Shown here in pieces: positions 1 through 64,000 of a DNA stretch of 64,000 nucleotides. Position numbers and translations under genes: made by a program. The DNA is from Minisyncoccota bacterium (lineage in GTDB: Bacteria; Patescibacteriota; Minisyncoccia; Phycocordibacterales; UBA9973). Within the stretch, counting starts at the first letter, position 1, and the number at the start of each line of letters is the position of its first letter. The notes under the pieces were generated by a model. That model was not told where the DNA came from, made no database searches, and saw only the letters and a program-made list of their open reading frames with translations. The stretch spans positions 2,032-66,031 of the forward strand of contig JBAYUN010000004.1 of NCBI GenBank assembly GCA_041675085.1. Reading direction: 5' to 3'.

Positions 1-178
1 ACGCTCTCTAACGAAATGTTAGAATTATCTCGGTTTACGAGATAGGGTTTCCCCATTCGGAAATCTCCGGATCAAAGGTTGCTTTGCACCTCCCCGAAGC
101 TTATCGCAACAACGCTACGTCCTTCATCGCTACTTTTAGTCTAGGCATCCACCGTGTGCCCTTAAATTTCCTGTTAAG
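1..178 (-). rRNA. rrl: 23S rRNA, 5' terminal about 178 nt (gene continues beyond the left edge)
   Basis: The reverse complement matches the conserved 23S 5' domain (..ACACGGTGGATGCC.., GCGATGAAGGACGT, GCGATAAGC, ATTTCCGAATGGGGAAACCC). Confidence 0.85.
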
Positions 179-417
179 AAATTTATAAACCACAAATTTT
201 ATTTACTACAATCATAAATAAAATATCAAACACTTTCTTTTTATATATTTTATAAAATTAAAAATTAAATAAATATAAACAACTTGACCGCTCAAGTCTC
301 AGAAAGTTTGCTCCTGTTTATAGAAAGACCCTAATATACTTTGTAGTATATCAGACGACTATAACAGGAATTAAGTTTTCAAATTTCAATCGTTCGGAAG
401 GCCTCTAAGCCAAATAA

Positions 418-446
418 AAAACCGCTTTGTGCGGTTTACAGACAAA
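418..446 (-). terminator. Hairpin (accgc tttgtg cggt) plus T-run on the minus strand
   Basis: An inverted repeat is followed by a T-run when read on the minus strand, between the membrane-protein gene and the 23S 5' flank. Confidence 0.4.
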
Positions 447-530
447 ATAAAGTGTCTATAACTACCGCCACCTTTTTAAACTGTTTTTTATAATTTTCAT
501 ACTGATAAAAGGAGTATATACCAAACGAAA

Positions 531-562
531 AAGGATGTCAACTAGTGACATCCTTTTATCTA
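531..562 (-). terminator. Rho-independent terminator downstream of the 580..1272 gene
   Basis: ggatgtcaactagtgacatcc is a perfect hairpin flanked by A- and T-runs. Confidence 0.55.
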
Positions 563-579
563 AATAACCTATAAATAAC

Positions 580-1272
580 TTACTTTTGATTTACTTCTTC
601 ACTGATTTTTGAAATCAATTTTGAAGCATGATCTTTACCTCCAAGACCGAAAGCTATAGCTCCTGCAATAGCCAACATTGCGATGATTCCTGTGAAAAGA
701 ATTTGCATATATGCTGAGTTTACTCCCAATTGTTCTAGTGCTACGATAAAAGCAAAAGTCCAGACTGCATATTTTGCTACAGTCGCAAGCATATGAGATG
801 AAGACAAACTTAAAGTTTTTGCACCAGCTAAAACAGCTCTTGATATAGCATCAGAAACAATAGTAGCGATGATCAAAACAAAAGCTGCTACGATAACTCT
901 AGGTAAGAAAGTTAATACATCATATCTTAAGAAATCTCCGATTGATTCTAAACCAACCAAAGCCAAAGAAGGTAAGATAAAAATAATCAACACAAACCAT
1001 CTCATGATTTGTCCGATAAAATATCCTGTGTCCAAAGACAAACCAGCTTTATTTAAAACTTCAGACGCACCTGCTTTATTGAAAAGCTTGTCTACATTTA
1101 ATGCTTTGAAAACTTGTTCGAAAGCTTTTGCAATAATCGAACTAATAACCCAACCTAAAATAAAAAGAATAATTGCAAGGATAAGCTTTGGAGCAAATTG
1201 AATAAATCCCCACCATAATTCTTGTAGTGAAGAATTAAAAACCTCACCCCATGTATACCAAATGTTATTCAT
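580..1272 (-). CDS. Polytopic inner-membrane protein (conserved-TM-helix / small MscS-like family, tentative)
   Basis: 230-aa ORF with several hydrophobic helices; no catalytic motif was recognised. Confidence 0.55.
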   Translation of the reverse strand: MNNIWYTWGEVFNSSLQELWWGFIQFAPKLILAIILFILGWVISSIIAKAFEQVFKALNVDKLFNKAGASEVLNKAGLSLDTGYFIGQIMRWFVLIIFILPSLALVGLESIGDFLRYDVLTFLPRVIVAAFVLIIATIVSDAISRAVLAGAKTLSLSSSHMLATVAKYAVWTFAFIVALEQLGVNSAYMQILFTGIIAMLAIAGAIAFGLGGKDHASKLISKISEEVNQK

Positions 1273-1427
1273 AAAAAATAATTTTTAAACTAATAATAAT
1301 TTCCGCCAAGGGCGGATCAGCCTATGGCTGAAATAATAAAACTTTAAAAGTTCGACCTTAGAAAGCTTATTAGTATTATAACAACTTTTAACCCTTTTTT
1401 TAAGACTTATGTGGATAACTTTGAGTA

Positions 1428-3389
1428 TTATTTATTCAAAATAACACGTGATTGAGGTCCTAGTATACCGTCAGCTTTTAGTCCGTTGTCCGCTTGGAAT
1501 TTCTTTAATGCTACTAGAGTATTGTAGCCAAATTGATTCACCTCTCTGCCCCCTTCTGTGCCAGATACGTTGTAACCTTTTTGATTAAGTTTTTGTTGCA
1601 AACATTTTACTTCATTTGAGTTCTTGCCTTTTAGTAAAGTCCTACTGATTGTACAAATATTTGAATTCTTAGAAATACTAGCTCCCAAGACTTGCCCTCC
1701 TACACATTCTGTACTCATTGAAGTTCTCGGGTAAGAACCAGTATTACCTGCTGCCTTCCAAGAGCTAATAGTTTCGGTCTTGTAGTCTCTAGTACTCGTA
1801 GCACTCGGATACCATTTTTGACAATAAGTTAATGGGTCGATATTGGCACCACTACTACCGTCTGGATCTGTTTGCCAAGTGCCAGATGAATCTGTATGTT
1901 GATTTACTTTACCATACCAAAATGAAATGCGTGGAGTTGTATCGACTGATGGAGTTGTAGGTTCTGCTGGGACCACAGGGTCAGGTGTGACAGGATCTGG
2001 AGTGACTGGGTCGGGAGTAGTCGGAGTTGTCGGTTCTGTTGGAGTGGTAGGTGTAGTTGGAGTCTCTACTGGTGTAGTAGGGGTGACTGGATTTACTGGT
2101 GTAACAGGATTTGTGCCTGGGTCTATGACCGGAGTCTCAGGATTTTCTCCTTTTTTATTGATAGTGAAAAAATCTTTTGAAAAATCTTCAGCTTTTTTAT
2201 CATAAGACTCTGGGCCTAGATGGATTTTAAAATTTTTACCAAATACTATGTCTGGGAAGGAGCCCACAGCTAGAGAAATTTTCTCTTCTCCATCATTCGG
2301 GGTACCCTTCACCAAAATAACAATATATTCTTTTTGATTATTTTTATATATTAAAGATATATTTATTTTTTTATCAGCTGAAGCTTTATTATTTTTCCAA
2401 GTTACTAAAATACTTTCATCTAGATTATAAACTTCTCCACCATTAGGTGAAGTAATTTTAAAGAAGTAAGAATTATTTTCATCTTCATCTATACCAGCTT
2501 GAATACATAAATAAGACAACTTTGTAGAAGTGTGATTATTAAAATTGTATCTCTCATGCCAAGTACTAATAGTCTCTAATTTGTATTCTTTGATGCCAAT
2601 AGTTTTTGGATACCATTTTTTACAATAAGTTAGATAATCTAAATTCGCACCAGAGATACCGTCGGGATCTGTTTCCCATTTACCATTGGTTGTATTAATA
2701 TGTTGATTTACTTTCCCCCACCAAAACATAACTCTAGGTAATAAATCATCACTACCTGGTTTGTCTTCTCCTTTCTTTTCTTCCACGATAGCATCATCTG
2801 ATTTTTTGTCTTCTGTTTTTACCTCTGTGGTTTTTGCCTCTTCTTTGACCTCGGTTTTCACTTCACTTACTACTTCTTTTTGAACTTCTTCTTTAGCTTC
2901 ATCTTTCTTCGATTCTGTTGCATTTTCTGAATTTTCTATTTTTTTATCTTCTTCTTTAATTTCTGTTTTTTCTACATCTTTGACTTCGTTGGACTGAGTC
3001 TCAGAAACAACACTTTCTTCTTTTTGGACTTCTTCTGTACAAGTTAATTTATTGATAGTCTCGCGAGTAAGTGGACCCACGAAGCCAGCAGAGACTAGAT
3101 TGTTGTCTCTTTGAAAAGTCCTAACAGCTCCTAAAGTCTGCTCTCCAAAGTATCCATTTGGTTCTGCTTTTAGATAACCTTTTTCTTTTAAGAAATTCTG
3201 CAACAACAAAACATCTCTTGTATTAGACGCTCTGTCAGAAGCACGATATCTCAAACTCTTATTAATAGAAACACAAACAGCAGAATTCTCTGTGTTTTGA
3301 ATTTGCTCTATTTCAGCATTTTGAGCAAAAGAAAAAATAGGGCTAATTATAAAAGTTAAAACCAATACAAGCTTTATGATTTTTTGCAT
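1428..3389 (-). CDS. Secreted cell-wall-associated protein: signal peptide, N- and C-terminal PG_binding_1 domains, Glu/Lys-rich and Pro/Thr-rich linkers, two copies of the YWWGKVNQH..LTYCKKWYP domain
   Basis: 653-aa ORF with PG-binding motifs (LQNFLKEKGY..FG..T..AV..FQ, and C-terminal VKCLQQKLNQKGY..DGILGP). The repeated modules are PRVMFWWGKVNQH.. and PRISFWYGKVNQH... Confidence 0.8.
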   Translation of the reverse strand: MQKIIKLVLVLTFIISPIFSFAQNAEIEQIQNTENSAVCVSINKSLRYRASDRASNTRDVLLLQNFLKEKGYLKAEPNGYFGEQTLGAVRTFQRDNNLVSAGFVGPLTRETINKLTCTEEVQKEESVVSETQSNEVKDVEKTEIKEEDKKIENSENATESKKDEAKEEVQKEVVSEVKTEVKEEAKTTEVKTEDKKSDDAIVEEKKGEDKPGSDDLLPRVMFWWGKVNQHINTTNGKWETDPDGISGANLDYLTYCKKWYPKTIGIKEYKLETISTWHERYNFNNHTSTKLSYLCIQAGIDEDENNSYFFKITSPNGGEVYNLDESILVTWKNNKASADKKINISLIYKNNQKEYIVILVKGTPNDGEEKISLAVGSFPDIVFGKNFKIHLGPESYDKKAEDFSKDFFTINKKGENPETPVIDPGTNPVTPVNPVTPTTPVETPTTPTTPTEPTTPTTPDPVTPDPVTPDPVVPAEPTTPSVDTTPRISFWYGKVNQHTDSSGTWQTDPDGSSGANIDPLTYCQKWYPSATSTRDYKTETISSWKAAGNTGSYPRTSMSTECVGGQVLGASISKNSNICTISRTLLKGKNSNEVKCLQQKLNQKGYNVSGTEGGREVNQFGYNTLVALKKFQADNGLKADGILGPQSRVILNK

Positions 3390-3409
3390 AAAGATATTAT
3401 ATCAGTTAT

Positions 3410-3991
3410 TTATATCTTTTTTAGTGTTTGTGTGGATAAGTCTTTTGCTTGGATTATGATTTTATGAGGAAAATCCAATATATCTCGGACTAGCTTGTCA
3501 TACATACTCAATCTGTATATAAATTCTTTGTATTCAAAGATAGCATAAGTGATCTCTATACCTATCTCAGCTTCGAGCTTCTTTACACCTTCTTCTATTT
3601 TAGATCTGCGCATCTTGTCCCCTACTATTAATAAGTCTATCCTAGAATCTTTATTTTTAATAAAAACACCAGAGACTAAAAGTAATTTTATCTTGCCAAC
3701 TTTTTTAAATAATAAAGGTATAGTATCAGTATTCAAACTATCAGAACTCACCAATAGAGATTCAAATTCTTTTTCATATTTAAAAGTAGAATTGAAATAA
3801 TATCCGGATTGACGCTTTTTAATAAAATCTACACTAGATAATAATTTTAATTCTTTACGAATTGCTGGTGCCTTAACTAGACTTCTTTTTTCGATTTCTT
3901 TGATATCAAATATCTTGCCTTTATTCAACAAGAAGAGTCTCATTATTTTTATACGAGCTGGGCTACCCAATAATTTACCAAGAATTTCCAT
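3410..3991 (-). CDS. Winged-helix (ArsR-like) putative transcriptional regulator; the ORF extends to 4042 but the likely start is the Met at 3991
   Basis: The N-terminus reads GSPARIKIMRLFLL.. as a winged helix-turn-helix. The product call is tentative. Confidence 0.45.
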   Translation of the reverse strand: MEILGKLLGSPARIKIMRLFLLNKGKIFDIKEIEKRSLVKAPAIRKELKLLSSVDFIKKRQSGYYFNSTFKYEKEFESLLVSSDSLNTDTIPLLFKKVGKIKLLLVSGVFIKNKDSRIDLLIVGDKMRRSKIEEGVKKLEAEIGIEITYAIFEYKEFIYRLSMYDKLVRDILDFPHKIIIQAKDLSTQTLKKI

Positions 3992-4032
3992 GACGGGATT
4001 ATACTCTTTTTTGAAGCAAAAGACAAACAAAA

Positions 4033-4060
4033 AGCCCGGCAAGACTAGTCTTGCCGGGCT
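4033..4060 (-). terminator. Bidirectional terminator downstream of rplL
   Basis: agcccggcaagactagtcttgccgggct is a perfect 11-bp stem with T-runs on both sides. Confidence 0.6.
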
Positions 4061-4083
4061 TTTCCAAATAAGCTTTTTATAGA

Positions 4084-4452
4084 TTATTTTAATTCAACTT
4101 TAGCACCTGCGTCTTCAAGTTGTTTCTTAAGAGCTTCTGCTTCAGCTTTCTTCATACCTTCTTTTAGGTTTGCTGGAGCACCGTCTACTAAGTCCTTAGC
4201 TTCTTTAAGACCAAGTCCTAAAGCTTCTTTAACAACTTTCATAACAGCGATTTTTTGTTCACCTGCACCTGCTAATACTACAGTGAAAGAATCTTTTTCT
4301 TCACCTGCGTCTGCAGCGCCTGCAGCTGGACCAGCACTTGCTACAGCAGCTGCTGAAACTCCAAATTTTTCTTCTATTGCCTTAACGAGTTCGTTCAATT
4401 CAAGAACTGTTGCTCCATCAAGGTCTTTTAAAAATGCATCAAATTTTGACAT
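4084..4452 (-). CDS. rplL: 50S ribosomal protein L7/L12
   Basis: Ala-rich hinge and a C-terminal domain ([27 protein letters not shown]..). Confidence 0.95.
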
Positions 4453-4464
4453 ATGTTTTTTCTG

Positions 4465-4540
4465 TGTGAAATAAAATAAATTTTACTAGAGCCTTACCTT
4501 TATGACTTAACGAAGTAAAATTTGATTTTATTTCACGTTA
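4465..4540 (-). promoter_or_regulatory. Large imperfect stem-loop (about 22-bp stem, 28-nt loop) plus a roughly 45-bp direct duplication in the 182-bp rplJ-rplL spacer
   Basis: gtgaaataaaataaattttact .. agtaaaatttgattttatttcac. The unit ctagagcMttaMcttt..acttaacg occurs twice. Confidence 0.35.
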
Positions 4541-4634
4541 TATTTTTTTATAAATAAATTTTTCTAGAGCATTAACTTTTTAACTTAACGCAGAAAGATT
4601 TTATTTATAAAAAACATTAATTAAAACTAATAAT

Positions 4635-5114
4635 TTATTTTGTTTTAGCTACTTCATTAACTGCAATAGCCAAACGTTGCATCGGAGATTGCAATAAGAA
4701 TGCAACCTTTGAAAGCAACACTTCGCGACTAGGAATAGTAGCGATTTCTTTCATATATACTCCGTCCACAAATTTACCACCAAAGATACCACCTAAAATA
4801 TTTAGAGGAACTTTGTAAGTTTTTTGGAAATTGTATATTTCACGAGCTGGAGCTAATTCATCATCTGCATAAGCCATAGCGACTTCACCATTTAATTCTG
4901 GTAATTCACCAGTAGCCTTGCCGTCCAATGCACGCTTCAATAAAGTCTTGCGACTTATTTTGTAGCTCACTCCACTCTTTCTCAAGTCTTGACGCAAGAG
5001 AGTTTCGTCTCCTACTTTCAATCCATGGAAGTTTACGAAAACTACAGATTTACTATTAATAACTGCAGTCTCTAAACCTTTTATCATTTCTTCTTTTGTT
5101 GATTTTTTTAACAT
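4635..5114 (-). CDS. rplJ: 50S ribosomal protein L10
   Basis: Typical L10 sequence, lying upstream of rplL. Confidence 0.9.
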   Translation of the reverse strand: MLKKSTKEEMIKGLETAVINSKSVVFVNFHGLKVGDETLLRQDLRKSGVSYKISRKTLLKRALDGKATGELPELNGEVAMAYADDELAPAREIYNFQKTYKVPLNILGGIFGGKFVDGVYMKEIATIPSREVLLSKVAFLLQSPMQRLAIAVNEVAKTK

Positions 5115-5142
5115 ATTTTTTTACCAATTAATATTGGAAATT

Positions 5143-5166
5143 AAAAAACGGCTTTATTAAGCCGCA
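5143..5166 (-). promoter_or_regulatory. Leader hairpin plus T-run about 30 nt upstream of the rplJ start, consistent with an L10-leader attenuator
   Basis: cggcttaataaagccg is followed by TTTTTT on the minus strand. Autoregulatory attenuation of the L10 leader is established in other bacteria. Confidence 0.4.
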
Positions 5167-5276
5167 AGATTTTCTCCTTTATATATCTAAAATACATAAA
5201 GAATATCGACCCACTCAATAGGACTTATGGACGCCTATCGTCTTTGCGGTAACAGATATAATATAACATATTTTCT

Positions 5277-5426
5277 TTAATTTGCAAATGAAGGATTATT
5301 ATCACTCAATTCTGTACTTGCTGTCTGTTGTTCATCCAAATAACTCACAAGGAAAATGACTCCCAGTCCGAGCACTATCATACCCGTAAATAAAACCAAA
5401 GTTTTCATAAAATGTTTATTAATCAT
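5277..5426 (-). CDS. Small 49-aa single-TM peptide (MINKHFMKTLVLFTGMIVLGLGVIFLVSYLDEQ..); sits where secE would be relative to rplJ, not verified
   Basis: Intact ATG..TAA ORF, absent from the ORF track because it is shorter than 60 aa, with a hydrophobic core. Confidence 0.3.
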   Translation of the reverse strand: MINKHFMKTLVLFTGMIVLGLGVIFLVSYLDEQQTASTELSDNNPSFAN

Positions 5427-5511
5427 AAAGTGATTATACCAAGAATTCTACAATAAATACAAAAACCTCTCCTGTTTAACAAGAGAGGTTTTTGAGTAAA
5501 ATTTTATCCAA

Positions 5512-6006
5512 TTAGCTTTGTAATAAGATAGTAGATACGTTTTGAGATTTATCACAATCCACTAAATAAGTTACAGGTAACTTGCTAGCAGAAAGTTTGA
5601 TAATTTTGAAACCATAAGCTTTGATCGTATAAGTAGAACCGACTTTAACTGTACGTGATACAGGAGCACGGTTGTCTAGCATTATACTTGTGCCATTTTT
5701 GAAAGTCATCTTATCAGGACTTGCTTGGCAAGTTTTATCTAATTGAAGACGAGCATCTTTGTATTTTATTAAAGCTTGCTCATAACTCAAACTAACTGCA
5801 GGTGAAGTAGCTACGTCTTTGTCAGGAGTTGTATCTAATTCCCCTGCTACGTTTTCTTCTACTACAACTTCTTCTTGTACTATATTGTTTTCATTTTCCA
5901 ATACATCATCAGCATCATTTTTTTGTGTCGACATAAAAACAATAACTGCGATAACTACCAACACAATTCCACCTATCATCCAAATATTCTTATTTTTTTC
6001 TTCCAT
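5512..6006 (-). CDS. Membrane-anchored hypothetical protein
   Basis: 164-aa ORF with an N-terminal TM segment. Confidence 0.55.
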   Translation of the reverse strand: MEEKNKNIWMIGGIVLVVIAVIVFMSTQKNDADDVLENENNIVQEEVVVEENVAGELDTTPDKDVATSPAVSLSYEQALIKYKDARLQLDKTCQASPDKMTFKNGTSIMLDNRAPVSRTVKVGSTYTIKAYGFKIIKLSASKLPVTYLVDCDKSQNVSTILLQS

Positions 6007-6090
6007 ATAATTTATTTTTCTAAAAAACTTGATAATATTAATTATAACATTTACAAAATAAATTAGATAGTTTGTCCAGAGCTTTTGTCT

Positions 6091-6501
6091 TTATTTTTTA
6101 AGGGAATGGTAGAGTATCAGAATTACAGAAAAAACAAAATATAGCACAGAGAAATATAAAGCAAATATATCTTTTTCGATTCTAAAGTAAACGTCCCCTC
6201 CGTTCCATGGAGTAATCCATATAATTAAAAAATAAATTATTAAATAAAAAAACAAAGTTTTTATCCAGTATTTAAAAATCTTATTATTTAAAAAAATCAA
6301 AATAAAATTAGGAATTAAAATTGTAACAAATATAAGCAAAAACATTAGCACATAATTCATTGATTGCAAACAAGAACTTTTTTGAATACTACAAATATCC
6401 AACAGGATTGTTTTATTTAAAAATATAAAAAACAAAACAGTCAAAAAAGAGCTAAGCAAAAATAATTTCTTCGCGCTAAACCAATTCAAAATTTTATCCA
6501 T
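6091..6501 (-). CDS. Small polytopic membrane protein
   Basis: 136-aa hydrophobic ORF. Confidence 0.45.
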   Translation of the reverse strand: MDKILNWFSAKKLFLLSSFLTVLFFIFLNKTILLDICSIQKSSCLQSMNYVLMFLLIFVTILIPNFILIFLNNKIFKYWIKTLFFYLIIYFLIIWITPWNGGDVYFRIEKDIFALYFSVLYFVFSVILILYHSLKK

Positions 6502-6505
6502 AAAT

Positions 6506-9500
6506 TTAAATTTTAATAAATCTTTTAATTAAGAAACTGCTCAATAATACTATAAATATAATAACATAAAAAGAAGTATTTTTATTTGTATTTTTTTCTT
6601 TTAAGACATCTACTGATTCCTTCGGGCTATCATCTGCAATCTCTTCTGCTTCTATCTGCACAGCACCTTCACTCTTATTTTCGATCAATACTTTTTCTTC
6701 TTTTTGTATTTTTATATCTTCACTCTGACTAGGTATTTCTGACTCGACTCCTAGAACTATACCGATACTTGGAGTAATATTTTCTGTTTTTGATACTAGC
6801 TCTTTTTTAGCTTCATTATCTTTATTTATCAATATCACTACTCCATGAGAAGACGGAGGAGTAATAGGCTCCGGCGTCGCCACCTTGGGATAAATTGTAT
6901 CTATCGTCCCATCACCGTCTGAATCCACCTTGAGTTCGGCTTTACTAACTTCAAAATCTTCTCCAATATAAAGATACGCCAAAGTCTTATCCGAGCTAGG
7001 TATCATTTCAAAATAATTCTCTTGTATTATATTGTTGCCCTCTTGCCTCTCGACGTCTAAAGTAAAACTACCTTCTTCATAGCCGTCTAATTGCAAAGTG
7101 TACGGAATACCTGCAGGCGCTGAGATGAATTGAACTGTGCCAATCATATCATAATTCACATTAGGTATTTCTTGCTTTATCTCTTTTGTGACGGGATCGA
7201 GTCCTGTATATCTACCCTCTTTATCAAAGATACCCAAGGTTAAAGGTGAGTGTAAGGTGAAATGAAGACGAGCATTACTTGCAACAAAATTCAAATTATC
7301 ATTTTTTAAAACAATCCCTTCGTTGTCAGTGAAAACTTTATCAGTAATTTGCGCCTGAATAAATTGTATTAAATTCTGAATTTCTAAAATATTTTTATGG
7401 TCTCTTCTGGGTCCAGGTAAACTGTTAAAAAGAGGCAAATTAATAACCCACTCCTCCACATTCTCACGATTTTCCATCCACAAAGCACTTGGAAAAGCTA
7501 CTGTCGAATCTCCATCGACCGATACTATCGGTTTATGCGAAACGTATTCTCTACCTAGTCCGAGGAGTTTGCGTTTGATTACATATTTTAATCCTACTTT
7601 TGTTTCTTCGCCCCAACCTGCAACTTCTATGATTTTAGTGTTTGGACTCGGTTGCCAATTGTCTATGACTCCATGAGTTAGTTCTGCTTGAGAATATAAA
7701 TACTCATTTACTATGTTTGGCTTGTCGGTATCACTGACGCTAGGTTTAGCACGCCCGTCACCACCCAAAACAAAATCTTTTAATTCTTCTTTTGTGTTGA
7801 TAGAGCTACCGTATTTAGATATTAAATTTTCTAATAAAGGATGATCTTGGAATGATAGAATTGGATTTTGATCTGTATCTACAGTATTAAAATATCCACT
7901 AGATGGAGCTAGGTTGTATATCGTCGGCATATTCTCTCCGAATTCCCGAGACCGCTCAGAAGGCATCAGTATACCAAAAGGCCCTAAAGGTACGCCATGG
8001 AGCATAGCGATAGTCGCCTCTGGTGTGCCGACTTGAGGCACAGCTATAAAAATTATTTTTTCTATTTGGTTGTAGAGTGGATCATTTGTATCTTTTAATT
8101 TCTGAACCAAGGCTTTGATAACGAGTCCTCCGGTACTGTGGGCTATAAGAGTGACTTTGCCTGTCCTAGAAGTTCTCTGTAATTCACGCAACTCACTCAC
8201 AATAAATGATTCAGAAAAATCGCCACTATTTAAATATGACAAATTCTCTCCGATAACTTTCCCGTTTATAATAATATCTTCTAAAGAAAGTCTCCAATCA
8301 TAAGGAATCAGAGCATAGTCTTCAATCAAACTCAATTCAGTATTTTTCAAATTTCTTAAATCCGCAATAAATGATTTATAAATATTCACAGTCAAAGCTT
8401 CGTCAATAACTCCGAGCTCTCCGCCGTCCCCTTCTACACTCTCAGTATCATTTTTTGTATAAACATTATTTTTACTTTTCCCAAATTCATCTAAGAACAT
8501 AAACTCTTGCAAAACTTTATGTGGTGAAACCCAAAGTTGTTGCTCTCCACAGAACATAGGATCCCTAGGCGTAACCGAACTACAATCAAAAACTTCACCA
8601 TACATTCTAGAACCTTGCACTCCCGGGAAAAACATAACATTAGAATTACAATTTTTTACACACTCTTCTACTGGTGGCCAGCTAGGTAGCCAAGGTTCAA
8701 AAAGGATATGTTCACTCACAGAGTCGCCAAGCCCATTAGGATTTAAATCCACATGATACGGCCCAGTAGCGTCACCCCAATAATTATTGTTAAAATCTAA
8801 ATCTACGTCTCTAAATGTAAAAGCTCCCGATAGAATATTGTTATGTATATTACTTTTATTTGCTGAGAATACTGAGTCGTAAACAACAAAACCATATAAG
8901 TTATCAGTGATCTCGCTATCAGTTATTTTTACAAAACTATCTCCAAAATTATTAAAAACAATAAACCCAGAATCCATAGCCCCAAAGACTTTTACTTTTT
9001 TAAAATTAGCCTGTACGTTGTTGAATAAAGACATACCATAAACACCACAATTCACAGACCCAGTATTAAAATCCACCGCAGAATTATTGTAAACAGAAAT
9101 CCCAGTATTATCACAAGATATCTCAGAATTCAACATATTAAGATGAGAATCATTATAAACTAAAAATCCACCACGACTACCACTTAGGCTCCCGTCTTTG
9201 AAATTCAAATTACTATTACCAAATACAGATATGCCAGAATTAGATTGATCAAGACTCAGGATATCTACATTAGTGAATGATGCTGAAGCATTATTATAAA
9301 TATTTACAATAGAATCTTGATTAAGACTCTCAACTTTAGAATTTTTTAATATTAAATTGCTGTAATCCTGGACTTCTATTTTTGCCTCGCCCGAGAAAAG
9401 AGAGTCATTTATCTCAACCATACTAGAGTCGTACAAATACAAACTCGTCGCTTTTAAATCTGCAAATTCTGAATTAGTTTCAAAAAATAAAATATCATTA

Positions 9501-10477
9501 TTGGTATCTAGTCCAGTCGACTGCGCCCGACCACCCTCATAAAATACAAACAAATTTGACCTATTTATAATATAGTTCAAAACTGAATTTCCCGAATTGT
9601 CCCTAATCACAAGATCCACATAACCATCAAAATATACAGGGTCCTCCTCTGCACCCAAAACTTTCAAAACTCCTTCCACAAAGAAAATACTAGAATTAAA
9701 TTCTACCACTACTCCAGGCTCGATAACCAAAGTCGCTCCCGAGGCAAGAGTGATATCTTCGTTGACTACATACGGACTACCCTCTTTTGTCCAAGTTGTA
9801 TCTGTAGTAATATCGTCTAAGATTACTGTCCCAGTACCACTATCAGGAGAATCATCTTCACTATCTGATAAAATATAATTCACCGAAAGAGAAATAAAAT
9901 CATGCCCCGTAGTTGTACCGCTTGCCGTCGGAGTCGCGCGATATGCTGAAAATCTAACTTTAGTATTATTTATAAGACTCGCAGTATTCAAGACAGAACT
10001 AGCATCCAAGACATCAACATGATCAACGCTAGAAATACCCACAGTAGATCCAGATATCTCGACAAAACCAACTCCATCCCAAACTTCTATCTTCGATCCT
10101 GCCAAAGCACTCGAACGCTGAAATTCATGATTTATTTTTACTTCATTTATCACCGCATTTGCTGGAACATTTGGCGAAAAAATAAATTCGATGTACCTGT
10201 CGGCAACATACGTATTTTCATCTGGCCATTTATCGCTACGCATTCTATCTACTCCATTACCCGGCTCAGAATCAGAAAAACTTAATTTTTCAATATCACC
10301 TTCTGAAAAAATCTCGGCAACACCAGAACTTTGATCCACACCAGAAGTCACATAATAGACCCCCATATTTTCTGCAATAACTACAGAAATAAAAAAACTG
10401 TTCAACAGAACAGCCATAAGAACAAAAACAAAAAAGTTTTTAAAAATAGAAACCCTGGTTTTTCCTACCAGCGACAT
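6506..10477 (-). CDS. Giant (1323 aa) surface protein: signal peptide, parallel beta-helix repeats, alpha/beta-hydrolase (lipase-like, nucleophile elbow AHSTGG) domain, C-terminal TM anchor
   Basis: An N-terminal hydrophobic segment is followed by repeated N/D/G-rich beta-helix-like units. VTLIAHSTGGLVIKAL is a GxSxG nucleophile elbow, and the terminal FYVIIFIVLLSSFLIKRFIKI is a membrane anchor. Confidence 0.75.
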   Translation of the reverse strand: MSLVGKTRVSIFKNFFVFVLMAVLLNSFFISVVIAENMGVYYVTSGVDQSSGVAEIFSEGDIEKLSFSDSEPGNGVDRMRSDKWPDENTYVADRYIEFIFSPNVPANAVINEVKINHEFQRSSALAGSKIEVWDGVGFVEISGSTVGISSVDHVDVLDASSVLNTASLINNTKVRFSAYRATPTASGTTTGHDFISLSVNYILSDSEDDSPDSGTGTVILDDITTDTTWTKEGSPYVVNEDITLASGATLVIEPGVVVEFNSSIFFVEGVLKVLGAEEDPVYFDGYVDLVIRDNSGNSVLNYIINRSNLFVFYEGGRAQSTGLDTNNDILFFETNSEFADLKATSLYLYDSSMVEINDSLFSGEAKIEVQDYSNLILKNSKVESLNQDSIVNIYNNASASFTNVDILSLDQSNSGISVFGNSNLNFKDGSLSGSRGGFLVYNDSHLNMLNSEISCDNTGISVYNNSAVDFNTGSVNCGVYGMSLFNNVQANFKKVKVFGAMDSGFIVFNNFGDSFVKITDSEITDNLYGFVVYDSVFSANKSNIHNNILSGAFTFRDVDLDFNNNYWGDATGPYHVDLNPNGLGDSVSEHILFEPWLPSWPPVEECVKNCNSNVMFFPGVQGSRMYGEVFDCSSVTPRDPMFCGEQQLWVSPHKVLQEFMFLDEFGKSKNNVYTKNDTESVEGDGGELGVIDEALTVNIYKSFIADLRNLKNTELSLIEDYALIPYDWRLSLEDIIINGKVIGENLSYLNSGDFSESFIVSELRELQRTSRTGKVTLIAHSTGGLVIKALVQKLKDTNDPLYNQIEKIIFIAVPQVGTPEATIAMLHGVPLGPFGILMPSERSREFGENMPTIYNLAPSSGYFNTVDTDQNPILSFQDHPLLENLISKYGSSINTKEELKDFVLGGDGRAKPSVSDTDKPNIVNEYLYSQAELTHGVIDNWQPSPNTKIIEVAGWGEETKVGLKYVIKRKLLGLGREYVSHKPIVSVDGDSTVAFPSALWMENRENVEEWVINLPLFNSLPGPRRDHKNILEIQNLIQFIQAQITDKVFTDNEGIVLKNDNLNFVASNARLHFTLHSPLTLGIFDKEGRYTGLDPVTKEIKQEIPNVNYDMIGTVQFISAPAGIPYTLQLDGYEEGSFTLDVERQEGNNIIQENYFEMIPSSDKTLAYLYIGEDFEVSKAELKVDSDGDGTIDTIYPKVATPEPITPPSSHGVVILINKDNEAKKELVSKTENITPSIGIVLGVESEIPSQSEDIKIQKEEKVLIENKSEGAVQIEAEEIADDSPKESVDVLKEKNTNKNTSFYVIIFIVLLSSFLIKRFIKI

Positions 10478-10520
10478 ACTAAAATTATAATTTTTATAAA
10501 ATCAAAACAAAAGACAAAAT

Positions 10521-10553
10521 CTGTGGATAACTATCCAAGGGCATCCCTTGGAT
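10521..10553 (+). repeat. REP element copy A (ctgtggataactatccaagggcatcccttggat); overlaps the 3' end / stop region of the RAYT gene
   Basis: Nested palindromes tggata-ac-tatcca and atccaaggg-cat-cccttggat. The element contains TGTGGATAA, the reverse complement of the DnaA-box consensus TTATCCACA. Confidence 0.85.
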
Positions 10554-11193
10554 GATTTAACCATTCGTCTATTTCTTTTAGAAAATCTTGCTTTGAAGTA
10601 AAATATTCTGGAAAAGCTTTTATGTTTAGAATCAACACTTCCCTTCTAGGTACTTCTAAAAAATCTAAATAGCTCGAGTTGCTGTAACTGTACAAATAAT
10701 CTTTAGTTTTAGATAAATCATTTATACCTTGCTCCTTCCAAGTTGGGTCAAAAATCTTTACAGGATTGAGGTGAATATACATAAAAATATATTTTAAATA
10801 TTCATCAGAATCTAAATGCTCGGCTCGGAACCTACCTTCAAACAATTTACCCGTCCTGTCGTACTTCTTGTTGAAATACATAGAATACGCAGTCGATAAT
10901 TTCTCCATAAAAATACTAATACCGTTTTCTTGTTTTTCTTTTAGCAATAAATGAAAATGATTTGGCATCAAACAATAACTGCCAATATCGACAAGAGTTT
11001 CGCCTCGTTCTATCTTGTCCAAGGGCACCCCTTGGATAGTTTTAAAGACAACTGGTTTCGAGCCATTGCATACAAATAAAAGCTTTATAAACCTCTTGTA
11101 GTCAAAATCATCCAAAAATATCAAGGATTTATTGTTTCCCCTATTGTAAACATGATAGTATTCGTTAATTGAAAAATTTATCTTTCTTTCCAT
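10531..11193 (-). CDS. tnpA_REP: REP-associated tyrosine transposase (RAYT, IS200/IS605-type Y1 HUH transposase)
   Basis: HUH motif (YCLMPNHFHLLL), the HVYNRGNN motif and conserved Tyr residues downstream. A degenerate REP lies inside the ORF (11027-11050). Confidence 0.8.
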   Translation of the reverse strand: MERKINFSINEYYHVYNRGNNKSLIFLDDFDYKRFIKLLFVCNGSKPVVFKTIQGVPLDKIERGETLVDIGSYCLMPNHFHLLLKEKQENGISIFMEKLSTAYSMYFNKKYDRTGKLFEGRFRAEHLDSDEYLKYIFMYIHLNPVKIFDPTWKEQGINDLSKTKDYLYSYSNSSYLDFLEVPRREVLILNIKAFPEYFTSKQDFLKEIDEWLNHPRDALG

Positions 11194-11223
11194 ATTATCT
11201 AAATATCACCACTAACAAATAAA

Positions 11224-11247
11224 ATCCAAGGATTGACCTTGGATTTT
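11224..11247. repeat. Degenerate REP-like palindrome (atccaagg attgac cttggat)
   Basis: Same arms as the REP but a different loop. Confidence 0.5.
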
Positions 11248-11253
11248 ATGATT

Positions 11254-12000
11254 TTACAACTTATTTAATCTATCGATTTCTGTTTGGTAAACTGTTTTAT
11301 TTTGAGGATATACTTCTATCGCTTTATTCCAGACTGCTATCGCTTCGTTTTTCTGTCCATTATTTTCAGCTATGCGAGCAAAGTTGGTCATCAGGTTTAT
11401 CTTTGTTTTTGGATCAACTTTATTCATACCTTGATCGTACACTGCCTTTAAAACAGTAAAGCTCGCAGTAGTCTTTTCGTCCATAGCTACCAACTTGTAA
11501 ATCCAATAATCTGTGTAAGTCGGGTTGAGCTCTATCGCTTGGTCTATCATCTCGAGTGCTTTATTCCAATCCCCTTTGGCGCTATATGCAGAGAAAAGTC
11601 TCACATAAACTACATCGGATTTGCTATAAGTCAGAGCTTCATCAAAATAACTTATTGCTTTAGTGTAATCTTTATCATTAAAAGCAGTCGAACCATTAGC
11701 TAAAGCTGTATTGAATTTTGTTTTATTGGTATTTACTACTGGTTTTACTGTTGGGTCTGTCGCACTCGTATTAGTATTTTCTTCTACTTTTTCTGTTTCT
11801 GTAGTAGTGTTCTCATCTATTACCGTACTAGTATTATCTAAATCAATATTTTCTATATCTTCATCAATACCTTTCTTGTAATCCATGAGTCCAGCAATAA
11901 CCAATATGGCTATCATTGCTCCTATTATTATATAATTGATGTATTTTTTATTCATAGTATTAATTATATAGAAAAACAACAAAGAATCAATATTTACCAT
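11254..12000 (-). CDS. Membrane-anchored TPR-repeat protein (likely start at the Met at 11955)
   Basis: A TM segment is followed by TPR-like helical repeats. Confidence 0.6.
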   Translation of the reverse strand: MVNIDSLLFFYIINTMNKKYINYIIIGAMIAILVIAGLMDYKKGIDEDIENIDLDNTSTVIDENTTTETEKVEENTNTSATDPTVKPVVNTNKTKFNTALANGSTAFNDKDYTKAISYFDEALTYSKSDVVYVRLFSAYSAKGDWNKALEMIDQAIELNPTYTDYWIYKLVAMDEKTTASFTVLKAVYDQGMNKVDPKTKINLMTNFARIAENNGQKNEAIAVWNKAIEVYPQNKTVYQTEIDRLNKL

Positions 12001-12036
12001 TTATCCAAGGGATGCCCTTGGATAGTTATCCACAGG
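12001..12036 (-). repeat. REP copy D (reverse orientation)
   Basis: ttatccaagggatgcccttggatagttatccacagg. Confidence 0.85.
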
Positions 12037-12070
12037 TGGGCTTGGGTTGGTTTTTGGCTTAGTTTTTAGT

Positions 12071-13528
12071 TTAGTTTACTGAACTTAGCATCTTTTCTTT
12101 GGTTTTTGGACCTATTAGTCCGTCAGCAGTCAATCCATTATCCTTTTGCCATTGCTTGATAACTGCTATCGTCTTTGGTCCTAATTTACCGTCAACTACT
12201 AGACCTAGGTTTAAAACTTGATTCAAGAATCTTTGCAATTCTTTTACAGCTTCACCCTTGCTGCCATTTTTCAAGATAGTGTTTCCAAAATTGTATTTAA
12301 TTATCGGAGTTGCAGATAGAGTGCCAGTATTCACTACGCAAGACTTACCCGTAGTAGTACTAAAGCCAGTTGTTCTATTATCGCAACCTGGTATAACATT
12401 GTCGGCTACTGTAATACTGATACTAATAGGTACGATAATTTCAGAACCATTAGTAGAAATAGGAGTTACAGTCAAAGTCGGAGTCGCAGACACAACTAGA
12501 GGAGCAGGAGCAGGACTTCCACTTCCTCCACTATGCACCACAGCCACATAATCAAAAGTCGCTACTGGAGAAGTGTTATCAAAAAGATCACAACCTACGG
12601 CTTTGACTGTAGTCGAAGCTGTAACATTGAAAGGATTTGCTGTGAGGCCTGTAGTACAAGTCGGAGTCGAGCCATCTACAGTATAATGAATATCAGTAGA
12701 ACCAGTTGAAGATAAAGTCAGAGCTTGAGATGTGAGGTTTACTAAAATCATATTTGTAACGCTCGAAGTCGGAGTGCTTGGGATCTGACGATCAGATACG
12801 TCTTGGTTTTGAGTTGAAGCATTTGAATTTGCAAAAGGTGAAATATCGCGAACTGCATCAAGAGCTATATCTAAACCTGCTCCAGACCAAAAGTCAGGAT
12901 TAAGCAAAGGTTGAGTTGTAAGATTCACAATAGAAGCATCAGTACCATCGACAGCTGCGGCTGTTATCACTACACCATTAGCGGTCAAATCGAAATCAGA
13001 CCCATTAGCTTCTTGAACCGCTACATCTTCAGAAAAAGTAACTGCTATGTTTGTATTACTTGTGGCACTAGCAGAAACAAAAACAGGATTCTGATCATCG
13101 TTCACAGCCAGAGAAGCTCCATGAGCCACAACTTCATTCGTATCTCCGTTGGTGTCAGTTACAGCCAAAGCATCTACATACAATCCATGACTAGCGTCGT
13201 AAGCAGTAGCTGTATCAGAGAAAGGAGTACCTGCGAAAGTTAGAGTCGCTACCCAAGGGTTACCTGGAGTAGTAATAACAGCTGAGACAGGAGTCAGAGG
13301 GCTCACTCCCCCAGTATTCACGTCTATGTGGAATTTAGAGAAATCGATAGAAGCCAAGTTGTGTCCTGGATTATTAAAATAAACCTGAATAGTATTAGAG
13401 GAAACAATATTTCCTCCAGCTGTACCGATATCGGCAGCGGCATTCGCTTTTAGACTAAAAGAGTAAACAAAGACAAAAACCAAACTCGTCACCAATAAAG
13501 ACAAACTCAACTTTTTTATGATTTGCAT
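12071..13528 (-). CDS. Secreted surface protein with Ig-like/beta-rich repeats and a C-terminal PG_binding_1 domain
   Basis: Signal peptide, with the C-terminus GSKGEAVKELQRFLNQ..DGKLGPKT..IKQWQ. Confidence 0.7.
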   Translation of the reverse strand: MQIIKKLSLSLLVTSLVFVFVYSFSLKANAAADIGTAGGNIVSSNTIQVYFNNPGHNLASIDFSKFHIDVNTGGVSPLTPVSAVITTPGNPWVATLTFAGTPFSDTATAYDASHGLYVDALAVTDTNGDTNEVVAHGASLAVNDDQNPVFVSASATSNTNIAVTFSEDVAVQEANGSDFDLTANGVVITAAAVDGTDASIVNLTTQPLLNPDFWSGAGLDIALDAVRDISPFANSNASTQNQDVSDRQIPSTPTSSVTNMILVNLTSQALTLSSTGSTDIHYTVDGSTPTCTTGLTANPFNVTASTTVKAVGCDLFDNTSPVATFDYVAVVHSGGSGSPAPAPLVVSATPTLTVTPISTNGSEIIVPISISITVADNVIPGCDNRTTGFSTTTGKSCVVNTGTLSATPIIKYNFGNTILKNGSKGEAVKELQRFLNQVLNLGLVVDGKLGPKTIAVIKQWQKDNGLTADGLIGPKTKEKMLSSVN

Positions 13529-13589
13529 ATTAATTTATTTAGAAAACAATTTTAAATTTAATAATAGAAACAAATAACTAAATTAATTA

Positions 13590-13630
13590 TAACACAAACA
13601 AAAAGCTAAATCATAAATTTATGATTTAGC
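13590..13630. terminator. Bidirectional terminator (14-bp perfect palindrome agctaaatcataaa/tttatgatttagct flanked by A- and T-runs)
   Basis: Seen directly in the sequence. Confidence 0.55.
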
Positions 13631-13643
13631 TTTTTGTTCTACC

Positions 13644-13676
13644 CTGTGGATAATTATCCAAGGGCATCCCTTGGAT
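13644..13676 (+). repeat. REP copy E, followed by the gggaaggtc-aga-ccttccc hairpin (13680-13705)
   Basis: ctgtggataattatccaagggcatcccttggat. Confidence 0.85.
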
Positions 13677-13713
13677 TTTGGGAAGGTCAGACCTTCCCTT
13701 TTTTAAGATTAAA

Positions 13714-13956
13714 TTATTCAGTGTAAAAAATATTGTTTATCTCTTCAAGAGTTAGGAATGGTTTCAAAGCTCTGATTATAGCTTTCTGTGTTCCCCTATC
13801 TAATTCGTCATGATTTGGTATTGAGATATTTTGAGTTTCGTTTATATTAACACGACTTAATCTTATATGACTTCCTTTTTGCCTAACAACAACAAAACCA
13901 AGCGCTTCTAATTCTTTAATAATTTCTTTACCTGAAAGTCTTTTAAGATTAGGCAT
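13714..13956 (-). CDS. hicA: HicA-family mRNA-interferase toxin
   Basis: GSHIRL.. and IPNHDELDRGTQKAIIRAL match the HicA/YcfA fold signature. The gene overlaps hicB by 8 nt. Confidence 0.7.
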   Translation of the reverse strand: MPNLKRLSGKEIIKELEALGFVVVRQKGSHIRLSRVNINETQNISIPNHDELDRGTQKAIIRALKPFLTLEEINNIFYTE

Positions 13957-14170
13957 ATATCATATCTGCTAAATCAAAATTAATCATAACAGGATGAGAA
14001 ATATTATCCTTTTGATCAACTTCTTCGAAATACAAATCTGTAGCTTCTTTTATATTACTTACAAGCTCCTCAAAGGTTTTACCTTGAGTTACTATCGCAT
14101 AGTCATTTGCAGAGCCGACATAATAGCCGTCTTCTCCTTTTTCTATTTTAAATAATACTATTTTTGACAT
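13949..14170 (-). CDS. hicB: HicB-family antitoxin (short, UPF0150 domain only)
   Basis: YYVGSANDYAIVTQGKTFEELVSNIKEA motif, lying upstream of and overlapping hicA. Confidence 0.6.
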   Translation of the reverse strand: MSKIVLFKIEKGEDGYYVGSANDYAIVTQGKTFEELVSNIKEATDLYFEEVDQKDNISHPVMINFDLADMIYA

Positions 14171-14236
14171 ATTTATATTATATCACAAAATGTTAGAAAA
14201 GATAGGTTTTATTTTATAAAGGGTCTAAAAAAGGAG

Positions 14237-14269
14237 CTGTGGATAACTATCCAAGGGCATCCCTTGGAT
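14237..14269 (+). repeat. REP copy F
   Basis: Identical 33-mer. Confidence 0.85.
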
Positions 14270-14280
14270 GTGGCAAATAC

Positions 14281-14604
14281 TTATTTTTGTTTTTTCTTTT
14301 CTAATAAGTACACACGAGAAGCTAGTTCGTCAAACATACGATGAGTAACAAATTTATCACCTAGATCCAACATATCTCTACGAGTTGCTTTAACATTTTC
14401 GTCTATTTGTTTTACTTTTTCATCTAAAGCATCAAACTTAGAATCTATGCCATCGAATTTAGCATCTATAGCATCAAATTTAGAATCTATACGTTCAAAT
14501 CCCTTAGCAGTCATAATAGCTAAGTTGTTTACAGTTTCTGAAAGATTGTTAACAGTACCTGCTAAATCTTCGATAGTCATTTTCTTTTTTACGACTTTCT
14601 TCAT
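14281..14604 (-). CDS. Small coiled-coil protein with 8-aa tandem repeats (SKFDAIDAKFDGIDSKFDALD)
   Basis: 107-aa ORF with about 24-bp periodicity in the DNA at roughly 14425-14500. Confidence 0.6.
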   Translation of the reverse strand: MKKVVKKKMTIEDLAGTVNNLSETVNNLAIMTAKGFERIDSKFDAIDAKFDGIDSKFDALDEKVKQIDENVKATRRDMLDLGDKFVTHRMFDELASRVYLLEKKKQK

Positions 14605-14610
14605 TCTTTA

Positions 14611-14640
14611 ATTATATCACACAAGAATTTTGTGATGCAA
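14611..14640 (-). promoter_or_regulatory. Sigma70-like promoter TTGCAT-N18-TATAAT only 6 nt upstream of the ATG, which predicts a leaderless transcript
   Basis: The minus-strand read is ttgcatcacaaaattcttgtgtgatataattaaagaATG. The sequence is identical at 16459-16488. Confidence 0.5.
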
Positions 14641-14925
14641 TCTGTATTTATAAAGGGTCTAAAAAAGGAGCTGTGGATAACTATCCAAGGGCATCCCTTG
14701 GATTGGGAGTTTTGGATTTTGGGAAGGTCGGACCTTCCCAGATTTTGGTTTCTTGGTCTTGGGTAGGTCTGACCTCCCCTTTTTAAAATACAAATTGGAA
14801 CGCAAAAAGCCCTCGCTTTCGCGAGGGCTTTTTGCTGCTTTTTACGGCATCCCCTAAAAGTTTTCTTCTTTATTATTTCTTATTTATAAGATTGCATTAT
14901 TCTTTTAGTTGAGTCAAACTTACAA
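14611..14925 (-). repeat. Composite intergenic cassette, unit 1: promoter + REP copy G (14670-14702) + gggaaggtc hairpins + conserved terminator (14803-14843) + AT-rich tail
   Basis: Long stretches are shared with the units at 15735-15955 and 16456-16732. Confidence 0.7.
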
Positions 14926-15025
14926 ATTATTTTAAAGTTATCCACAATTATTTGCTTTTATTTTTAAAAAAATATATAATATAAGTGTTATTCAAAAAAG
15001 CCACCTGCAAAGGGGGCTTTTTTAT

Positions 15026-15649
15026 TTATATGGATACTACTGGTATTTCTTTCTTTATATTTTCTTTAATATCCAAAAGAGACATATAAAATACTTTATC
15101 TTTCTTTTCACTAACCAAAGCTCGTAGTTTAGTTGAATACACAGCAACAGTAAGCCCAGACTTGATGTCTCGACCAGCATAAGAAACTATTGTAACTTTT
15201 GTAACTCCTTTTTCAAGAGCCTTTCTTATAACATATTCAAAATCTCCATCCCCTGTAAAAATCAACAACTCAACGTCAGGAGCAGATTTATCAATAACAT
15301 CAACCGCCAGTTCCACATCACAATTAGCTTTCTTGCGATATCCCATATTTATAATTTGAATATTATCTTTCAAGCACCCAGAACATTTAAAAGCTATAAT
15401 TTTATCTTTATTTTTGTAAGAAAAAATTGATTTACTTTTAACGATACAACAAGGAGTTTTATTTAATAGATCAAATTCTTTTGCTGTTTCTATATCACCA
15501 TTATCGATACCTGTATAAAAAAGAACCTCAGAACAAGATTTTTTATTTTTTAAAAAGTCAGCTACTTTCATCCAGTCAACAACAAAGTCTAACATTTTTT
15601 CAGTTGTACTTGCTGTATTTTGAACATCCACAAAAGCATATCTTTTCAT
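15026..15649 (-). CDS. NYN-domain (LabA-like) putative RNase; the ORF extends to 15697 but the likely start is MKRYAFVDVQN
   Basis: The acidic residues FVDVQN.., DVELAVDVID and LIFTGDGDFEYVI are typical of PF01936. Confidence 0.65.
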   Translation of the reverse strand: MKRYAFVDVQNTASTTEKMLDFVVDWMKVADFLKNKKSCSEVLFYTGIDNGDIETAKEFDLLNKTPCCIVKSKSIFSYKNKDKIIAFKCSGCLKDNIQIINMGYRKKANCDVELAVDVIDKSAPDVELLIFTGDGDFEYVIRKALEKGVTKVTIVSYAGRDIKSGLTVAVYSTKLRALVSEKKDKVFYMSLLDIKENIKKEIPVVSI

Positions 15650-15734
15650 AAATAAAATTATACTATATTTTTTTCCTTCATTCAATACGATAAACATAAG
15701 CTGGATTTATGAAAGTTAATACATACAATCTGTT

Positions 15735-15955
15735 TTAAAACTAGGCTGTGGATAACTATCCAAGGGCATCCCTTGGATACGGGGTTTTGGTGAGTAGTGG
15801 GTAGTGGATATTGAGATTGGAACCCCAGTCAGTCGCGACTGACTGGGCAAGAACGCAAAAAGCCCTCGCTTTCGCGAGGGCTTTTTACTGCTTTTTGCGG
15901 CATCCCCTAAAAGTTTTCTTCTTTCTTATTTCTAAGATTGAATTATTCTTTTAGT
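15735..15955 (-). repeat. Composite cassette, unit 2: REP copy H (15746-15778) + 22-bp perfect palindrome ccagtcagtcgcgactgactgg (15825-15846) + terminator hairpin (15862-15881)
   Basis: Sequence identity with units 1 and 3 across aacgcaaaaagccctcgctttcgcgagggctttttgctgcttttt..attgaattattcttttagtt. Confidence 0.7.
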
Positions 15956-15963
15956 TCGAGATT

Positions 15964-16452
15964 TTAACTTAGAACTTTTTCTTCTAGGATTTCTATTCTT
16001 CTATCGTGATTATTTACAGTATCAGACATATCATCAAATTTTTCATTTAACTCTTTGAAGTTTTCTCTAGTTTCTATTTTAAATGATTTTAAATCTGTTT
16101 CAAGATTATTAAAATGAGTATTAGTTTCAAGTTTAAAAAGATTCAGATTAGTTTCTAAGCCATCAACTTTATCAGTTAGCTTAGAGACACTAATTGCAAC
16201 AGTTTCAACTAATTGAGTAAGGCTTCCTAGATCACTTTTTATATCAACTATGTCATTCTTAACACCAGCCATATCTCCTTTAAGACCACCTATGTCATTT
16301 TTAATGTCGAGCAAGTCTTCCTTGGTGGCGAAAGACTTTAGGTCTTCTTTGGTAGCGAAAGACTTTAGATCTTCTTTAGTGGCAAGATTTTCAAGATCTT
16401 TTTTGGTTAAGAATATTGAAGCTAATTTTTGTATGTCTTGATCTGTTAACAT
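15964..16452 (-). CDS. Coiled-coil tandem-repeat protein (LKSFATKEDL x3, 27-bp DNA repeats 16315-16395)
   Basis: 162-aa ORF; paralogous to 63119..63604 through the ATKEDL repeats, and shares its promoter with 14281..14604. Confidence 0.6.
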   Translation of the reverse strand: MLTDQDIQKLASIFLTKKDLENLATKEDLKSFATKEDLKSFATKEDLLDIKNDIGGLKGDMAGVKNDIVDIKSDLGSLTQLVETVAISVSKLTDKVDGLETNLNLFKLETNTHFNNLETDLKSFKIETRENFKELNEKFDDMSDTVNNHDRRIEILEEKVLS

Positions 16453-16455
16453 TCT

Positions 16456-16732
16456 TTAATTATATCACACAAGAATTTTGTGATGCAATCTGTATTTATA
16501 AAGGGTCTAAAAATGAACCTGTGGATAACTATCCAAGGGCATCCCTTGGATTTATGGTTTTGGGTTTTGGGGAGATCAGACCTTCCCTTTTCTTTTTTTT
16601 CCTTTTTTAAAATACAAATTGGAACGCAAAAAGCCCTCGCTTTCGCGGGGGCTTTTTGCTGCTTTTTACGGCATCCCTTAAAAGTTTTCTTCTTTCTTAT
16701 TTCTAAGATTGAATTATTCTTTTAGTTCAAAA
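16456..16732 (-). repeat. Composite cassette, unit 3: promoter (16459-16488) + REP copy I (16519-16551) + hairpin + terminator (16633-16652)
   Basis: As for units 1 and 2. Confidence 0.7.
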
Positions 16733-19700
16733 CTATGATTGTACAGTTTGAGAAATTGGAAGATTTTTAACTCCGTATTCTCCTGTCCAGTCATTAGTTG
16801 TTGTTGAGTGTCCTGAAGCTGAAACGTCAGACCAAATGATTGTTACATCAGAGTCAGCAGTTTCTACATCAGCTGCACTATCTGAAGCTGCGTAAGCAGC
16901 ATCACCAGCAAGCTTTGTAACTACGTAGTCAACATCAATGTCAACAGAAGCAGCAGTCATACGTAATTCGTATGTCTTTGTTCCTGAAACTTGTTGTACA
17001 GCTGTAGCATCGAACTCTATAGTTCCTGAAGTGTTTGTAGCACCTACAGTTGTAAGAGTATCAGTACCAGCAACTTCTGCGTTAGCAGTAACATCCCATA
17101 GTACAGCGTTAGTTAATACTGGGTCAGCAGTCTTTGAAACTTCAAAGAACAATCTTGACCATTCAATAGTACCACCGTTTGAAGTGATAGTGAATCTTGA
17201 AAGCACGTTTTCACCTGCTTTTAATTTATCACCACTCAAAGCAACAGCTGTAATAGTTGGAGTTGCAGCGTAAGCATACATTGCATTTCCAGCTGGACCA
17301 TTTTCTAATGCTTCACAAGTTGAGTTTCCACAACCTGCATCGTTAGCTGAAGCATCTGAAGTACCAGTTGAAGTATTTGTAGCTGTGAAAGTTGATAGAG
17401 TTACAAGTTGTGAAGAACCTGTATCACCTGCACCAATTCCAACAGAACCTAATACTAATTTAACAGTCAACACTTTGTTTTGGTTAGCTGGAACATTCCA
17501 GTTAAGACCATTGAAAGTAACTGGACTAGCACCTGGTTTTGAAGCAATCAAAGTAGCACCGTCGTAAAGTTCTACACTTTGTGCCACAGTAGTATTACCT
17601 AATGTGAAAGTAAGATCTGTTACGTTGTATCCAGCAGTAATTGCAGCGAATTTGAATGCAGCAGCAGTAACTGTTTGATTGTCATGGACAATCGCAGCAA
17701 CTGGAGTTGAAGCATCTGTAGTAGCTGTAATTGAAGCTGTACCTGCTGTAATTGTTTGACCAGTTGTAACAGCTGGGGCAACCGCAGTTCCTGAAACACT
17801 AGCTGTACCTGTCAAAGTTAAGTCTATGTCAAAGTCAGTACCTACTGTTGCAGCAGAACCAAGATTTGCATAAAGCTCAATTGACATATTTGTATTCTTA
17901 ACCAATGTGTGATTGATTGAGAAAGCATTTCCTGTAGCACTAACTGTAGCTAAAGGAGAAGGTTGTGAAACAATGTTTCCTGCTGCATCTTTAACAACAA
18001 TATACATGTTTGTTAAATCATCAGCAATATCAAAGTCGTCAGCAGAACCTCCTTCATCAAATGAAACTGTTGTTAAAAGAACATCTTCTACTGAAGAACC
18101 TGCAACGTTCCAAGAACCGATTTTGAAACCAGTAGCTGGAAGAGAAACAGATTGGTTAGCATAAGTTGCGTTCTTTGTAAGACTAACAGTTGCTGAAGCA
18201 ACAGTTAATGTATTACCATTAACAGCTGTACCAGGAGCATTGAATGATCCTAGAGAATCAACTTTTTGAGCGTTTGATGAACCAATAGCGATAACACCAA
18301 TTATAGTATCACCAGCTGTAAGGTCGTTTGTACCGTCATTGTCAAACATATCTGCATGTAAGTCCATAAGTACTGGTGTACCTGGGTTTACAGTGTAATT
18401 CAATGTGTATTGTGTATAAGCAGGTGTTGAAGAGTCTTCCATCAAAGTTGATGTAGAACCGTATTGAACACCACCTATAACGATACGTCCATTTCTTAAT
18501 GAATCTACAGCGTTATCAGAAGTTGTGAATGAAGCACGGATATTTTCGATCTTGATAGGTTCACCGTAAGCTGTAACTTTGTAAGTAGCGATTTTAACAT
18601 CGTTACCAGCTAAAGTTGCGTTTGTTGAAGAAGATGAAACATCTTTTTCAATGATTAATGAACCTCCACCTTGACCTGAAATTGTACTTTCAGTAGCAGG
18701 AGCCCATGGTAATGGATCAGTTGTTACACCACCTACAACACCAGGAACAATGTTAACTCCGAAAGATGAATCTACGAAATCAACATCAGCTGCACTTCTC
18801 AAAGAGAAATGAACTGTTCTTGAAGCACCAGATACGATATCAGCATCAACACGTACTACACGTGTTCCTGATTGTAGCATTACTGGAGTTGAAGTCATGT
18901 CAAAAGTAACATAACCGTTAACATCTACACCAGCAGCTGTCGCAACTTGAACTCCATTTACATAAAGTTTAAAGCCACCGAAAGCATTAGCTGGAGCTGA
19001 TCCAACATTTCTGAAAGCTACTCTTTTCATCCAAACATCTCTTTGTGAGATATTTAAACTTGATTGCCACACTGTTACGTTTGCACCTGGGTTAAGAGTT
19101 GCATTTGTAGGTGTTTCTATTCCAGAAGTAACGCCAGCTAATGTAGCATTAGCTATTGAATGAATGTTACCTGAAAGGTTAACAGTTGAAGTTGTGCCTC
19201 CAGCTGTAACTGTTGCAAGCATCATACCTACAGTTTGACCTGAAGTATTAGCAGCAATGTCAGACTTTACAGAAATAGTTTTTGTACCGTTAACTGTGAA
19301 GATTCCTGAAGGAACGTTGAATGTAACTGTACCGTTGTTTGAAACTGAAGCTGCATCTGTCAAACGTGTAGCACCGTCAAATAGGTAAACGTTTGAAGGA
19401 GTAGCGTCAGCTGAAACTCCGATTCTTTGTAAAGTAACAGCAGTAACTGTGCCTGATCCACTGAAAGTGAAGTTAGCTAAGTTAGCTGTAGCTTGTCCTG
19501 CAACAAGAGTAGATGAAGCTGGATTGTTTGAAGACAATGCAACTGTAACTGGTCCTGTTTGTGAAGTTGAACCTGAACATGGTTGTCCAGTTGTAGAACT
19601 GAATCCTGATGTTGATGAACAACCTGCTGGAAGAGTTGTACTAACTCCTGTAGAACAAGATACTCCTGTGATAGGAGAGAATCCTGCTGATGATGTACAT

Positions 19701-20046
19701 CCTGCTGGATAGTTACCTCCTGTTGAAGTTGTACCTGTCCATGAAGCTCTTGAAGCTGGTCCAAAGATACCGTCTGCTGTTAATCCCTTACTAGCTTGGT
19801 AAGCTTGTACGGCTGTTTTGGTTTTAGAACCGAAGTAGTTTGTTTCACTACCTACTGATCCTGCACCTGAAGTTGAAACAACGAATCCTTTTGAGTTAAG
19901 ACCTTGTTGAAGTTCTTTAACTTGACTGTTGTTTGAACCTAGTTTTAGTGTTGAAGTGATAGCAGCTGAAGCTGTTCCTGTTGAAAGGATAACTGCAGCA
20001 GCAACCATCAAACCTAAAACGAATTTTGATTTGAATAAATTACTCA
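16733..20046 (-). CDS. Giant Ser/Thr/Ala/Gly-rich secreted surface protein with an N-terminal PG_binding_1 domain (S-layer- or adhesin-like); the ORF reaches 20113 but the likely start is MSNLFKSKF at 20046
   Basis: A signal peptide and LKLGSNNSQVKELQQGLNSKGF..FG..T..AV..YQ..KGLTADG are followed by about 1000 aa of low-complexity beta-rich sequence. Confidence 0.7.
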
Positions 20047-20640
20047 TATTTTTTTTAATTACGCCATTAATAAGTTTCGACAAAACTAAAAGCGTATTTT
20101 CTATCGTCCTCATCCCTACTTAATTAATAAATAATAATAATGCGTAGTGACTTGCGAGGACAAAAAGATTTGAACTAAACTTGAAAACATAACTAAAGAC
20201 ATTTGCAATTGTGATGCAAACATTTTTATTGTATTAAGTTTTCAATGACCTTTCTTTTACCGAATCTTTGCAATAAATTTATTTTACTAAACTTAAAACA
20301 AAGACAGGCTTTGATCCTTTGTGTACTAAATCTTTTCGACGAAATTTAGCAACAAGATCTTATACTATATATAAGTATGAGAATAAGACTTTCGTAAAAT
20401 TCTTCACACTAATAATATATACGTATACATTATAATATAGACTCTCGAATAAGAGCAATATTACAACGTGTGGATAACCGATAATTTCGCATAAGAAAAA
20501 TAAATTCTTCGCTAGTTACTCCACCTATCTATATTGGCATATTTTTGACATAAAAGCAAACACAAATTAGGTTCTAGTCGCTAGGTTCTAGGTTCTAGGA
20601 AAATGCAAAAATGCAAAAAACAAAGAAAGGTTATTAGAGA

Positions 20641-21564
20641 TTATTTTTTGAAAAAATATCTGGACCATCTCTTCTCCCCTGTCTTATACAATAGGTTGTC
20701 CTTTACCAGGGAGACGAGTTCTCTCTGGAGAGTCTTCTCACTCATGGTGGTGAATTGACCTTTTGAGAGGGAGCGAACTTCGGTTATCGTGAGTCCGTTA
20801 GGGTTGTCCTTTATCACGGATACTATCTCTGTACGGCGTTCTTGCTTGCTCGTGTTATCTTTGATATTCTCTTTATTTTTATCGTAAACTTTTGGAATAT
20901 TTTTGTTCGTATCTCCTGCCTTGGTCTTCGTCTTTGCTTCGATTTCTTTCAAAGCTTTGAGTAGGGTGCTACCCTTTTGGAGTCCGATATTGGTCGGAGC
21001 TTGTCTGATAGATTTCTTTAATCTCTCCATGTGTGACCTCTGATCTGCGTGAGAGAATTCTTGCTTTACTTCGAACATTTTAGGGCGAGATTCTAGTCTG
21101 TCTTTTATCTCGCGATTTGGATTTTGGAGAGCGTTTTGATTTTGAGTATTTTCTTCATCTTTGAATAAGTCAGATAGTACTTGGTCGCTGTAGGGATTCC
21201 TATTACCGAGAGAATCTTCGACTGACTTTTTGAAAAGATAGAATTCTTTTTTTAAGATATCGGCATTCATCTGAGACATGAGTTTTACATTACTTGAGAT
21301 GTCTAATAGAACTAGAGTTTGAGATATTTTATTTAGTAGTCCGATAGATATGTAGTCTGTCCTTGATGAGAAGGTAGATATGTCCGATATGATTTCTAGC
21401 CCTATATTTCTGAGTTTATTCCTTATGCCTTCTTGTTTGTCCATTATGTCCGTGACCATAAAGAGAGCTGTGATGAGTTTGTGAGACTTGGTGTAAGAGA
21501 AAGACAAAGTTGTGTCTTTTATATGAAAACCGATGTCTCTTGTATTGTTTTCATTATTTTCCAT
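20641..21564 (-). CDS. Hypothetical protein with a C-terminal winged-helix DNA-binding domain
   Basis: The C-terminus reads ..LTITEVRSLS..SEKTLQRELVSLVKDNLLYKTGEKRWSRY; the N-terminal 220 aa are unassigned. Confidence 0.5.
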   Translation of the reverse strand: MENNENNTRDIGFHIKDTTLSFSYTKSHKLITALFMVTDIMDKQEGIRNKLRNIGLEIISDISTFSSRTDYISIGLLNKISQTLVLLDISSNVKLMSQMNADILKKEFYLFKKSVEDSLGNRNPYSDQVLSDLFKDEENTQNQNALQNPNREIKDRLESRPKMFEVKQEFSHADQRSHMERLKKSIRQAPTNIGLQKGSTLLKALKEIEAKTKTKAGDTNKNIPKVYDKNKENIKDNTSKQERRTEIVSVIKDNPNGLTITEVRSLSKGQFTTMSEKTLQRELVSLVKDNLLYKTGEKRWSRYFFKK

Positions 21565-21606
21565 GTGTCCATTATATATTTCTCTCGGACTTTTGCAAGC
21601 CCGAGA

Positions 21607-21715
21607 TTAGGTTCTAGTTTCTAGTTACTAGGGGCTAGGTTCTAAAATTAGTTTCTAGTTTCTAGTTGATAGGTTCTAGAAAGCAAACAACTAAACACTA
21701 GCACCTAGAAACTAA
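21607..21715. repeat. Array of CTAG-containing direct repeats (taggttctag / tagtttctag) phased at about 10-11 bp; shorter arrays at 20568-20599 and 26041-26068
   Basis: At least seven TTCTAG cores within 75 bp, in the divergent region between the winged-helix gene and ftsK. Confidence 0.6.
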
Positions 21716-21741
21716 TACCTAATCTATGCTAAAATATATCA

Positions 21742-23964
21742 ATGGCGAAAAAGAAATTAAAGAGGGTTAAACGAAATGAAACACAGAAGGCGGAGGTAGA
21801 AAAAAATAATTCTTTAAGTTTAAAAACAGAAACAAAACACGGAATATTGGCTGTTGTTTTTTTTGTTATAGCATTATTTTTATTTATGTCAGCTTTTGAA
21901 ATGGGAGGAGTAGCGGGAGAATTTTTTTATAAAATTCTTTCTTATGTATTCGGAGTTGGGTATGTATTGTTGCCGATACTTTTCTTGTTGTTAGGATCAT
22001 CTTATATCAAATCTGAGAGTCCAAATCTTGGAGGTGTGCGTATTGCGAGTTCTATTTTATTCTTGCTCTCAGGTCTCGGTATTATCGATATCGCGACTAG
22101 TAGCAATCCAGGAGAATTTAGTGGAGATCATGCGGGAGGATTTTTAGGAAAAATTCTCGCGACTCCACTCGTAAATCTTTTTGATGTGTATGCGAGTATC
22201 GTATTCCTCGGAGCGTTGCTCATCATCTCGATACTAATCATGTTTGATACAAAACCAAACTTGATAAAATTCTTTAACAGCATTTACAATTTCTTTACTG
22301 GTAAAAAAGACGAGAGTCTCGAAGGTGAAGAAGAGGACGAAACAGACGAGGAAGAAGAAACAGAAGACGAGGAAGAAGTAGTCGAGAAAATAAAAAAAGT
22401 TCCAGCAGTCGCAAGTACACGCGAACCTGAAATGAAAATCGCAGAGAAAGAAGAAGAGATGCCTATCAAGAAATTGAAACCTAGCACCATGTCTAACTAC
22501 GTCCCTCCTCCTCTGTCTCTACTAGAAGAAGATAAAGGTAAAGCCAATACCGGAGACATAAAAGCAAATTCAAATATCATAAAAAGAACTCTTATGAACT
22601 TTGGTATCGAAGTCGAAATGGACGAGATAACTATCGGGCCGACAGTGACCCGTTATGCATTGAAGCCTGCCGAAGGAGTGAAACTCTCTCGTATACTCGG
22701 ACTGCAAAATGACCTATCACTCGCACTCGCTGCTCACCCTCTCCGTATCGAAGCTCCTATCCCAGGCAAGTCTCTCGTCGGTATCGAAGTCCCAAACAAA
22801 ACTAAATCTACAGTCGGACTCGCTACCCTACTCGCTGATGATAAATTCCAACATTCACCAAAACCACTAACTCTAGCACTCGGTCGTTCTATCTCGGGCA
22901 AAGCGAGTTTTGGAAACTTGGCAAAAATGCCTCACTGTCTAGTCGCGGGTACTACTGGATCTGGAAAATCTGTGACCATACACTCGATGATAACTTCTCT
23001 ACTATATAGAAACGGACCTGAGGACTTGAAATTCATCATGGTAGACCCAAAACGTGTCGAGCTCACTCTATACAAAAACATCCCTCACCTATTGACCCCA
23101 GTCATCACCGAAGCCAAGAAAGCCATCCTCGCTCTAAAATGGGCGGCGAAAGAGATGGATAGAAGATACGACATATTGGAGCAAGAGTCTGTGCGTGATA
23201 TCGAATCTTATCACAACAACGTATTAGGAAAGAATAAGTCTCGAGCGGAAGGTGAAAAAGAATTAGAGCGCATGCCTTATATCGTGATATTTATCGACGA
23301 GTTGGCGGACATCATGACCACTTATCCTCGTGAACTCGAGTCTGGTATCGTGAGACTTGCTCAAATGTCTCGTGCGGTTGGTATTCACCTAGTACTATCT
23401 ACTCAAAGACCAGAGGTAAACGTCATCACAGGACTTATCAAGGCCAACGTCCCTGCTCGTATAGCTCTAAAAGTATCTTCACAAATAGACTCTCGTACAA
23501 TACTCGACACAGGAGGAGCCGAGAAATTGCTCGGAGCGGGAGACATGCTCTACTCTTCAGGTGAGGCACAACCAGAACGTCTACAAAGTGCCTTTATATC
23601 TGAGACTGAAGTTAAGAAAGTCGTGAGTTATCTATCTGATGCTTATAAAGATGAAATCAATGCAGAAATAAATCTAACTCCTGCTAGCGTGGGAAACGAC
23701 AAAGGGATATTCGAAAGTACTCTCGACGGCGAGGATGAAGTCGACGATGAGATGTATGAAGAAGCTCGTGCGACAGTTATCGAAGCTGGTAAAGCTAGTA
23801 CTTCATACCTACAAAGGAAACTCAAGCTCGGATATGCTCGTGCAGCGCGCCTAATAGACGTACTCGAAGCGAGAGGAGTTATCGGTCCTGGAGACGGAGC
23901 AAAGCCGAGAGAAGTATTGGAGAAAATCAACAGAGATGAGAACGGCGATAACGTCATGGAATAA
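21742..23964 (+). CDS. ftsK: DNA translocase FtsK/SpoIIIE
   Basis: N-terminal TM helices, an acidic linker, Walker A (VAGTTGSGKSV) and a C-terminal gamma (winged-helix) domain. Confidence 0.9.
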   Translation: MAKKKLKRVKRNETQKAEVEKNNSLSLKTETKHGILAVVFFVIALFLFMSAFEMGGVAGEFFYKILSYVFGVGYVLLPILFLLLGSSYIKSESPNLGGVRIASSILFLLSGLGIIDIATSSNPGEFSGDHAGGFLGKILATPLVNLFDVYASIVFLGALLIISILIMFDTKPNLIKFFNSIYNFFTGKKDESLEGEEEDETDEEEETEDEEEVVEKIKKVPAVASTREPEMKIAEKEEEMPIKKLKPSTMSNYVPPPLSLLEEDKGKANTGDIKANSNIIKRTLMNFGIEVEMDEITIGPTVTRYALKPAEGVKLSRILGLQNDLSLALAAHPLRIEAPIPGKSLVGIEVPNKTKSTVGLATLLADDKFQHSPKPLTLALGRSISGKASFGNLAKMPHCLVAGTTGSGKSVTIHSMITSLLYRNGPEDLKFIMVDPKRVELTLYKNIPHLLTPVITEAKKAILALKWAAKEMDRRYDILEQESVRDIESYHNNVLGKNKSRAEGEKELERMPYIVIFIDELADIMTTYPRELESGIVRLAQMSRAVGIHLVLSTQRPEVNVITGLIKANVPARIALKVSSQIDSRTILDTGGAEKLLGAGDMLYSSGEAQPERLQSAFISETEVKKVVSYLSDAYKDEINAEINLTPASVGNDKGIFESTLDGEDEVDDEMYEEARATVIEAGKASTSYLQRKLKLGYARAARLIDVLEARGVIGPGDGAKPREVLEKINRDENGDNVME

Positions 23965-23969
23965 TAGAT

Positions 23970-24320
23970 ATGGAAAAAGACTTTAAAACCAAATTAATAA
24001 TAGGAGCGACTGCGTTTTTCTCATTATTTATATTAGTTTATGCGGTTTTCCAGTTTAAAGATGTGATATTTGGAATACAAATACAAGAAGTAAATATCGT
24101 CGACGGTAGTACTATAGATCAGAATCCCTTACGCATTACTGGAATAGCAAGACATGCAGTATATCTATCTCTCAATGGTAGAGAGATATCGATAGACAAG
24201 GACGGAAATTGGGACGAGACTATTGCCCTACTCTCGGGATATAATATAATAGAAATAGAAGCCAGAGATAAATTTGGCAACACTGACGCAAAGAATTACA
24301 AACTAATGTATCCATTATAA
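23970..24320 (+). CDS. Small membrane-anchored hypothetical protein
   Basis: 116-aa ORF with an N-terminal TM segment. Confidence 0.45.
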   Translation: MEKDFKTKLIIGATAFFSLFILVYAVFQFKDVIFGIQIQEVNIVDGSTIDQNPLRITGIARHAVYLSLNGREISIDKDGNWDETIALLSGYNIIEIEARDKFGNTDAKNYKLMYPL

Positions 24321-24352
24321 AAGTTATAAATTATTAATATTAAATTAAATAT

Positions 24353-25408
24353 ATGAAGAAAAAAGAAAAAAAGGCAGATAAAGTAGTCGGAGGTGATAGT
24401 AGTATCTTAGAGAATACTCTAAAGGCTATCCAAACCAAGTTTGGTGAAGGCTCTATTATGAAGCTCGGTGATACACCGAAGGTGAATATAAATTCTATAT
24501 CTACAGGCTCACTAGGCCTTGATATGGCGCTAGGAATAGGAGGAATACCAAGAGGTAGAATCATAGAGATATTTGGACCAGAGTCTTCAGGTAAGACTAC
24601 CCTATCTCTCCACGTAGTCGCAGAGGCGCAAAAGCTCGGTGGAGTTTGTGCTTATATCGACGCGGAGCATGCTATGGATCCAGAATATACAAAGAAATTA
24701 GGCGTAAATATCAACGACCTGCTAATCTCTCAACCTGATAACGGTGAACAAGCGCTCGAAATAGTAGAGAGTCTAGTACGTACAGGTAAAATAGACGTCG
24801 TAGTTATCGACTCTGTAGCGGCTTTGACTCCAAAAGATGAAATCGAAGGAGATATGGGAGCGTATCATGTCGGTAAACAAGCTCGCCTTATGTCTCAAGC
24901 ATTACGTAAACTCACAGCTATCGTCGCAAAATCTAAAACTGCGGTGATATTTATCAACCAAATCCGTATGCAGATAGGAGTTATGTTCGGTAATCCTGAG
25001 ACAACACCAGGAGGTAAAGCTTTGAAATTCTACACTTCAGTCCGTCTAGATATCCGTCGTATTGCTCAAATCAAAAAAGGTGAAGAAGTAGTCGGAGGAA
25101 GAACACGCGTCAAAGTCGTAAAGAATAAAGTCGCAGCTCCTTTCAAACAAACTGAATTTGATATAATTTACAATGAAGGTATATCACGTGAAGGAGAAAT
25201 CATGGCTCTCGGCGAGAAGCTCGGTATTATAGAGAAGTCTGGGGCTTCATATTCATACAAAGGTAAAGACGGAGAAAAGATTTCTATGGGACGTGGATAT
25301 GATGCTACTCGTACATGGCTAAAGGAAAATCCTAAAGTAATGAAAGATTTTGAAAAAGAAGTCCGCACACGCTTTGGAGAAATACAAGTAGCTAGTTCTG
25401 GGGAATAA
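24353..25408 (+). CDS. recA: Recombinase RecA
   Basis: [10 protein letters not shown] Walker A and the canonical RecA core. Confidence 0.95.
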
Positions 25409-25444
25409 CTTGAAAATTATCAGATAAAAGTATAATATACCAAT

Positions 25445-26032
25445 ATGGCAACTTTAGAATACAGTGAAATAAGAGAAAAGAAGATTATTATTCATGATGA
25501 TGAACCTTGTGAAGTTATCGAGTCTCATGTAGCTCGGACTCAACAACGTAAACCTCAAAACCAAGTAAAACTAAAAAGTCTTGTCTCAGGAAAGACTTTT
25601 GCAGCTACTTTCCACGTATCTGATAAGGCAGACGAAGCTGATATCGAGAAAAGAGATGTAAAGTTCTTGTATGCAAACAAAGGTGAATACTGGTTCGCGG
25701 ATCCAGAAGACCCAAAGAGTAGATTTAAATTAGATGCGGCTTTGGTATCAGATTCAGCTAAATTCTTTAAAGAAAACGGACTAGTCCAAGCTATGGTCTG
25801 GGACGACGACGGTGAAGAGAAGACTATTAAAATCACTCTACCTATCAAGATAGACTTTAAGGTCAAAGAAGCTCCCCCTGCAGTCAAAGGTAATACCGCT
25901 CAAGGAGGCAACAAGATAATTACTCTAGAGAACGGCACTACTGTGAACGCTCCTATGTTTATCGAAGAAGGCGACGTTGTATCTGTAAATACTGAAACTG
26001 GGACTTATGTAGAGCGTGTGACTAAGATATAA
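25445..26032 (+). CDS. efp: Elongation factor P
   Basis: EF-P KOW/OB signature; 195 aa. Confidence 0.85.
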   Translation: MATLEYSEIREKKIIIHDDEPCEVIESHVARTQQRKPQNQVKLKSLVSGKTFAATFHVSDKADEADIEKRDVKFLYANKGEYWFADPEDPKSRFKLDAALVSDSAKFFKENGLVQAMVWDDDGEEKTIKITLPIKIDFKVKEAPPAVKGNTAQGGNKIITLENGTTVNAPMFIEEGDVVSVNTETGTYVERVTKI

Positions 26033-26083
26033 GAATTTGGTACTAGTTTCTAGTGACTAGGTTATAGGTTTAAATACAACAAT

Positions 26084-26120
26084 AAAAAAGCCCTCAGCCT
26101 AAGGCTGAGGGCTTTTTTAT
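26084..26120. terminator. Bidirectional terminator between convergent efp and rpsR (gccctcagcc taa ggctgagggc)
   Basis: Perfect 10-bp stem with A- and T-runs. Confidence 0.65.
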
Positions 26121-26137
26121 TTAATATTTATAGAATA

Positions 26138-26338
26138 TTATTTAGCTACGAAAGGCAATAATCCCATAAATCTAGCGTGCTTGATAGCATTTGCTAAAGA
26201 TCTTTGATTCTTTGCTGTTACACCTGTACGCTTATGGTTTAAAATCTTACCATTAGGGTTGATGAACTTTCTAAGGATATCAGTATCCTTGTAGTCTATA
26301 TATTTTATATTATTTGCTGAAAAGTAATCTTGTTTCAT
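26138..26338 (-). CDS. rpsR: 30S ribosomal protein S18
   Basis: S18 signature. Confidence 0.9.
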
Positions 26339-26351
26339 ATATTTATCTCTA

Positions 26352-26375
26352 CCCTGTCAGTCGCGACTGACGGGG
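26352..26375. repeat. Family-2 palindromic element ccctgtcagtcgcgactgacgggg, in the ssb-rpsR spacer
   Basis: Near-perfect 24-bp palindrome, also present at 15825, 62728 and 63646. Confidence 0.7.
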
Positions 26376-26394
26376 TTAACTTATAATTTAATTT

Positions 26395-26853
26395 CTAAAA
26401 TGGAATGTCTTCTGGGTTTATATCTTCTTCTGGATATTCTATAGAGTCCATTTCCCCTCCGTCTTGAGGCTTTGAAGCTTGAGCATTGTTCTCAGTTGGA
26501 GTATAACCACCGGTTGCGCCAGTCGGCTTTGGTCCAAATTGAGTCTTGTCAGCTACTATTTCGGTGCGGTATTTCTTCTCTCCACTATTCTTGTCATCCC
26601 AACTACGAGTCTGCATTCTTCCTTCGACTAGCATTGAGTTGCCCTTTTTCATGTATTGAGCAACAGTTTCTGCTTGGCGACCGAAAACCACAACGTTGTG
26701 ATAATCAGTAGATTCTTGGCGAGCTCCGTTTGCATCTTTCCAAACGCGATTCGTTGCTAAAGAAAAACTACAAACCTTGATTCCTGATGGCAGGGCTTTG
26801 AGCTCTGGATCACGAGTAAGGTTACCTATTACTATTGCTTTATTTAAATACAT
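26395..26853 (-). CDS. ssb: Single-stranded DNA-binding protein
   Basis: OB-fold core and an acidic C-terminal tail ending DIPF. Confidence 0.9.
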   Translation of the reverse strand: MYLNKAIVIGNLTRDPELKALPSGIKVCSFSLATNRVWKDANGARQESTDYHNVVVFGRQAETVAQYMKKGNSMLVEGRMQTRSWDDKNSGEKKYRTEIVADKTQFGPKPTGATGGYTPTENNAQASKPQDGGEMDSIEYPEEDINPEDIPF

Positions 26854-26878
26854 AATTTAATTAGTTAAATAATAAGGT

Positions 26879-27379
26879 TTACGCAGACACCATCTTCTCT
26901 ATCTCTTCATCGATTTCTTTTTCATCGATTGGAGCGACTTCTTCTTCACCTTCTTTTTTAGCGGTGAAAGTTTTTCTCTTGATACCACCTTCTTTAGTAG
27001 GAAATCTCTTTTGAGCAAGAGTATTTTCACGAACGGTCTTAAGTATCAAAAATCTAATAATGTTTGGATCTAGGTCTAGTTTCTTCTTTAATTCTAAGAT
27101 ACCGACTGAATCCATCTCAAACTTAACCCAACCGAAGTAAGCATCATCAAACTTACTACGCACGTTTTGCACCACCTTTAGCATTGTGTAGGCTAATGGT
27201 ATCATCTTTGGCATCTCTTCAGAGATGAATTCACCTTTCAAACTTGAAACAAGCTCTTTAAGGTTACCAACGATGGTAGGCACTTCTTCTTCAGACAAAG
27301 TTGGCGCCAAAAGGTAGCCCACTTCGTAGATTTTTGTGTTTAATTCGACTTCTTCTAAATTTTTTTCCTTTTCCTTCAT
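26879..27379 (-). CDS. rpsF: 30S ribosomal protein S6 (with a C-terminal acidic extension)
   Basis: S6 core, in the conserved rpsF-ssb-rpsR arrangement. Confidence 0.8.
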   Translation of the reverse strand: MKEKEKNLEEVELNTKIYEVGYLLAPTLSEEEVPTIVGNLKELVSSLKGEFISEEMPKMIPLAYTMLKVVQNVRSKFDDAYFGWVKFEMDSVGILELKKKLDLDPNIIRFLILKTVRENTLAQKRFPTKEGGIKRKTFTAKKEGEEEVAPIDEKEIDEEIEKMVSA

Positions 27380-27531
27380 ATCGCTATATATTAGCAGAAA
27401 GAGTCGGATATGTAAAGAGAGCTAAATATGAGGTAAAAATGATGTAAACAATAAAAATCTAAGATTTATATTTAAATAATAACAGTTGGTTTTTTGATAT
27501 TAACCATAAAAATGATAATATCATTAATATA

Positions 27532-28089
27532 ATGCATAAAAAAATAATTTTATTTGATTTTTTTGGAGTATTGTCTGGGTCAATTTATACGAACATTATT
27601 GAAAAATTCTTACCAACAGAAGATTATAATCTTTGGCTAGAAAAGCTAAATGAGCACGACAAGGGATATTTTTCTGAAATTGATTTTGTGAAGATGATTT
27701 CTAGAGATTCTGGAATTACAGAGAAAGAAATTTGGGTAGAAGTTACTAAACAATTTAATTTAAATATTGAATTGTTATTATTCATCAAAAACATTAAAAA
27801 TAAACACGGAATAGGATTACTTACCAATGCTACAAAAAGTTTAATTGAAAGAGTTTTAGGATCTTATATTGATATCTTTGATAGAAAATTTATTTCCTCG
27901 GAAATTGGACTATTAAAACCAGATCCAAACATTTTCAAATATGTTTTATCAAAAATTGACACGAATCATTATGAAATAATTTTTATTGATGACAATCCCA
28001 TAAATATAGAAGTAGCTAAGAGTTTTGGAATTAAAGGAATACTATACAAAAATAATAAATCTTTATTTTCAAAGATAAATAAATTTTAA
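27532..28089 (+). CDS. HAD-superfamily hydrolase (subfamily IA)
   Basis: Motif I FDFFGVL and motif IV IFIDDNPINI. Confidence 0.65.
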   Translation: MHKKIILFDFFGVLSGSIYTNIIEKFLPTEDYNLWLEKLNEHDKGYFSEIDFVKMISRDSGITEKEIWVEVTKQFNLNIELLLFIKNIKNKHGIGLLTNATKSLIERVLGSYIDIFDRKFISSEIGLLKPDPNIFKYVLSKIDTNHYEIIFIDDNPINIEVAKSFGIKGILYKNNKSLFSKINKF

Positions 28090-28091
28090 AA

Positions 28092-29474
28092 TCATCTTTG
28101 TGTTTTATACTTTCTGGGGCGTTCTTGGGTAATCAAATATCTTATTATAGCTATCCATGGACCAAAGGAATCAGTAAAAACTAAGAATATTGTTGAGTAA
28201 GAAACTTTAAACATGGATAGACTTTTTAATTTATTAGCATAAACTCCAAGTTTCTGTTTTTCCAAAATGCTTGGTAAATTTTTTAGCAAATAAAGTACTG
28301 GTAAAACCTGAAAAATAAAAAGCCCCACAACCCCAAGCACTATAACTATTATATTTTGATAAAAAAACCCAAAAATTATCGGGAAAAGATATAAAAATGA
28401 AGACACGAGCCAATACGAACCTCTTCCAATGCCTACAATCAAAAGTTTTAATTTTCGAGTCATTGATACATCTTGAACTTTTTTATCAAAAAAACACGAA
28501 AAATATTCAAGATAATTCCAAAACCAAACATTTCTTTGTTTGATATAGGAAGTAAAATCAAAAGGCACGTCTGCTACTTCTAAAACATCCAAATTTATAA
28601 TTGGAACTTTTTTAGCTGACAAAAAATATCCCAAAGTAAGGTCTTCTGTTAGTAAATTTTCTGGATAACCACCATTATTCAATAAAGTAGAGAATTTCAT
28701 TGAGGAACCATGACCAACAGAATAACCGAGCTGACTATTAAACAGTTCTTTCATGAACGGGATTTTTTGCTCTGCAATACTAGAAGTACTTATTTCATAA
28801 TTTTTAAGAATACGATTTTCGTGACCCAAGCAAAACCAGGTTTGATACAAAGAAAGTGCATTTACAAAATTATTCTTACCTATATCTTTAATAAATACAC
28901 AGGGTTGTTGTATTGCAAAATTATCCTCAGCAGAATGCTTTTTTAAATATTCTGTAAAATAATTTAAGGTTAAACTAGAAGGACGCGAATCAGCATTATA
29001 CAAAATATACGCCTCTTCTTTGTTTTTTATATCTAAACCCACTATTTCGTTAACAGCAAAATTTAACTGGGTTGCCATGTTTGAATTTTTATTCTCTTCA
29101 TTGAGTAATTTAATTCGGTCAGTATTATTATCCCACAAACGATTTTCTATGTCTTTTTTTATAAAATTAAACGTAGAATGCTCACCAATTTCTCTACTAG
29201 ATGTAATAATCACAATAAAAACATAAGGAGTGTTGAAATTTTCTAAAAAATAAGAAATAGTTTCTCTGTAAATTTTCTGTTCATTTAAAAGTGGAAGTAA
29301 AATAAAGATTTTTCTGGAACCATTTTCTTTAGCAGAAAAGAAATTATCATCTTTATTTTTTAATTTCTTTAAAAAAGTAATTAAATGTATGAAGTCTGGA
29401 ATACCTCTAATAGCTTGTAAAAATAAACAAATAAATGCTAATATAAATATATTCATATGAAATACAATAATCAT
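28092..29474 (-). CDS. Membrane glycosyltransferase family 2 (processive, cellulose/chitin-synthase-like)
   Basis: NADSRP, TEDLTLGY and QRNVW (QxxRW-like) motifs, with C-terminal TM helices. Confidence 0.55.
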   Translation of the reverse strand: MIIVFHMNIFILAFICLFLQAIRGIPDFIHLITFLKKLKNKDDNFFSAKENGSRKIFILLPLLNEQKIYRETISYFLENFNTPYVFIVIITSSREIGEHSTFNFIKKDIENRLWDNNTDRIKLLNEENKNSNMATQLNFAVNEIVGLDIKNKEEAYILYNADSRPSSLTLNYFTEYLKKHSAEDNFAIQQPCVFIKDIGKNNFVNALSLYQTWFCLGHENRILKNYEISTSSIAEQKIPFMKELFNSQLGYSVGHGSSMKFSTLLNNGGYPENLLTEDLTLGYFLSAKKVPIINLDVLEVADVPFDFTSYIKQRNVWFWNYLEYFSCFFDKKVQDVSMTRKLKLLIVGIGRGSYWLVSSFLYLFPIIFGFFYQNIIVIVLGVVGLFIFQVLPVLYLLKNLPSILEKQKLGVYANKLKSLSMFKVSYSTIFLVFTDSFGPWIAIIRYLITQERPRKYKTQR

Positions 29475-30443
29475 ATCATTTTAGAAGGACTTTGGGGAGT
29501 AGGAAAAACTAGAGTACTAAAAGAATTAGCAAAAAGTGGTTTTACTATTATTAAAGAACCAATCTATTATAATAAATACAAAAATAATGATAAAGATCGT
29601 TCTTTATGGTATGCAAAAAAGCACAAAGACAGAGAAAAATTAATTTTAAGTGAACTAAACCCTATCGCACTAGAAAGATCAGAGCTTTCCAATTTTGCTT
29701 ATCAATACGCAACAAAAAATAAACTACCAAGCAAGAAAGATTTATCTTTCTTGTCAAAAGTTGTAAGTTTAAAAAAAGTTTTATTAGTATATCTTTCTAT
29801 TAATAAAAACAACTCAATCATTAAAACAAATGACTTAATGCATGGAAAAGAAATAAAAAAAATAACTGAAAACAAAAAACGAATTAACTTATACGAACAT
29901 TGGTATAAATCAATATTACCTGAAAAATTTAATTTAACGTTATTGGAAATAGACCTAATTAACAGTGCGAGGAAAACACCCAATACCATATCAAACGAAA
30001 TACTGAAATGTTTAAAAAGCAATAGAGTTGCTCAAGTAAACATAGTAGTTTGTAGATATAATAATTCAAATGAATTAGAAGTTTTAGTATTGAAAAGAGC
30101 AAAAGACAGAGGTGATTTTTGGCAAACTATCACAGGAGGAATCCACATCGGAGAAAGTTTTTTACATGCTGGGAAAAGAGAACTTAAAGAAGAACTTTCT
30201 ATTGAAGTTAACAAAGTTTCATATGCAGATTTTTCATACTCCTTTACAGGCAATGAAGGCTATAAATTGAATGAATACGCTTGTTTTGTTTTATTAAATT
30301 ATAAAAAATCATTAAATATAAAAATAAGTGATGAGCACGTAGAATACAAATGGCTAGATCCAAAAAGTGCTATGAGTCTTTTAAAATTTAAAGAGAACAA
30401 AAGTGCCATAAAACATTCAATCAAAAAAATAGCACCCCGTTAA
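29457..30443 (+). CDS. Deoxynucleoside kinase - NUDIX hydrolase fusion protein
   Basis: N-terminal P-loop GLWGVGKT plus the dNK ERS motif (IALERSEL); C-terminal Nudix box GGIHIGESFLHAGKRELKEELSI. Confidence 0.65.
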   Translation: MKYNNHIILEGLWGVGKTRVLKELAKSGFTIIKEPIYYNKYKNNDKDRSLWYAKKHKDREKLILSELNPIALERSELSNFAYQYATKNKLPSKKDLSFLSKVVSLKKVLLVYLSINKNNSIIKTNDLMHGKEIKKITENKKRINLYEHWYKSILPEKFNLTLLEIDLINSARKTPNTISNEILKCLKSNRVAQVNIVVCRYNNSNELEVLVLKRAKDRGDFWQTITGGIHIGESFLHAGKRELKEELSIEVNKVSYADFSYSFTGNEGYKLNEYACFVLLNYKKSLNIKISDEHVEYKWLDPKSAMSLLKFKENKSAIKHSIKKIAPR

Positions 30444-31048
30444 TAACAGGGTGCTTGTATTATAGCCTCAACTTCTTTTTTGATAAGATCATGTATCTCA
30501 TCAACAGAACAAGTGGCATCTAAAATATGCCACCCTCTATCATTAGCAATTTGCAAATAAGTAGATTGAATTAATTCAAAATAATCATCAGACCTGTTTT
30601 CAAATCTCTCAAAATGCCCTCGCAGCCTCCTTCTTTCACGTGCTATTCCAGGAGAAAGTTTTAAAACAAATCCTAAATCTGGAATCAATTGATTGAAAGC
30701 TAACTGATTGAGCTTAATGCGCAAATTTTCATCATTAGATAATTCACCGAAATTTGAGTGATAAGCTAGATAACTTTCATCCCATCGATCAGCCAAAACT
30801 ATCTTGCCATTTTTTAAAGCGTGAATTGTATCTGAATGTTGCTGTGCATGTAAAGCTTGAAAAAGAAACATGATAGCCATATCATTCGTCCAATTATTCA
30901 TGTAACCACGCAAAATAATTTTTGCTTCGTGGTCATAAGCTTTAGTTATTTTAACTAAATGTTTGTTTCTGGTAAGCCAACCCGACAACATGTCAATCTG
31001 TGTCGATTTGCCACACCCATCAATTCCTGTAATTACAATAAGTTTCAT
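30440..31048 (-). CDS. tmk: Thymidylate kinase (dTMP kinase) family
   Basis: ITGIDGCGKSTQ P-loop and the LADRWDESYLAY (DR[YW]..S..AY) motif. Confidence 0.65.
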   Translation of the reverse strand: MKLIVITGIDGCGKSTQIDMLSGWLTRNKHLVKITKAYDHEAKIILRGYMNNWTNDMAIMFLFQALHAQQHSDTIHALKNGKIVLADRWDESYLAYHSNFGELSNDENLRIKLNQLAFNQLIPDLGFVLKLSPGIARERRRLRGHFERFENRSDDYFELIQSTYLQIANDRGWHILDATCSVDEIHDLIKKEVEAIIQAPCY

Positions 31049-31049
31049 T

Positions 31050-31505
31050 TTAACCTCCTTTTTTTAGATTTAGAAATTGGTTTGGTACGCACAATAATTT
31101 TTCTAAGTCATCCCATAATTGTTTTTTCAATCTTTCTGGGAAAAGTTCAAGAGACGATAATTCTGTTTTAAAGAACCATCGACTTTCTGCAACTATTCCT
31201 CCATTATCTAAATGAACTTTAGGTAAGACTGAACCATTTTTTGGATAAGCCAGCCAAAACATCTCAAGGTAAACCTCAGTCGAATTTGGTGAAAACTCCT
31301 GTAAATAGAGGAATCTATCCAAAGTTGCTTCTAAACCAGTTTCCTCTAAAATTTCTCTTGTGATACAATCAGATAGACTTTCTCCTGATTCTAATCCTCC
31401 TCCAGGAGGATACCAGAAATTTGCATTTTTATTTCTGACCAACAAAATACTTTCTTGTTGCTTGTCTAAAACAACTGCTCTACAAATAACACGCCTTTTT
31501 TTCAT
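31050..31505 (-). CDS. NUDIX hydrolase
   Basis: Nudix box PGGGLESGESLSDCITREILEETG. Confidence 0.8.
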   Translation of the reverse strand: MKKRRVICRAVVLDKQQESILLVRNKNANFWYPPGGGLESGESLSDCITREILEETGLEATLDRFLYLQEFSPNSTEVYLEMFWLAYPKNGSVLPKVHLDNGGIVAESRWFFKTELSSLELFPERLKKQLWDDLEKLLCVPNQFLNLKKGG

Positions 31506-31607
31506 GACTTAATCTACTTTTTTGATTTATTAATGTACATTTTTAGAAATCCATAATGGAAATCTTTTCCATACACACTATATCATGAATTTTTGTTTTT
31601 GCAATAC

Positions 31608-32546
31608 TCGCGTAATGGTTCAATAGCTTGGCACCACTCAAAGGAATACCATTGAGATATGCCATATACAACAAACAAAAATATGCCAAGAATTAGAAGA
31701 GAAGCTGCGGACTTAGTTCGTAGAGGTTGGAGTGCAAGAAAAGTAGGTAGAAGATTGGGGTTCCACCATACTGCAATCATGGAATGGGTAAGAAAATCTA
31801 AAATTATGGGATATGGGAATATACCAACAAAAAGTTCTCGTCCGTATTCACATCCTAAACAATTAAAGGAAGAAGTAATCATTAAAATCGTAAAGAAAAG
31901 ATTAGAGCATGGAAGGTGTGCTGAAGCTGTACATAAACAACTTCAAAACGATGGACTAAAAGTTTCTTTGTCTTCTGTAAAGAGAACTTTGGAAAGAAAA
32001 TATTTAATCAAGAAACGAAGTCCATGGAAACGATATCATCCACCTGTAGAACGTCCATATCCCCTTAAAAGTGGTGATTTAGTAGAGATTGATACTATTC
32101 ACAGAATGATAGACAAGAAGAAACGTTTGTATGTATTTGTATTGATAGATGTGTATTCTAGATGGATATATGCTAAAGCATATGAAAGAATGGGTGCAAA
32201 GGTTGGAGTGCGTTTTGTCAAAGAAGCACAGAGACATGCACAGTTTAATTTTAATATGTTACAAAGTGATCATGGACCAGAGTTTTCTAATTGGTTCGTA
32301 TCACGTATTGAAAAGAAACATAGATATACAAGAATTGGTAAACCTAATGACAATGCTCATATTGAAAGAGTTAACAGAACTATTCAAGAAGAATGTTTAG
32401 GTAAATTACCTAATGATGTTAAACAAATTAATTGCGAACTTAAAAAATATTTGCAATACTACAATTACAAAAGAGTACATGCAGGAATTAATTATTTAAC
32501 TCCTATGCAAGTGGTGTGAAGCTATTGGTTAGAATACGTACTCGAA
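31608..32546 (+). mobile_element. IS481-family-like insertion sequence (single DDE transposase ORF; candidate imperfect terminal inverted repeats (TIRs) at 31625-31642 and 32510-32527)
   Basis: CAATAGCTTGGCACCACT matches the reverse complement of agtggtgtgaagctattg at 16 of 18 positions; it encloses the transposase gene. Confidence 0.55.
31659..32519 (+). CDS. DDE (rve/integrase-core) transposase, IS481/IS3 superfamily
   Basis: An N-terminal HTH; ..DTIH..LIDVYSRW.. and the QSDHGPEF..KPNDNAHIERVNRTIQEE integrase-core signature. Confidence 0.8.
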   Translation: MPYTTNKNMPRIRREAADLVRRGWSARKVGRRLGFHHTAIMEWVRKSKIMGYGNIPTKSSRPYSHPKQLKEEVIIKIVKKRLEHGRCAEAVHKQLQNDGLKVSLSSVKRTLERKYLIKKRSPWKRYHPPVERPYPLKSGDLVEIDTIHRMIDKKKRLYVFVLIDVYSRWIYAKAYERMGAKVGVRFVKEAQRHAQFNFNMLQSDHGPEFSNWFVSRIEKKHRYTRIGKPNDNAHIERVNRTIQEECLGKLPNDVKQINCELKKYLQYYNYKRVHAGINYLTPMQVV

Positions 32547-34181
32547 TTATTTATTTGTTAAATCCAACTCTACAGAGAAAGTAGAACCAGCGCCTTCGCC
32601 TCCCGACTCCGCCCAGACACGGCCTCCATGAGCCTCTACTACGAGCTTTACAGAGAACAAACCATATCCAGTACTATCTACGTTTACCTTTACGGAATTC
32701 TTGCCTCTACCACCTTCGGTAAATAAATTCTTTTTATCTTCATCATTAATACCTACGCCGGTATCTTTAACAGTGAACAATAATTTATCATTATTTTTAG
32801 CTAGACCGACAGTAATGCTACCCTCTTTGGTATAACGGACTGCGTTTTCTATCAAATTATTTGTAACTTCTTTTAACCAAAAAGCGTCTCCTGAAATAGT
32901 AAAATCAACATCTTGAATTTCTAAATTCATCTTTAATCCTTTGGCCTCGGCTGGAGCACGACGAGATTCGGCACTATCTAGCACCATAGCTTTGAAGTCG
33001 AGTGGAGCCATCTCGTATTTCACTATTCCCTTTTCTAAGTTGAATGCATTTAATACAAGGTCTACAGTCTTAATACCTTCATTATCAGAGTCGAGTCCTT
33101 TTTTAGACATGTCTTTTAATTCGGCACTTAATTCACCAAATCCTCCACCCACCATCTCAGCAAAAATATATTTAGAGCGAGTAAAAGAAGCTTTGACTTT
33201 GTGAGTGATAAGGTGAACTAGAGATTCTCTCTGAGTGAGCAGTCCTTTTAATTCTTCATTTAGAATCTGGAGTTTTTCCCTTTGTTCTATTTCACGACGC
33301 ACCGAACTCACTAAAGCGCGACCTAGGAATAAAGTAAAGGTCAGCGTGAAAGCAACAACCAGCCTCACGTTTTCGATATTTCTAATAAAAGCGATAGATA
33401 GTACAAGAAAACCTAGAGAAAAAACTAGAGCTTGAGTACCGAGTAATTTGATATTGAAAGTCTTAAAACGCACTATCATGTACGCCAAGAAAGCTGCAAA
33501 AATAGGCATACCAATAAGCCCAGCTTGAGCTAAAACCCAATCCTCAGTAAAACTACCGATAAGATTACCCCAAGAAAAAGCCAAAAGAAACAAAACCATA
33601 CCAATACTAAATATACGTATTTCTTTTTTGCGAGCTATTTCTTTAGATTTAATAAATTCTAAAACTGAAAAAATAAATAAGCTCAAAATAATAACCAACT
33701 CCACAAAATAAGTATAGTATTGAGCTAGAGGACCTTCTATTGCTGTACAGTCATCCAGATTCACTCCTTGTAGATTTAATGAGGTGGTAAGAAATATAAT
33801 AATAGGAGCATATAAAGTAAGTAATAAAATTTTAAACTTAAAAGGTAAATCCCTTTCTTTAATAAATACATAAGACAAATAGAAAGCAAAAAGATAAACC
33901 AGAGGCTCTACCAGAACTTGGACAGACCAAGCAAACATAACGATGCGTGGATCGTTGGTAGCCCAGAGCACAAGGTCGATGAGAGACCAAATAGAAAACA
34001 TAATAGTCGTGATAAGTAGAGTGACGCCGACTTTGGATTTCTGAGTCTTGTAGTACACAATGAACCCTGCTAGTAATGCTACTATTAGTGCCGGAAAATG
34101 AGAGTAAAAGAATAACGTCGGTATGTTGCTAGAATAAATATAATAACTTGCTGATTCCCAAGGGCAAAATAATTGTTCCAT
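32547..34181 (-). CDS. Membrane sensor histidine kinase (multi-TM sensor, HisKA + HATPase_c); no response regulator adjacent
   Basis: N box NLIENAVRYT, G1 VKDTGVGI and G2 GYGLFSVK, with at least seven N-terminal TM helices. Confidence 0.8.
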   Translation of the reverse strand: MEQLFCPWESASYYIYSSNIPTLFFYSHFPALIVALLAGFIVYYKTQKSKVGVTLLITTIMFSIWSLIDLVLWATNDPRIVMFAWSVQVLVEPLVYLFAFYLSYVFIKERDLPFKFKILLLTLYAPIIIFLTTSLNLQGVNLDDCTAIEGPLAQYYTYFVELVIILSLFIFSVLEFIKSKEIARKKEIRIFSIGMVLFLLAFSWGNLIGSFTEDWVLAQAGLIGMPIFAAFLAYMIVRFKTFNIKLLGTQALVFSLGFLVLSIAFIRNIENVRLVVAFTLTFTLFLGRALVSSVRREIEQREKLQILNEELKGLLTQRESLVHLITHKVKASFTRSKYIFAEMVGGGFGELSAELKDMSKKGLDSDNEGIKTVDLVLNAFNLEKGIVKYEMAPLDFKAMVLDSAESRRAPAEAKGLKMNLEIQDVDFTISGDAFWLKEVTNNLIENAVRYTKEGSITVGLAKNNDKLLFTVKDTGVGINDEDKKNLFTEGGRGKNSVKVNVDSTGYGLFSVKLVVEAHGGRVWAESGGEGAGSTFSVELDLTNK

Positions 34182-34203
34182 GTTTATATTTTACACTTTA
34201 ATT

Positions 34204-35136
34204 TTAATAAGTGGAAGTAGTATAAAGTAAATAACTGCCAATTAAAATAATAATAATAGAAATTAAACGATGTATTATATGACCTTTTGAAATCCTTTCC
34301 ATAACGTATTTAGGTAAAAATATAGTCATTAAGATAGCAAAAAGAAAAACAAAAAGAGGTTGATATGTACCAACAACCAGAACTAGCACAACAGGTGCAA
34401 GCAAGAAAGCATAACTTGTAGCCAACCCACCCAACATAAATAATATTTCACTAAAAATATTAATCGAAGCAAATTTAAAATTTAAACCCATAATCATATC
34501 TTTGAAAGCAATTTTAAATTTTTTAGAAAAAATAATTAACCCAAAACCAAACAAAAACAAACCTAAATATTGCCAAAAAACAACAACCCAAAATTCTTCA
34601 ACCAATGCAATCTTCTTAAAGATAACATCATTTAAAGCGTAGAAAAAGGAAGAACCTATGACTAAAAATAAAACTTTTTTCTTAAAAATAAAAGATTTAT
34701 CTATATCTATTTCTACAGACAAAATAAAAGCTCCTACAACTATTATAAAAGAATACAGAAGCTGATTAATTGTTAAAGATTCTCCTAAAACAAAATAACT
34801 TAACACATAAGTAATAATAGGTAGTAGTTGAAATAAAGGAATGACTATTGAGACTTCTTCTGTATCAACAGCCTTCAAATAAAAATAAAAAGCTATAGAA
34901 CTAAAAATTCCCAGTAAAATTAAAATAAAATAATATTGTATGGGTATGCTAAATATTTCATTACTATAAAAAAATAATATAAAAGGCAGAACAATTATTG
35001 AAGATAAACAAGAAAAAGCAAGTAAAGCTTCTACTCCCTTTTCTTTGAAATATCTAAACAACATATATTTATCTATATGATTCACGATAGCCCACAAAAT
35101 AGGTGCAACCAAAGACAATAAAAACCAGTTATTCAT
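34204..35136 (-). CDS. EamA/DMT-family transporter (10 TM)
   Basis: Duplicated 5-TM EamA-like hydrophobic pattern. Confidence 0.6.
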   Translation of the reverse strand: MNNWFLLSLVAPILWAIVNHIDKYMLFRYFKEKGVEALLAFSCLSSIIVLPFILFFYSNEIFSIPIQYYFILILLGIFSSIAFYFYLKAVDTEEVSIVIPLFQLLPIITYVLSYFVLGESLTINQLLYSFIIVVGAFILSVEIDIDKSFIFKKKVLFLVIGSSFFYALNDVIFKKIALVEEFWVVVFWQYLGLFLFGFGLIIFSKKFKIAFKDMIMGLNFKFASINIFSEILFMLGGLATSYAFLLAPVVLVLVVGTYQPLFVFLFAILMTIFLPKYVMERISKGHIIHRLISIIIILIGSYLLYTTSTY

Positions 35137-35458
35137 AAAATTATTCTTGAAGAATTATAAAATCTTGATCAATAAAAGACCTTTGGTATGTAAAAAAAAC
35201 TGAGATTAAAATAGACAGAATAAGTAATACAACTAAAATCCACGACTTTTTATCCATATACATATTCTAACATACCAATACAAACTCGCAAATACAAAAC
35301 ACAACAAGGAATTTTTATTTAGCGCATGTTAGCTTTTAGCAAATTCTATGAACATTAATGATTTAAAGAAAAATTGCAACATGTTTAATTAAAATACTGT
35401 AATCTAAAGTAATATTTTTAAAAATATGGAAATCAAGCAATAAATTTTACAATACTCA

Positions 35459-36898
35459 CTAGTCCATTCTAGGTATTAAAAAAGATTCTTCTTCACTATC
35501 TTGAACAACATATCCTTTTGTAAAAATTTCTTTTTTTAATTTATCAGCTTCTTCCCAATTTTTTACATTTTTTGCTAAAGACCTTCTATGTAAAATATCT
35601 TTCATTGCAGGGTCTTTATTAATTTCTTCGCTTTTTTCACAAAACTCTTTTATATTAAAACCAAAAATTTCGTCAGATTCCATCAAAGCATCGAGTCTGT
35701 CTTGCTCAGAAATTGATTCATCCTTAATAATTTTCCATAATTCGCCGAGTGCTGTAGGTATATCAAAATCATTTAAAATAAATGGGAAAATTCTTTCTTC
35801 AAAAATTCTCACACTACCCACCTGGTTATTTTTTTTTGCTTTTCTGCTCAAATCTACTGCCTTATTATATAAATTCAGTAATGAGTTCTGGGCTGACTCT
35901 AAAGATTTCCAAGTAAAATTTAATTGTTTTTTATAAGAAGTCTGACTAAAAAGATACCTAATGGACAGAACATAAATATTTCTTTTTTTAAGATCATCCA
36001 AGCAATAAGCATTACCTAAACTTTTACTCATTTTACCACCATCCACAAGAAGAAAAGCTCCATGCAACCAATATTTTACAAAATTTTTTTTCAGAGATGC
36101 TGCTTGGGCTTGAGCAATCTCATTTTGATGATGAACATCTTTCAAGTCCTCTCCGCCTATATGAAAATCAAATGTTTGACCCAAATACTTAATACTCATA
36201 GCAGAACATTCTATATGCCAACCAGGGAAACCTCTCCCCCAAGGACTATCCCATTCCATATGTCTACGATCTTCTGGTTTACTGAATTTCCACAAAGCGA
36301 AGTCTCTTAAATCTTTTTTATTTTTATTTACATCAATTCGACTTTGCGCAATATTTTGAGCAATTTTTTCTTTTTCAGTTAAAACATAGTACTCGAAACC
36401 ACTTTTTTCATACTTTTGTACATCAAAATACAGTCCATCGTTAGGAATAGAATACACAAAACCATTTTTGTCTATTTTTTCAATTAGATTTATTTGTTCT
36501 TTAATGTATTCTGTGGCTTTTGTAAATTTTTGTGGATTTTTTAAATTCAATAATCTACGTTCTTTTATAAACTTATCTGAATAATGCGTAGAAATATCCC
36601 AAGCTGACTTGGATAGTTTTTTTGCTTCTTTTTCTAGCCTATCTTCACCTTGATCTGCGTCACCTAAATTATCACCAGTAAGATGACCTACATCGGTTAT
36701 ATTAGTGATAAATTTTACTTCATTTTGAGGGTACCCCACAGTCAAAGTTCTGTAAACTATATCTGTCAAATAATAAGTCCTCCAATTACCGATAGTAATA
36801 TCATTATAAACAGTAGGGCCACACGAGTATAGACCTATTTCTTTTCTGCTTGGTGAATACAATTCATATTCTTTTTTAATATTTAAAATTTTTAACAT
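35459..36898 (-). CDS. cysS: Cysteine--tRNA ligase
   Basis: [13 protein letters not shown] (HIGH region), KMSKSLGN and a Zn-binding Cys. Confidence 0.9.
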
Positions 36899-36973
36899 AC
36901 AAATATATTTTAAAAATCGCTACTAGTACTAATCTAGCACCAGCAGCGATAATTTTACAAACACAATTTTACT

Positions 36974-37513
36974 TTAACATCCACAACAAGCACCATTTTT
37001 GGCATCAATCGGCCAAAAATCCAAGGACGGATTACCAAAATGCTTGGCATGTAAAAGAATAGTGTTGTCTAAATAATCAGGCATTAAAGCATAATTTTCA
37101 TCTTCTGAAATTGTTGGTACATGATGAAGAAAAACACCACCAGCAACTTTGTTACAAAAATCATGATAATTCCTTGTTGAAAGCACGTGGGCATGCCACA
37201 TGTCATCTACTTTTTTCGACATTGGACACCTGAGGCTTGGGTACTTAATTTTAAGGAAAAGAAATTTTCTGTACTCCTCTTCCATCTTGTCAGCAATTTC
37301 TTTACTGTACCCAGCCCTTTCAATAAGCCAAGTGTTCTGTCTTGACAAATCCCAATCTAAAATTTTTTTGTAAAGATTAACATCTTCTTTACTATTAACA
37401 CCATGATGAGAAAAAGCATTAAGCGATTTTTCTATCTTCCCTAAGGAGGTAGGGTTCGTTGAAACTAACGATGCGTATTCCATAAGCCAAAAATGGATTT
37501 TGTTTGATTCCAC
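36974..37513 (-). CDS. Hypothetical protein (possible DUF1399/GRDP-like domain: D..WHAHVL....Y..FC)
   Basis: Only weak motif recognition; the protein ends CCGC. Confidence 0.3.
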   Translation of the reverse strand: MESNKIHFWLMEYASLVSTNPTSLGKIEKSLNAFSHHGVNSKEDVNLYKKILDWDLSRQNTWLIERAGYSKEIADKMEEEYRKFLFLKIKYPSLRCPMSKKVDDMWHAHVLSTRNYHDFCNKVAGGVFLHHVPTISEDENYALMPDYLDNTILLHAKHFGNPSLDFWPIDAKNGACCGC

Positions 37514-37581
37514 GAGACATTTCGAAGAACTTTTAAATCCATATCAAATAATAACTCTTATTAAGAGTATTTGTCAAATTT

Positions 37582-38118
37582 TTATTTTATTATCTTTTTT
37601 ACATCTCGATACAAAAAATAATCCTTAGCAAGTGGAATAAAATGTTTTAAATATATTTTCAAATTATCACTTTCTATTTCTGGCAAGTTATCTAAGGAAA
37701 AAATATTGCAATCAAGTGCCTCGTCTACACAAAACTGTTCTAGAGGTTCTTCTGTCTTTACAGCATAAAAAAGAATATAAGCTGGATTTGGATAATCCTC
37801 TCCAGTAGCTTTATTTATTTTAGGAATATCATTCATTATTTCAAGATAACCAACAGGCTCTCTAGAAGATTCAAAATGCCTAATACCAGCTTCTTCAAGT
37901 ATTTCTCTAGCAAGGGTTTCTTTTAAAGATTCACCTATCTCTCTATGACCGCCTGGTAATTCCCAGCCTCTATTGTGATTTTTAATCATCACAAGACCGT
38001 CTGTGTGAAAAGGTATTCCAAAAACAGCCGTGACGTTATCTTCATTTGGTATAGTTCCAGAGGTAAACAATCTCCATTCAGCATTTGCCCATCTACCTTT
38101 TTCTTTAAAGTTTTCCAT
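37582..38118 (-). CDS. NUDIX hydrolase
   Basis: Nudix box ELPGGHREIGESLKETLAREILEEAG. Confidence 0.8.
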   Translation of the reverse strand: MENFKEKGRWANAEWRLFTSGTIPNEDNVTAVFGIPFHTDGLVMIKNHNRGWELPGGHREIGESLKETLAREILEEAGIRHFESSREPVGYLEIMNDIPKINKATGEDYPNPAYILFYAVKTEEPLEQFCVDEALDCNIFSLDNLPEIESDNLKIYLKHFIPLAKDYFLYRDVKKIIK

Positions 38119-38123
38119 AATTT

Positions 38124-38630
38124 TTAAAATTTAAGATTATTCATCTTGCTAGACAATTTCTCTAATTTTTTAAAATCAGCTTTTGGTCCATCATTAGAAG
38201 ATATATAGCCTTCATATTTTTTAAAATAATCAGAATTATCACTTAAATACTGCTTCCAAATACCCTTTTTCATATGTGCGGTACCATGCATCGGTGTTAG
38301 TTTTATGTGGGCATGATCAATACCTGTCCCTTCCATAATTAAACCAACTCTACCAACATCTTTAAATACTTCAATAAGTTTCTTTGAAATTTTTTTAGAA
38401 ATTAACAAAAACTGACTTAATTCTTTATCAGGCATTTGCAGAACATCTGAACCATAATGCTTTTTCGGTATCACTACAGTAAACCCTTCGGTATTAGGAA
38501 AAGGAGACAACCAAGCCATGTATTTCTTATCTTCATAAATTTTACTATTACCCAAAGGTAACATTTTCCCAGATGCTATTTCACAAAAGATACACTTTCC
38601 TTCTTTGGTTTTTGAATCATATTTTGGCAT
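38124..38630 (-). CDS. HIT-family (histidine triad-like) protein
   Basis: CIFCEI near the N-terminus and a DHAHIKL His cluster. Confidence 0.5.
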   Translation of the reverse strand: MPKYDSKTKEGKCIFCEIASGKMLPLGNSKIYEDKKYMAWLSPFPNTEGFTVVIPKKHYGSDVLQMPDKELSQFLLISKKISKKLIEVFKDVGRVGLIMEGTGIDHAHIKLTPMHGTAHMKKGIWKQYLSDNSDYFKKYEGYISSNDGPKADFKKLEKLSSKMNNLKF

Positions 38631-38795
38631 TATTTAATTTTAACACTTTTAAGATTATTTTAATATACTGAACTTTATACTAAATAATTTTATTAATAAA
38701 TAAAAATACAAAAACCATTCCTCTGTTTGAGGAGTGGTTTTTGGAGAAATATTTATTTAGGAATATTATATTTTTGAAATTAAATTAAATGACGA

Positions 38796-39278
38796 TTATA
38801 AACCACCGATGCCCATACCCATCATGTGACCTATCTTTTTGCCTTTACCCTTTCCTGCTTTGTCACCCATTTTTTCTAAACGAGCTTGCATGAAAGTCAT
38901 ACGTGCATCTGCTTGAGCTTGCGTTATCACTCCTTTTGATACGAGAGTAGATAATTCGACTTTCATCTTTTCTTGTGCTGTGGCTTTCATCTTGGCTTTT
39001 AGTACTTCTTCGGTAATGCCTTTAGATTTAGCGAGTTCCATAAAACTAGTACCTTTAGACCAAGCTTCTTTGACTTCAGATACACTTAGGCCCAAGAGCT
39101 TAGCTTGTTCTTCGAACATGGTTTGATGCATGTTCGCTTTTTCTTCTACTGTAAATTTAGAAAACTGCCCCATACCGCTATTGCCTAAAAAGGCTGAAGC
39201 TGGAGAAGTAAAACCAAAATAAAAAGCTAAAGCGAACGCACCGAGACCGACATAAGATAATACTTTTTTATTTTTCAT
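38796..39278 (-). CDS. Secreted hypothetical protein (signal peptide, Lys/Gly-rich tail)
   Basis: 160-aa ORF. Confidence 0.45.
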   Translation of the reverse strand: MKNKKVLSYVGLGAFALAFYFGFTSPASAFLGNSGMGQFSKFTVEEKANMHQTMFEEQAKLLGLSVSEVKEAWSKGTSFMELAKSKGITEEVLKAKMKATAQEKMKVELSTLVSKGVITQAQADARMTFMQARLEKMGDKAGKGKGKKIGHMMGMGIGGL

Positions 39279-39369
39279 ATTTTTTGAATTTATCCTGATG
39301 TTAAGCAGGACAGAATTAGTTAATAATATTTAGCAGTGATATCTCCTGCTATATATTATTACAAGCGAG

Positions 39370-39942
39370 TTACTGAAATATTTCAATACGATATGTTCTC
39401 TGTATCTGAATATTCCCTTCGGGACGCATCATAGGTCTATTCTTAAAATCTATTTTTTGAATATCACCACGATAATATCTATGCATCGGACCAAAGACTG
39501 GCACACGAGGATCTTCGCCCCATCTAGGGATACGATTTTGTCTATCTATTTTTGCCATAACAAAACTAAATAAAACCACAAAGAAAACAAGTACAAATAA
39601 AGTATAAGCAATAGGCTTCTTGTAAACAAAAGAATATTTACGGACCAATATCTCTAAAACTAAAAGCATACCCAGAGAGAATAAAAATATTAGCCAAGGT
39701 AAAGAAAAAATAAATCTACTCCAAGCCAAGAATGATCCCGGATAACCACCAAAAGCTACTTTTTCTTTAAAAACTAAAACTAGAAAACTAGAAAAATACA
39801 ACACTATCAGAAAACCAACTATAAAAAACAAAATCTTTAAAAGAGATTTTAACACAAAATACCAACGAGGCTTCATCTTGATTTTGCCTTGTTCTATCAA
39901 GTCTGTTATCTTTTCTTCTATTTTTTTTATTTGCTCAGTCAT
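39370..39942 (-). CDS. Membrane protein; candidate anti-sigma factor (translationally coupled to the ECF sigma gene)
   Basis: Overlaps the sigma gene by 4 nt (ATGA) and has TM helices. Confidence 0.4.
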   Translation of the reverse strand: MTEQIKKIEEKITDLIEQGKIKMKPRWYFVLKSLLKILFFIVGFLIVLYFSSFLVLVFKEKVAFGGYPGSFLAWSRFIFSLPWLIFLFSLGMLLVLEILVRKYSFVYKKPIAYTLFVLVFFVVLFSFVMAKIDRQNRIPRWGEDPRVPVFGPMHRYYRGDIQKIDFKNRPMMRPEGNIQIQRTYRIEIFQ

Positions 39943-40526
39943 AAACTTTTATCTTTAATTAATACTTTTAATTTTTCTTTAGCACGAATTATACGTACAC
40001 CCACAGTAGATACAGGAATAGCCAAAACTTCTCCAATCTGTTTGTAGTCCATCTCTTCATAAAAATAAAGAACTAATACTTCGCGATATTTTGGGTCCAA
40101 TTTATTTAGATATTCTTCTAGTATCTTCTCGGTAAAAAAAGCTTCGGTATCAGTATCTGCTTTCTCAAAAGCTTCGGGATGCGGGAAAAAAGTATCAAAA
40201 TCTATTGGCAAAATCTTTTGGGTTATTTTCTTTCTTATCTGATTTACGAATTCATTGTGAGCTATGCGGTATATCCAAGGCGAGAATTTCCTCGACTCAT
40301 CAAAGCTTTGAATATTCTGAAAAGATTTGATAAAAACATCTTGGACCAAGTCTTCGATATCTACCCTATCTTGCATAAACTTTCTCGCATAACGCTTTAA
40401 TTTCTCTACATAACGACTTATCAATATCCCAAATTTTTCTGTATCTCCGTTCTTTATTTCTATGACTATTTCTTCATCTGTTTTGTCATTTAAAATGGCT
40501 TTTGGCTCCATTACTATATAATACAA
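39939..40526 (-). CDS. ECF-type RNA polymerase sigma factor
   Basis: Region 2 (DLVQDVFIKSF..FSPWIYRIAHNE) and region 4 (YREVLVLYFYEEMDYKQIGEVLAIPVSTVGVRIIRAKEKL). Confidence 0.8.
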   Translation of the reverse strand: MYYIVMEPKAILNDKTDEEIVIEIKNGDTEKFGILISRYVEKLKRYARKFMQDRVDIEDLVQDVFIKSFQNIQSFDESRKFSPWIYRIAHNEFVNQIRKKITQKILPIDFDTFFPHPEAFEKADTDTEAFFTEKILEEYLNKLDPKYREVLVLYFYEEMDYKQIGEVLAIPVSTVGVRIIRAKEKLKVLIKDKSL

Positions 40527-40595
40527 CTATTATTGGATTTTATTACAAAAGGCCTGGAATATAAATTCCAAGCCTTTTTGAGTTTTTCCAAAAAT

Positions 40596-41018
40596 TTAGT
40601 TGTTTTGGAACATGGTCTTTTTGAAATTGTCTATTGCTAGATCAATCTCTTCTTTGTGGAGGTTTATATCATAGTCAGGTATCTCTATAATTACACCAGA
40701 GAACACCCTAACAATAATATTTTTTTCTGCAAAAAAATTAATAAGGTTGTCGGCTAACTTAAGATATGAACCTTTGTGGGGTACGATTATCTCAATTTCA
40801 GCAAGGATCAAACCCTTCTCTTTCAACCAAGTCTCGCAAAACCCTATCGTATAGCACATAGAGTCTGCCATTCCGTCTTGAACTTCAGTACTAGCTAAAA
40901 CCCCAATAGGAACTTCAGCAGAAATTTTTAAAGCAAAACTAAGTTTGCATTTCCAATTTCCCAAATCAACAAGAGTAACTTGATCGACTGGGAACATTTC
41001 TAAACTATCACTGTCCAT
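40596..41018 (-). CDS. Hypothetical protein
   Basis: 140-aa ORF. Confidence 0.4.
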   Translation of the reverse strand: MDSDSLEMFPVDQVTLVDLGNWKCKLSFALKISAEVPIGVLASTEVQDGMADSMCYTIGFCETWLKEKGLILAEIEIIVPHKGSYLKLADNLINFFAEKNIIVRVFSGVIIEIPDYDINLHKEEIDLAIDNFKKTMFQNN

Positions 41019-41117
41019 ATATTTAATTGTTTTATTATGAAATTAAAAAACTTGTCTAATTTAATAGAAACATAATTTTTATAAAATGTCAATAATAAAA
41101 GATTCAGTTAACGATTG

Positions 41118-41191
41118 TCCGTCCTCATGGATTCGAACCATGGACCCCAGAGGTATAAGCTCTGTGCTCTAACCAACTGAGCTAAGGACGG
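41118..41191 (-). tRNA. tRNA with anticodon UAU (reads AUA), i.e. tRNA-Ile(UAU)
   Basis: Manual cloverleaf: acceptor CCGTCCT/AGGACGG, D-arm GCTC-AGTTGGTTA-GAGC, anticodon stem CAGAG/CTCTG with loop CTTATAC, T-arm CATGG-TTCGAAT-CCATG, discriminator A. Confidence 0.65.
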
Positions 41192-41245
41192 ATACACCCC
41201 TTTCGGGGCTTTGGTTACTATATATTTTTAACTTAAAAAACAAAT

Positions 41246-43141
41246 TTAAGCAACTTCTAATTCTTTCTTCTTTGGCATGATACCAAACACAGCGATAACT
41301 TTCTCATATTCTTCTTGCTCTAAAGTCTCTACTTCTATCAATTTATCTGCTATAGCTTTTAGAGCTTTTTGATTTTCTCTCAAAACTTCTTCTGCTTTTG
41401 CTAAAGCTCCGTGAATAATCTTTGAGACTTCGCTATCTATGACAGTTGAGACAGTTTCGGAATAAGGAGAATTATCTTTACCTTCACGTCCTCCAGCATA
41501 CGCCACAGGTCCCAATGCATCTGACATACCCCAGCGTGTAACCATAGCTTCGGCCATAGATTTAGCTCCTTGTAAGTCTGAAGAAGGACCAGTAGTCAAA
41601 TCTCCGAAGATCATTTTCTCAGCGACGTATCCGCCGAGAGACATAGCAATATCGTCTAAGAATTCTTTGCGGGATTGGAGTTTGCGGTCTTCGAGAGGAA
41701 GCTTTAAAGTATAACCTCCTGCAGAACCACGAGCAATAATAGAGACTTTGTGCACAGGGTCAGCATTCGGTAATACAGAAGCGACTAGGGCATGACCTGC
41801 TTCATGATAAGCAGTAATTTCTTTTTCTTTCTTAGAAAGTAAATGACTCTTTCTCTCAGGTCCAAGCATGACTTTTTCTATCGCACGGATAAGGTCGAAT
41901 TGAGAAACTTTTTTCCTATTTTCACGTGCTGCTAGTATCGCGCCTTCGTTCATAACAGAATGCAAATCCGCTCCTGAGAATCCAGGAGTACGTTCGGCAA
42001 TAGTTTTAAAATTAATATCTTCAGCTAAAGGTTTCTTCAATGAGTGAATTTTCAATATTTCTTCGCGGTCATTGCGGTCTGGTAGATCTAGCATAACTTT
42101 ACGATCAAAACGGCCTGGGCGGACTAGAGCTGGGTCCAAGACGTCGGGTCTATTAGTAGCAGCCATAACTATGACTTTATCTGTAGGTTCGAATCCGTCC
42201 ATCTCAACAAGGATTTGGTTCAAAGTTTGCTCACGCTCATCGTTACCTCCTCCGTATCCCCCTCCACGCACGCGACCGATAGCATCTATCTCATCTACGA
42301 AAATAATAGCCGGTGCTGCACGTTTTGCCATCTTGAAAAGATCACGTACACGAGAAGCTCCAACTCCGACGAACATTTCTACGAATTCAGACCCAGAAAG
42401 GTGAAAAAAAGGTACTCCCGCCTCTCCGGCGACTGCACGAGCGAGCATGGTCTTACCTGTACCTGGAGCTCCATTTAGCATAACTCCTTTGGGAATACGA
42501 GCTCCAATATCTAAGAATTTCTTTGGGCTTTTTAGGAAATCTACGATTTCTTTCAATTCTTCTTTCGCTTCTTTGGCTCCAGCTACGTCTTTGAAAGTCA
42601 CTCTGTTGTTCTTGTCATTTGGATCAGTGATGCGGGCTTTGGATTGACCGAAAGTAAAAGCTTGCATACCTTGACCTTTGACCTGACGAGATAGGTACCA
42701 GAAGAAAAATACAATAAATAGTATCGGCAATAAGAAAGGTAAAATATTGAGAAGTACGACTAAAGCTCCGCTAGGATTTTTAATCGCTATTTCTACAATA
42801 GATAGAGACTCTTTGTCTACGCCATAGTTATATAAAGTTTGAGACAAACTGGACTCAACTTCTTTTTTAGATTCTTTGGTAGTCTCGTCGTTATAAACTA
42901 TTTGAAGCTTCTCGCCTTCTACTGTTATCTTCTTTACCTCACCTAGAGAGACATCACTCGCAAGTTGTGAGATCGGTATCTCGACTACTGGAGTACCTGA
43001 TTTATCAAGTATCAAATACAATGCTGTCAGAAGCATAAATATTAAAATAGTAGTGACGATACTACCTGAGAGACTGCTCCCCTCTTTTTTGTCTTTGTTG
43101 TTATTATTGTCGTCTTTTTTATTTAAAAATTTAAAATCCAT
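41246..43141 (-). CDS. ftsH: ATP-dependent zinc metalloprotease FtsH
   Basis: GAPGTGKT Walker A, second region of homology (SRH), and the HEAGHA zinc site. Confidence 0.95.
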
Positions 43142-43345
43142 AGACTATATAATAACATAAAATTTGAGAAAATTAAAGGATAAAAAACCGACTTTTAAAT
43201 GTTGGGTTTTGGGTAGAGTTTTGTGATACTCCGCTCGTTTGTACTCGCGGAGTCCTACAAAAATATAATTCTTTTTTGGTTTTGTGGCGCCGTATGATTA
43301 CATACGGCATCCTACAAAAATATAGTCGCTATGCTCCTTATTTTT

Positions 43346-43746
43346 GTGGAGATGACGGGAATTGAACCCGTGTGCAAAAGATGACTATATTAAAATCTAC
43401 ATGTGTAGCTTGTTTATATTTTTAAATTAAAAAATTCTTAAAGAAGCAAAATATTTTTTAATCGAGCTTGAATTTTCATAAATACGTTCAGCACGTGTAT
43501 CTCTTATCCCGATAATATTTTGCCAGTTTTCATATATCGGAAGTCTATGAAACTGACACCAACCTGCGCGCTTAGGCGAAAGCTGGAGCGAAAGCAAAGT
43601 CCTTCATACCGAAGTATGGAGAAACTCCTGCCTTAACCTTAGAAGCTAATTTTGCAATTAGACATTTGAACTTTGATTTACGAGAAAACTTCCCTACTCG
43701 ACATGCATTAATATAGCGAGACCTCTTGTCTATGCCTTGCATCCCC
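43346..43746 (-). ncRNA. ssrA: tmRNA (SsrA), tag reading frame ..GMKDFAFAPAFA*
   Basis: 5' GGGGATGCAAGG.. pairs with the 3' ..CATCTCCAC acceptor; the T-arm is GGGTTCAATTCCCG; the in-frame tag ends AFA then TAA; it lies next to smpB. Confidence 0.75.
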
Positions 43747-43835
43747 CTAAAACACTTGCTAAGCAAGTGTTCGGGCGATCCGCCAAGGGCGGATTTAGCC
43801 ATAAAACCTGTTTAGCACAGTGCGTGACAAATATT

Positions 43836-44096
43836 TTATTTCAAATTGTCAAAATACTTCTGGCGCAATTTTTTCTTAAACCGCGCAGACCATAAGCTCT
43901 TTAAATATCTTTCTCTTTGAAAAGCTTCTGTTTTGTCAGAAATCTCTTCATGGTATAAAAGTTCTAATGGTCTACGTACTTTTGTTGCTTCCACAAAACC
44001 AGAATTATGTCTATGTAATCTGTTTTTTATATCTTGAGTACAGCCAACATATAATTTTCCATCTTTTTTACTTATAAGGATATAAACATAATACAT
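43836..44096 (-). CDS. GIY-YIG nuclease-domain protein
   Basis: YYVYIL..DGKLYVGCTQDIKNRLHRHN. Confidence 0.7.
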   Translation of the reverse strand: MYYVYILISKKDGKLYVGCTQDIKNRLHRHNSGFVEATKVRRPLELLYHEEISDKTEAFQRERYLKSLWSARFKKKLRQKYFDNLK

Positions 44097-44104
44097 AAAA
44101 TTAT

Positions 44105-44548
44105 TTATCTCTTGTATTCTCGACGCAACTCTCTATCTGTCTCGCGTTTCTTGGTAGTCTCGCGTTTGTCGTGTTGCTTTTTACCCTTTACTAGGGCTAT
44201 CTCTATCTTGATTTTACGTCCTTTATTATACAGTGAAATAGGTATTATTGTCAAACTCTTATTCTTCTCACTTTCAGCGAGTTCGGCTATCTCTTTTTTA
44301 GTTAAAAGGATTTTACGATTGCGTAAGGGATTATAATCCTTGGGAGCGTTTTTAGGCTGATAAGGGTCGATATTTGCATTGATCAAGAAAACTTCACCTC
44401 CACGCACGATAACAAAGGCCCCTTCTAAAGACATACGTCCGCCTCGTACGGATTTCACTTCATTGCCCTCGAGCTCTATTCCGCCTTCGTATTTCTCAAG
44501 GACTTCATAGTTAAAGTGAGCTTTTCTATTTTGGATATATGCGACCAT
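44105..44548 (-). CDS. smpB: SsrA-binding protein SmpB
   Basis: NRKAHFNYEV..EGIELEGNEVKS signature. Confidence 0.9.
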   Translation of the reverse strand: MVAYIQNRKAHFNYEVLEKYEGGIELEGNEVKSVRGGRMSLEGAFVIVRGGEVFLINANIDPYQPKNAPKDYNPLRNRKILLTKKEIAELAESEKNKSLTIIPISLYNKGRKIKIEIALVKGKKQHDKRETTKKRETDRELRREYKR

Positions 44549-44966
44549 ATTGTTATCTTAACATAAACAAAAGTTGTCCACACATAAAATTGTCAGAAAA
44601 TTGTATTGGTGATACTATTTTAAATATACATTGTTCTTTTTCTTCACCTAAAATTTAATAAAGCATGAATACAACAAATTAACGTTTTTTTATCACGTAG
44701 TGCCTTTCAATGATAGCTCACAACATCTTGTATGAAGTGAGCTATTTTTATTGATCTTAAAATGAAAAAAAGTTATCCACAGTTAGTATTGAGTTTTTAA
44801 AATAAAAGTATACACTCTTATTTATATAAGGTTCTTTGTAAACAGACTTGGAGATAAGTGAAAATAAGATATAAAAAGTTAGCTCGCCTTGTGCTTAAAA
44901 ATTTTGAGCTTAAAGCGAGTTAACTCTTTTATTTAATTTTATTTAATCACCTTTAAATCTTTAGTT

Positions 44967-45371
44967 ATGAAGCATTTAATTATGTTCCTCTTTCTTATTG
45001 GCTTTGGTACAACCTTTGCCATACCGCCAACAATTTCAACATCAGACAATAATGATGTGGCAAAAATTAGCTGTGTAAGTCAAGCATTAACAGCTGGGGT
45101 TTCGAATTTTCAGATGACAGACGCGACGTTTACAGTCGATGCTGTCCCAATTTCTTTTTCTGGTTGTTTATTAAACCAAGCACAAGATTGCAATGTTGAA
45201 GATTTGCAATCAAATAATGCTGTTATGGTTGAAAAAACGAAGGCTGTGGTTACGAAGTATCAGGTAGGGGCTCTCTCCTTTAAAACTGAAGCTGATATTA
45301 ATGCTTCACAAAATTTGAAAGGTAAAATAATTGCAATCTCCCTGCCTGCCCAGAAAATTTTTTCGTCTTGA
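44967..45371 (+). CDS. Secreted hypothetical protein
   Basis: 134 aa with a signal peptide. Confidence 0.45.
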   Translation: MKHLIMFLFLIGFGTTFAIPPTISTSDNNDVAKISCVSQALTAGVSNFQMTDATFTVDAVPISFSGCLLNQAQDCNVEDLQSNNAVMVEKTKAVVTKYQVGALSFKTEADINASQNLKGKIIAISLPAQKIFSS

Positions 45372-45678
45372 GCCTCCAGGAAATTTAGGAGGCAAAAATT
45401 CGAAATTTTTTTTACTCTATAAAGAGTTCACTTCGGCAAGCCTGCAATTCGCAGGCACAACAGCAACCAACCAAGTCGGGTACTGATTAGCGAAAGCAGA
45501 TCAACAAAAAAAATTTAGTCTTTTAATAAGACAAAAGAGTTTAAGTAGTTTATTTAAACCAAAATTTATTTTTATTTAAATATAATGAAAAAACAAATTA
45601 GCTAAACGCTAAACCTTAGAGCCTTACGTAAGTAAGGCTCTTTTTTTATTTCCTATTTTTATATGTTAAAATTAAGGC

Positions 45679-47055
45679 ATGCCAATAAAACCAACTTTTA
45701 CAGTTTCTGGATACAGAGGTGTCTGGGGAGATACCATGAATACAGAGATAGCGAGCCTTTATGCTCGTGCTTTTATTAAATTTTTAAAACATGATCAAGA
45801 AAATATTCGTCCAAAGATATTAATAGGACGAGACGGACGCGAGAGTGGACCGGAGATAAAAGAAGCAATAATAAAAGAACTTATCAAATACGGAGTGGAT
45901 TTCGTAGATGGAGAGATACTCCCTACCCCGACTGTTATGTTCTCAGTCAGAAAGCACGGCTATGACGGAGCGATAATAATCACCGCAAGTCATAATCCAA
46001 TAGAATACAACGGCTTAAAATTTGTAAACAACAAAGCATTCTTTTTAGAAGAACATGAAGCAACAAAAATAAATAGTTATATGCAGGCGGACGAAGATAT
46101 GTTAGCAGACAAGACTCCAGGTACATGCATCAACGATGTTATGGAAATTCCCAACTTTACAAAAGAGCATGGCGACAAGATAGTAGAGAGCGTAGACAAA
46201 TTCCTAATCCGAGACAAAGCTTTTAGGGTTGCTGTCGATATGATAAATGCTTCGGCTTGCGAAGTCGACCCTTATCTCTTTGGAGAGCTTGGCGTTGAAT
46301 TAGTACCGATAAACAATATTCCAAATGGTAAATTTGCTCACAAACCTGAACCAAATACCGAAAACTTAAAAGACGTATCAGAGTTTGTTAAAAATTCTAA
46401 TGTGGACTTAGGTTTTGTTCACGACCCTGACGCCGACAGATTGGTAGTCATAGACGAACATGGAGAAGTAGTCTTTGAAGAATACACTCTAGCTCTTTGT
46501 GTGGAAAATATATTATCCAAGAATCCAAATCAAAAAATTGCTATCAATCTCTCTACTTCTAGGATGAGTCTCGATATAGCAGAAAAATACGACAGCACTT
46601 GCTATATGGCAAAAGTCGGCGAACCTAATGTAGTCAGAGAAATGATAAAAAATAATACAATTATCGGAGGTGAAGGTAACGGCGGAGTTATCTACCCTAC
46701 TGTCAATCTCGCTCGTGATAGTTTTGTAGGTATAGCTTTGATATTAGAGCTCTTGGCTATGAGAGATCAAAAAGTGAGTGAAGTTATCGCAACCTTACCA
46801 AAACATTTTATGAAAAAAGGAAAATATCCTATGACCGAAGCACTCGATAATAAGATAAATAAACTCAAAGAGCGTTTCAGTGAAGCAAAAAGTATCGAGA
46901 TAGATGGGGTAAGGCTCGACTTTCCTGATAAAGCTTGGCTACACTTGCACCCTTCAAATACGGAGCCAATATTCCGACTATATGGAGAAGCTAGCACGAG
47001 CGAGCGAATCGAGGAGCTTTTTGCCCAAGCCGAGTTGACTTTTGAGTCTAATTAG
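45679..47055 (+). CDS. Phosphohexomutase (phosphoglucosamine mutase / phosphomannomutase family)
   Basis: Active-site TASHNP and metal site FVHDPDADR. Confidence 0.8.
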   Translation: MPIKPTFTVSGYRGVWGDTMNTEIASLYARAFIKFLKHDQENIRPKILIGRDGRESGPEIKEAIIKELIKYGVDFVDGEILPTPTVMFSVRKHGYDGAIIITASHNPIEYNGLKFVNNKAFFLEEHEATKINSYMQADEDMLADKTPGTCINDVMEIPNFTKEHGDKIVESVDKFLIRDKAFRVAVDMINASACEVDPYLFGELGVELVPINNIPNGKFAHKPEPNTENLKDVSEFVKNSNVDLGFVHDPDADRLVVIDEHGEVVFEEYTLALCVENILSKNPNQKIAINLSTSRMSLDIAEKYDSTCYMAKVGEPNVVREMIKNNTIIGGEGNGGVIYPTVNLARDSFVGIALILELLAMRDQKVSEVIATLPKHFMKKGKYPMTEALDNKINKLKERFSEAKSIEIDGVRLDFPDKAWLHLHPSNTEPIFRLYGEASTSERIEELFAQAELTFESN

Positions 47056-47085
47056 GCTAAAATCTTCAAGAACCAAAAAAATAAA

Positions 47086-47592
47086 TTGCGAGAAAGAATA
47101 AACAACCAAATACGAGCAAAAGAACTACGAGTTATAGATAGTAACAATGATAATCTCGGTGTCTTAAGCCTAAAAGATGCTTTGGAGCTGGCAATGAAGC
47201 AAGGTCTTGATTTGATAGAAATATCTGCAACCTCAAATCCCCCAGTCGCAAGAATAACAGATTTTGGAAAGTATCAGTACGAAGCCAACAAGAAATTAAA
47301 GAAAGCTCGTGCAAATGCAAGTTCTACTGAAACCAAATCTATCCAAATCAAAATAGGTACAGGAGATCATGACTTGGAATTAAAAGCAAAAACTGCTTCT
47401 AAATGGTTGAAAGAAGGTCACAGAATTAAAATCGAACTTTTCTTGGCTGGACGTGCAAAATATATGGACGAAAGGTTCTTGAGAGAAAGATTAGAAAGGG
47501 TTTTACATTTTATAACAGAGGAATACAAAATATCTGATGGAATAAAAAAAGGACCGAAAGGATTATTGATCACAATAGAGAAAGCTAAATAG
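47086..47592 (+). CDS. infC: Translation initiation factor IF-3 (non-ATG start, as is usual for infC)
   Basis: IN.QIRAKELRVID.. N-domain and C-domain, lying upstream of rpmI-rplT. Confidence 0.9.
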   Translation: MRERINNQIRAKELRVIDSNNDNLGVLSLKDALELAMKQGLDLIEISATSNPPVARITDFGKYQYEANKKLKKARANASSTETKSIQIKIGTGDHDLELKAKTASKWLKEGHRIKIELFLAGRAKYMDERFLRERLERVLHFITEEYKISDGIKKGPKGLLITIEKAK

Positions 47593-47623
47593 TTATAAAG
47601 TAATAAAAACACAAAACAATTTT

Positions 47624-47812
47624 ATGATGAAAACAAATAAAAGTTTCGCAAAAAGATTAAAGCTGACAAAGACTGGGAAAGTTATTGCTAGAAAAGCGGG
47701 CTTCAACCACTTTAATGCTAAGCAATCAAGAACAACCCAGCTTGCTGGACGTAAAGGTCAAAATTTCGTAATTAAAAACAAACCTAAGAGTCATTTATTG
47801 CCTTTTAGTTAG
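47624..47812 (+). CDS. rpmI: 50S ribosomal protein L35
   Basis: 62 aa, basic, with the L35 signature. Confidence 0.9.
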   Translation: MMKTNKSFAKRLKLTKTGKVIARKAGFNHFNAKQSRTTQLAGRKGQNFVIKNKPKSHLLPFS

Positions 47813-47874
47813 AAAATATTTAATAACAGTTAATATAATTAGTGATTTTCGTAGAAAACGAATAATATAAAACA

Positions 47875-48219
47875 ATGACAAGAGTAAAAAAGGGAGTACA
47901 TGCATTAAAAAGAAGAAGAAGCGTATTGAAGCAAACAAAAGGTTTCCGCCATGGTAGAAGTACAAAAGAACGTCAAGCAAAAGACGCTCTACTTCACTCA
48001 GGTAACTACGCTTTCGCTCACAGAAAAGACAAGAAAGCAGATTTTAGAACTCTATGGAATATCAAGATTAACGCAGGTTCTAGAGAAGTAGGTATGACTT
48101 ATTCTAAACTTATAGCTTCTCTGAAGACTAACAAAGTTGTATTGGATAGAAAAATACTTGCAGACTTGGCTGAAAACAACGTTGATACATTCAAAAGAGT
48201 ATTAGCTTCACTTAAATAA
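47875..48219 (+). CDS. rplT: 50S ribosomal protein L20
   Basis: L20 signature. Confidence 0.95.
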   Translation: MTRVKKGVHALKRRRSVLKQTKGFRHGRSTKERQAKDALLHSGNYAFAHRKDKKADFRTLWNIKINAGSREVGMTYSKLIASLKTNKVVLDRKILADLAENNVDTFKRVLASLK

Positions 48220-48228
48220 AAATTAAAA

Positions 48229-48257
48229 AACCTCTCAACACTGAGAGGTTTTTTAAT
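48229..48257 (+). terminator. Rho-independent terminator after rplT (cctctcaacactgagagg + T6)
   Basis: Seen directly in the sequence. Confidence 0.65.
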
Positions 48258-48276
48258 TTGAGATTGTGTTAATTTA

Positions 48277-48873
48277 CTATAACTTGTATTCCCCTACTTT
48301 GTCAGCATTAATCAAAGTTATCAAATCTTTCACCATTTTCTTTGGGTCATCTGTCGCTACTATCGTCGGGTTGCCTTTATGACTTTTAGCTACTATATCT
48401 TTCAATTGATCGCCCATCTCCCAAGGACCTTCAAATATTCCTATCGGCTTATTTTCTTGCAAGGCTGTAGTAAAGTTGTGAATAGTACCTACACGCCCAC
48501 AACCACAAATCAGCGCGTCTGTAGAGCGGACTAGAAGTATATCTCTACCTCCATAACCAAAACCTGTGTAGATAACTAAGTCCATGTAATCTATCGGTAG
48601 TTTGTATACTTCTATATGCTCGCGTTCGTTGGCTGCTGGAGAAAATCCTATAACCATACCTCCCTCTTCTTTTGCTCCCATAGCTACCCAAAGAGAGAAT
48701 CCAGTCGCAGCTCCCATGACAAGCACTGCACCATTACGAGCTATTTCGCGACCGAGTTCTTTAGCTTTATCAAGAGCATCGATACCACAATGCCCCGTCT
48801 CAGCAGCACCTGATACACATATCTTCAATACTTTATGACCATGCTTATTTAAATTTAAGTTATTTGGATTCAT
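48277..48873 (-). CDS. TIGR00725/LOG-like Rossmann-fold nucleotide-binding protein
   Basis: ..VSGAAETGHCGIDAL.. and GAATGFS.. patterns; 198 aa. Confidence 0.45.
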   Translation of the reverse strand: MNPNNLNLNKHGHKVLKICVSGAAETGHCGIDALDKAKELGREIARNGAVLVMGAATGFSLWVAMGAKEEGGMVIGFSPAANEREHIEVYKLPIDYMDLVIYTGFGYGGRDILLVRSTDALICGCGRVGTIHNFTTALQENKPIGIFEGPWEMGDQLKDIVAKSHKGNPTIVATDDPKKMVKDLITLINADKVGEYKL

Positions 48874-48880
48874 CCCGTTA

Positions 48881-48974
48881 AATGTTTTTGATTAATTTAT
48901 AATTTAATTATACTTTATTTTTTAATAATTATATTTATTTATCTCTACCCGTTTTTTAAAACATTTAACGGGAT
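48881..48974. promoter_or_regulatory. 17-bp perfect inverted repeat (atcccgttaaatgtttt / aaaacatttaacgggat) enclosing a roughly 58-bp AT-rich spacer
   Basis: Seen directly in the sequence, between the beta-CASP gene stop and the LOG-like gene start. Confidence 0.5.
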
Positions 48975-48993
48975 TCATATTTTAATTATATAA

Positions 48994-50358
48994 TTAACAA
49001 ACAAGCGTAATAACATCCCCTTGATCTGGAGCGTAAGCTTCTAGTCCTAGATTGTCTCTCAACTTTTGAACTAAGAATAAAGCGGATTTTGGCTCACCCA
49101 TGACTACGAAAACTTTCTTTAAAGTCTCAGATGTGTCTTCTACGAAGTTTATAAGATTATCACTGTCTTTGTGTCCTGAATATCCTGAGATAGTAGTGAT
49201 GTGGGCACGGACTTCGACGTATTCACCCGAGATACGTACAGTCTTCACCCCTTCTTGAATCATACGTCCTGGAGTGCCAGCAGATTGATATCCAGTGAGC
49301 AAGAGAGTGTTATTAGGATCAGGCAAGAAATGACGCTCATGATGCACTACACGTCCTCCAGAGGACATACCCGAGCCCGCAATGATGACTTTTGGATTTG
49401 GGAAATGATTGATAGTTTTTGATTCTTCAGATTTGAGAGTGGTGTGAAGTCCAGGGAAATCAAATATGTATTTATCGTGCACCATGACGGCTTTAGCTTC
49501 GTCATTAAAATAATCTTTGTATTTTTTGAAAACTTCAGTGAGCTTAATAGCTAGCGGTGAATCAAAGAAAATAGGCATGACAGGGATTCTTTTATTTTCT
49601 ACTAGTTCGTTCAACTCAAATAGTAATTCTTGGGAACGTTCGAGAGAGAAAGTCGGGATTATCAAAGTCCCCTTTCGGTTATAATTATCTTCTATAGCTT
49701 TCTCCAAGAACTTCCTACGGTCATCACGTGATTCGTGATTTCTGTCTCCATAGACTGATTCCATAATCATATAATCAATATCAGTGACTTTATCTGTATC
49801 GGGTAATATTGGGGAGGGACTGTTGCCAAGGTCTCCTGTGAACAATATCTTTTTGCCATTGTAGACAAATTTAAACATAGATGAGCCTAGGATATGACCT
49901 GCATTTAGCATGGTGACTTCAAGATCAGGTGTGATTTGTATTTTTTCATAATATTTAAAACCAGTCCAAAGATTCATAGCTGTCTTGATATTCTCTGGAG
50001 TATAGATAACATCTAAACCAAATTCAGTATTTTTAGAAAGTATCATTGCCGTATCTTCCATCATAGGCAAAGCGAGCGCCTTGGTCGGTTCGGTAGAATA
50101 GATAGCTCCCTTGAAACCTTCAGAGATTAATTTCGGAATACGTCCAACGTGATCGATATGAGCATGAGTTACAAATAAAATATCTATTTCTTTTGGATCA
50201 TAGGGAAATTTATCCCAGTTCAAATCATCAGCGAGTTTTACACCTTGAGTCAAACCACAATCTATTAATATTTTCTTTCCATCAACTTCAAAAAGAAAAT
50301 TTGCACCAGTTACGGTACCTGTTCCCCCTGCGAATGTTATCTTGGCTACTTTTTGCAT
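48994..50358 (-). CDS. MBL-fold beta-CASP family ribonuclease (RNase J / CPSF-like)
   Basis: HAHIDHVG (HxHxDH); 454 aa. Confidence 0.7.
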   Translation of the reverse strand: MQKVAKITFAGGTGTVTGANFLFEVDGKKILIDCGLTQGVKLADDLNWDKFPYDPKEIDILFVTHAHIDHVGRIPKLISEGFKGAIYSTEPTKALALPMMEDTAMILSKNTEFGLDVIYTPENIKTAMNLWTGFKYYEKIQITPDLEVTMLNAGHILGSSMFKFVYNGKKILFTGDLGNSPSPILPDTDKVTDIDYMIMESVYGDRNHESRDDRRKFLEKAIEDNYNRKGTLIIPTFSLERSQELLFELNELVENKRIPVMPIFFDSPLAIKLTEVFKKYKDYFNDEAKAVMVHDKYIFDFPGLHTTLKSEESKTINHFPNPKVIIAGSGMSSGGRVVHHERHFLPDPNNTLLLTGYQSAGTPGRMIQEGVKTVRISGEYVEVRAHITTISGYSGHKDSDNLINFVEDTSETLKKVFVVMGEPKSALFLVQKLRDNLGLEAYAPDQGDVITLVC

Positions 50359-50376
50359 TTACTAATTATAACTTAT

Positions 50377-50769
50377 TTAATCTCTTTTAGAAATATTTTT
50401 AAAAATTAAATACGCAGATACACCACCAGTAAGATCAGCAATCATATCAGTAGAAGTATCAAACAAATCAAAAGTATTTTTGGCTAATAAATCGTTCACA
50501 ACGATTTCATAAATCTCCCAACCAAAGCCCACAAACAAAACTCCAAGTACGATTTTAATAAAATTATCTTTTGCGAGGTTTTTCTTATCTAAATCTTTAT
50601 AAAAAAGCCACAAGAATACTAAACCCAGCCAAAATCCTCCCAAAAAATGCATTAAAACATCAAACCACCAAATAGAAGAATACCAATACAATTTGCTAGC
50701 AGCAAAATTTAAAGAAAATATAAAAAATACACAAAGAGACAATAATAGAAATAAACTTTTTCTTTTCAT
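50377..50769 (-). CDS. Small membrane protein (VanZ-like, tentative); the ORF extends to 50913
   Basis: Three or four TM helices, ending ..ADLTGGVSAYLIF. Confidence 0.4.
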   Translation of the reverse strand: MKRKSLFLLLSLCVFFIFSLNFAASKLYWYSSIWWFDVLMHFLGGFWLGLVFLWLFYKDLDKKNLAKDNFIKIVLGVLFVGFGWEIYEIVVNDLLAKNTFDLFDTSTDMIADLTGGVSAYLIFKNISKRD

Positions 50770-51092
50770 GATATAAATATTATATATTAAAACTACAAAA
50801 TAAAAAACCCTGTCTACTTTACAGTAAACAGAGTTGTCTATTAGGGCTATCTTTTTTTTATTACCGTAGCTTTTTAGGCTAAGTGGGTGATAGACAATTA
50901 AGACCAAAGTCATAACCGATCGAACCTCCCAAAAAATAATGTTCTAGGTAATAATAAAAAATAACCCTACTTAAATCTTACCTTACTCTAAGAATTTTGC
51001 AAGAATTTTTTTCAAAAAACCACAGAAATTTTTAAAAAACAACTTTGACCATACAAAAAAATTGTGTACCAATTTTTATTTTGTTTGACAAA

Positions 51093-51569
51093 TTAATCTT
51101 TGTGCTCAGCGTAGATAAAATCAGTGTCGATTTTTTTGTATGAGAAGATTTCTTCCTCTCCAAAAAATCTTTTTACTTCTATTTCTCCAGTCTCCACAGA
51201 ATCAGATGCGTGTACGATATTTGATTGAGTAGAAAGTGAATAATCTCCTCTGATTGTACCTGCATTCGCTTCCCAAGCTTTTGTTGGTCCGACGATAAGT
51301 CTGATAGCTGAGACAGCATTGATACCAGATAAAGCCATAACAACAACAGGACAAACTGTCATAAAGTCACGAGTACCTGGGAAAAAAGGCTTGTCTTTGA
51401 TGTGAGCATAGTGCTCTTCTATTAAAGCGTCTTTGATAGACATCATCTTTAAACCTACTATTTTTAATCCTTTTTTCTCGAAACGAGCTATGATTTCCCC
51501 TACTAGATTGCGTTGCAATGCGTCTGGCTTGATAATAATTAAAGATTTCTCTTCATTTGGTCTTGTCAT
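51093..51569 (-). CDS. ndk: Nucleoside diphosphate kinase
   Basis: IIKPDALQRNLVGEII and NIVHASDS. Confidence 0.9.
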   Translation of the reverse strand: MTRPNEEKSLIIIKPDALQRNLVGEIIARFEKKGLKIVGLKMMSIKDALIEEHYAHIKDKPFFPGTRDFMTVCPVVVMALSGINAVSAIRLIVGPTKAWEANAGTIRGDYSLSTQSNIVHASDSVETGEIEVKRFFGEEEIFSYKKIDTDFIYAEHKD

Positions 51570-51639
51570 ATATTTTTACAAATTAAATACTAATATCAAA
51601 ACAATACCATATTTAAAGAGTTTATTCAAATAAAGAAAA

Positions 51640-54399
51640 TTATTGCATTCCACTATAACGAGCCATGATCTCAGACTCTACTTCTTCGCGGTCGCGTCCG
51701 TATTTTAGATATGAAAGTTGTTTCAAACTATCTACTATCTTCATACTACCCTCTTCTGGAGCGAGAGTTTGGATATTGAAAGGTTTGGTCGGTTGACCAC
51801 GGACTAGCATCGATACATACGCATTGTAGTTATCTATCTTAGTAATATCTCTTGCTGTGAAAACTGGTTTGAATTTTGCTTCCAAGAAATTCGCATCCTC
51901 AGGTGAAACACGAAACACAGCCATAGAACCTACGTTACCAAAAACCGCATTCTTGATACCTTCGTCAAGTTGAGAGATGTATTGGTGAGCAACATTTAAG
52001 GACAATCTATATTTACGAGCTTCAGACAAAATAGAAGAAATAGAATCTGTGGTCACGTTTTGGAACTCGTCTATGTATAGATAAAAATCATTCATTTGTT
52101 TTCCAAACATATCGACGCGAGATAGAGCCGCCATCTGAATTTTACCAACAAGCACAAGACCGATAAGGTTCGCGTTAATATCACCCAGACGTCCTTTGGA
52201 TAAATTCACTAAAAGAATCTTTTTCTCGTCCATGATTTTCCTAAAGTTAAATACAGATTCTTGTTGCAAGACTACAGGACGCATAATATCGTTACTGATA
52301 AAGTTGTCGAACTTGGATGAGATATAAGGTACAAAGTTAGCGAGAGATTGATCTCCACTCGTCTCTTCGGCAGATTTCCAGAATTGTTTAATGATAGGGT
52401 TCTTGCATTTCGCCAATTTCATATCACGGAAATTCTTGTCGGCTAGGACGCGAGTAATCTCGAGCATAGTCGAACCAGACTCAGGATCTTCCATCACAAG
52501 AAAAGCACTATTTCTAAAGTATTGCTCAAACATAGCTCCTCCTCCGACTTTCATGTCGAAAAGTTTATTGAAAATACCCATGAGTTCATTGACCACGAAA
52601 GTCTTTTGTTCCGGATAACGTGGATCGAATTCCAACATATTTAGACCCATAGGTCTCTCAGTATAAGCAGGATCGAAGTATATCACATCATCCATACGTT
52701 CACGTGGAATACGAGAAAGTATAGTCTGAATATCTGTACCGTGAGGATCGATATAACAAACTCCATCTCCATTCCTAATATCCTGAGTTATCATATTTAA
52801 CAAGATATTCGTCTTACCTGTTCCTGTCTGACCGATGACGTAAAAGTGACGCATTCTATCTTCGCGAGTCATACGAATAGGAGTCTCACGACCTCGATAA
52901 CTATTCATACCGAGAATAATGCCTTCAGAACCCATATCCATAGGTGCCGGAGCAATACCAGACTTTGCTTCTTTGAGTTGAGACATATTGCCGATACCTA
53001 CAGGGAAATGAAAAATAGAAGCTAGTTCTTTTAGATTTAAAGGCAGAACTTTGTCATGAGAAAAGATACGGAAAGAGAAATCGTGAAAAAGTTTCTTCAA
53101 ACTACTACCGTTCATGCGTTCGAAAACTATAGAGTTACTTGCAACTTCAGTAAATTGGTTGAAAGAGGATTCTATTTCAGTTAGAATAGCGTCGGCTCTT
53201 TCTTTAGTCTCAGCGGAAGTTATAATTCTGATGTTAGCTTTCATGATAGAGCTTTTCAATTTATTATTGATTTTCTCAGGTGCGCCTTCGTCTACTGCTC
53301 TCCTACCCTTCATGAATTTTGGGTCATCCTTTTTTTTAGTAGGACCAAAAAATAAATCTTTAGAAGCATTCAAAAAAGCAACGTGGAATTTATAAAATTT
53401 ATCTGATGCATTTTTAACAGAAGTCCCACTCTTTACATCATCTAAAATTTTGTGAAAATCTACGATAAATTGGTTGCCAGCGGGAGCTATCAAGAGTTGA
53501 ATAGAGGCACCTTCACCTTCGGTTTTGAGTTTAGAAAATACTCCCAAGATATTCTTCATCGGATCATGATCGATATTTTCATAGGTACGTATAGGTAATA
53601 CTGGTTTTTCTGACAAATAAGCATAAGCACCCGAAGAATGACCTTCATTATTAAAAATATTAAAATCGTCTTTTACTTCTTTGACTTTAGCATCATGATA
53701 AAAAGCCAAGATTTGTTTCTCAAAAAGATTTAGATGTTTATTTGGAACACTTGCATATATCACTACTTGATCCGTCTGACTATCTAAAGCTACCTCAAGA
53801 GTAAAATATTCTTCTTTGGGATTATTTTTATCGAGCGAAATAGAAGCCATACCAGCATAAAACTGCTCCATAGCTCCGATAAATTCTTTGAAACTTTTGA
53901 CCTTATCGGCTTCATCCTCTGGAGGAGGTAGAGTAATTTCAAAAAGAGTCATTTTTAAAGCTCGGTCTAAATACCCACCTTCAGTGAGGTCTTTCACTAT
54001 TTCACCTGTTTTTAAATATTGGATTAAAAGCCTGTGAAAATCATCATCGATATGAGGATTGTTCATCGCTTCTACGATAGATAGAGTATTGCGTATACCT
54101 TTTGTTAAAACGAGTCCCAAGAGCTCTTCCATAACAGTATCGTGAAGCTCGGGTTTTAATTTGAGCACAATGCCGTCTTGTTCTTTTTGAGTTAGATTGT
54201 GATTTGTGGCGAGGACTTCTTCTTTTGGCGCTTCTTTATAATCGAGAATAGTTTCAGTCACAACCGCATTTTCTGCACTTTCAAAATGACCCAAGCTTAC
54301 TAGCTCTTGTTCTTTTTTTGCAATATGCGCCCGTAAATAAGAAAGTTCTTCTTCAGGGTTTTTAAATTTCGGCATTTCATTTAGAAATGATTTTTCCAT
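51640..54399 (-). CDS. Large soluble P-loop ATPase of the FtsK/HerA/TraD(VirD4) superfamily (type IV coupling-protein-like, no TM anchor); the ORF extends to 54438
   Basis: Walker A GQTGTGKT, DPHG, Walker B FYLYIDEFQ and the coupling-protein-like RKYRLSLNVAHQYISQL. Confidence 0.6.
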   Translation of the reverse strand: MEKSFLNEMPKFKNPEEELSYLRAHIAKKEQELVSLGHFESAENAVVTETILDYKEAPKEEVLATNHNLTQKEQDGIVLKLKPELHDTVMEELLGLVLTKGIRNTLSIVEAMNNPHIDDDFHRLLIQYLKTGEIVKDLTEGGYLDRALKMTLFEITLPPPEDEADKVKSFKEFIGAMEQFYAGMASISLDKNNPKEEYFTLEVALDSQTDQVVIYASVPNKHLNLFEKQILAFYHDAKVKEVKDDFNIFNNEGHSSGAYAYLSEKPVLPIRTYENIDHDPMKNILGVFSKLKTEGEGASIQLLIAPAGNQFIVDFHKILDDVKSGTSVKNASDKFYKFHVAFLNASKDLFFGPTKKKDDPKFMKGRRAVDEGAPEKINNKLKSSIMKANIRIITSAETKERADAILTEIESSFNQFTEVASNSIVFERMNGSSLKKLFHDFSFRIFSHDKVLPLNLKELASIFHFPVGIGNMSQLKEAKSGIAPAPMDMGSEGIILGMNSYRGRETPIRMTREDRMRHFYVIGQTGTGKTNILLNMITQDIRNGDGVCYIDPHGTDIQTILSRIPRERMDDVIYFDPAYTERPMGLNMLEFDPRYPEQKTFVVNELMGIFNKLFDMKVGGGAMFEQYFRNSAFLVMEDPESGSTMLEITRVLADKNFRDMKLAKCKNPIIKQFWKSAEETSGDQSLANFVPYISSKFDNFISNDIMRPVVLQQESVFNFRKIMDEKKILLVNLSKGRLGDINANLIGLVLVGKIQMAALSRVDMFGKQMNDFYLYIDEFQNVTTDSISSILSEARKYRLSLNVAHQYISQLDEGIKNAVFGNVGSMAVFRVSPEDANFLEAKFKPVFTARDITKIDNYNAYVSMLVRGQPTKPFNIQTLAPEEGSMKIVDSLKQLSYLKYGRDREEVESEIMARYSGMQ

Positions 54400-54430
54400 T
54401 TCTAAATTATAGCAAGAAAAAAACATATTA

Positions 54431-54509
54431 AAAAGCAAAATGTTAAAATTTTCATGGTCTGGTTGAGCAAAGCGACCCGAGGACCTGAAAATTTTAATAT
54501 TTTGCTTTT
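54431..54509. promoter_or_regulatory. Imperfect 28-bp inverted repeat with a 22-nt loop, about 35-110 nt upstream of the probable start of the ATPase gene
   Basis: aaaagcaaaatgttaaaattttcatggtc .. gacctgaaaattttaatattttgctttt. Confidence 0.4.
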
Positions 54510-54617
54510 TAATTAAAAAAATAAATAGTATTTAAAAAACGCACATAAAAATCTGCTGATTTTTTGCTATGCTCGGACCGTCGTCCTGTGCAATGTTTTT
54601 TAAATACTATTTCTTTT

Positions 54618-55394
54618 TTATTTTTTAGTTAAAATTTCTCCTCCACTTTTACCTACAGCAATAGTTAATTCAAAGTGCGCGCTGTATTTACCGTCATTGG
54701 TTTTGAAAGTCCAATCATCACTATCAACAAAAACATTTTTAGTTCCCATATTTAGCATCGGCTCGAGAGCGAGGACCATACCTTCTACAAGCTTCTCGCC
54801 TGTACCCTTTTTACCAAAATTCGGCACATAAGGATCTTCGTGAATATATTTCCCAACTCCATGCCCAGAGAGAATATCGACAATCCCGTATTTATGTTTT
54901 TGTTTTCTTACAAAAGTCTCAATAGCATAACCTATATCCCCAACTCTTTTACCAATTTTCGCAGCCTTGATACCTATCATTAGAGCTTCTTCAGTGATTT
55001 GCAAAAGTTTCTTGTATTCATCCTTAATCTCGCCGACAGGTACAGTGATAGCCATATCGGTGAAATAACCCTTGTGCTTTACTCCACAATCAATAGCTAC
55101 GATATCCCCGTCATTCAGAATACGATCAGGACGAGGAATACCATGCACAACTTCGTCGTTAATAGATACGCACAAAGTCGCCGGGAAAGGAGTCTTGGCC
55201 CCGTAAGGTTTATAATTCTTGAAAGCTGGTTCGTCGCCGTATTCACGGATAAGTTTTTCCGCATATTCATCGAGCTCTTTTACCGAAACGCCAGGCGCCA
55301 CCATATCACGCACTTTATAAAGCACGGTAGCTAAATGTTTGCCCCCTTCTCGAATTATCTCTATTTCTTCTTTTGTTTTAATTATTATTGCCAT
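54618..55394 (-). CDS. map: Methionine aminopeptidase type I
   Basis: Metal ligands in AIDCGVKHKGYFTDMA.. and HGVGKYIHEDP. Confidence 0.9.
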   Translation of the reverse strand: MAIIIKTKEEIEIIREGGKHLATVLYKVRDMVAPGVSVKELDEYAEKLIREYGDEPAFKNYKPYGAKTPFPATLCVSINDEVVHGIPRPDRILNDGDIVAIDCGVKHKGYFTDMAITVPVGEIKDEYKKLLQITEEALMIGIKAAKIGKRVGDIGYAIETFVRKQKHKYGIVDILSGHGVGKYIHEDPYVPNFGKKGTGEKLVEGMVLALEPMLNMGTKNVFVDSDDWTFKTNDGKYSAHFELTIAVGKSGGEILTKK

Positions 55395-55397
55395 ATT

Positions 55398-56081
55398 TTA
55401 CGAAATCGTAGTACCTTTGAATTCTTCCCCATCTAAGCATTTAGCTAGATTCTCTATCGGGTTACCATTTAGTATAAAAACAGAGATACCCTCAGCTTCA
55501 GCCATTTTTGAAGCCACAGGATCAAACGGACTAGACAGTCCAGGATTCCATTCAGCTGGTATCAGACTTCTATATTCGCTCCAAGAAATTTTCTCAAATT
55601 TTTTAGCGTCAGGATTCATGCGAGGATCCGAATCATAAACATAATCAATATTGGAAAGATTGATAACTTTTGTAGCGCCGATATTCTTGGCACCCAATAC
55701 TGCACCATAGTCTGTGCTCTGTCCTGGTTTATATGCTGAAGCTACTAAGACTGGTTTCTCAAAATGAAAGTCTAGTGACAAATCTGGGATAACATTATGA
55801 TTTGCATAATCTCCAAACATAACTCTGACTAATTCTGCGTTCAAACGTAGCGCAGCGATACCAATCCAATCCAAATCATCATTCACAGGAGTAGATAAAG
55901 CTTTAGCGCCGTCTTGATATTTGCGACAGATCTTCCCTCCTCCAGTAATTATAAGAAACTTTCTACCTTTATTTACGTGAGATATTATTAATTCTTTAAA
56001 GCTTTTCAGAAATTCAATATCTAGCTCATTCGGAACTATGAGCGATCCACCCAATGAAATTACAAAAGTTTCTTTTTCCAT
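55398..56081 (-). CDS. pyrH: UMP kinase, archaeal-type (amino-acid-kinase family)
   Basis: VISLGGSLIVP.., ITGGGKICRKY and the C-terminal GTTIS resemble archaeal PyrH rather than bacterial PyrH. Confidence 0.65.
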   Translation of the reverse strand: MEKETFVISLGGSLIVPNELDIEFLKSFKELIISHVNKGRKFLIITGGGKICRKYQDGAKALSTPVNDDLDWIGIAALRLNAELVRVMFGDYANHNVIPDLSLDFHFEKPVLVASAYKPGQSTDYGAVLGAKNIGATKVINLSNIDYVYDSDPRMNPDAKKFEKISWSEYRSLIPAEWNPGLSSPFDPVASKMAEAEGISVFILNGNPIENLAKCLDGEEFKGTTIS

Positions 56082-56082
56082 A

Positions 56083-56673
56083 TTAATTATTTAAATTTAA
56101 TGAACTGATAATATCTTGATGAACTTTTTCTATTTCTTGTTGCCCATCAATCTCAATAACTTCTATTCCTTTATTTTTCAAAAATTCCATAGACGGAACG
56201 ACATTGTTCTTGTATTCATCAAATCTCCTCTTTAGACCTTCTTCGGTATCATCTGAACGTCCACGCAACAAATTTCTTCTCATAGCTTCTTCTTCAGAAA
56301 GCTTAATATAAATAATCTTGATATCTGTTCTCTTAAAGAAATTCATTTGTTTCAAAAATTCTTCAGATTGCGATATTGTACGAGGATAACCGTCGGCTAT
56401 CAGGTTCAAGTCTTGATTTAATTCATTGATTAGAATATTTACAAAAATAGAGTTGGTCAAAAAATCAGGTTGGAGACTGCCACGCTCTAAAGTCTCTTTG
56501 ATTAGAGATGAGATTTGATTCTTGGAACTTATTATTTTCCTATATTCGTTACCAGGATAAGCATGAATAGAGTCTTGATTGTTATTTTTCTTTAAAAAAT
56601 CAATCAAGAGATTGATTTGGGTTCCTTTTCCAGAACCAACTATTCCAAAAAAAACAAAAGTTTTAGATTGCAT
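56083..56673 (-). CDS. adk: Adenylate kinase family
   Basis: GIVGSGKGTQ P-loop and an Arg-rich LID (RRNLLRGRSDD). Confidence 0.7.
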   Translation of the reverse strand: MQSKTFVFFGIVGSGKGTQINLLIDFLKKNNNQDSIHAYPGNEYRKIISSKNQISSLIKETLERGSLQPDFLTNSIFVNILINELNQDLNLIADGYPRTISQSEEFLKQMNFFKRTDIKIIYIKLSEEEAMRRNLLRGRSDDTEEGLKRRFDEYKNNVVPSMEFLKNKGIEVIEIDGQQEIEKVHQDIISSLNLNN

Positions 56674-56736
56674 ATGATATAGATAATACAAGATTTAGCT
56701 TGAAAAATCAACATTTTTAGAATAGAATGGATTTAT

Positions 56737-57306
56737 ATGAAAAAAGAGATAATTACTATTAGTGGACTACCTGGAAGCGGCAAAAGTAGCACAGCAGACA
56801 ATGTTGCCAAAAAGTTAGGATTCAGTCGCTTTTCTTCTGGAGATTTTATGAGACGCATAGCTCTCGAAAAAGGAATCAGTCTAAACGAATTATCCAAAAT
56901 AGCAGAACAAGATCAAGGTCAAATAGATAAAGAGATAGATGATAGTGTTACTGAAATGTCAAAAGAAAACAAAGTAGTTTTAGATTCTAGACTCGCTTTT
57001 CATTTTATCCCCAATAGTTTCAAAATCTTTTTAGACCTTCCTCCAGAAATAGCAAAAGAAAGAATCTTGAATAATTTAAAAACAAATACCCTCAGGGCTC
57101 AAAGCGAAAATGCAACTACAACAGATGAGGTGTTCCAAAAAATAACTGAAAGACTAGAGAGTGAAAAAAAGAGGTACCGCGAACTTTATAATCTTGACTA
57201 TACCAATAAAGAAAATTTTGACCTAGTGATAGATACAAATAAAAATAATTTAGAAGAAGTCGTAGAAATAATTCTCAAGGAATATCAGGCTTGGCTACAA
57301 TCTTAA
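56737..57306 (+). CDS. cmk: Cytidylate kinase family
   Basis: ITISGLPGSGKSS..FSSGDFMRRIA. Confidence 0.65.
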   Translation: MKKEIITISGLPGSGKSSTADNVAKKLGFSRFSSGDFMRRIALEKGISLNELSKIAEQDQGQIDKEIDDSVTEMSKENKVVLDSRLAFHFIPNSFKIFLDLPPEIAKERILNNLKTNTLRAQSENATTTDEVFQKITERLESEKKRYRELYNLDYTNKENFDLVIDTNKNNLEEVVEIILKEYQAWLQS

Positions 57307-57343
57307 ATTAAAAATCCTCCCAAATGGGAGGATTTTTAATTTA

Positions 57344-58729
57344 CTATCTAAAGTTGATAACGTTACCGTTCTCAAGAATGATAGCCCCTTCAGGACAGCC
57401 TAATAAGAAATTGGCATAAGCACGAGTAGTTTTGTATGTATAACCCGTAGCTTCGGAAATTACCCAAGGAATTAGCACGTATTGTCTGTATTTAGTTTGG
57501 AATGCACGAATTGCTATTTCAGTATTGCCTCCATACAGGCCGTCTAAAACTAAATTAAAGCCTTCGTATTTGTTCAAAAATGCTTGCCACAATCTAACTT
57601 CTTGAGGATCATTGTTGATATCACCTTTTTTCAAATATTTAGTAAAGACAGGACAAGCTCTTTGGGTATTATCAATAGGAGAATTTACAAAAACTGTATT
57701 GTTGTTATTTATTGGCGGATTCTGAACTTGGATTTGTTGTTGGACTGGTACATACACAGAATTAGATGAAGTACCATTCGGTCCAGTACAAGTCAGGATA
57801 AAGGTTGTAGAAGCAGTCATGTTGCCAATAGTTTGATTGCCGCTATTTGCACTCTTCTCTCCTGTCCAACCATTACTTGCAACACAGCTTGTAGCATCAG
57901 TCACATTCCAATTTAGAGTGACGATACCTCCGTATGGTGTAGGTATAGGAGAAGCATTTAAGAAGACTGCAGGTGGATTTGATATTGGTTGAGACACAGG
58001 CACATATACAGAAGCATTAGAGCTACCTCCAGGACCCGTACAAGTCAAAACGAAAGTAGTACTAGCACTCATATTACCAATAGATTGATAACCACCATTT
58101 GCGTTTTTGGTACCAGTCCAACCATTACTTGCAATACAGTTTGTAGCATTACTGATATTCCAACTTAGGTTAGTAACTCCATTATAGGGAGAAGGATTTG
58201 GAGATGCTGATAGAGATATTTGAGGTGGATTTTGAGGCTGAGCAACATCAGTAGGAGGATTTATCGGAGGGTATGAAACTGGTGGTGTTCCAGATTGAAT
58301 ACACTCTAGAGAAGTAGTAACTCTAATATAGTCCCCTTGCTCGTAGTATTTAGATCTTTTCCAATTTGTAATAGTTTCTACTTTATAATCCCTAATACCT
58401 ATTGTTTGTGGATACCATTTTTGACAATAAGTAAGCTTATCTAAATCAGCTCCACTAACGCCATCCGGATCTGGTCTCCAGAATCCAGCAGGATCTACGT
58501 GCTGATTCACTTTACCCCACCAGTACGCAATACGAGGAGTTGTATCATTACTAGATACTAAAGGCAGAGAAACTTGAGAAGCAGGATTTACCAGATTGCT
58601 AAATTTATCGGCCACGTTATTAAATACACTTGCTAGACTTAATTCTCCAGGACTTTTCAAGACAACAAAACCTACTAATAAAACTCCGAAAATCAAAGAG
58701 AAGAGTGCTACATTTTTTTTAATCAACAT
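57344..58729 (-). CDS. Secreted protein: YWWGKVNQH..LTYCQKWYP domain, two Ig-like repeat domains, C-terminal PG_binding_1-like domain
   Basis: PRIAYWWGKVNQHVDPAGFWRPDPDGVSGADLDKLTYCQKWYP; two near-identical modules of about 75 aa (SPNPSPYNG..TCTGPGG / SPIPTPYGG..TCTGPNG); the C-terminus reads LYGGNTEIAIRAFQ. Confidence 0.75.
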   Translation of the reverse strand: MLIKKNVALFSLIFGVLLVGFVVLKSPGELSLASVFNNVADKFSNLVNPASQVSLPLVSSNDTTPRIAYWWGKVNQHVDPAGFWRPDPDGVSGADLDKLTYCQKWYPQTIGIRDYKVETITNWKRSKYYEQGDYIRVTTSLECIQSGTPPVSYPPINPPTDVAQPQNPPQISLSASPNPSPYNGVTNLSWNISNATNCIASNGWTGTKNANGGYQSIGNMSASTTFVLTCTGPGGSSNASVYVPVSQPISNPPAVFLNASPIPTPYGGIVTLNWNVTDATSCVASNGWTGEKSANSGNQTIGNMTASTTFILTCTGPNGTSSNSVYVPVQQQIQVQNPPINNNNTVFVNSPIDNTQRACPVFTKYLKKGDINNDPQEVRLWQAFLNKYEGFNLVLDGLYGGNTEIAIRAFQTKYRQYVLIPWVISEATGYTYKTTRAYANFLLGCPEGAIILENGNVINFR

Positions 58730-58792
58730 TTAGATATTATAACAAAAAAACATCCAAAGGTGTACTTTGGATGTTTTTTGAATTTATTATAT

Positions 58793-60064
58793 TTAGTATT
58801 CTCTCATTGAGAGTTGAGCGTCTATTTTCTTGATCAAATCTAGAACCACAGACACAACGATAAGCAAAGCTGTACCTCCTAAAGCTAGAGCTGCGATACC
58901 AGAAGCAGCTTGCATAATCAAAGGCAATACGGCAATAACACCCAAGAATAAAGCTCCAAATAAAGTAATACGAGTTAGAACTTTAGAGATATAATCTGAA
59001 GTCGATGCACCTGGACGGATACCTGGAACGAAAGCTCCATTCTTTTGTAGATTGGTAGACAAAGCATCTGGATCAAAAGTAACAGCAGTATAGAAGTAAG
59101 TAAACAAGAATACAAAGATAAAATACAATATACCATACAATAATGATGTTTGAGAGAAAGTACTTAGTGATTGTGCTATTTTTGCAATAGTTGGGTTTGA
59201 AGCTCCTGATAGTACATTACCGATGATTTGTGGGAAAAGAAGGATAGACAAAGCAAAGATAATAGGCATAACTCCAGATTGATTTACACGAAGAGGAATA
59301 TAAGTTGAACCTCCACCGTAAACCTTAGTACCACGTACTTGTTTTGCATAAGTTACAGGTATAGGTCTCTCAGCTTCAGTAACATACACAACTCCAGCAA
59401 TAACAAGCAAACTCAAAACTACGAATAATATATAAAGTGGAATTTGAGAAGGATCGAAAGTAAATATAAGTTGACTGACTTGTGTAGGTAGACTAGCTAC
59501 GATACCAGCAAAGATTATGATAGAGACACCATTACCAATACCGAATTCACTCATAAGCTCACCCAACCACATAATAAGCATTGCACCAGCAACAACTATG
59601 ATAAGATTAGTCATTCTCTCAAAAGTAGTTAGTTCTCCTAAGATACTTTGATTTTCTAATATAGCTAAAAGACTAAAACCTTGGATAGCTGCTAGGGGTA
59701 CGGTCAATATTCTTGAGTATTGAGTAAATTTCTTACGTCCAATATCCCCTTCTTCTTGGTACATTCTCTTTAGAGCAGGCACCATAACAGTTAGAAGTTG
59801 CATGATAATAGAACCTGTAATATAAGGTCCTACTCCAAGCATGATTATAGAAAGATTAGAAAGTCCTCCTCCAGAGAAAATATTTAAAATACCGAAAAAT
59901 TGATTGTTTGATAGGAAACGATTTAATTGCAGAGTATCCACTCCCGGAATTGGAATGGAAGAAAGTAATCTAAATATGATAAGTGAACCTAAAACAAACA
60001 GAATTTTATTTCTGATTTGTTTATCAAACATCATCATTTTCATTTTACTTAGAAATTTTTGCAT
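58793..60064 (-). CDS. secY: Preprotein translocase SecY
   Basis: 10-TM SecY pattern, downstream of rplO. Confidence 0.9.
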   Translation of the reverse strand: MQKFLSKMKMMMFDKQIRNKILFVLGSLIIFRLLSSIPIPGVDTLQLNRFLSNNQFFGILNIFSGGGLSNLSIIMLGVGPYITGSIIMQLLTVMVPALKRMYQEEGDIGRKKFTQYSRILTVPLAAIQGFSLLAILENQSILGELTTFERMTNLIIVVAGAMLIMWLGELMSEFGIGNGVSIIIFAGIVASLPTQVSQLIFTFDPSQIPLYILFVVLSLLVIAGVVYVTEAERPIPVTYAKQVRGTKVYGGGSTYIPLRVNQSGVMPIIFALSILLFPQIIGNVLSGASNPTIAKIAQSLSTFSQTSLLYGILYFIFVFLFTYFYTAVTFDPDALSTNLQKNGAFVPGIRPGASTSDYISKVLTRITLFGALFLGVIAVLPLIMQAASGIAALALGGTALLIVVSVVLDLIKKIDAQLSMREY

Positions 60065-60075
60065 AAAAATATTTA

Positions 60076-60513
60076 TTATTCTGATACGGTACCACCTGCC
60101 TTCTCGATCTTAGCTTTAGCAACAGAAGAAACAATAACTTTTGAGAAATCAGCCTTTACAGCAAAATCATTCTTACCAGCTAAAACTTTTACAGCTGGAG
60201 TAAATCCTTTTCTAGTTTTGATAGCTTTAGCTTCAACTAGGATAGTAGGATTAATAGAACCACCTTTTGGGAAGAATTTAGCGATAGTATCAAGAGAGAT
60301 AGCAGTAGGTTCTTTTGCGAAAGAATTAAATCTATAACCACGAAGTTTTGGCAATTTCTTGATTATAACTCTTAATTCTGGGCGGCGCTTGTTACCAGCA
60401 CGAGCTGTTTGCCCCTTGCCTCCTCTTCCCGCAGTTTTGGCGTGCTTACCTCCACGTCCAACGATACGGTCTTTCTTGTTTTTATTTTTTCTTTTTAAAT
60501 CGTGTATTTGCAT
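60076..60513 (-). CDS. rplO: 50S ribosomal protein L15
   Basis: GRGGKHAKTAGRGGKG. Confidence 0.9.
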   Translation of the reverse strand: MQIHDLKRKNKNKKDRIVGRGGKHAKTAGRGGKGQTARAGNKRRPELRVIIKKLPKLRGYRFNSFAKEPTAISLDTIAKFFPKGGSINPTILVEAKAIKTRKGFTPAVKVLAGKNDFAVKADFSKVIVSSVAKAKIEKAGGTVSE

Positions 60514-60524
60514 AAAATTTAATT

Positions 60525-61082
60525 TTATTTTTCTTCTCTAACTACTTCTTTTCCTGCTACGACTGTTACTTCTGGTGTAGCTTTAACGTATTTTGAAGAG
60601 ATTTGAGAAAGTGCAGATATAACTGCTTTTGAGTTGTTTAATTTATTCTTTGTACCACCTAGAACTTTAGCTGTTACGTCTTTAACTCCAGCTAATTTTA
60701 GTATATCACGAACTACTGTTCCTGCTACAAGTCCGCGTCCTTTGTTTGGCATGATTTTTAGAGCAGAACTAGAGAACTTTGCAGAGATTTCATGAGGAAT
60801 AGACATAGACTTAGTTAGATTTAACTTAATCATGTTTTTCTTTGCATTTCTTAATGCTTTATTGATAGCAAGAGCTGTATCTCCAGCTTTACCAAGACCG
60901 AATCCTACGTTGCCTTTTCTGTCTCCAGCGATTAGAGCGACACTAAAAGAGAATCTTCTTCCTCCTGCTACAACACGTGTAACACGACGAATACTAACCA
61001 TCTTTTGATCAAACTCAGGCTTTGGTCTTCCAAAAGAAGAAGTTCTTCTACCGTTATTCTTTTTTTGATTATCTTTATCCAT
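60525..61082 (-). CDS. rpsE: 30S ribosomal protein S5
   Basis: S5 double-stranded RNA-binding domain and C-terminal domain; followed directly by rplO with no rpmD. Confidence 0.9.
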   Translation of the reverse strand: MDKDNQKKNNGRRTSSFGRPKPEFDQKMVSIRRVTRVVAGGRRFSFSVALIAGDRKGNVGFGLGKAGDTALAINKALRNAKKNMIKLNLTKSMSIPHEISAKFSSSALKIMPNKGRGLVAGTVVRDILKLAGVKDVTAKVLGGTKNKLNNSKAVISALSQISSKYVKATPEVTVVAGKEVVREEK

Positions 61083-61093
61083 ATCGAATTTAA

Positions 61094-61435
61094 TTAAAAT
61101 TTAAGCCCACCCTCGCGTGCTTGATCTGCTACTAATTTAATACGTCCTGTATATTTAAAACCGTTTCTATCAAAAACAATTTGTGTGATCTTTTTTGCTA
61201 TAGCTTTTTTAGCGATTTCAGTACCTACGATTTTAGCGCGTTCAGTCTTTGTGCCTTTGTCCATTTTGATATCACTTGCTTCCACTAAAGTTACTCCTTT
61301 TGTGTCGTCAATGATTTGAGCATAGATGAATTTATTAGAACGGAAAACTGAAAGTCTTGGGCGTGTTTCAACACCATTAACCTTTGCTCTAATTTTCTTC
61401 TTTAATCTTATTCTTTTGTCTGTTTTTGTATTCAT
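61094..61435 (-). CDS. rplR: 50S ribosomal protein L18
   Basis: L18 signature. Confidence 0.9.
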   Translation of the reverse strand: MNTKTDKRIRLKKKIRAKVNGVETRPRLSVFRSNKFIYAQIIDDTKGVTLVEASDIKMDKGTKTERAKIVGTEIAKKAIAKKITQIVFDRNGFKYTGRIKLVADQAREGGLKF

Positions 61436-61453
61436 ATTTTTATAAATGAGTTA

Positions 61454-61987
61454 TTATGCAGTTTTCTTACCTTGCTTACGTCTAATAACTTCGTCATGGT
61501 AACGCATACCCTTTCCTTTATATGGTTCTGGTTTCTTTAAAGCACGTACAGAAGCTGTAAAGCTACCTACTAGTTCTTTGTCGATACCTGTGATTGTGAT
61601 GTTGTTCTTTTCAACTACAGCAGTCAAACCTTCTGGTACAGTGACTACTACAGGGTGAGAGAAACCTAAAGCAAAATGAATTTCTTTACCTTTAAGTTCT
61701 GATTTGAAACCGACTCCTTCTAAGATCAATTTCTTTTCGTATGGAGTCTCTACTCCTTTTACCATGTTGATTATATGTGAAGCATAAGTACCCCAAAGAG
61801 AACGAGAGAATTTATCATTTCTTTTGATGTTTAGAGTTACTTTATCGCCTTCGATATTTACTACGATATCATCACGAAATTCTTTAGTTAAAGTTCCTTT
61901 TGGTCCAACCACTTTCAAAATCATACCATCTTTGGTAACGGTAACTCCTTTCGGTATTATTATTTCTTTTTTTCCAATTCTACTCAT
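61454..61987 (-). CDS. rplF: 50S ribosomal protein L6
   Basis: L6 duplicated-domain signature. Confidence 0.9.
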   Translation of the reverse strand: MSRIGKKEIIIPKGVTVTKDGMILKVVGPKGTLTKEFRDDIVVNIEGDKVTLNIKRNDKFSRSLWGTYASHIINMVKGVETPYEKKLILEGVGFKSELKGKEIHFALGFSHPVVVTVPEGLTAVVEKNNITITGIDKELVGSFTASVRALKKPEPYKGKGMRYHDEVIRRKQGKKTA

Positions 61988-62000
61988 AATATTTTATAAA

Positions 62001-62387
62001 TTACCAAACTTTGAATAATGCTTCCCCACCGACTTGTTCTTTTCTAGCTTCTTTACCTGATAGGATTCCTTTTGGTGTTGAAAAAACAAAAATACCAGAA
62101 CCGTTTCTAACTGTGTGAATATCTGCTACACCGTAATAAACACGTCTTGATGGTTTTGAAATTCTTTGAACTTCTGTGATCTTTGGTTTGTTGTTGTTGT
62201 AAATAAGACCTATTTCTATAACAGGCATACCTTTCTTAGTTTTCTTTGAAACACCAGTAACAAAGCCTTCTTTTTGTAAACACAAAGCTATTGCGTACTT
62301 TAATTTTGAATAAGGAATAGCAACAGACTCGTGTCCTACGAGACTTGCATTCTTTATTGTTATTATCATTTGTGAAATTATATCCAT
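62001..62387 (-). CDS. rpsH: 30S ribosomal protein S8
   Basis: S8 signature. Confidence 0.9.
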   Translation of the reverse strand: MDIISQMIITIKNASLVGHESVAIPYSKLKYAIALCLQKEGFVTGVSKKTKKGMPVIEIGLIYNNNKPKITEVQRISKPSRRVYYGVADIHTVRNGSGIFVFSTPKGILSGKEARKEQVGGEALFKVW

Positions 62388-62405
62388 AAAATTTGATCTA
62401 TTTAA

Positions 62406-62591
62406 TTACCAAGAAGATTTACGTACGCCTGGTAAATTACCTTCGTTTGCTTGCTCTCTAAAACAGATACGACATAAGTCGAAATCTCTCATATAACCCT
62501 TTCCGCGACCACAACGAAAACATCGATTCTTTTGACGAGTCGAAAATTTTGGGGTCTTTAGTGATCTTGCTATTACTGATGTTTTTGCCAT
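62406..62591 (-). CDS. rpsZ: 30S ribosomal protein S14 type Z (zinc-binding)
   Basis: C..C..C..C; 61 aa. Confidence 0.9.
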
Positions 62592-62727
62592 ATATAAATA
62601 TCGTCTTTTATCTAAGTGATATCTTGTGTAATTTCTTAAAGCTTCTTAAAAACCTTAAGGAGAAACACAGATCAGTCTTAAATAATGAAGACTTCTATAT
62701 CCTAGCAAATCTATAAAAATAAGTCAA

Positions 62728-62751
62728 CCCTGTCAGCCGCGACTGACGGGG
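62728..62751. repeat. Family-2 palindromic element (ccctgtcagccgcgactgacgggg), followed by a hairpin terminator at 62763-62783
   Basis: Seen directly in the sequence. Confidence 0.65.
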
Positions 62752-62798
62752 TCAAATAAAAAAGAGGTTATGTATTAACCTCTTTGTAATTTAAATTT

Positions 62799-63014
62799 CT
62801 AATTTTTAGGCAAAATTTTTAATCCTAGATGCGCAACCAGATATCCGATTAATAAAAAACCAAAAAACAAGGGCAAGAATCCTGATTCTACATAAAGATT
62901 ATTTAAAAATTCGGCATAACTCCTTATGCATAAAAGTGGATTCATGTCGCTCGCCTGCAAGCACAGAGTAAACCCCAATAAAAAAACAATTAAACCTAGA
63001 AAATTCCGAGCCAT
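62799..63014 (-). CDS. Small membrane peptide (71 aa), low confidence
   Basis: Hydrophobic ORF between two terminators. Confidence 0.3.
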   Translation of the reverse strand: MARNFLGLIVFLLGFTLCLQASDMNPLLCIRSYAEFLNNLYVESGFLPLFFGFLLIGYLVAHLGLKILPKN

Positions 63015-63118
63015 GGTTTTAAATTTTAAAAATGAAAAGAAATATTATTCCAACTCTTTATACCACAAAGTAATTAAAAAAACAAAATCCCTTTTCGGGG
63101 ATTTTTATTTTTATTAGT

Positions 63119-63604
63119 TTATTTACCCAAGAGTATTTCGTGACGAACTTCTTCTTTAAATGATTTCACATCTTGAGAAATACCAGTTATTTGGTCTTGT
63201 AGTCTTGCTTCGGTTTCTAGTAGGTCTGTTTTAGTAGCAAAAGCTTTTAAATCTTCTTTATTAGTCATATTTTCTAAAATATAAGCAGTAGTTTTTGCAA
63301 TTAAATCTACCTTTGTATCTGTTTCTAGCAAATCGGTTTTAGTGGCAAGAGCTTTTAAATCTTCTTTAGTAGCCATATTTTGCTCCAAAGTACTTAAATC
63401 TTCTTTAGTAGCCATATTTTGCTCCAAAGTACTTAAATCTTCTTTGGTGGCCATTTTTTGTTCCAAAGTACTTAAATCTTCTTTGGTCGCCATTTTTTGT
63501 TCCAAAGTACTTAAATCTTCTTTGGTCGCCATTTTTTGTTCCAAAGTAATAAACCTCCTATTTATAGATTCTAGTAATTCTTTATTGGAGATATCTTTTT
63601 CCAT
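63119..63604 (-). CDS. Coiled-coil tandem-repeat protein (TLEQKMATKEDLS x5), paralogue of 15964..16452
   Basis: Five head-to-tail 39-bp DNA repeats at 63356-63550. Confidence 0.6.
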   Translation of the reverse strand: MEKDISNKELLESINRRFITLEQKMATKEDLSTLEQKMATKEDLSTLEQKMATKEDLSTLEQNMATKEDLSTLEQNMATKEDLKALATKTDLLETDTKVDLIAKTTAYILENMTNKEDLKAFATKTDLLETEARLQDQITGISQDVKSFKEEVRHEILLGK

Positions 63605-63645
63605 GCAACTATTATAATATAAAAACTAAATTTGGGTCAACTCTA

Positions 63646-63659
63646 CCAGTCGCGACTGG
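63646..63659. repeat. Family-2 palindromic core ccagtcgcgactgg, with an adjacent terminator hairpin at 63675-63694
   Basis: Seen directly in the sequence. Confidence 0.55.
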
Positions 63660-63715
63660 AGGATAAAATAAAAAAGGCTCTAATTAAAGAGCCTTTTAAA
63701 AAAAATAACTAAAAG

Positions 63716-63985
63716 TTAGACACCTAGTTCTGCTTTAGATTGCAGGATTTTATCTTTAATTGAGATATAATCTTTTTGATTTTCAAATTTAGGATCTAGG
63801 CAAAGACCCATTGAATTATTAACCATCTTAAATTCTTCATCATCAAAAAACAATTTTTCCAAACTAAATGCAGACCAATAATTATCACAAGCTTTATTTT
63901 CAAAAACAAAGTTGAGATCAAAAGCTGAAAAATAACCTTCATCAAGAGCAAAATACTCACTATATAAAATTTGTACTTCTGACAA
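63716..63985 (-). CDS. Hypothetical protein (may continue past the right edge)
   Basis: 89-aa ORF. Confidence 0.3.
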   Translation of the reverse strand: MSEVQILYSEYFALDEGYFSAFDLNFVFENKACDNYWSAFSLEKLFFDDEEFKMVNNSMGLCLDPKFENQKDYISIKDKILQSKAELGV

Positions 63986-64000
63986 TTTTAATTTTTCATC

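Follow-up and report, generated by a model that had tools for sequence, protein, structure and literature searches.

The RAYT-like gene and its surroundings

The DNA analysed here, called the window throughout, is a stretch of 64 kb that holds one gene for a RAYT-like Y1/HUH protein and, adjoining it, a 33-nt repeat (REP) whose copies, seven full and two partial, all lie within 6 kb. The features of this region, including the upstream (U), internal (I) and 3' (D) hairpins of the gene itself, are the following:

10521..10553, plus strand: REP copy A, which forms hairpin D of the RAYT gene; the following gene has its TATAAT 32 nt downstream of the box
10531..11193, minus strand: gene for the RAYT-like Y1/HUH protein (220 aa), with H79-F-H81 as the HUH motif and the catalytic Tyr within Y139-IHLNPVK
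11018..11036, minus strand: internal hairpin I, in frame, at nt +159 of the ORF
11221..11247, no strand assigned: upstream hairpin U, 48 nt 5' of the ATG; stem AAAATCCAAGG/CCTTGGATTTT retained
12003..12035, minus strand: REP copy in inverted orientation, upstream of a TPR gene; also present in the sister genome
12042..14280, minus strand: segment missing from the sister genome, with a 485-aa PG_binding gene, REP 13644, hicA/hicB and REP 14237
13644..13676, plus strand: REP copy with one mismatch (C to T); a GGGAAGGTC-type hairpin follows 3 nt further on
13680..13698, no strand assigned: second hairpin family GGGAAGGTCNGACCTTCCC, with more copies at 14721, 14761 and 16569
14237..14269, plus strand: REP copy, right edge of the segment missing from the sister genome
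14671..14703, plus strand: REP copy within a duplicated spacer module of ~300 nt
15746..15778, plus strand: REP copy upstream of a NYN-domain gene
16519..16551, plus strand: REP copy within a duplicated spacer module of ~300 nt

An earlier note on this DNA had taken the ORF for a Y1/HUH transposase of the RAYT (TnpA_REP) type, and the HMM search that it proposed for 10531..11193 bears this out, with Pfam Y1_Tnp scoring 36.4 bits against a threshold of 23. H79, H81 and Y139 are invariant in an alignment of 45 sequences. The YI.LNPVK motif around the catalytic tyrosine is one that we take to be common to E. coli TnpA_REP and the window's protein, which presumably also shares the N-terminal YH.YNRG...IF signature with the TIRYT/subclass 2.1 proteins. 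The AlphaFold model (pLDDT 91) has as its best PDB match 4ER8, E. coli TnpA_REP bound to a REP (E = 2.8e-6), above the IS608 and ISDra2 transposases. The NCBIfam equivalog NF047646 (REP_Tyr_transpos) reached 42.1 bits, below its cut-off of 80, a profile search of PDB sequences with the protein returned no match, and neither a DnaA_C-like nor an HTH domain was matched in it. The gene is present once in the window and has at least 7,751 homologues, the named ones nearly all from Patescibacteria, which contradicts the earlier view of RAYT/REP systems as uncommon in the lineage. Its protein ends in ...EWLNHPRDALG*, and copy 10521-10553 provides the final 7 codons as well as the stop, so that the 3' end of tnpA is indeed encoded by copy A, as had been noticed before.

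The 33-nt repeat

The 32-mer TGTGGATAACTATCCAAGGGCATCCCTTGGAT occurs seven times in the window (six exact copies and one with one mismatch), where 100 shuffles gave an expected count of none. Its copies start at 10522, 12003 (minus strand), 13645, 14238, 14672, 15747 and 16520, and a C conserved 5' of all seven extends them to 33-mers. These counts confirm a multicopy 33-bp element beside a single Y1/HUH gene. The coordinates first given for it hold in general, apart from 12001 and 14670, which were 1-2 nt off, and the degenerate copies placed at 11027 and 11224 both exist, with actual spans of 11018-11036 and 11225-11243. The remaining 58 kb of the window yielded no copy of the 33-mer or of its hairpin, and the "swarm" of the earlier note is, within the window, a cluster of 6 kb. 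The "two nested hairpins" of the earlier description are alternatives with TATCCA in common; folded computationally as single-stranded DNA, the 33-mer forms one 9-bp hairpin (-8.3 kcal/mol, z = -3.9) and the box sits in a 12-nt unpaired 5' tail.

The gene downstream of copy A starts at 10477, and the full inverted copy lies 810 nt upstream of the RAYT gene. Six of the 33-mers are identical, whereas their paralogous flanks are 63-92% alike. Three of the seven copies belong to duplicated spacer modules of 138-300 nt, so spread by segmental duplication is possible. The island copies have no T-run after the hairpin, and no clean pair of filled and empty sites for a single 33-mer came to light. The 33-mer sometimes adjoins an unrelated second hairpin.

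Hairpins of the gene family

Seventy homologue loci were selected by protein similarity alone, and in 45 of them the same stem occurs both upstream and at the stop codon of the RAYT-like gene; since it flanks the gene in this way, the hairpin is supported as the putative cognate element of the RAYT-like gene. A third copy of the same stem lies in frame at codons ~53-59 in 24 of the 70 loci, and 31-32% of genes have a perfect stem of at least 7 bp within nt 135-200 of the ORF, compared with ~4% for the rest of the gene. The stems are lineage-specific (CCAAGGG, CATAGGC, CGAAGGTC, GTGAAGGT and others) and those of U, I and D vary in concert between lineages. The loop of hairpin I is one codon (for V, M, L, R or E) that follows the loops of the flanking copies, and a change of the stem from GGG/CCC to GGT/ACC turns QGxPL into QGSTL in the protein; in the window hairpin I encodes I-Q-G-V-P-L-D, with codon 56 as its loop. 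In a codon-register alignment 76.7% of cells pair, compared with 69.7% in shuffles (0 of 500 as high) and 30-51% in slid controls. In the region of hairpin I the DNA appears to lead and the protein to follow. Depending on the genome, the end of the ORF runs through the D hairpin in one frame or another (HPRDALG, IQGMPLD, YPRVTLG), and therefore conservation is of the DNA and not of the peptide. We found no description in the literature of a co-varying, in-frame third hairpin in RAYT-like genes.

In the CCAAGGG clade, each of the 10 loci with an intact upstream hairpin has the loop of this hairpin inverted, and in the wider family its orientation is mixed. In the window the GGG/CCC core and the loop of U have degenerated, as the upstream hairpin has in locus L047, and its 3' arm overlaps the likely -35 region. 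The exact hairpin was found in ~90 DNA stretches from Patescibacteria genomes, at ~1-8 per related genome, and had no match in viral contigs. At distances above 300 nt from the gene, relatives rarely have cognate hairpins (0.046 per kb), and the window's repeat cluster is local and, for this family, unusually dense. Canonical REPs carry GT[AG]G 0-2 nt 5' of the hairpin foot (PMC6006769, PMC3479197); at the foot of the window's hairpin this motif is absent, with a GTGG sitting 8 nt off, and no conserved tetranucleotide abuts the hairpin across the lineages compared.

A variable island

In a sister genome, with a RAYT 93% identical and DNA ~81% identical to that of the window, the RAYT-like locus is syntenic. 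Together with the single copy in the window, the neighbours that recur across lineages and the lack of viral matches to the hairpin, this suggests a domesticated rather than a roaming gene. The comparison of individual copies with this genome, which had also been proposed, revealed differences in both presence and orientation. The REP copies near the orthologous 86/107-aa gene are in the opposite orientation in the sister genome and lie on the other side of the neighbouring hairpin, and the sister island carries three REP-borne boxes (two of them inverted) and two solo boxes inside the TPR gene; the window's box cluster is thus conserved there neither in number nor in orientation. Identical copies in diverged flanks, together with these flips, suggest that the 33-mer may have been active recently. 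Between conserved genes, the window has six co-oriented accessory genes (162 aa, NYN, 107 aa, HicB, HicA, 485 aa), whereas the sister island has one credible gene, the 86-aa homologue of the 107-aa gene, and a probably spurious 68-aa ORF call in overlap with a REP. The repeat cluster sits in a variable island of gene cassettes.

Three indels relative to the sister genome were looked at. The missing segment 12042..14280 (2.2 kb) has both breakpoints within ~10 nt of REP edges, the 2.0-kb window-only gene at 1419-3430 has TGTGGATAA on either side and a single box at the empty site of the sister genome, and the indel at 5441-6477 is without box or hairpin at its junctions. The first two, along with the contrast of six accessory genes to one, are what would be expected if hairpin and box served as sites for the insertion and excision of single genes with the HUH enzyme as recombinase, that is, an integron-like logic built from unrelated parts. 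Like integron arrays with their attC hairpins, the island has co-oriented single-gene units, including a toxin-antitoxin pair, with folded-strand palindromes between them and a recombinase-like gene adjoining. Nevertheless, we consider such a platform improbable. The junctions of the third indel do not fit it, and the promoter segments (~45 nt) that contain boxes 1410 and 3431 are paralogous, for which ordinary recombination or the gain or loss of a tandem paralogue would suffice. Moreover, most relatives have no hairpins beyond the gene's own and none of the cassettes turned up in another genomic context. Unlike integron arrays, the island has a promoter for each of its genes, Pfam scans of its eight proteins detected no integrase of the IntI type or otherwise, and the repeat element lacks R/L boxes and attC core sites.

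The box and its promoters

The nonamer TGTGGATAA occurs 12 times in the window, compared with 0.68 expected, and seven of these occurrences are inside the repeats. All 12 perfect boxes are non-coding, and each of these TTATCCACA sites matches the DnaA box TTATNCACA. The lone boxes are:

1410..1418, minus strand: lone box TTATCCACA; TATAAT 29 nt downstream; left junction of the 2-kb segment absent from the sister genome
3431..3439, minus strand: lone box; TATAAT 29 nt downstream; right junction of the same 2-kb segment
14938..14946, plus strand: lone box; TATAAT 28 nt downstream
20469..20477, minus strand: lone box; TATATT 29 nt downstream; kept in the sister genome
44773..44781, plus strand: lone box in the divergent spacer beside smpB

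The lone boxes had been listed before with 3431 correctly placed, but 1408, 20461 and 44771 become 1410, 20469 and 44773 (reverse complement), 14938 (reverse complement) had been missed, and the box claimed at 44563 is the one-mismatch TTGTCCACA at 44574. The perfect match of the repeat's 5' arm to the DnaA-box consensus stands, but the motif is not specific to the REP. Among 75 lone TTATCCACA sites, a TATAAT-like hexamer lies 27-34 nt downstream of 36-38, compared with 25 of 342 control 9-mers, and the usual register is ~29 nt before the hexamer. Across 697 kb of related DNA the 9-mer ranks first among the 1,680 that have its composition. AGTTATCCACA is a general motif found upstream of promoters in Patescibacteria. 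Only one of the seven repeat-borne boxes is near the usual register with a credible -10 (copy 10522, at 32 nt); copy 13645 has TATGAT at 29 nt, but within a terminator hairpin, and for the others the nearest credible -10 is at 19, 53-55 or more nt. An order of D hairpin, a few nt, (A)AGTTATCCACAG and promoter recurs after RAYT genes with very different hairpins, and the repeat unit looks like a 3' hairpin that may have been fused to the box of the next promoter.

It is conceivable, though unlikely, that the 33-mers are selected cis elements, a factor box with an insulating or stabilising hairpin, which spread with duplicated spacers while the RAYT had no part in their copying. Each copy lies between the end of a gene and the following promoter in an island whose genes are all co-directional, three copies are in the duplicated promoter/terminator modules, the box is truly promoter-associated and many hairpin copies of other genomes have flanking A-runs and T-runs and resemble terminators. 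However, most repeat-borne boxes are out of the ~29-nt register, and the element is flipped in the same spacer of the sister genome, which leaves box and promoter without a fixed relation. Likewise, such selection does not account for island hairpins that lack the T-run, for 33 identical nucleotides within diverged flanks or for the family-wide tie between hairpin and RAYT.

That the cluster acts as a DnaA sink or as a set of DnaA-controlled sites, like E. coli datA or the B. subtilis DBCs, would be in keeping with seven perfect TTATCCACA in 6 kb, with the excess and top rank of the motif and with the precedent of another Y1 subclass that has a DnaA-C-like HTH (PMC6006769), but seems very unlikely, as the boxes came as part of a mobile repeat, differ in number and orientation in the sister island, otherwise form a fixed-distance promoter element and have no origin link (no dnaA signature and no origin-like GC skew switch in the 64-kb window), and the RAYT-like protein has no DnaA_C-like domain.

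Proposed origin of the cluster and comparison with known systems

Taken as a whole, the locus is probably of the RAYT/REP kind, with three cognate hairpins of which D, together with the box, was copied as the 33-mer; as part of that reading, it would be a chromosomal, vertically inherited locus within a Patescibacteria-specific branch of Y1/HUH proteins. The enzyme would recognise the 9-bp hairpin ATCCAAGGG-NNN-CCCTTGGAT in single-stranded DNA, and its gene would maintain a copy of this hairpin in each of three set positions: U ~48 nt 5' of the ATG, with inverted loop and over the -35, I at codons 53-59 and D at the stop. In the window's lineage, the D hairpin would have been fused to the AGTTATCCACAG box in the promoter of the following gene, with 2 nt between them, and repeated copying would then have placed the resulting 33-nt unit in several spacers of the variable island alongside. 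The most likely route is cleavage and strand transfer on single-stranded DNA catalysed by the RAYT, with extra copies from duplication and recombination of whole spacer modules. The box would be a passenger, since lone boxes are promoter-linked and the same layout recurs after unrelated hairpins, and it may add sites for the factor that reads it, presumably DnaA.

The closest known system is E. coli TnpA_REP with its REPtron and BIMEs (4ER8; PMC3479197), which is the best structural match and shares the Y1/HUH fold and a single chromosomal gene, at a fixed locus and vertically inherited, between cognate hairpins of which the upstream one is inverted. Unlike that system, the window has perfect stems without a bulge, no GTAG at the hairpin's foot and few, clustered copies instead of hundreds; its protein has an additional helical C-terminal part of ~70 aa, its gene holds a third hairpin in frame and its repeat unit bears a promoter/DnaA-type box. 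The REPIN-RAYT systems of Pseudomonas (PMC3116915, PMC3337134) also combine a domesticated single-copy transposase with identical short hairpin repeats in each genome, but REPINs are inverted doublets spread over the genome, whereas the unit of the window is a single hairpin with a 12-nt tail, confined to one island.

By analogy with IS200/IS605 elements (IS608, ISDra2) and PATEs, the HUH/Tyr enzyme would work with subterminal hairpins and single-stranded DNA; hairpins bound the gene on either side, and I and D are co-oriented, as are LE and RE. Those elements are multi-copy and position-free, whereas synteny of the locus extends over deep lineages, the window has a single copy, viral contigs gave no match and the CCAAGGG clade has its upstream hairpin inverted. 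The TIRYT/subclass 2.1 Y1 proteins, which have a Bac_DnaA_C-like C-terminal domain (PMC6006769), belong to the same superfamily and offer a conceptual link between Y1 enzymes and DnaA-type recognition, but the window's protein is without DnaA_C or HTH and is associated with hairpins instead of terminal inverted repeats. Across lineages with different hairpins, the genes that recur beside the RAYT are those for a large surface protein of the PG_binding type (11 loci) and for a TPR protein (8).

The RAYT gene and its protein family

The protein encoded by the RAYT gene (220 aa, Y1/HUH type) passes the Pfam Y1_Tnp profile with 36.4 bits against a threshold of 23, and it does not reach the NCBIfam RAYT equivalog (42 bits vs 80). 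H79, H81 and the motif Y139-x-H-L-N-P are invariant across 45 homologues. A sequence-profile search of the PDB gave no match and only fold comparison succeeded: the AlphaFold2 model built from the alignment of the 45 homologues (mean pLDDT 91) has as its best PDB match 4ER8, the E. coli TnpA_REP bound to REP (E = 2.8e-6), followed by the IS608 and ISDra2 transposases. By the profile score, the invariant HUH and tyrosine residues and this best fold match, the RAYT/REP reading of the earlier note was largely right. It was wrong in calling such systems uncommon in this lineage, since at least 7,751 proteins are homologous at E <= 1e-5 and those with organism names come nearly all from Patescibacteria; their source annotation is merely 'transposase'. 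To our knowledge, RAYT/REP systems have been reported almost solely from Proteobacteria, and our non-exhaustive literature search found no report linking RAYT or REPIN with Patescibacteria. The C-terminus of the protein was also considered as a DnaA_C-like domain, for which Pfam gave no match even at E <= 1.

The window holds one RAYT copy. L182, a sister genome with a RAYT 93% identical (DNA about 81%), is collinear with the window from ftsK to the mechanosensitive-channel gene, and the RAYT neighbours recur across lineages with different hairpins: 11 loci have a large PG_binding surface protein and 8 have a TPR protein. The former is a large Ser/Thr-rich PG_binding_1 surface protein, and the PG_binding_1/TPR neighbourhood is conserved deep in the phylum (loci L103, L104, L106, L110, L120, L136, L139, L140, L152, L155, L167, L174 and others). 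Carriage by phage was dismissed, as 0 viral contigs bear the hairpin. The single copy in the window, the synteny, the recurring neighbours and the absence of the hairpin from viral contigs are traits of RAYTs and not of IS200/IS605 elements; judged by this genomic setting, the locus is domesticated and not roaming. It also differs from canonical REP systems, which have GT[AG]G at the hairpin foot (PMC6006769; PMC3479197), where none is found here, and which form a large dispersed population, whereas the copies in the window are few and all lie within 6 kb.

A three-hairpin layout with a copy in the coding sequence

A scan for ATCCAAGGG-NNN-CCCTTGGAT with one genome per species returned 99 stretches, about 90 of them from Patescibacteria of many candidate phyla. 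A RAYT homologue is present in 15, and the 14 in which hairpins were mapped share a common layout, with cognate hairpins at three places: about 48 nt before the ATG (U), in frame at nt +159 of the ORF (I), and at the stop codon or just past it (D). Because this set had been selected by hairpin, 80 further loci were fetched by protein similarity alone. In this second set, 31-32% of the genes carry a perfect stem of at least 7 bp in the windows that begin at nt 135-150, while over the rest of their length the figure is about 4%. Both flanks were available for 70 loci: 45 of them repeat one stem core upstream and at the stop codon, and in 24 the in-frame position has this core too. Stems are lineage-specific (CCAAGGG, CATAGGC, CGAAGGTC, GTGAAGGT, CAAGGAC, AGGTTTAACCT), and those of U, I and D switch jointly between lineages. 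On this comparative reading the hairpin belongs to the RAYT gene. A huge RAYT-like family of the ultrasmall Patescibacteria with a conserved three-hairpin layout goes beyond what the earlier note described. In other genomes, the same hairpin often has an A-run on one side and a T-run on the other, resembling a bidirectional intrinsic terminator (L030, L058, L073, L076, L095, L097 and others).

In the CCAAGGG clade the loop of I is exactly one codon, which encodes V, M, L, R or E and corresponds to the loops of the outer copies. The rare codons GGG, CCC and TTG recur consistently despite a genome of 35% G+C, and a stem change to GGT/ACC turns the peptide QGxPL into QGSTL. In an alignment set by codon register rather than by the hairpin, with members filtered by the distance between motifs, 76.7% of cells are paired versus 69.7% in shuffles (0 of 500 reach the observed value); slid controls give 30-51%, and 12 cells are changed on both sides of the pair. 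Residues 53-59, encoded by I, form in the model an excursion between helix 29-41 and strand 68-75, a stretch that is highly variable among homologues lacking the hairpin. At the other end, D is read in differing frames by the ORF tails of different genomes, and this tail is disordered in the AlphaFold2 model. As these patterns indicate, the in-frame copy is maintained at the DNA level; any function of it is putative. A hairpin embedded in frame in a RAYT gene and co-evolving with the outer copies was likewise absent from the earlier note as a finding, and a non-exhaustive literature search yielded no account of a REP within a RAYT gene.

The 33-mer and the variable island

Repeats, hairpins, spacer modules and lone boxes of the window
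10531-11193, minus strand: RAYT ORF, its terminus lying within the 33-mer copy 10521-10553
11018-11036: hairpin-only copy inside the RAYT ORF (I)
11225-11243: hairpin-only copy 48 nt before the RAYT ATG (U)
13680-13698, 14721-14739, 14761-14779, 16569-16587: second hairpin family GGGAAGGTCNGACCTTCCC, adjoining three 33-mers
14798-14904, 15851-15957, 16622-16728: 107-nt terminator module duplicated between cassettes, 83-96% alike
14168-14305, 14602-14739, 16450-16587: 138-nt promoter module duplicated between cassettes, 63-92% alike
1410, 3431, 14938, 20469, 44773: lone boxes, perfect DnaA-box 9-mers outside any 33-mer

The swarm of repeats that had been noticed beside the RAYT gene was confirmed, as the 32-mer TGTGGATAACTATCCAAGGGCATCCCTTGGAT has seven copies between 10.5 and 16.6 kb (six exact, one with one mismatch) and none in 100 shuffles, the chance expectation. 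Each is preceded by a conserved C, making a 33-nt unit directly outside which the flanks diverge. The earlier note had described two nested hairpins, but these do not form together: the minimum-free-energy fold of the 33-mer is a single 9-bp hairpin with a 12-nt 5' tail containing the box. Its coordinates were correct within a few bases, although the lone box at 14938 had been missed and the site placed at 44563 is a one-mismatch site at 44574.

The flanks of the six identical 33-mers are merely 63-92% alike or unrelated, which argues for recent copying or homogenisation, while three of the copies sit in duplicated spacer modules and may have spread together with them. Cognate hairpins away from the RAYT gene average 0.046 per kb in the family versus about 1.1 per kb in this island, and 13 of the 17 GC-rich perfect hairpins of the window fall within it. 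The route by which RAYTs copy REPs is still unsettled, and the copying mechanism of the 33-mer is one that we infer.

Six genes of the window lie between the large PG_binding gene and the TPR gene; in the same interval L182 has an 86-aa gene and a 68-aa ORF, the latter probably spurious because it overlaps a REP. A 2.2-kb segment found only in the window (about 12042-14280) has a REP edge within about 10 nt of each breakpoint. Another window-only stretch, a 2.0-kb gene (1419-3430), has TGTGGATAA on either side and a single box at the empty site of L182; since these boxes lie in similar promoter segments, ordinary recombination could explain it. The junctions of a third indel (5441-6477), a 164-aa gene missing in the sister, have neither box nor hairpin. 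Beside the orthologous 86/107-aa gene, the L182 33-mer has the opposite orientation and has changed sides relative to the adjacent GGGAAGGTC hairpin. Inversion of the whole unit is ruled out, as the GT-rich spacer keeps its strand and only the 33-mer changes side and orientation; a 33-mer flipped in an unflipped spacer moved independently of its flanks.

No second RAYT cognate to the GGGAAGGTC hairpins was found in the window. The GGGAAGGTCNGACCTTCCC stem is the flanking and internal type in RAYT genes of other lineages (e.g. L129, L152), and a third type, CATAGGGTTACCCTATG, which is that of the REPs in a further RAYT lineage (e.g. L123), occurs in the same spacer of L182 (window-oriented positions about 11786-11802); several hairpin families thus share these spacers. 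Two Logan unitigs of SRR6484325 from the same strain, L002 (1508 nt) and L188 (971 nt), seem to end near 33-mers, and in L002 the RAYT ORF reaches within 6 nt of the contig end. If these ends are confirmed, assemblies are interrupted at the 33-mers, and this would agree with the large number of 1-2-kb contigs bearing RAYT homologues.

A DnaA-box-like motif upstream of promoters

The box is not confined to the repeats. TGTGGATAA has 12 sites in the window versus 0.68 expected, all perfect copies being non-coding, and in 697 kb of related DNA TTATCCACA ranks first among 1,680 9-mers of equal composition (29 occurrences vs a mean of 6.4). Of the lone box sites, 75 distinct ones in 1.26 Mb, 36-38 are followed by a TATAAT-like hexamer at 27-34 nt, most often at 29 nt, compared with 25 of 342 (7%) for control 9-mers; other spacing windows after lone boxes have the hexamer in 6-20 of 75, mostly 6-12. 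In the window itself, four of the five lone boxes have it at 28-29 nt. The extended consensus is AGTTATCCACA(G). This fixed spacing marks the box as a general promoter-upstream element, whose centre would lie near -46 if transcription begins 7 nt past the -10; any function of it is putative. Such a DnaA-box-like element, regularly spaced from the -10, was not part of the earlier note. A non-exhaustive search found no report on TTATCCACA with Patescibacteria, a phylum in which regulators are very few and promoters have hardly been studied by experiment. If the box truly stands at a fixed distance before the -10 of about a tenth of promoters, it offers a lead to a global regulator, presumably DnaA.

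A special association of the box with RAYT flanks was dropped, because its frequency there (6 of 72 loci have one upstream, at -60 to -69, and 11 of 73 have one downstream) is close to the per-promoter expectation. The earlier note had also suggested that the repeats titrate DnaA. The island shows no GC-skew switch, and six-frame translation of the window gave no DnaA signature, so an origin or DnaA-sink location was rejected; titration by the repeats is unsupported. A promoter motif hitch-hiking on the repeat is the better explanation of the box. Only copy 10521 places its box at nearly the customary distance from a credible -10 (32 nt). A TATGAT does follow the box of copy 13645 at 29 nt, although within a terminator hairpin; the remaining copies show a spacing of 19 or 55 nt or lack the hexamer. 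The order 'D hairpin, few nt, (A)AGTTATCCACAG, promoter of next gene' recurs in lineages with unrelated stems, which suggests that the 33-mer arose when a D hairpin was fused through a 2-nt spacer to a neighbouring promoter box.

Possible roles of the hairpins

A broader proposal, which we hold to be unlikely as a whole, is that the family deliberately keeps I in frame and an inverted U over the promoter for action on its own gene, and that the hairpin-box unit also marks borders at which accessory genes enter and leave, as an HUH-driven cassette platform. For the first part, the RAYT enzyme could repress itself, could invert the 200-bp U-I segment and so switch the gene on and off, or could remove the I-D segment and thereby shed non-autonomous derivatives. 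For the second, the hairpin fused to a promoter/DnaA-type box would mark island borders crossed by single accessory genes. The three-hairpin layout with its coding-sequence copy offers a testable handle on RAYT self-recognition, and perhaps self-control.

Other observations

The window (35% G+C), part of a 529-kb metagenome contig (ENA ERZ27247358), contains tmRNA, tRNA-Ile(TAT) and the 5' end of 23S rRNA. A reading of the island as a defence system was rejected, PADLOC yielding only a weak NYN match, and exact-protein look-ups of NYN and HicA for the cassettes in other contexts gave only the same contig and one short unitig. The island's two coiled-coil genes contain in-frame tandem repeats of 21 nt (14416-14499) and 27 nt (16315-16368).

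The box and TATAAT (14975-14980) at 14938-15025 (+) face a stretch that contains nothing but a terminator hairpin (about 14997-15025), in convergent orientation to the NYN gene, and could give a very short transcript or serve as an antisense promoter. The 528-nt spacer 20114-20640 upstream of the 1126-aa PG_binding gene, in which the box at 20469 is conserved in L182, could be a long leader or contain a small gene or RNA that is not annotated; no Rfam family matched there at gathering score. Before four island genes, the -10 elements end about 6-8 nt ahead of the ATG (10477-10495, 11193-11215, 14604-14625, 16452-16475), and two of them are extended (TGnTATAAT). The transcripts of these four genes look leaderless, without a Shine-Dalgarno.

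Follow-up and report, generated by a model that had tools for sequence, protein, structure and literature searches.

The closest described systems are the RAYT/REP 'REPtrons' of Proteobacteria (E. coli TnpA-REP, Pseudomonas RAYTs/REPINs), in which a single Y1 HUH gene is bracketed by inverted short palindromes, one of them directly at the RAYT stop codon, the hairpin sequence co-varies with the enzyme subfamily, and copies are concentrated near the gene (Nunvar 2010, PMC2817692; Quentin 2018, PMC6006769). REPs also occur with other conserved motifs in BIMEs, composite intergenic elements that get duplicated. RAYT 3' ends are incorporated in BIMEs (Nunvar 2010, PMC2817692). A locus that shares these features lies in the DNA analyzed here, a 64-kb stretch (the window) of a contig of 529 kb from Ca. 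Nomurabacteria (CPR).

Across 45 relatives, the backbone runs from rplJL to a gene for a large PG-binding protein and on through orf307, ftsK, recA, and efp; synteny comparison finds the orf307-ftsK-orf116-recA-efp core in 67-81 of 82 loci. Between the two conserved chromosomal blocks, rplJ-rplL and the PG-binding protein gene with those that follow it, is a hypervariable slot that corresponds to ∼5.2-16.7 kb of the window and holds anything from 0 genes (relatives L016 and L036) to the 10 found in the window. A first-pass annotation had described an accessory island at 12071-20046, a variable cell-surface and defence region of nine minus-strand gene units. The gene set is real, although the RAYT and TPR genes lie outside that range, and the boundaries have to be moved to those of the slot because the surface-protein gene at 16.7-20.0 kb is conserved in position. 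The variability is evident in 80 ftsK loci of relatives, where the cargo is rare (NYN 0, HicA 3, HicB 1, cc107 1) and the counts for the other slot genes are RAYT 10, TPR 6, and cc162 3; the 'defence' label does not survive, as PADLOC finds nothing convincing. The cargo consists of ordinary accessory genes. The GC content of the small slot genes (0.29-0.32) is in line with that of the genome, and higher values are limited to S/T/A/G-rich surface proteins.

The RAYT-type Y1/HUH transposase (220 aa, 10531-11193, minus strand) matches Pfam Y1_Tnp above the cut-off (6.5e-9) and NCBIfam REP_Tyr_transpos below it (E 7.5e-11, 42 bits against a cut-off of 80). Its HUH motif (H79-F-H81) and the motif with the catalytic Tyr (Y139-IHLNP) are invariant across 30 homologues. 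A search of the PDB with a sequence profile of the family matched no transposase; the AF2 model (pLDDT 72.5) has E. coli TnpA-REP (4ER8) as its best PDB fold match (E 2.4e-4), with IS200/IS605-type Y1 HUH folds at Foldseek ranks 2-28. In all of 11 RAYT loci, a hairpin specific to the locus is present both upstream of the gene and at its stop codon, 7 of the 11 also have that locus's own hairpin sequence inside the ORF, and a TTWTCCACA tail follows the hairpins in 6 of the 11. The hairpin belongs to the neighboring RAYT-type gene as its cognate REP.

The REP itself is 33 nt long, a hairpin with a 9-bp stem plus the tail AGTTATCCACAG, and folds at -8.6 kcal/mol (z = -3.2). Seven perfect copies, which have the full 33 nt in common, and two degenerate copies accompany the RAYT gene. 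The repeats listed in the first-pass annotation are real: allowing up to 3 mismatches, ATCCAAGGGCATCCCTTGGAT is found at 9 places versus 0 in 100 shuffles. All copies are within 6 kb of the RAYT gene, with one between every transcription unit, as counted over the 64-kb window of the 529-kb contig. Copy 1 (10521-10553, minus strand; ATCCAAGGG-ATG-CCCTTGGAT plus AGTTATCCACAG) has a hairpin that encodes the RAYT C-terminus (HPRDALG*). The degenerate hairpin at 11017-11037 (minus strand) lies within the RAYT ORF, at the position that the internal hairpin has in 7 of the 11 RAYT loci, and encodes IQGVPLD, the loop preceding the HUH motif; the other (11224-11244, minus strand) is upstream of the RAYT start. 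Copy 2 (12003-12035) is the sole copy on the plus strand, and copies 1 and 2 bracket the TPR and RAYT genes with their tails facing outward. The rest are on the minus strand: copy 3 (13644-13676; tail AATTATCCACAG), preceded by the GGGAAGGTCTGACCTTCCC hairpin (13680-13698); copy 4 (14237-14269), followed by a homologue of the cc107 and cc162 promoter modules; copy 5 (14671-14703), in a composite of the terminator module D3 (14798-14904), two GGGAGG hairpins, REP, and promoter; copy 6 (15746-15778), upstream of the NYN gene and preceded by a D3 copy (15851-15957); and copy 7 (16519-16551), preceded by a D3 copy (16622-16728) and a hairpin (16569-16587). The tail includes TTATCCACA, a perfect motif match to the consensus DnaA box.

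The closest relative, L101, has a RAYT 93% identical to that of the window and flanks of ∼80% nucleotide identity. Its order is PG, terminator, inverted REP composite, cc107 orthologue (86 aa), inverted REP (the counterpart of copy 2), TPR, RAYT, REP, and LCAT. Two segments are missing, window 12044-14280 (REP-hicBA-REP-IgPG485) and window ∼14630-16730 (cc162, NYN, and three D3/REP copies), and the REP composite at the equivalent site is inverted. One junction comes immediately behind the cc107 stop codon, with 8 nt between it and the inverted REP. The presence-absence differences between the window and L101 are in REP-bearing intergenic regions, which, with the slot range of 0-10 genes, supports the earlier description of a variable region partitioned by REPs. 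The 2.2-kb indel is flanked by one direct and one inverted REP, unlike what simple recombination of direct repeats would produce.

Each unit in the slot has its own TATAAT promoter. Segmental duplications are also present (D2, 138 nt, three copies; D3, 107 nt, three copies), and three REP copies are explained by duplication of a ∼250-nt module of terminator, hairpin, REP, and promoter. Part of the array thus arose by local duplication, and at least three REP copies spread inside the larger module, not as 33-nt units. The promoters of the two genes that flank NYN had been called identical; they do share the 138-nt REP+promoter module (D2), but at 92% identity between cc107 and cc162 (63% at hicB). 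Similarly, the 'strong terminators' reported around the units are found as a 15-bp bidirectional terminator in three copies and as the NYN gene's own terminator, but cc107 and hicA have no canonical one. The T-run of the GGGAAGGTCNGACCTTCCC hairpins is on the opposite strand.

The cargo and the TPR gene are all on the minus strand. The TPR protein (ORF 11254-12000, gene-caller start 11955) has an N-terminal TM helix, and its gene recurs in the same slot in 6 relatives. A secreted 485-aa protein (IgPG485, 12071-13528), which is not at the equivalent place in L101, combines Fn3_assoc/CHB_HEX_C (Ig-like) and C-terminal PG_binding_1 domains. The hicA gene (13714-13956; 80 aa, HicA 2.9e-16, GSH motif) and hicB (13949-14170; 73 aa, a short form lacking the DNA-binding domain) overlap by exactly 8 nt, as first reported, and form a putative type II toxin-antitoxin pair; HicB has weak matches only (Pfam 0.0096; TTHA1756, PDB 2yzt, 0.0019; PHROG HicB-like 3.6e-4). 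The small coiled-coil proteins cc107 (14281-14604) and cc162 (15964-16452, with ATKEDLKSF repeats) are barely alike (30% over 46 aa), and both are of a common Patescibacteria type.

PG1126 (ORF 16733-20113, minus strand) is a large secreted protein with 25% S+T and an N-terminal PG_binding_1 domain; its translation most likely begins at ATG 20047 (MSNLFKSKF, which relatives conserve). The gene evolves fast but keeps its position beside orf307 in 42 of 45 relatives, and we therefore do not count it as accessory, contrary to its earlier placement in the island. It is also the exception to the claim that each unit is REP-bounded, which holds between all units: upstream of PG1126 there is no REP, only a bare 9-mer box (20469-20477). 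This box belongs to a conserved promoter and leader (20045-20477, minus strand; -35 TTGCTC, -10 TATAAT) and is 9 nt from the -35, versus 7 nt in most relatives; the leader is 380 nt long with a structured 3' part.

The NYN/LabA-like nuclease (207 aa, 15026-15649, ORF to 15697, minus strand; NYN 8e-9) has a start at ATG 15649 that fits an identical 207-aa database entry and ∼140 homologues of ∼200-210 aa. Residues D8, N11, D111, D117, D134, D136, and four Cys are invariant or nearly so. Convergent with the gene is a plus-strand promoter (14938-15030; TTATCCACA at 14938-46, -35 TTGCTT at 14952-57, -10 TATAAT at 14975-80) that is at the same place in 7 of 7 NYN loci (46-100% NYN identity) and reads into the NYN terminator, so that the candidate RNA would be ∼40 nt long.

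Taken together, we favor, with a probability of roughly 60%, a slot with a resident RAYT-type enzyme and its cognate REPs, in which RAYT/REP activity and recombination between modules drive the gain and loss of units. In this mechanism, the RAYT would recognize the REP hairpin as single-stranded DNA and would cut and join at REPs; together with recombination among the repeated modules, this would lead to gain, loss, and inversion of units, which would make the locus cassette-array-like. The REP tail may have originated as the box in front of the promoter of the gene that lies downstream of RAYT and now travel with the hairpin, and a nuclease conserved across the lineage would have landed in the slot. 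We infer that REP/RAYT activity assembled the array. As to direct signs of RAYT activity, no excision junctions or circles were found, and no filled site could be paired with an empty one at a clean REP-to-REP boundary. Also counting against this mechanism are the REP orientations at the ends of the 2.2-kb indel, the spread of at least three copies inside a larger module, the score below the NCBIfam cut-off together with the profile search that matched no PDB transposase, the confinement of the copies in the window to 6 kb, and a JGI scan in which the exact REP turned up only once.

The main competitor, which we consider possible but clearly less probable, is that the 33-nt elements belong to the host, as regulatory or structural modules of intergenic DNA (a DnaA-box/activator site plus an mRNA-end hairpin) that spread only by segmental duplication and ordinary recombination, with the Y1 protein a domesticated or inactive bystander and the slot flux generic to CPR. 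The bare box is indeed deeply conserved, 7 nt upstream of the PG-gene promoter -35 in 43 of 45 relatives; intergenic DNA, 13% of the total, contains 60% of the boxes, 63 of 76 boxes are aimed at a gene start, and three PG_binding_1 genes of the window have a box upstream. D2 and D3 show that modules duplicate, and REPs sit between terminator and promoter, facing the downstream gene in 6 of 7 cases. However, hairpins vary by RAYT subfamily yet match those at and inside each RAYT gene, which is the mark of an enzyme and a site that co-evolve. The boxes linked to REPs lie at 50-85 nt from the -10, not the canonical 30-31 nt. At RAYT-terminal REPs the box geometry is canonical, which supports the preferred reading (32 nt from the copy 1 box to the TATAAT of the LCAT-like gene in the window; box-N7-TTGCTT-N17-TAAAAT in relative L014). 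An identical hairpin and box (34 nt, exact) is in frame within ligA of another contig that otherwise shares nothing with the window, and the composite inversion in L101 also speaks against this reading. The box cluster could alternatively have a role in DnaA titration or be related to an origin, in the manner of datA/DARS or the Bacillus DnaA-box clusters, with incidental hairpins, but this seems improbable. The 64-kb window has 12 exact TTATCCACA versus 0.67 expected, 9 of them between 10.5 and 20.5 kb, and 19 kb of L101 contain another 7 boxes. In the window, a point of gene divergence lies at 21.6 kb, and the cumulative GC skew dips locally around 16-20 kb. Nevertheless, the skew tracks gene orientation and is negative again past 27 kb, no dnaA, dnaN, or AT-rich unwinding element was recognized, seven of the boxes are present solely as REP tails, and box number follows cargo number and is not conserved.

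Marginally less probable still is an island acquired horizontally from a phage, plasmid, or ICE. Phages often carry HicA and HicB families, and PG_binding_1 resembles endolysin cell-wall-binding domains, but the region has no integrase, tRNA flank, or phage structural gene, the small-gene GC is in line with that of the genome, viral contigs searched for the REP and NYN gave no matches, and all cargo families are native to Patescibacteria. Least probable, and already disfavored, is the proposal of a defence island in which the NYN gene and its two coiled-coil neighbors, perhaps together with HicAB, work as a toxin-like or anti-phage defence module. The catalytic Asp residues of NYN are intact, HicA is a bona fide toxin domain, and the NYN-flanking genes have a promoter module in common; PADLOC on the window matches a 49-residue NYN core (6.4e-6), but its remaining matches are coiled-coil noise (E > 1e-3). 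The 143 NYN homologues (43-77% identity) are solitary in six different housekeeping contexts, none with a coiled-coil neighbor, and NYN is near none of the 80 ftsK loci. Coiled-coil homologues conversely occur beside rplJL and a 23S gene without NYN, and cc107 is kept in L101 without it. The NYN family is conserved in Paceibacterota as a single gene whose housekeeping neighborhood changes, and the array is not a defence system.

Returning to the preferred RAYT/REP reading, the locus departs from known REPtrons in its Patescibacteria host, in a REP that has, in place of a GTAG/CGTC tag, a tail of 11-12 nt amounting to a consensus DnaA box, in the cognate hairpin inside the RAYT ORF, in having only 9 copies in the window, all within 6 kb, in their location upstream of promoters and not at operon 3' ends, and in a protein under the NCBIfam RAYT cut-off. 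A full-text literature search found no relevant paper joining RAYT terms and Patescibacteria, and the REP hairpin system looks like a so far undescribed form of a known type of system. Unlike in BIMEs, the composite is made of terminator, unrelated GGGAAGG hairpin, REP, and promoter, and REPs are mostly in one orientation, not alternating. The Y1 HUH fold and subterminal hairpins, with cleavage a few nt beyond them, recall IS200/IS605 elements (IS608, ISDra2), but TnpB is lacking, the gene does not obviously move as a unit, and the flanking hairpins are identical inverted copies, not distinct left and right ends. Integron arrays (IntI + attC) offer an analogy only: they too have one-directional small accessory units, each with an imperfect palindrome used as folded single-stranded DNA, a hairpin-specific enzyme gene at one end, and TA pairs as common cargo, whereas here the enzyme is HUH/Y1 and not a tyrosine recombinase, units have their own promoters, and there is no attI/Pc. 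Among the cargo, the HicA GSH motif, the small upstream partner with weak HicB/UPF0150 similarity, and the 8-nt overlap are as in HicAB type II systems, but the putative 73-aa HicB has no RHH or HTH DNA-binding domain. The NYN protein has the core and conserved Asp residues of LabA/DUF88 proteins (PF01936; PDB 2qip) but belongs to a Patescibacteria-specific ∼205-aa family that has an invariant 4-Cys cluster and, at the 3' end of its gene, a conserved convergent promoter. As in extra-oriC clusters (E. coli datA/DARS, B. subtilis DBCs), several consensus TTATCCACA lie within a few kb, but here the predicted DnaA boxes are tails of a mobile palindrome. What is new, then, is a REP tail that coincides with the consensus DnaA box, the same box found upstream of the PG-gene -35, and a family of RAYT genes that carry their own hairpin both inside the ORF and at the stop codon.

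Every gene that the first-pass annotation had named was recovered, all on the minus strand: a RAYT-like Y1_Tnp protein (10531-11193), a TPR membrane protein (11254-11955/12000), a Fn3_assoc/CHB_HEX_C plus PG_binding_1 protein (IgPG485, 12071-13528), hicA (13714-13956) and hicB (13949-14170), whose proposed 8-nt overlap was confirmed, two coiled-coil proteins (cc107, 14281-14604, and cc162, 15964-16452), a NYN/LabA-like nuclease gene (15026-15649), and PG1126, a PG_binding_1 protein of 1.1 kaa with 25% S+T (16733-20047). The coordinates needed revision. RAYT and the TPR protein fall outside the interval to which the genes had been assigned; the NYN start was moved to 15649, on the evidence of a 207-aa database entry identical to it and of ~140 homologues that are about as long, and that of PG1126 to 20047, where the N-terminus MSNLFKSKF is conserved. 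A third secreted protein, absent from that annotation, lies at 1428-3389 on the minus strand (653 aa, two PG_binding_1 domains and an APP_N-like domain); its homologue stands where PG1126 would in two related loci (L038, L064). The window also carries, all on the minus strand, a tRNA-Ile with anticodon TAT (41117-41191), a tmRNA (43344-43746) adjoining smpB (44105-44548), and, at its edge, the 5' end of a 23S rRNA gene (1-175), which is placed downstream of rplJL and a MS-channel gene and not within an rRNA operon. Window GC is ~0.33, and its sequence, reverse-complemented, equals ~40.7-104.7 kb of the 529-kb metagenomic contig ENA ERZ27247358 k141_557398. FtsK relatives at 63-75% identity all come from Candidatus Nomurabacteria, Paceibacterota or Patescibacteria MAGs.

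The REP hairpin, ATCCAAGGG-ATG-CCCTTGGAT, occurs at nine places in 64 kb as against none in 100 shuffles, all of them within 10.5-16.6 kb and two overlapping the RAYT ORF. It is an imperfect palindrome of the 20-40 nt class able to fold in single-stranded DNA, where it forms a 9-bp stem with a 3-nt loop (-8.6 kcal/mol, z = -3.2). Seven copies have 33 nt in common, which comprise the hairpin and AGTTATCCACAG (CTGTGGATAACT on the opposite strand), with TTATCCACAG as a portion of the tail. Six are on the minus strand (10521-53, 13644-76, 14237-69, 14671-703, 15746-78 and 16519-51) and one is inverted, on the plus strand (12003-35); of the two degenerate hairpins, one precedes RAYT (11224-44) and the other is within its ORF (11017-37). 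No GTAG or CGTC tetranucleotide was found at the hairpin foot, where the conserved flank is AGTTATCCACAG; in L014, L025 and L030, three of the loci of other genomes that we compared, it is TTTTCCACAGG. The region had been described as partitioned by REPs, which is correct because one copy separates every pair of transcription units.

These REPs are embedded in larger repeated modules, so part of their multiplicity is segmental duplication of a ~250-nt composite and not transposition of the 33-nt unit. A 138-nt REP and promoter module is present in three copies, those of cc107 and cc162 being 92% identical; a 107-nt module with a 15-bp bidirectional terminator at its end likewise has three copies in the window, and the GGGAAGGTCNGACCTTCCC hairpin has four. 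Among 100 loci compared, the terminator module and the GGGAAGG hairpin were found only as this genome's own copies, and the closest relative (L101), which is outside those 100 loci, has the core of the terminator module and a GGGAGG-type hairpin. Rfam gave nothing meaningful for 13.5-21.8 kb, at the gathering score or at E <= 5, with only sub-threshold terminator-like leader-peptide matches. Contigs of ~1 kb that carry NYN or RAYT homologues, such as the 971-bp Logan contig SRR6484325 (L002), often break at the REP and terminator module; such breaks in independent assemblies are consistent with repetition in the source genomes.

Outside the window, a scan of JGI metagenomes for the exact REP returned a single match, a 34-nt copy with hairpin and DnaA box at 2484-2517 of Ga0172380_10000160 (L094). 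It lies in frame within ligA (NAD-dependent DNA ligase), where it encodes VDNYPRASLG in a variable loop, and that contig has nothing in common with the window besides these 34 nt. A similarity between L094 and 26086-26117 was dismissed as merely alike terminator hairpins. Judged by the exact copy in ligA, hairpin and box do travel together. L101 carries at 7425-7475 a second, unrelated REP family, TTCCGGACGT-CCA-ACGTCCGGAA carrying the tag CTGTGTAAAAC, which is similar to the L025/L023 type and shares an intergenic region with the first, so two hairpin families coexist in one genome. A scan of viral contigs for the REP was empty.

The RAYT protein scores 36.4 bits against Pfam Y1_Tnp (cut-off 23), and its Y1 HUH domain holds both the HUH motif (H79-F-H81) and the catalytic Tyr (Y139, in YIHLNP), which are invariant in 30 homologues. 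The top Foldseek match of its AlphaFold model (pLDDT 72.5) is 4er8_A (E 2.4e-4, prob 1.00), E. coli TnpA-REP bound to its REP, and the next are the IS608, ISDra2 and IS200 transposases. The fold search alone succeeded: PDB sequence searches with the protein and with the family profile returned no transposase, and the score against the NCBIfam RAYT equivalog NF047646, 42.1 bits, is below the cut-off of 80. The protein is a divergent member of the RAYTs. A DnaA-domain-IV-like HTH, reported for Y1 subclass 2.1 (PMC6006769), was ruled out for its C-terminus, which gave no Pfam match and no such fold match. The 64-kb window holds one copy of the gene, and cognate REPs in inverted orientation, at 10521-10553 (minus) and 12003-12035 (plus), bracket it together with the TPR gene. 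With the degenerate hairpin at 11224-44, this inverted-flank layout has an equivalent in 11 of 11 related loci.

The family is large in Patescibacteria, with at least 7,692 proteins at E <= 1e-10 (among 8,000 candidates scored). These proteins carry the annotation 'transposase' only, and a full-text literature search gave no relevant paper pairing RAYT terms with Patescibacteria. A RAYT homologue is found in 10 ftsK loci of relatives, within the slot, the variable stretch between rplJ-rplL and the PG-protein gene. We compared 11 RAYT loci, namely these ftsK loci, the window, L101, L105 and L108, minus L056, L065 and L076, which have no readable layout. Each has its own palindrome, for example AAAAAGGAC-G-GTCCTTTTT, TAGACGT-TCG-ACGTCTA, ATTCGGACGT-CCA-ACGTCCGAAT or TATCCAAGGG-TTA-CCCTTGGATA. 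The palindrome stands at or overlaps the RAYT stop codon and recurs upstream of the gene in all 11 loci; in 7 of them it is present also in the RAYT ORF, at nt ~156-178, in the loop before the HUH motif, and the peptide encoded there varies along with the hairpin sequence. In 6 of the 11, TTATCCACA or TTTTCCACA follows the hairpin after 2-6 nt, often with a trailing G or GG. This co-variation of hairpin and enzyme subfamily is as would be expected of a RAYT and its REP.

The REP tail matches a consensus DnaA box and is a putative DnaA site. Exact TTATCCACA occurs 12 times in the window vs 0.67 expected, and the five boxes outside REPs, at 1410, 3431, 14938, 20469 and 44773, are each upstream of a TATAAT. 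Three PG_binding_1 genes of the window have the box upstream, and it lies ahead of the PG-protein gene leader in 43 of 45 relatives, as TTATCCACA-N7-TTGC(-35)-N17-TATAAT. Over 1.4 Mb of related loci, 60% of boxes are intergenic, intergenic DNA being 13%, and 63 of 76 are directed towards the start of a gene. Boxes linked to REPs are mostly 50-85 nt from the -10, vs the canonical 30-31 nt, with the exception of the RAYT-terminal REPs, in which the box has near-canonical geometry relative to the downstream gene's promoter (32 nt in the window and in L101; N7-TTGCTT-N17-TAAAAT in L014). We infer that the REP tail was originally a promoter box, belonging to the gene downstream of RAYT, and was later taken into the mobilised unit. 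The box at 3431-3439 (TTATCCACA) stands 29 nt upstream of the TATAAT of the 653-aa PG_binding_1 gene.

Multiple consensus DnaA boxes are also a mark of an oriC or DnaA-box cluster. As the main reading, a replication origin was rejected because GC skew tracks gene strand only; it reverses again after 27 kb, and there is no global switch. Neither dnaA nor dnaN is among the annotated ORFs of the window, and no adjacent dnaA/dnaN or AT-rich unwinding element was found there.

Synteny was compared over 45 loci with full upstream sequence, and slot content differs among relatives between conserved flanks. The backbone reads rplJ-rplL, the slot, the large PG_binding_1 protein, then orf307-ftsK-orf116-recA-efp. 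The PG protein adjoins orf307 in 42 of 45 loci, with a length of 620-1400 aa and an identity of 28-71%; it evolves fast yet stays in place. Slot content ranges from 0 genes (L016, L036) to the 10 of this window, and among 80 ftsK loci of relatives RAYT was found in 10, TPR in 6, HicA in 3, HicB in 1, cc162-like in 3, cc107-like in 1 and NYN in 0. On the other side of the PG protein, CTAG-rich repeat arrays (TAGAACC / GGTTCTAG / TAGTTTCTAG; 20564-20601, 21604-21725 and 26040-26070) lie on either side of orf307, occupy the intergenic region between the divergent orf307 and ftsK, and appear again just past efp, delimiting the conserved orf307-ftsK-orf116-recA-efp block. The orf307 product, which has a weak C-terminal wHTH-like match (PADLOC SoFic, 4.4e-4), may bind these arrays.

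The closest relative shows how REPs accompany the differences. L101 has a RAYT 93% identical to that of the window and flanks of 78-91% nt identity, in the order PG, terminator, inverted REP composite, cc107 orthologue, inverted REP, TPR, RAYT, REP, LCAT-like, orf134, rplJL. It is without window positions 12044-14280 (REP-hicBA-REP-IgPG485), the junction falling immediately behind the cc107 stop codon, 8 nt short of the inverted REP, and without ~14630-16730 (cc162, NYN and the triplicated modules). The REP and GGGAGG composite at the PG-to-cc107 intergenic site is inverted in L101 relative to the window. Each extra unit in the window brings one extra REP; the variable region is therefore real, but it spans ~5.2-16.7 kb and not the 12.1-20.0 kb first assigned to it, and presence and absence vary between conserved flanks there but not for PG1126.

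Nothing marks the slot as foreign: composition, integrase and tRNA or att flanks gave no sign of such an origin, the small genes have a GC of 0.29-0.32, like the genome, and the slot has no tRNA nearby, no integrase domain in Pfam and no phage gene. A phage or plasmid origin was likewise rejected, PHROGs matches being confined to TA families and PG-binding-domain endolysins and viral-contig scans being empty for the REP and for NYN. HicA (PF07927, 2.9e-16) has the toxin domain with its conserved His in a GSH motif (GSHIRL in translation). HicB, a short form of 73 aa, has matches that are weak but agree with one another (Pfam 0.0096, PDB 2yzt 0.0019, PHROG 3.6e-4); it matches the N-terminal fold only, and no C-terminal DNA-binding domain was found in it. 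The cognate genes are adjacent and translationally coupled through their overlap; hicBA is a putative HicAB type II TA pair, and HicA/HicB-like pairs are also present in the slot of L065, L021 and L073. Both coiled-coil proteins are members of a heterogeneous Patescibacteria family, 90-200 aa in length (336 matches), whose homologues in other genomes lie downstream of rplJL and an MS-channel gene, beside a long non-coding stretch that is likely the 23S gene.

The NYN protein represents a conserved Paceibacterota family of ~205 aa (143 matches, the best 120 of them at 43-77% identity), in which D8, N11, D111, D117, D134, D136 and four Cys show little or no variation. Its neighbours are wholly different in six other genomes (signal peptidase and Pth; DUF2177 and PPIase; SmpB and Cas1; IS1595; PrgI and TraC; inositol phosphatase), none of which has a coiled-coil gene beside it, and no conserved partner gene was found in seven NYN loci. 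The sole PADLOC match is the 49-residue NYN core (6.4e-6), which does not amount to a defence system. PADLOC and the seven NYN contexts argue against a defence island, and the toxin-like or defence module suggested in the first-pass annotation finds no support in them. The observation made there was thus borne out and its interpretation only in part, as to the variable region. The cargo (HicAB, NYN, coiled-coil and PG-binding proteins) is unremarkable, and the label of defence island should not be applied to it.

Two non-coding features adjoin these genes. Just downstream of NYN genes, a predicted sigma-70-type promoter, TTGnnn-N15-18-TAnnnT, runs convergent with NYN and fires into the NYN terminator (14938-15030, plus strand, in the window). 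It is kept in 7 of 7 NYN loci at 46-100% protein identity (the window, L083, L086, L088, L095, L097 and L099) and is the sole conserved neighbour of NYN in them; in four of the seven its -35 is preceded, at 1-5 nt, by a TTATCCACA box in either orientation. The predicted RNA of ~40 nt begins 5' ..AUUC(R)AAA or CCUUAGAA, continues with a conserved GCCAC/GUGGC hairpin and ends in a U-run; it could be a 3'-overlapping antisense regulator. The PG1126 5' leader (20045-20424, minus) has equivalents of 280-480 nt in 51 related loci. Its last ~135 nt make up a conserved structure of four helices, in which GUCGAAACU and UUAAUGGCGUA are invariant, 27 pairs are 96.7% paired and 11 pairs have compensatory changes. 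Double-change cells number 40 vs 11 in shuffles, none of 500 shuffles reaching 40, and slid controls pair at 37-59% only. Rfam returned no match for the leader at E <= 5. We regard the leader as a candidate for a new RNA that regulates surface-protein genes of Nomurabacteria in cis.

Enzymes of the 4ER8 type cleave and join single-stranded REPs, and RAYT would do likewise; such cleavage and joining, with recombination between the repeated modules, would drive gain, loss and inversion of units. Two observations count against RAYT playing an active part: an empty site running cleanly from REP to REP was not found, and the repeats at the two ends of the 2.2-kb indel differ in orientation, one REP being direct and the other inverted. 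The main alternative is that host regulatory or structural modules have spread by duplication with the enzyme a bystander, which we hold to be rather unlikely, though well worth weighing. Local module duplication is established; so are the RAYT-type gene with cognate hairpins and the hairpin-enzyme co-variation across the family, the REP-associated differences and inversion between close relatives, and the REP copy in a foreign gene. A more far-reaching reading, to which we give a probability of roughly 15%, is that the hairpins used by this Patescibacteria RAYT clade bear a consensus DnaA box as their tag, so that the enzyme would spread a host regulatory or DnaA-binding site with the hairpin, or would take box-flanked DNA as its substrate; self-promoted cassettes would be arrayed beside RAYT in integron-like fashion, box-ended units captured and the in-ORF hairpin kept. 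If RAYT does use box-tagged hairpins, captured units would natively end in a box, as in the NYN unit, which is bracketed by inverted boxes (15747-55 and 14938-46), and the hairpin copy in the RAYT ORF could give self-regulation.

Were the box-tagged reading true, a domesticated HUH enzyme would here be arranging and co-regulating accessory genes in a manner that is new. If REP sites are indeed acted on by the enzyme, the region would offer a tractable case in which a domesticated HUH enzyme shapes a hypervariable locus of surface-protein and accessory genes in minimal-genome organisms, and mobile hairpins would be linked to host DnaA or promoter recognition. Work on RAYT/REP systems has dealt almost solely with Proteobacteria, and their role is still debated. 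Here a very large Patescibacteria RAYT-like family (> 7,600 homologues at E <= 1e-10) has in several subfamilies a hairpin joined to a perfect DnaA-box motif, and in the same lineage this motif is also a deeply conserved promoter-upstream element. Classical REPs have a GTAG or CGTC tetranucleotide, whereas the REP of the window has a long DnaA-box tail instead. We found no description of an in-ORF hairpin copy or a long tail in the RAYT/REP literature; the Patescibacteria host, the DnaA-box tail and the in-ORF hairpin are what is new in this RAYT/REP system. The array is also like an integron, by analogy only, in its layout: each unit has a hairpin site, the orientation is one and the same, and the enzyme gene stands at one end.

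Follow-up and report, generated by a model that had tools for sequence, protein, structure and literature searches.

The window analyzed here, a 64,000-nt stretch from a Minisyncoccota bacterium, carries a run of minus-strand genes separated by reiterated intergenic sequence, with TPR, Y1/HUH transposase, LCAT-like, giant surface-protein and FtsK genes as neighbors (Table 1). With a further 6.5 kb, the sequence examined came to about 70 kb of a 529-kb contig, and the modules or REPs described below may also occur elsewhere in the genome. Three of the intergenic units, U1, U2 and U3, share identical blocks of 36–64 bases, and five kinds of part are found across them: a short block just past the upstream stop codon, a bidirectional terminator, GC-rich palindromes (either a G-hairpin or a second palindrome, hp2), a 33-nt REP-like element and a sigma-70-type promoter. 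The initial annotation had described these spacers as reiterated units with long identical blocks; sequence comparison bore this out, and all five elements that it named lie where it placed them or a few bases off.

Table 1. Genes, spacer units and repeat elements of the array, in window coordinates.
Feature	Position	Strand	Description
RAYT-like Y1/HUH transposase	10531..11193	-	220 aa; HFH and YIHLNP motifs
Peptidoglycan-binding surface protein, 485 aa	12071..13528	-	one REP-bounded unit; absent from sister species
HicB-HicA toxin-antitoxin pair	13714..14170	-	one REP-bounded unit; absent from sister species
Coiled-coil protein, 107 aa	14281..14604	-	the only one of five units also in sister species
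NYN-domain nuclease fold	15026..15697	-	absent from sister species; likely start ATG 15647-15649
Coiled-coil protein, 162 aa, ATKEDLKSF repeats	15964..16452	-	absent from sister species
Unit U1	14602..14925	-	gene-strand order: post-stop block, bidirectional terminator, two G-hairpins, REP, predicted leaderless promoter and ATG of 107-aa gene
Unit U2	15735..15958	-	gene-strand order: post-stop block, terminator, hp2 palindrome, REP; no copy of the shared promoter
Unit U3	16450..16729	-	gene-strand order: post-stop block, terminator, one G-hairpin, REP, predicted leaderless promoter and ATG of 162-aa gene
Promoter of 107-aa gene	14605..14640	-	-35 TTGCAT 14635-14640; 18-nt spacer ending TGa; -10 TATAAT 14611-14616; 6 nt; ATG 14602-14604
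Identical promoter copy, 162-aa gene	16453..16488	-	-35 16483-16488; -10 16459-16464; ATG 16450-16452
Bidirectional intrinsic terminator, GCAAAAAGCCCTCGC-TTTC-GCGAGGGCTTTTTGC	14802..14835	both	further copies 15855-15886, 16626-16659
Two G-hairpins, GGGAAGGTCGGACCTTCCC and GGGTAGGTCTGACCTCCCC	14721..14779	+	further copies 13680-13698, 16569-16587
hp2 palindrome, CCCAGTCAGTCGCGACTGACTGGG	15824..15847		separate dispersed family, also at 26352 and 62728
REP	10521..10553	+	holds stop codon and last 7 codons of Y1 gene; promoter of gene 6506-10477 next
REP, opposite orientation	12003..12035	-	just upstream of TPR-gene promoter; orthologous to single REP there in sister species
REP, head variant ...GATAAT	13644..13676	+	beside G-hairpin 13680-13698, downstream of HicA
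REP	14237..14269	+	12 nt past stop of 107-aa gene; HicB promoter next
REP	14671..14703	+	in U1
REP	15746..15778	+	in U2
REP	16519..16551	+	in U3

Pairwise comparison found 263 of 280 U3 positions (94%) identical to U1, with a longest identical block of 64 nt (14602-14665 = 16450-16513) that includes the start codon; U2 and U3 have an identical block of 50 nt in common, and U1 and U2 one of 36 nt. The shared sequence begins 4-7 nt past the upstream stop codons and reaches and takes in the ATG, which extends the boundaries given in the initial annotation. Identity between U1 and U3 is 100% through the ATG and gone immediately past it. The post-stop block is the same at 15937-15956 and 16708-16727 and has one mismatch at 14891-14910. 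On the stop-codon side U3 matches U2 (96%), but past the terminator and across the promoter it matches U1; the three units are mosaics rather than simple duplicates. We rejected an assembly artefact, a possibility that the initial annotation had itself raised: the longest identical block is shorter than the k of 141 suggested by the contig name, and at least two independent assemblies record the same order of genes, making an artefact unlikely.

Plain local tandem duplication of the 107-aa gene with its flanks, followed by drift and with no special role for REPs or the Y1 gene, would fit copies that are adjacent, in the same orientation and as alike as U1 and U3, each ahead of a gene for a coiled-coil protein. 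We consider it unlikely, given that identity collapses at the ATG, that U2 has no promoter and a different palindrome, and that the NYN, HicBA and 485-aa protein genes are mutually unrelated and each bounded by REPs. The two coiled-coil genes, previously called paralogous, make a weak case for paralogy because their products are 30% identical over just 46 residues of low-complexity coiled coil; an ORF at 63119-63604 is the true repeat-protein relative of the 162-aa gene (E 3e-10).

The terminator occurs three times where none is expected by chance, and its 31-nt core is identical in a sister species. Four G-hairpin copies stand against an expectation of 0.05, every one of them with a REP 21-39 nt away. 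Apart from the main bidirectional terminator, all terminator-like hairpins carry T-runs on the plus strand, antisense to the genes; this confinement of G-hairpin T-runs to the antisense strand is left unexplained by the explanation that we favor below, and counts against it. A plus-strand small RNA running from the REP to the terminators was considered and rejected, as neither inspection by eye nor a scan yielded an acceptable plus-strand promoter, and an Rfam search returned only sub-threshold, terminator-driven matches. In U2, hp2 is a 31-nt insertion after GCGTTC; compared with locus L094, hp2 adds 28 nt and duplicates TTGAC.

Both promoter copies read exactly TTGCAT-N18-TGaTATAAT-TAAAGA-ATG. 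The copy ahead of the 107-aa gene is orthologous to a promoter in the sister species, where the -35, the spacer of 18 nt, TGnTATAAT and the gap of 6 nt before the ATG are all conserved, the gap in length though not in sequence. A palindrome within the promoter, ATCACA-N9-TGTGAT, is not conserved there and was rejected as an operator. Across the ORFs, a -10-like hexamer lies exactly 6 nt ahead of the first ATG in 14 of 60, compared with 1 of 346 internal ATGs, and this is the commonest arrangement in this genome; Shine-Dalgarno-like motifs precede 3 of the 60, and the organism seems to lack Shine-Dalgarno-led initiation for most genes. The 6-nt distance predicts that the mRNA starts at the A of the ATG. 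The leaderless promoters proposed earlier therefore fit both the conserved length of the gap and its prevalence, but leaderless expression as a distinguishing trait of the cassette was not borne out, since the layout appears to be a property of the genome at large. Every transcription unit of the array has a promoter or -10 of its own, either 6-7 nt before the ATG or with a leader; the NYN gene has its promoter at 15657-15685, with TATAAT and 7 nt ahead of its likely ATG. The TTGCATCACAA element, reported to recur about 160 bp upstream of the giant surface-protein gene, does have a third copy there (20209-20219, minus strand), and its distance depends on the start codon chosen: about 95 nt ahead of the long ORF's first ATG, or about 165 nt ahead of the MSNLFK start, the one used in the sister species.

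The REP-like element, CTGTGGATAAYTATCCAAGGGCATCCCTTGGAT, consists of a head, CTGTGGATAAC, and a hairpin with a 9-bp stem, ATCCAAGGG-CAT-CCCTTGGAT, which folds at -8.3 kcal/mol (z = -3.9). Its core is invariant at 32 of 33 positions in seven copies, with none expected by chance. GTGG lies within the head, 7 nt from the stem; neither GTAG nor GTGG stands directly at the foot of the hairpin. All seven copies lie within 6 kb of the Y1 gene, the other ~64 kb examined having none. Between successive REPs lies a single transcription unit, save in the last interval, where there are two. The assignment as REPs, made earlier from the repeats, is upheld by the RAYT-like gene 3.4 kb away and by the REP at that gene's stop codon. 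Among other Patescibacteria genomes, the hairpin is present on several contigs, with 61% of copies outside long ORFs versus 27% of random positions. The full REP form turned up at only three loci in a metagenome scan, none of them with other cassette modules.

The TTATCCACA head of the REP is a perfect DnaA-box consensus, and for this reason we considered a replication origin; this was rejected, as the window has no dnaA and no GC-skew switch, and the boxes occur one per intergenic region. A related reading, in which the TTATCCACA head is what matters and the array consists of sites for DnaA or another regulator, controlling promoters or titrating DnaA with hairpins secondary, draws on 12 exact TTATCCACA copies in the window, where chance would give 0.68; of the 12, 11 lie at 1.4-20.5 kb. 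Five copies have no hairpin, each of them lying between genes or within the final codons of the gene upstream. The sister species shows the same position, and three promoters have the -10 at a fixed distance of 29-32 nt, four at 53-55 nt. Besides the missing dnaA and skew switch, however, the hairpin has a different neighbor in most other lineages, for example TTATCCAA, and it is the hairpin rather than the box that is conserved across the phylum. We regard this reading as quite improbable.

The Y1 protein matches Pfam Y1_Tnp (E 6.5e-9) and NCBIfam REP_Tyr_transpos (NF047646; E 7.5e-11), in the latter case with 42.1 bits, below the cut-off of 80; it belongs to a divergent subfamily. H81, the second His of the HFH (HUH) motif, is invariant in 66 homologues down to 32% identity, while H79 and Y139-x3-N143-P144 are at least 90% conserved; in an alignment of 18 closer homologues, HFH and Y139-x3-N143-P144 are fully invariant. 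A structure model built from those 18 alone was useless (pLDDT 43), a problem solved by the 66-sequence alignment (pLDDT 95.5). PDB sequence searches with the protein found nothing. The best solved-structure match of the model was 4er8_A (E 1.4e-5), the E. coli REP-associated tyrosine transposase in complex with a REP hairpin, followed by IS608 and ISDra2 TnpA.

Three hairpins are associated with the Y1 gene: one holds the stop codon, one lies in the coding sequence (11017-11037, encoding IQGxPLD) and one lies upstream (11224-11244), the upstream copy in the window being degenerate and the downstream copy perfect. The enzyme is 60-70% identical across the phylum, and this layout, whole or in part, was found at 14 of 14 other Patescibacteria loci with the gene, where the hairpins recur at about -0.05, 0.25 and 1.0 of gene length. 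At loci with the full set of three, the upstream hairpin is inverted, and where both lie within the locus the loop of the upstream hairpin is complementary to that of the stop-codon hairpin. Locus L008 reads TGTGGATAAC-hairpin, gene, hairpin-N22-GTTATCCACA.

The one informative sister species (loci L084, L089 and L090) has the order FtsK, giant gene, one spacer, 107-aa gene, one REP, TPR, Y1; it thus has the same flanking genes and a single spacer, and lacks four of the five units. Differences between it and the window have their junctions at REPs, and in its giant-gene spacer the REP is reversed and has changed sides with respect to the G-hairpin. Gene gain or loss bounded by REPs and a REP flipped at the same site fit the earlier suggestion that REPs serve as a recombination substrate. 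The differences may reflect gene gain in the window lineage or, in the sister, gene loss through deletion between repeats.

The initial annotation had gone further, seeing a mobile insulator/expression cassette that had spread with the repeat-protein genes and suggesting strong, coordinated expression; on such a reading, the whole cassette would be an autonomous-looking, MITE-like element that transposes and takes its promoter to new genes. Near-identical spacers ahead of two unrelated ORFs, homology that stops exactly at the ATG and the precise insertion of small palindromes such as hp2 in this genome speak for it. Yet all modules sit in one 3-kb stretch (13.6-16.7 kb) of the ~70 kb, module content differs among units, no target duplications were found flanking the units, and their ends, CATTCTTTAATT... 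and ...TTCTTTTAGTT, do not form inverted repeats. The sister species also has a spacer with an orthologous promoter at the orthologous place, so the spacer is ancestral there, and the loci from the metagenome scan were without the other modules. We thus saw no sign of a self-contained cassette that spread and no evidence of whole-cassette transposition, and find the mobile-element reading improbable.

The REP-bounded units could alternatively form a hairpin-based gene-capture array, an integron analogue in which the Y1 enzyme moves promoter-bearing cassettes as single-stranded DNA at REP/TTATCCACA sites. The array has six of its seven REPs in one orientation beside the Y1 gene, five intervals of one transcription unit each, cargo of the sort that cassette arrays typically hold (a nuclease, a toxin-antitoxin pair and small proteins without known function, for which PHROGs and PADLOC gave no useful names) and four units missing from the sister; a separately inserted 653-aa gene (1428-3389) also has direct TTATCCACA copies on its flanks. 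Against this, other Patescibacteria with the same Y1 gene show 3-5 hairpins round it and no arrays, neither excision products nor cleanly joined empty sites were seen, homologous recombination between repeats of at least 33 nt would give the same pattern, and RAYTs are not known to move cargo. We therefore hold gene capture to be very unlikely. Bolder still, and a longer shot, is the proposal that the phylum-conserved enzyme and hairpin constitute a single-strand-DNA gene-capture system, an HUH counterpart of the integron, whose REP head doubles as a DnaA-type box tying the array to replication.

The explanation that we favor, and think probably right, is that U1, U2 and U3 are copies of a single composite regulatory spacer, reiterated by recombination within a hyperplastic, gene-variable stretch whose REPs were seeded by the resident RAYT. 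This stretch lies between the conserved giant surface-protein gene and the conserved pair of TPR and Y1 genes. The sub-cut-off NCBIfam score of the Y1 protein and the lack of GTAG or GTGG right at the hairpin foot speak against this explanation. Judging from its anatomy, each spacer would end transcription of the upstream gene at the bidirectional intrinsic terminator and restart it from a sigma-70-type promoter, with a transcript beginning at the A of the ATG. By analogy with characterized RAYTs, the REPs would be substrates of the neighboring RAYT-like single-strand-DNA enzyme that accumulated round its gene. Spacer copies were most likely made by recombination between existing copies as accessory genes (the 162-aa coiled-coil protein, the NYN nuclease, HicBA and the 485-aa wall-binding protein) were gained or lost, which would leave each accessory gene between constant regulatory modules running from just past a stop codon to an ATG.

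Patescibacteria have tiny, streamlined genomes, and little is known of how they gain, lose and express accessory genes. The locus offers a concrete architecture, standard regulatory spacers between interchangeable genes with palindromes tied to a Y1 enzyme, and makes testable predictions for transcription start mapping. If the link between REP and Y1 holds, REP/RAYT biology reaches far outside Proteobacteria and includes an unusual case of a repeat anchored inside the coding sequence of its own enzyme; such anchoring could explain why the stem is conserved over large distances.

Several known systems resemble parts of this arrangement. Like integron arrays with attC sites, it consists of genes in one orientation with a repeated site between them that forms a hairpin as single-stranded DNA, adjoins the gene of a DNA-cutting enzyme, includes toxin-antitoxin cargo and varies in content between relatives. 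No IntI tyrosine recombinase, attI or Pc was found within 10 kb on either side of the array, however; the site is a 33-nt perfect hairpin without the R and L boxes of attC, the enzyme is of the HUH type, and every unit has its own promoter, unlike promoterless integron cassettes. Correia elements of Neisseria are small intergenic repeats that supply promoters and terminators and alter the expression of neighboring genes; they are MITEs with terminal inverted repeats and TA target duplications, both of which the units here lack. With IS200/IS605 elements such as IS608 and ISDra2 the locus shares the enzyme fold and subterminal hairpins recognized as single-stranded DNA. It differs in having just one copy of the gene in the sequence examined, with synteny kept across species, in hairpins that are scattered independently of it, and in the absence of a tnpB partner.

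A closer parallel for the spacers is provided by the PeSL promoter/stem-loop cassettes, by which small ORFs are shuffled as modules in hyperplastic regions of T4-type phages (Arbiol 2010, PMC2839356; Comeau 2014, PMC4122927). There, too, reiterated spacers combining a terminator with a strong promoter flank small non-essential ORFs, and the spacers are where close relatives differ by insertion, deletion or replacement. The PeSL family was defined in T4-type phages, and we therefore treat the match as a working resemblance only: the units here lie on a cellular chromosome, span 220-320 nt with REPs and other palindromes, and have a promoter predicted to be leaderless. A further mark of PeSL-type cassettes would be mini-circles produced by recombination between them.

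For the palindromes and enzyme, the counterpart is the REP/BIME and RAYT system of Proteobacteria (Nunvar 2010, PMC2817692; Messing 2012, PDB 4ER8). As reported there by Nunvar et al., REPs gather near rayt genes and stand immediately past the rayt stop codon. In both cases short GC-rich palindromes flank a Y1/HUH gene, one of them directly at its stop codon. Most of the palindromes lie outside genes and form mosaics with other motifs, further copies cluster near the enzyme gene, and that gene is in conserved synteny, as if resident. The differences are that the host belongs to the Patescibacteria, that the stem (TCCAAGGG/CCCTTGGA) is identical across distant classes and not species-specific, that the coding sequence of the enzyme itself contains one copy, that TGTGGATAAC forms the head, with GTGG set back from the stem in place of GTAG at the foot, that copies are single and not REPIN doublets, and that the 220-aa protein scores below the cut-off for curated RAYTs. 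Our search of the literature on REP, RAYT or IS200 together with Patescibacteria found no description of such a system. On the explanation favored here, the region resembles both the BIME mosaics of Proteobacteria and the PeSL cassettes.

The window belongs to a contig of 529 kb in an ENA metagenome assembly. Every close relative of the window is a genome of the Patescibacteria (candidate phyla radiation). G+C ranges from 27 to 43%, and nearly every gene between 0.5 and 21 kb lies on the minus strand. Within this stretch, the initial annotation had described three reiterated intergenic units with long identical blocks (here U1, U2 and U3), and repeat finding, alignment and exact comparison all bear this out. 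Two repeat families, of 138 nt and 107 nt, were found in the units; the longest identical blocks measure 64 nt (U1/U3), 50 nt (U2/U3) and 36 nt (U1/U2), and 263 of the 280 positions of U3 are identical in U1. We rejected an assembly artefact because the final assembly k of 141, suggested by the contig name, exceeds every identical block and the same gene order recurs in at least two further contigs.

Coordinates of features in the window
Feature	Position	Strand	Detail
23S rRNA, 5' end	1-175
653-aa peptidoglycan-binding gene	1428-3389		insertion 1424-3394
Y1 gene	10531-11193	-	220 aa
Degenerate hairpin	11224-11244		31-51 nt upstream of Y1 start codon
REP, also in sister species	12003-12035
A/T-rich palindrome	13597-13638		perfect, 21+21 nt, no loop
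REP	13644-13676
U1; U2; U3	14602-14925; 15735-15958; 16450-16729	-
138-nt repeat family	14602-14739; 16450-16587		92%
107-nt repeat family	14798-14904; 15851-15957; 16622-16728		83-96%
Weak hairpins	14847-14866; 15899-15918; 16671-16690		one per unit
hp2 family	15824-15847		follows terminator
hp2 family	26352-26375		abuts TTAAC
hp2 family	62728-62751		abuts TTGAC
hp2 family, variant	near 63640		abuts TTGAC
TGTGGATAA without hairpin	1410; 3431; 14938 (-); 20469; 44773 (-)
CTAG-rich repeats	20566-20601; 21606-21641; 21647-21682; 26035-26070		ATTAGGTTCTAGTTTCTAGTT...
Leaderless-type starts (examples)	3389; 10477; 20641-21564; 21742; 32547-34181; 38124-38630; 45679; 48994-50358; 57344-58729
tRNA-Ile	41117-41191		anticodon TAT
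tmRNA	43346-43746
ATKEDL-repeat ORF	63119-63604	-	five 39-nt tandem repeats

Module order on the gene (minus) strand is common to all three units. Each opens with AACTAAAAGAATAATTCAATCTTAG, placed 4-7 nt beyond the upstream gene's stop codon, and continues with the terminator GCCCTCGC-GAAA-GCGAGGGC, in which both strands bear T-runs. After it come GC-rich palindromes, one or two in number and separated by A/C-rich spacers, and then the 33-nt element REP, read as a hairpin and then GTTATCCACAG. U1 and U3 end in TTGCAT-N18-TGaTATAAT-TAAAGA-ATG. U2 lacks this shared promoter; in place of the G-hairpin it carries a different palindrome, hp2, which has the look of 31 nt inserted behind GCGTTC. Shuffles predict 0-0.05 matches for the REP hairpin, the G-hairpin (with T-runs on the antisense strand only) and the terminator, all of which lie far above chance. 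The three units are mosaic in make-up: U3 resembles U2 beside the stop codon and U1 from the terminator on. Homology between U1 and U3 ends exactly after the ATG, and the proteins downstream share 30% identity across just 46 coiled-coil residues, so the units do not simply flank two copies of one duplicated gene.

Every unit also holds a weak hairpin that, along the plus strand, comes just after the main terminator; on the gene strand it precedes the terminator and reads TTTTAGGGGATGCCGTAAAA in U1 and U2 and TTTTAAGGGATGCCGTAAAA in U3. It has the 8-mer GGGATGCC in common with REP on the same strand and may be a decayed REP. The palindrome hp2 belongs to a dispersed family, CCCnGTCAGyCGCGACTGACnGGG, whose copies at 62728 and near 63640 abut the -35-like hexamer TTGAC and whose copy at 26352 abuts TTAAC. 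Compared with locus L094 of another species, the copy that precedes the S14 gene is exactly 28 nt of inserted sequence, and TTGAC has been duplicated. The ATKEDL-repeat ORF (an observation that also covers L093, 6007-7588) encodes 13-residue repeats and has a relative in gene 15964-16452 (E 3e-10). It is one of several small genes that form an insertion in the ribosomal-protein operon, between the genes for L5 and S14, where another species has a single gene of 67 aa. The CTAG-rich repeats flank the 307-aa gene 20641-21564 on both sides and also follow gene 25445-26032.

The initial annotation predicted leaderless mRNAs from the unit promoters, which appears well founded, as a property of the genome and not of a cassette. 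Defining a -10-like hexamer as TAnnnT with at most one mismatch to TATAAT, we found one whose end lies precisely 6 nt ahead of the first ATG for 14 of 60 long ORFs, the commonest arrangement, and 6-8 nt ahead of it for 21; other offsets account for 0-5 ORFs each. The 6-nt arrangement occurs at 1 of 346 internal ATGs, and a Shine-Dalgarno-like motif precedes just 3 of the 60 ORFs. In a sister species, the promoter of the orthologous 107-aa gene retains TTGCtT, an 18-nt spacer, TGTGATATAAT and the 6-nt gap to the ATG, which reads TTACTT there and TAAAGA in the window. Conservation of the gap with a changed sequence is the pattern predicted by a constraint on spacing.

REP itself appears to belong to a gene for a Y1 transposase, which lies 3.4 kb from the units. 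The 220-aa product has hits in Pfam (Y1_Tnp, E 6.5e-9) and in NCBIfam (REP_Tyr_transpos, E 7.5e-11, its 42 bits lying under the cut-off of 80), and its HFH and YIHLNP motifs are conserved among homologues; the generic KEGG 'rayT' annotation would catch it. An AlphaFold model built from a 66-sequence alignment (pLDDT 95.5) finds as its best solved structure 4er8_A, the E. coli REP-associated tyrosine transposase with bound REP hairpin, followed by the IS608 and ISDra2 TnpA proteins. A perfect REP hairpin encodes the end of the gene, seven codons plus the stop (HPRDALG-stop), a second hairpin within the coding sequence encodes TIQGVPLD, and a degenerate one lies upstream of the start.

The pairing of enzyme and hairpin extends across distant Patescibacteria. 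The stem TCCAAGGG-N3-CCCTTGGA occurs at 78 loci of GTDB genomes, from Saccharibacteria, Zambryskiibacteria, Yanofskybacteria, Adlerbacteria, Kaiserbacteria, Lloydbacteria and Paceibacteria, and is identical over distant classes while the loop differs by genome. At the 14 loci that also carry the Y1 gene, hairpins lie at about -0.05, 0.25 and 1.0 of gene length (not every locus has all three); where all are present, complementary loops show the upstream one to have the reverse orientation of the others. At locus L008 of a more distant species (Y1 65% identical), the gene is bracketed by a TGTGGATAAC-hairpin on one side and by a hairpin-N22-GTTATCCACA on the other, the arrangement that defines RAYTs (PMC2817692). 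The remaining 106 hairpins are located elsewhere; 39% of all hairpins fall inside long ORFs vs 73% of random positions. The Y1 family is large: more than 7,700 matches from numerous lineages of Patescibacteria have 60-70% identity, and a threshold of E <= 0.001 gives 20,327 cluster representatives. A target-like hairpin inside the coding sequence encodes IQGxPLD in the window and in loci L003-L082, and the variable C-terminal tail often contains the same hairpin in one of two frames, YPRxxLG-stop or IQGxPLD-stop. L008 keeps the order giant gene, REP, TPR, Y1; the Y1 gene is thus resident, in a syntenic position.

All seven full REPs lie between 10.5 and 16.6 kb, with none in the window's other 57 kb or in the 6.5 kb beyond; local build-up around rayt genes is known from some genomes (Nunvar et al., PMC2817692). 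The first five REP-to-REP intervals each enclose exactly one transcription unit and the last encloses two: in order, a 162-aa coiled-coil gene, an NYN nuclease, the 107-aa gene, HicB-HicA, a 485-aa peptidoglycan-binding protein, and TPR plus Y1. The A/T-rich palindrome separates a REP from the promoter of the 485-aa gene. The sister species (loci L084, L089 and L090; Y1 protein 93% identical) has, in this order, FtsK, a 291-aa gene, the giant gene, one spacer, the 107-aa gene, one REP, TPR, Y1 and an LCAT-like gene, without the 162-aa, NYN, HicBA and 485-aa units. Its spacer shares a 31-nt terminator core identical to the window's and carries three further palindromes and a REP in opposite orientation on the other side of the G-hairpin. 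The 107-aa gene's stop codon and the TPR promoter flank its single other REP, which the window retains; an inverted REP lies in the window 12 nt after that stop, with HicBA and the 485-aa gene between the two REPs.

The initial annotation read the unit as a mobile cassette that has spread with the repeat-protein genes. We give this low weight because, in the roughly 70 kb covered, the modules occur at a single place, the unit ends have neither terminal repeats nor target duplications, and the spacer is ancestral at its site. The simplest account would be a hyperplastic region, in which regulatory spacers were copied and recombined during gain or loss of accessory genes and the neighbouring RAYT-like enzyme supplied the REPs. 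Gain and loss, homologous recombination and enzyme-mediated exchange each seem compatible with the sister comparison. The original observation stands, and its interpretation is partly supported.

Read on the other strand, the REP head, TGTGGATAA, gives the DnaA-box consensus, TTATCCACA. The window contains 12 exact copies (0.68 expected): seven REP heads and five without a hairpin, the latter at positions conserved in the sister species. The 653-aa gene is missing from that species, and its insertion is flanked by direct TTATCCACA copies, two of the five without a hairpin; promoter sequences similar over about 50 nt also lie on either side. At seven promoters the box lies upstream of the -10 by 29-32 or 53-55 nt. 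Neither a dnaA gene nor a GC-skew switch occurs within the window, and the sequence neighbouring the hairpin differs in most other lineages. The head may be a regulator site, a cleavage or guide sequence for the Y1 enzyme, or both.

The region would combine REP/RAYT elements with PeSL-like regulatory spacers; our literature search found no earlier description of REPs or RAYTs in Patescibacteria, and PeSL-like spacers are not known to have been described there either. For the palindromes, the closest family is REP/BIME-RAYT. For the spacers, the closest working analogue is the PeSL cassette of T4-type phages, whose reiterated promoter and terminator modules are sites of insertions, deletions and replacements between close relatives (PMC2839356).
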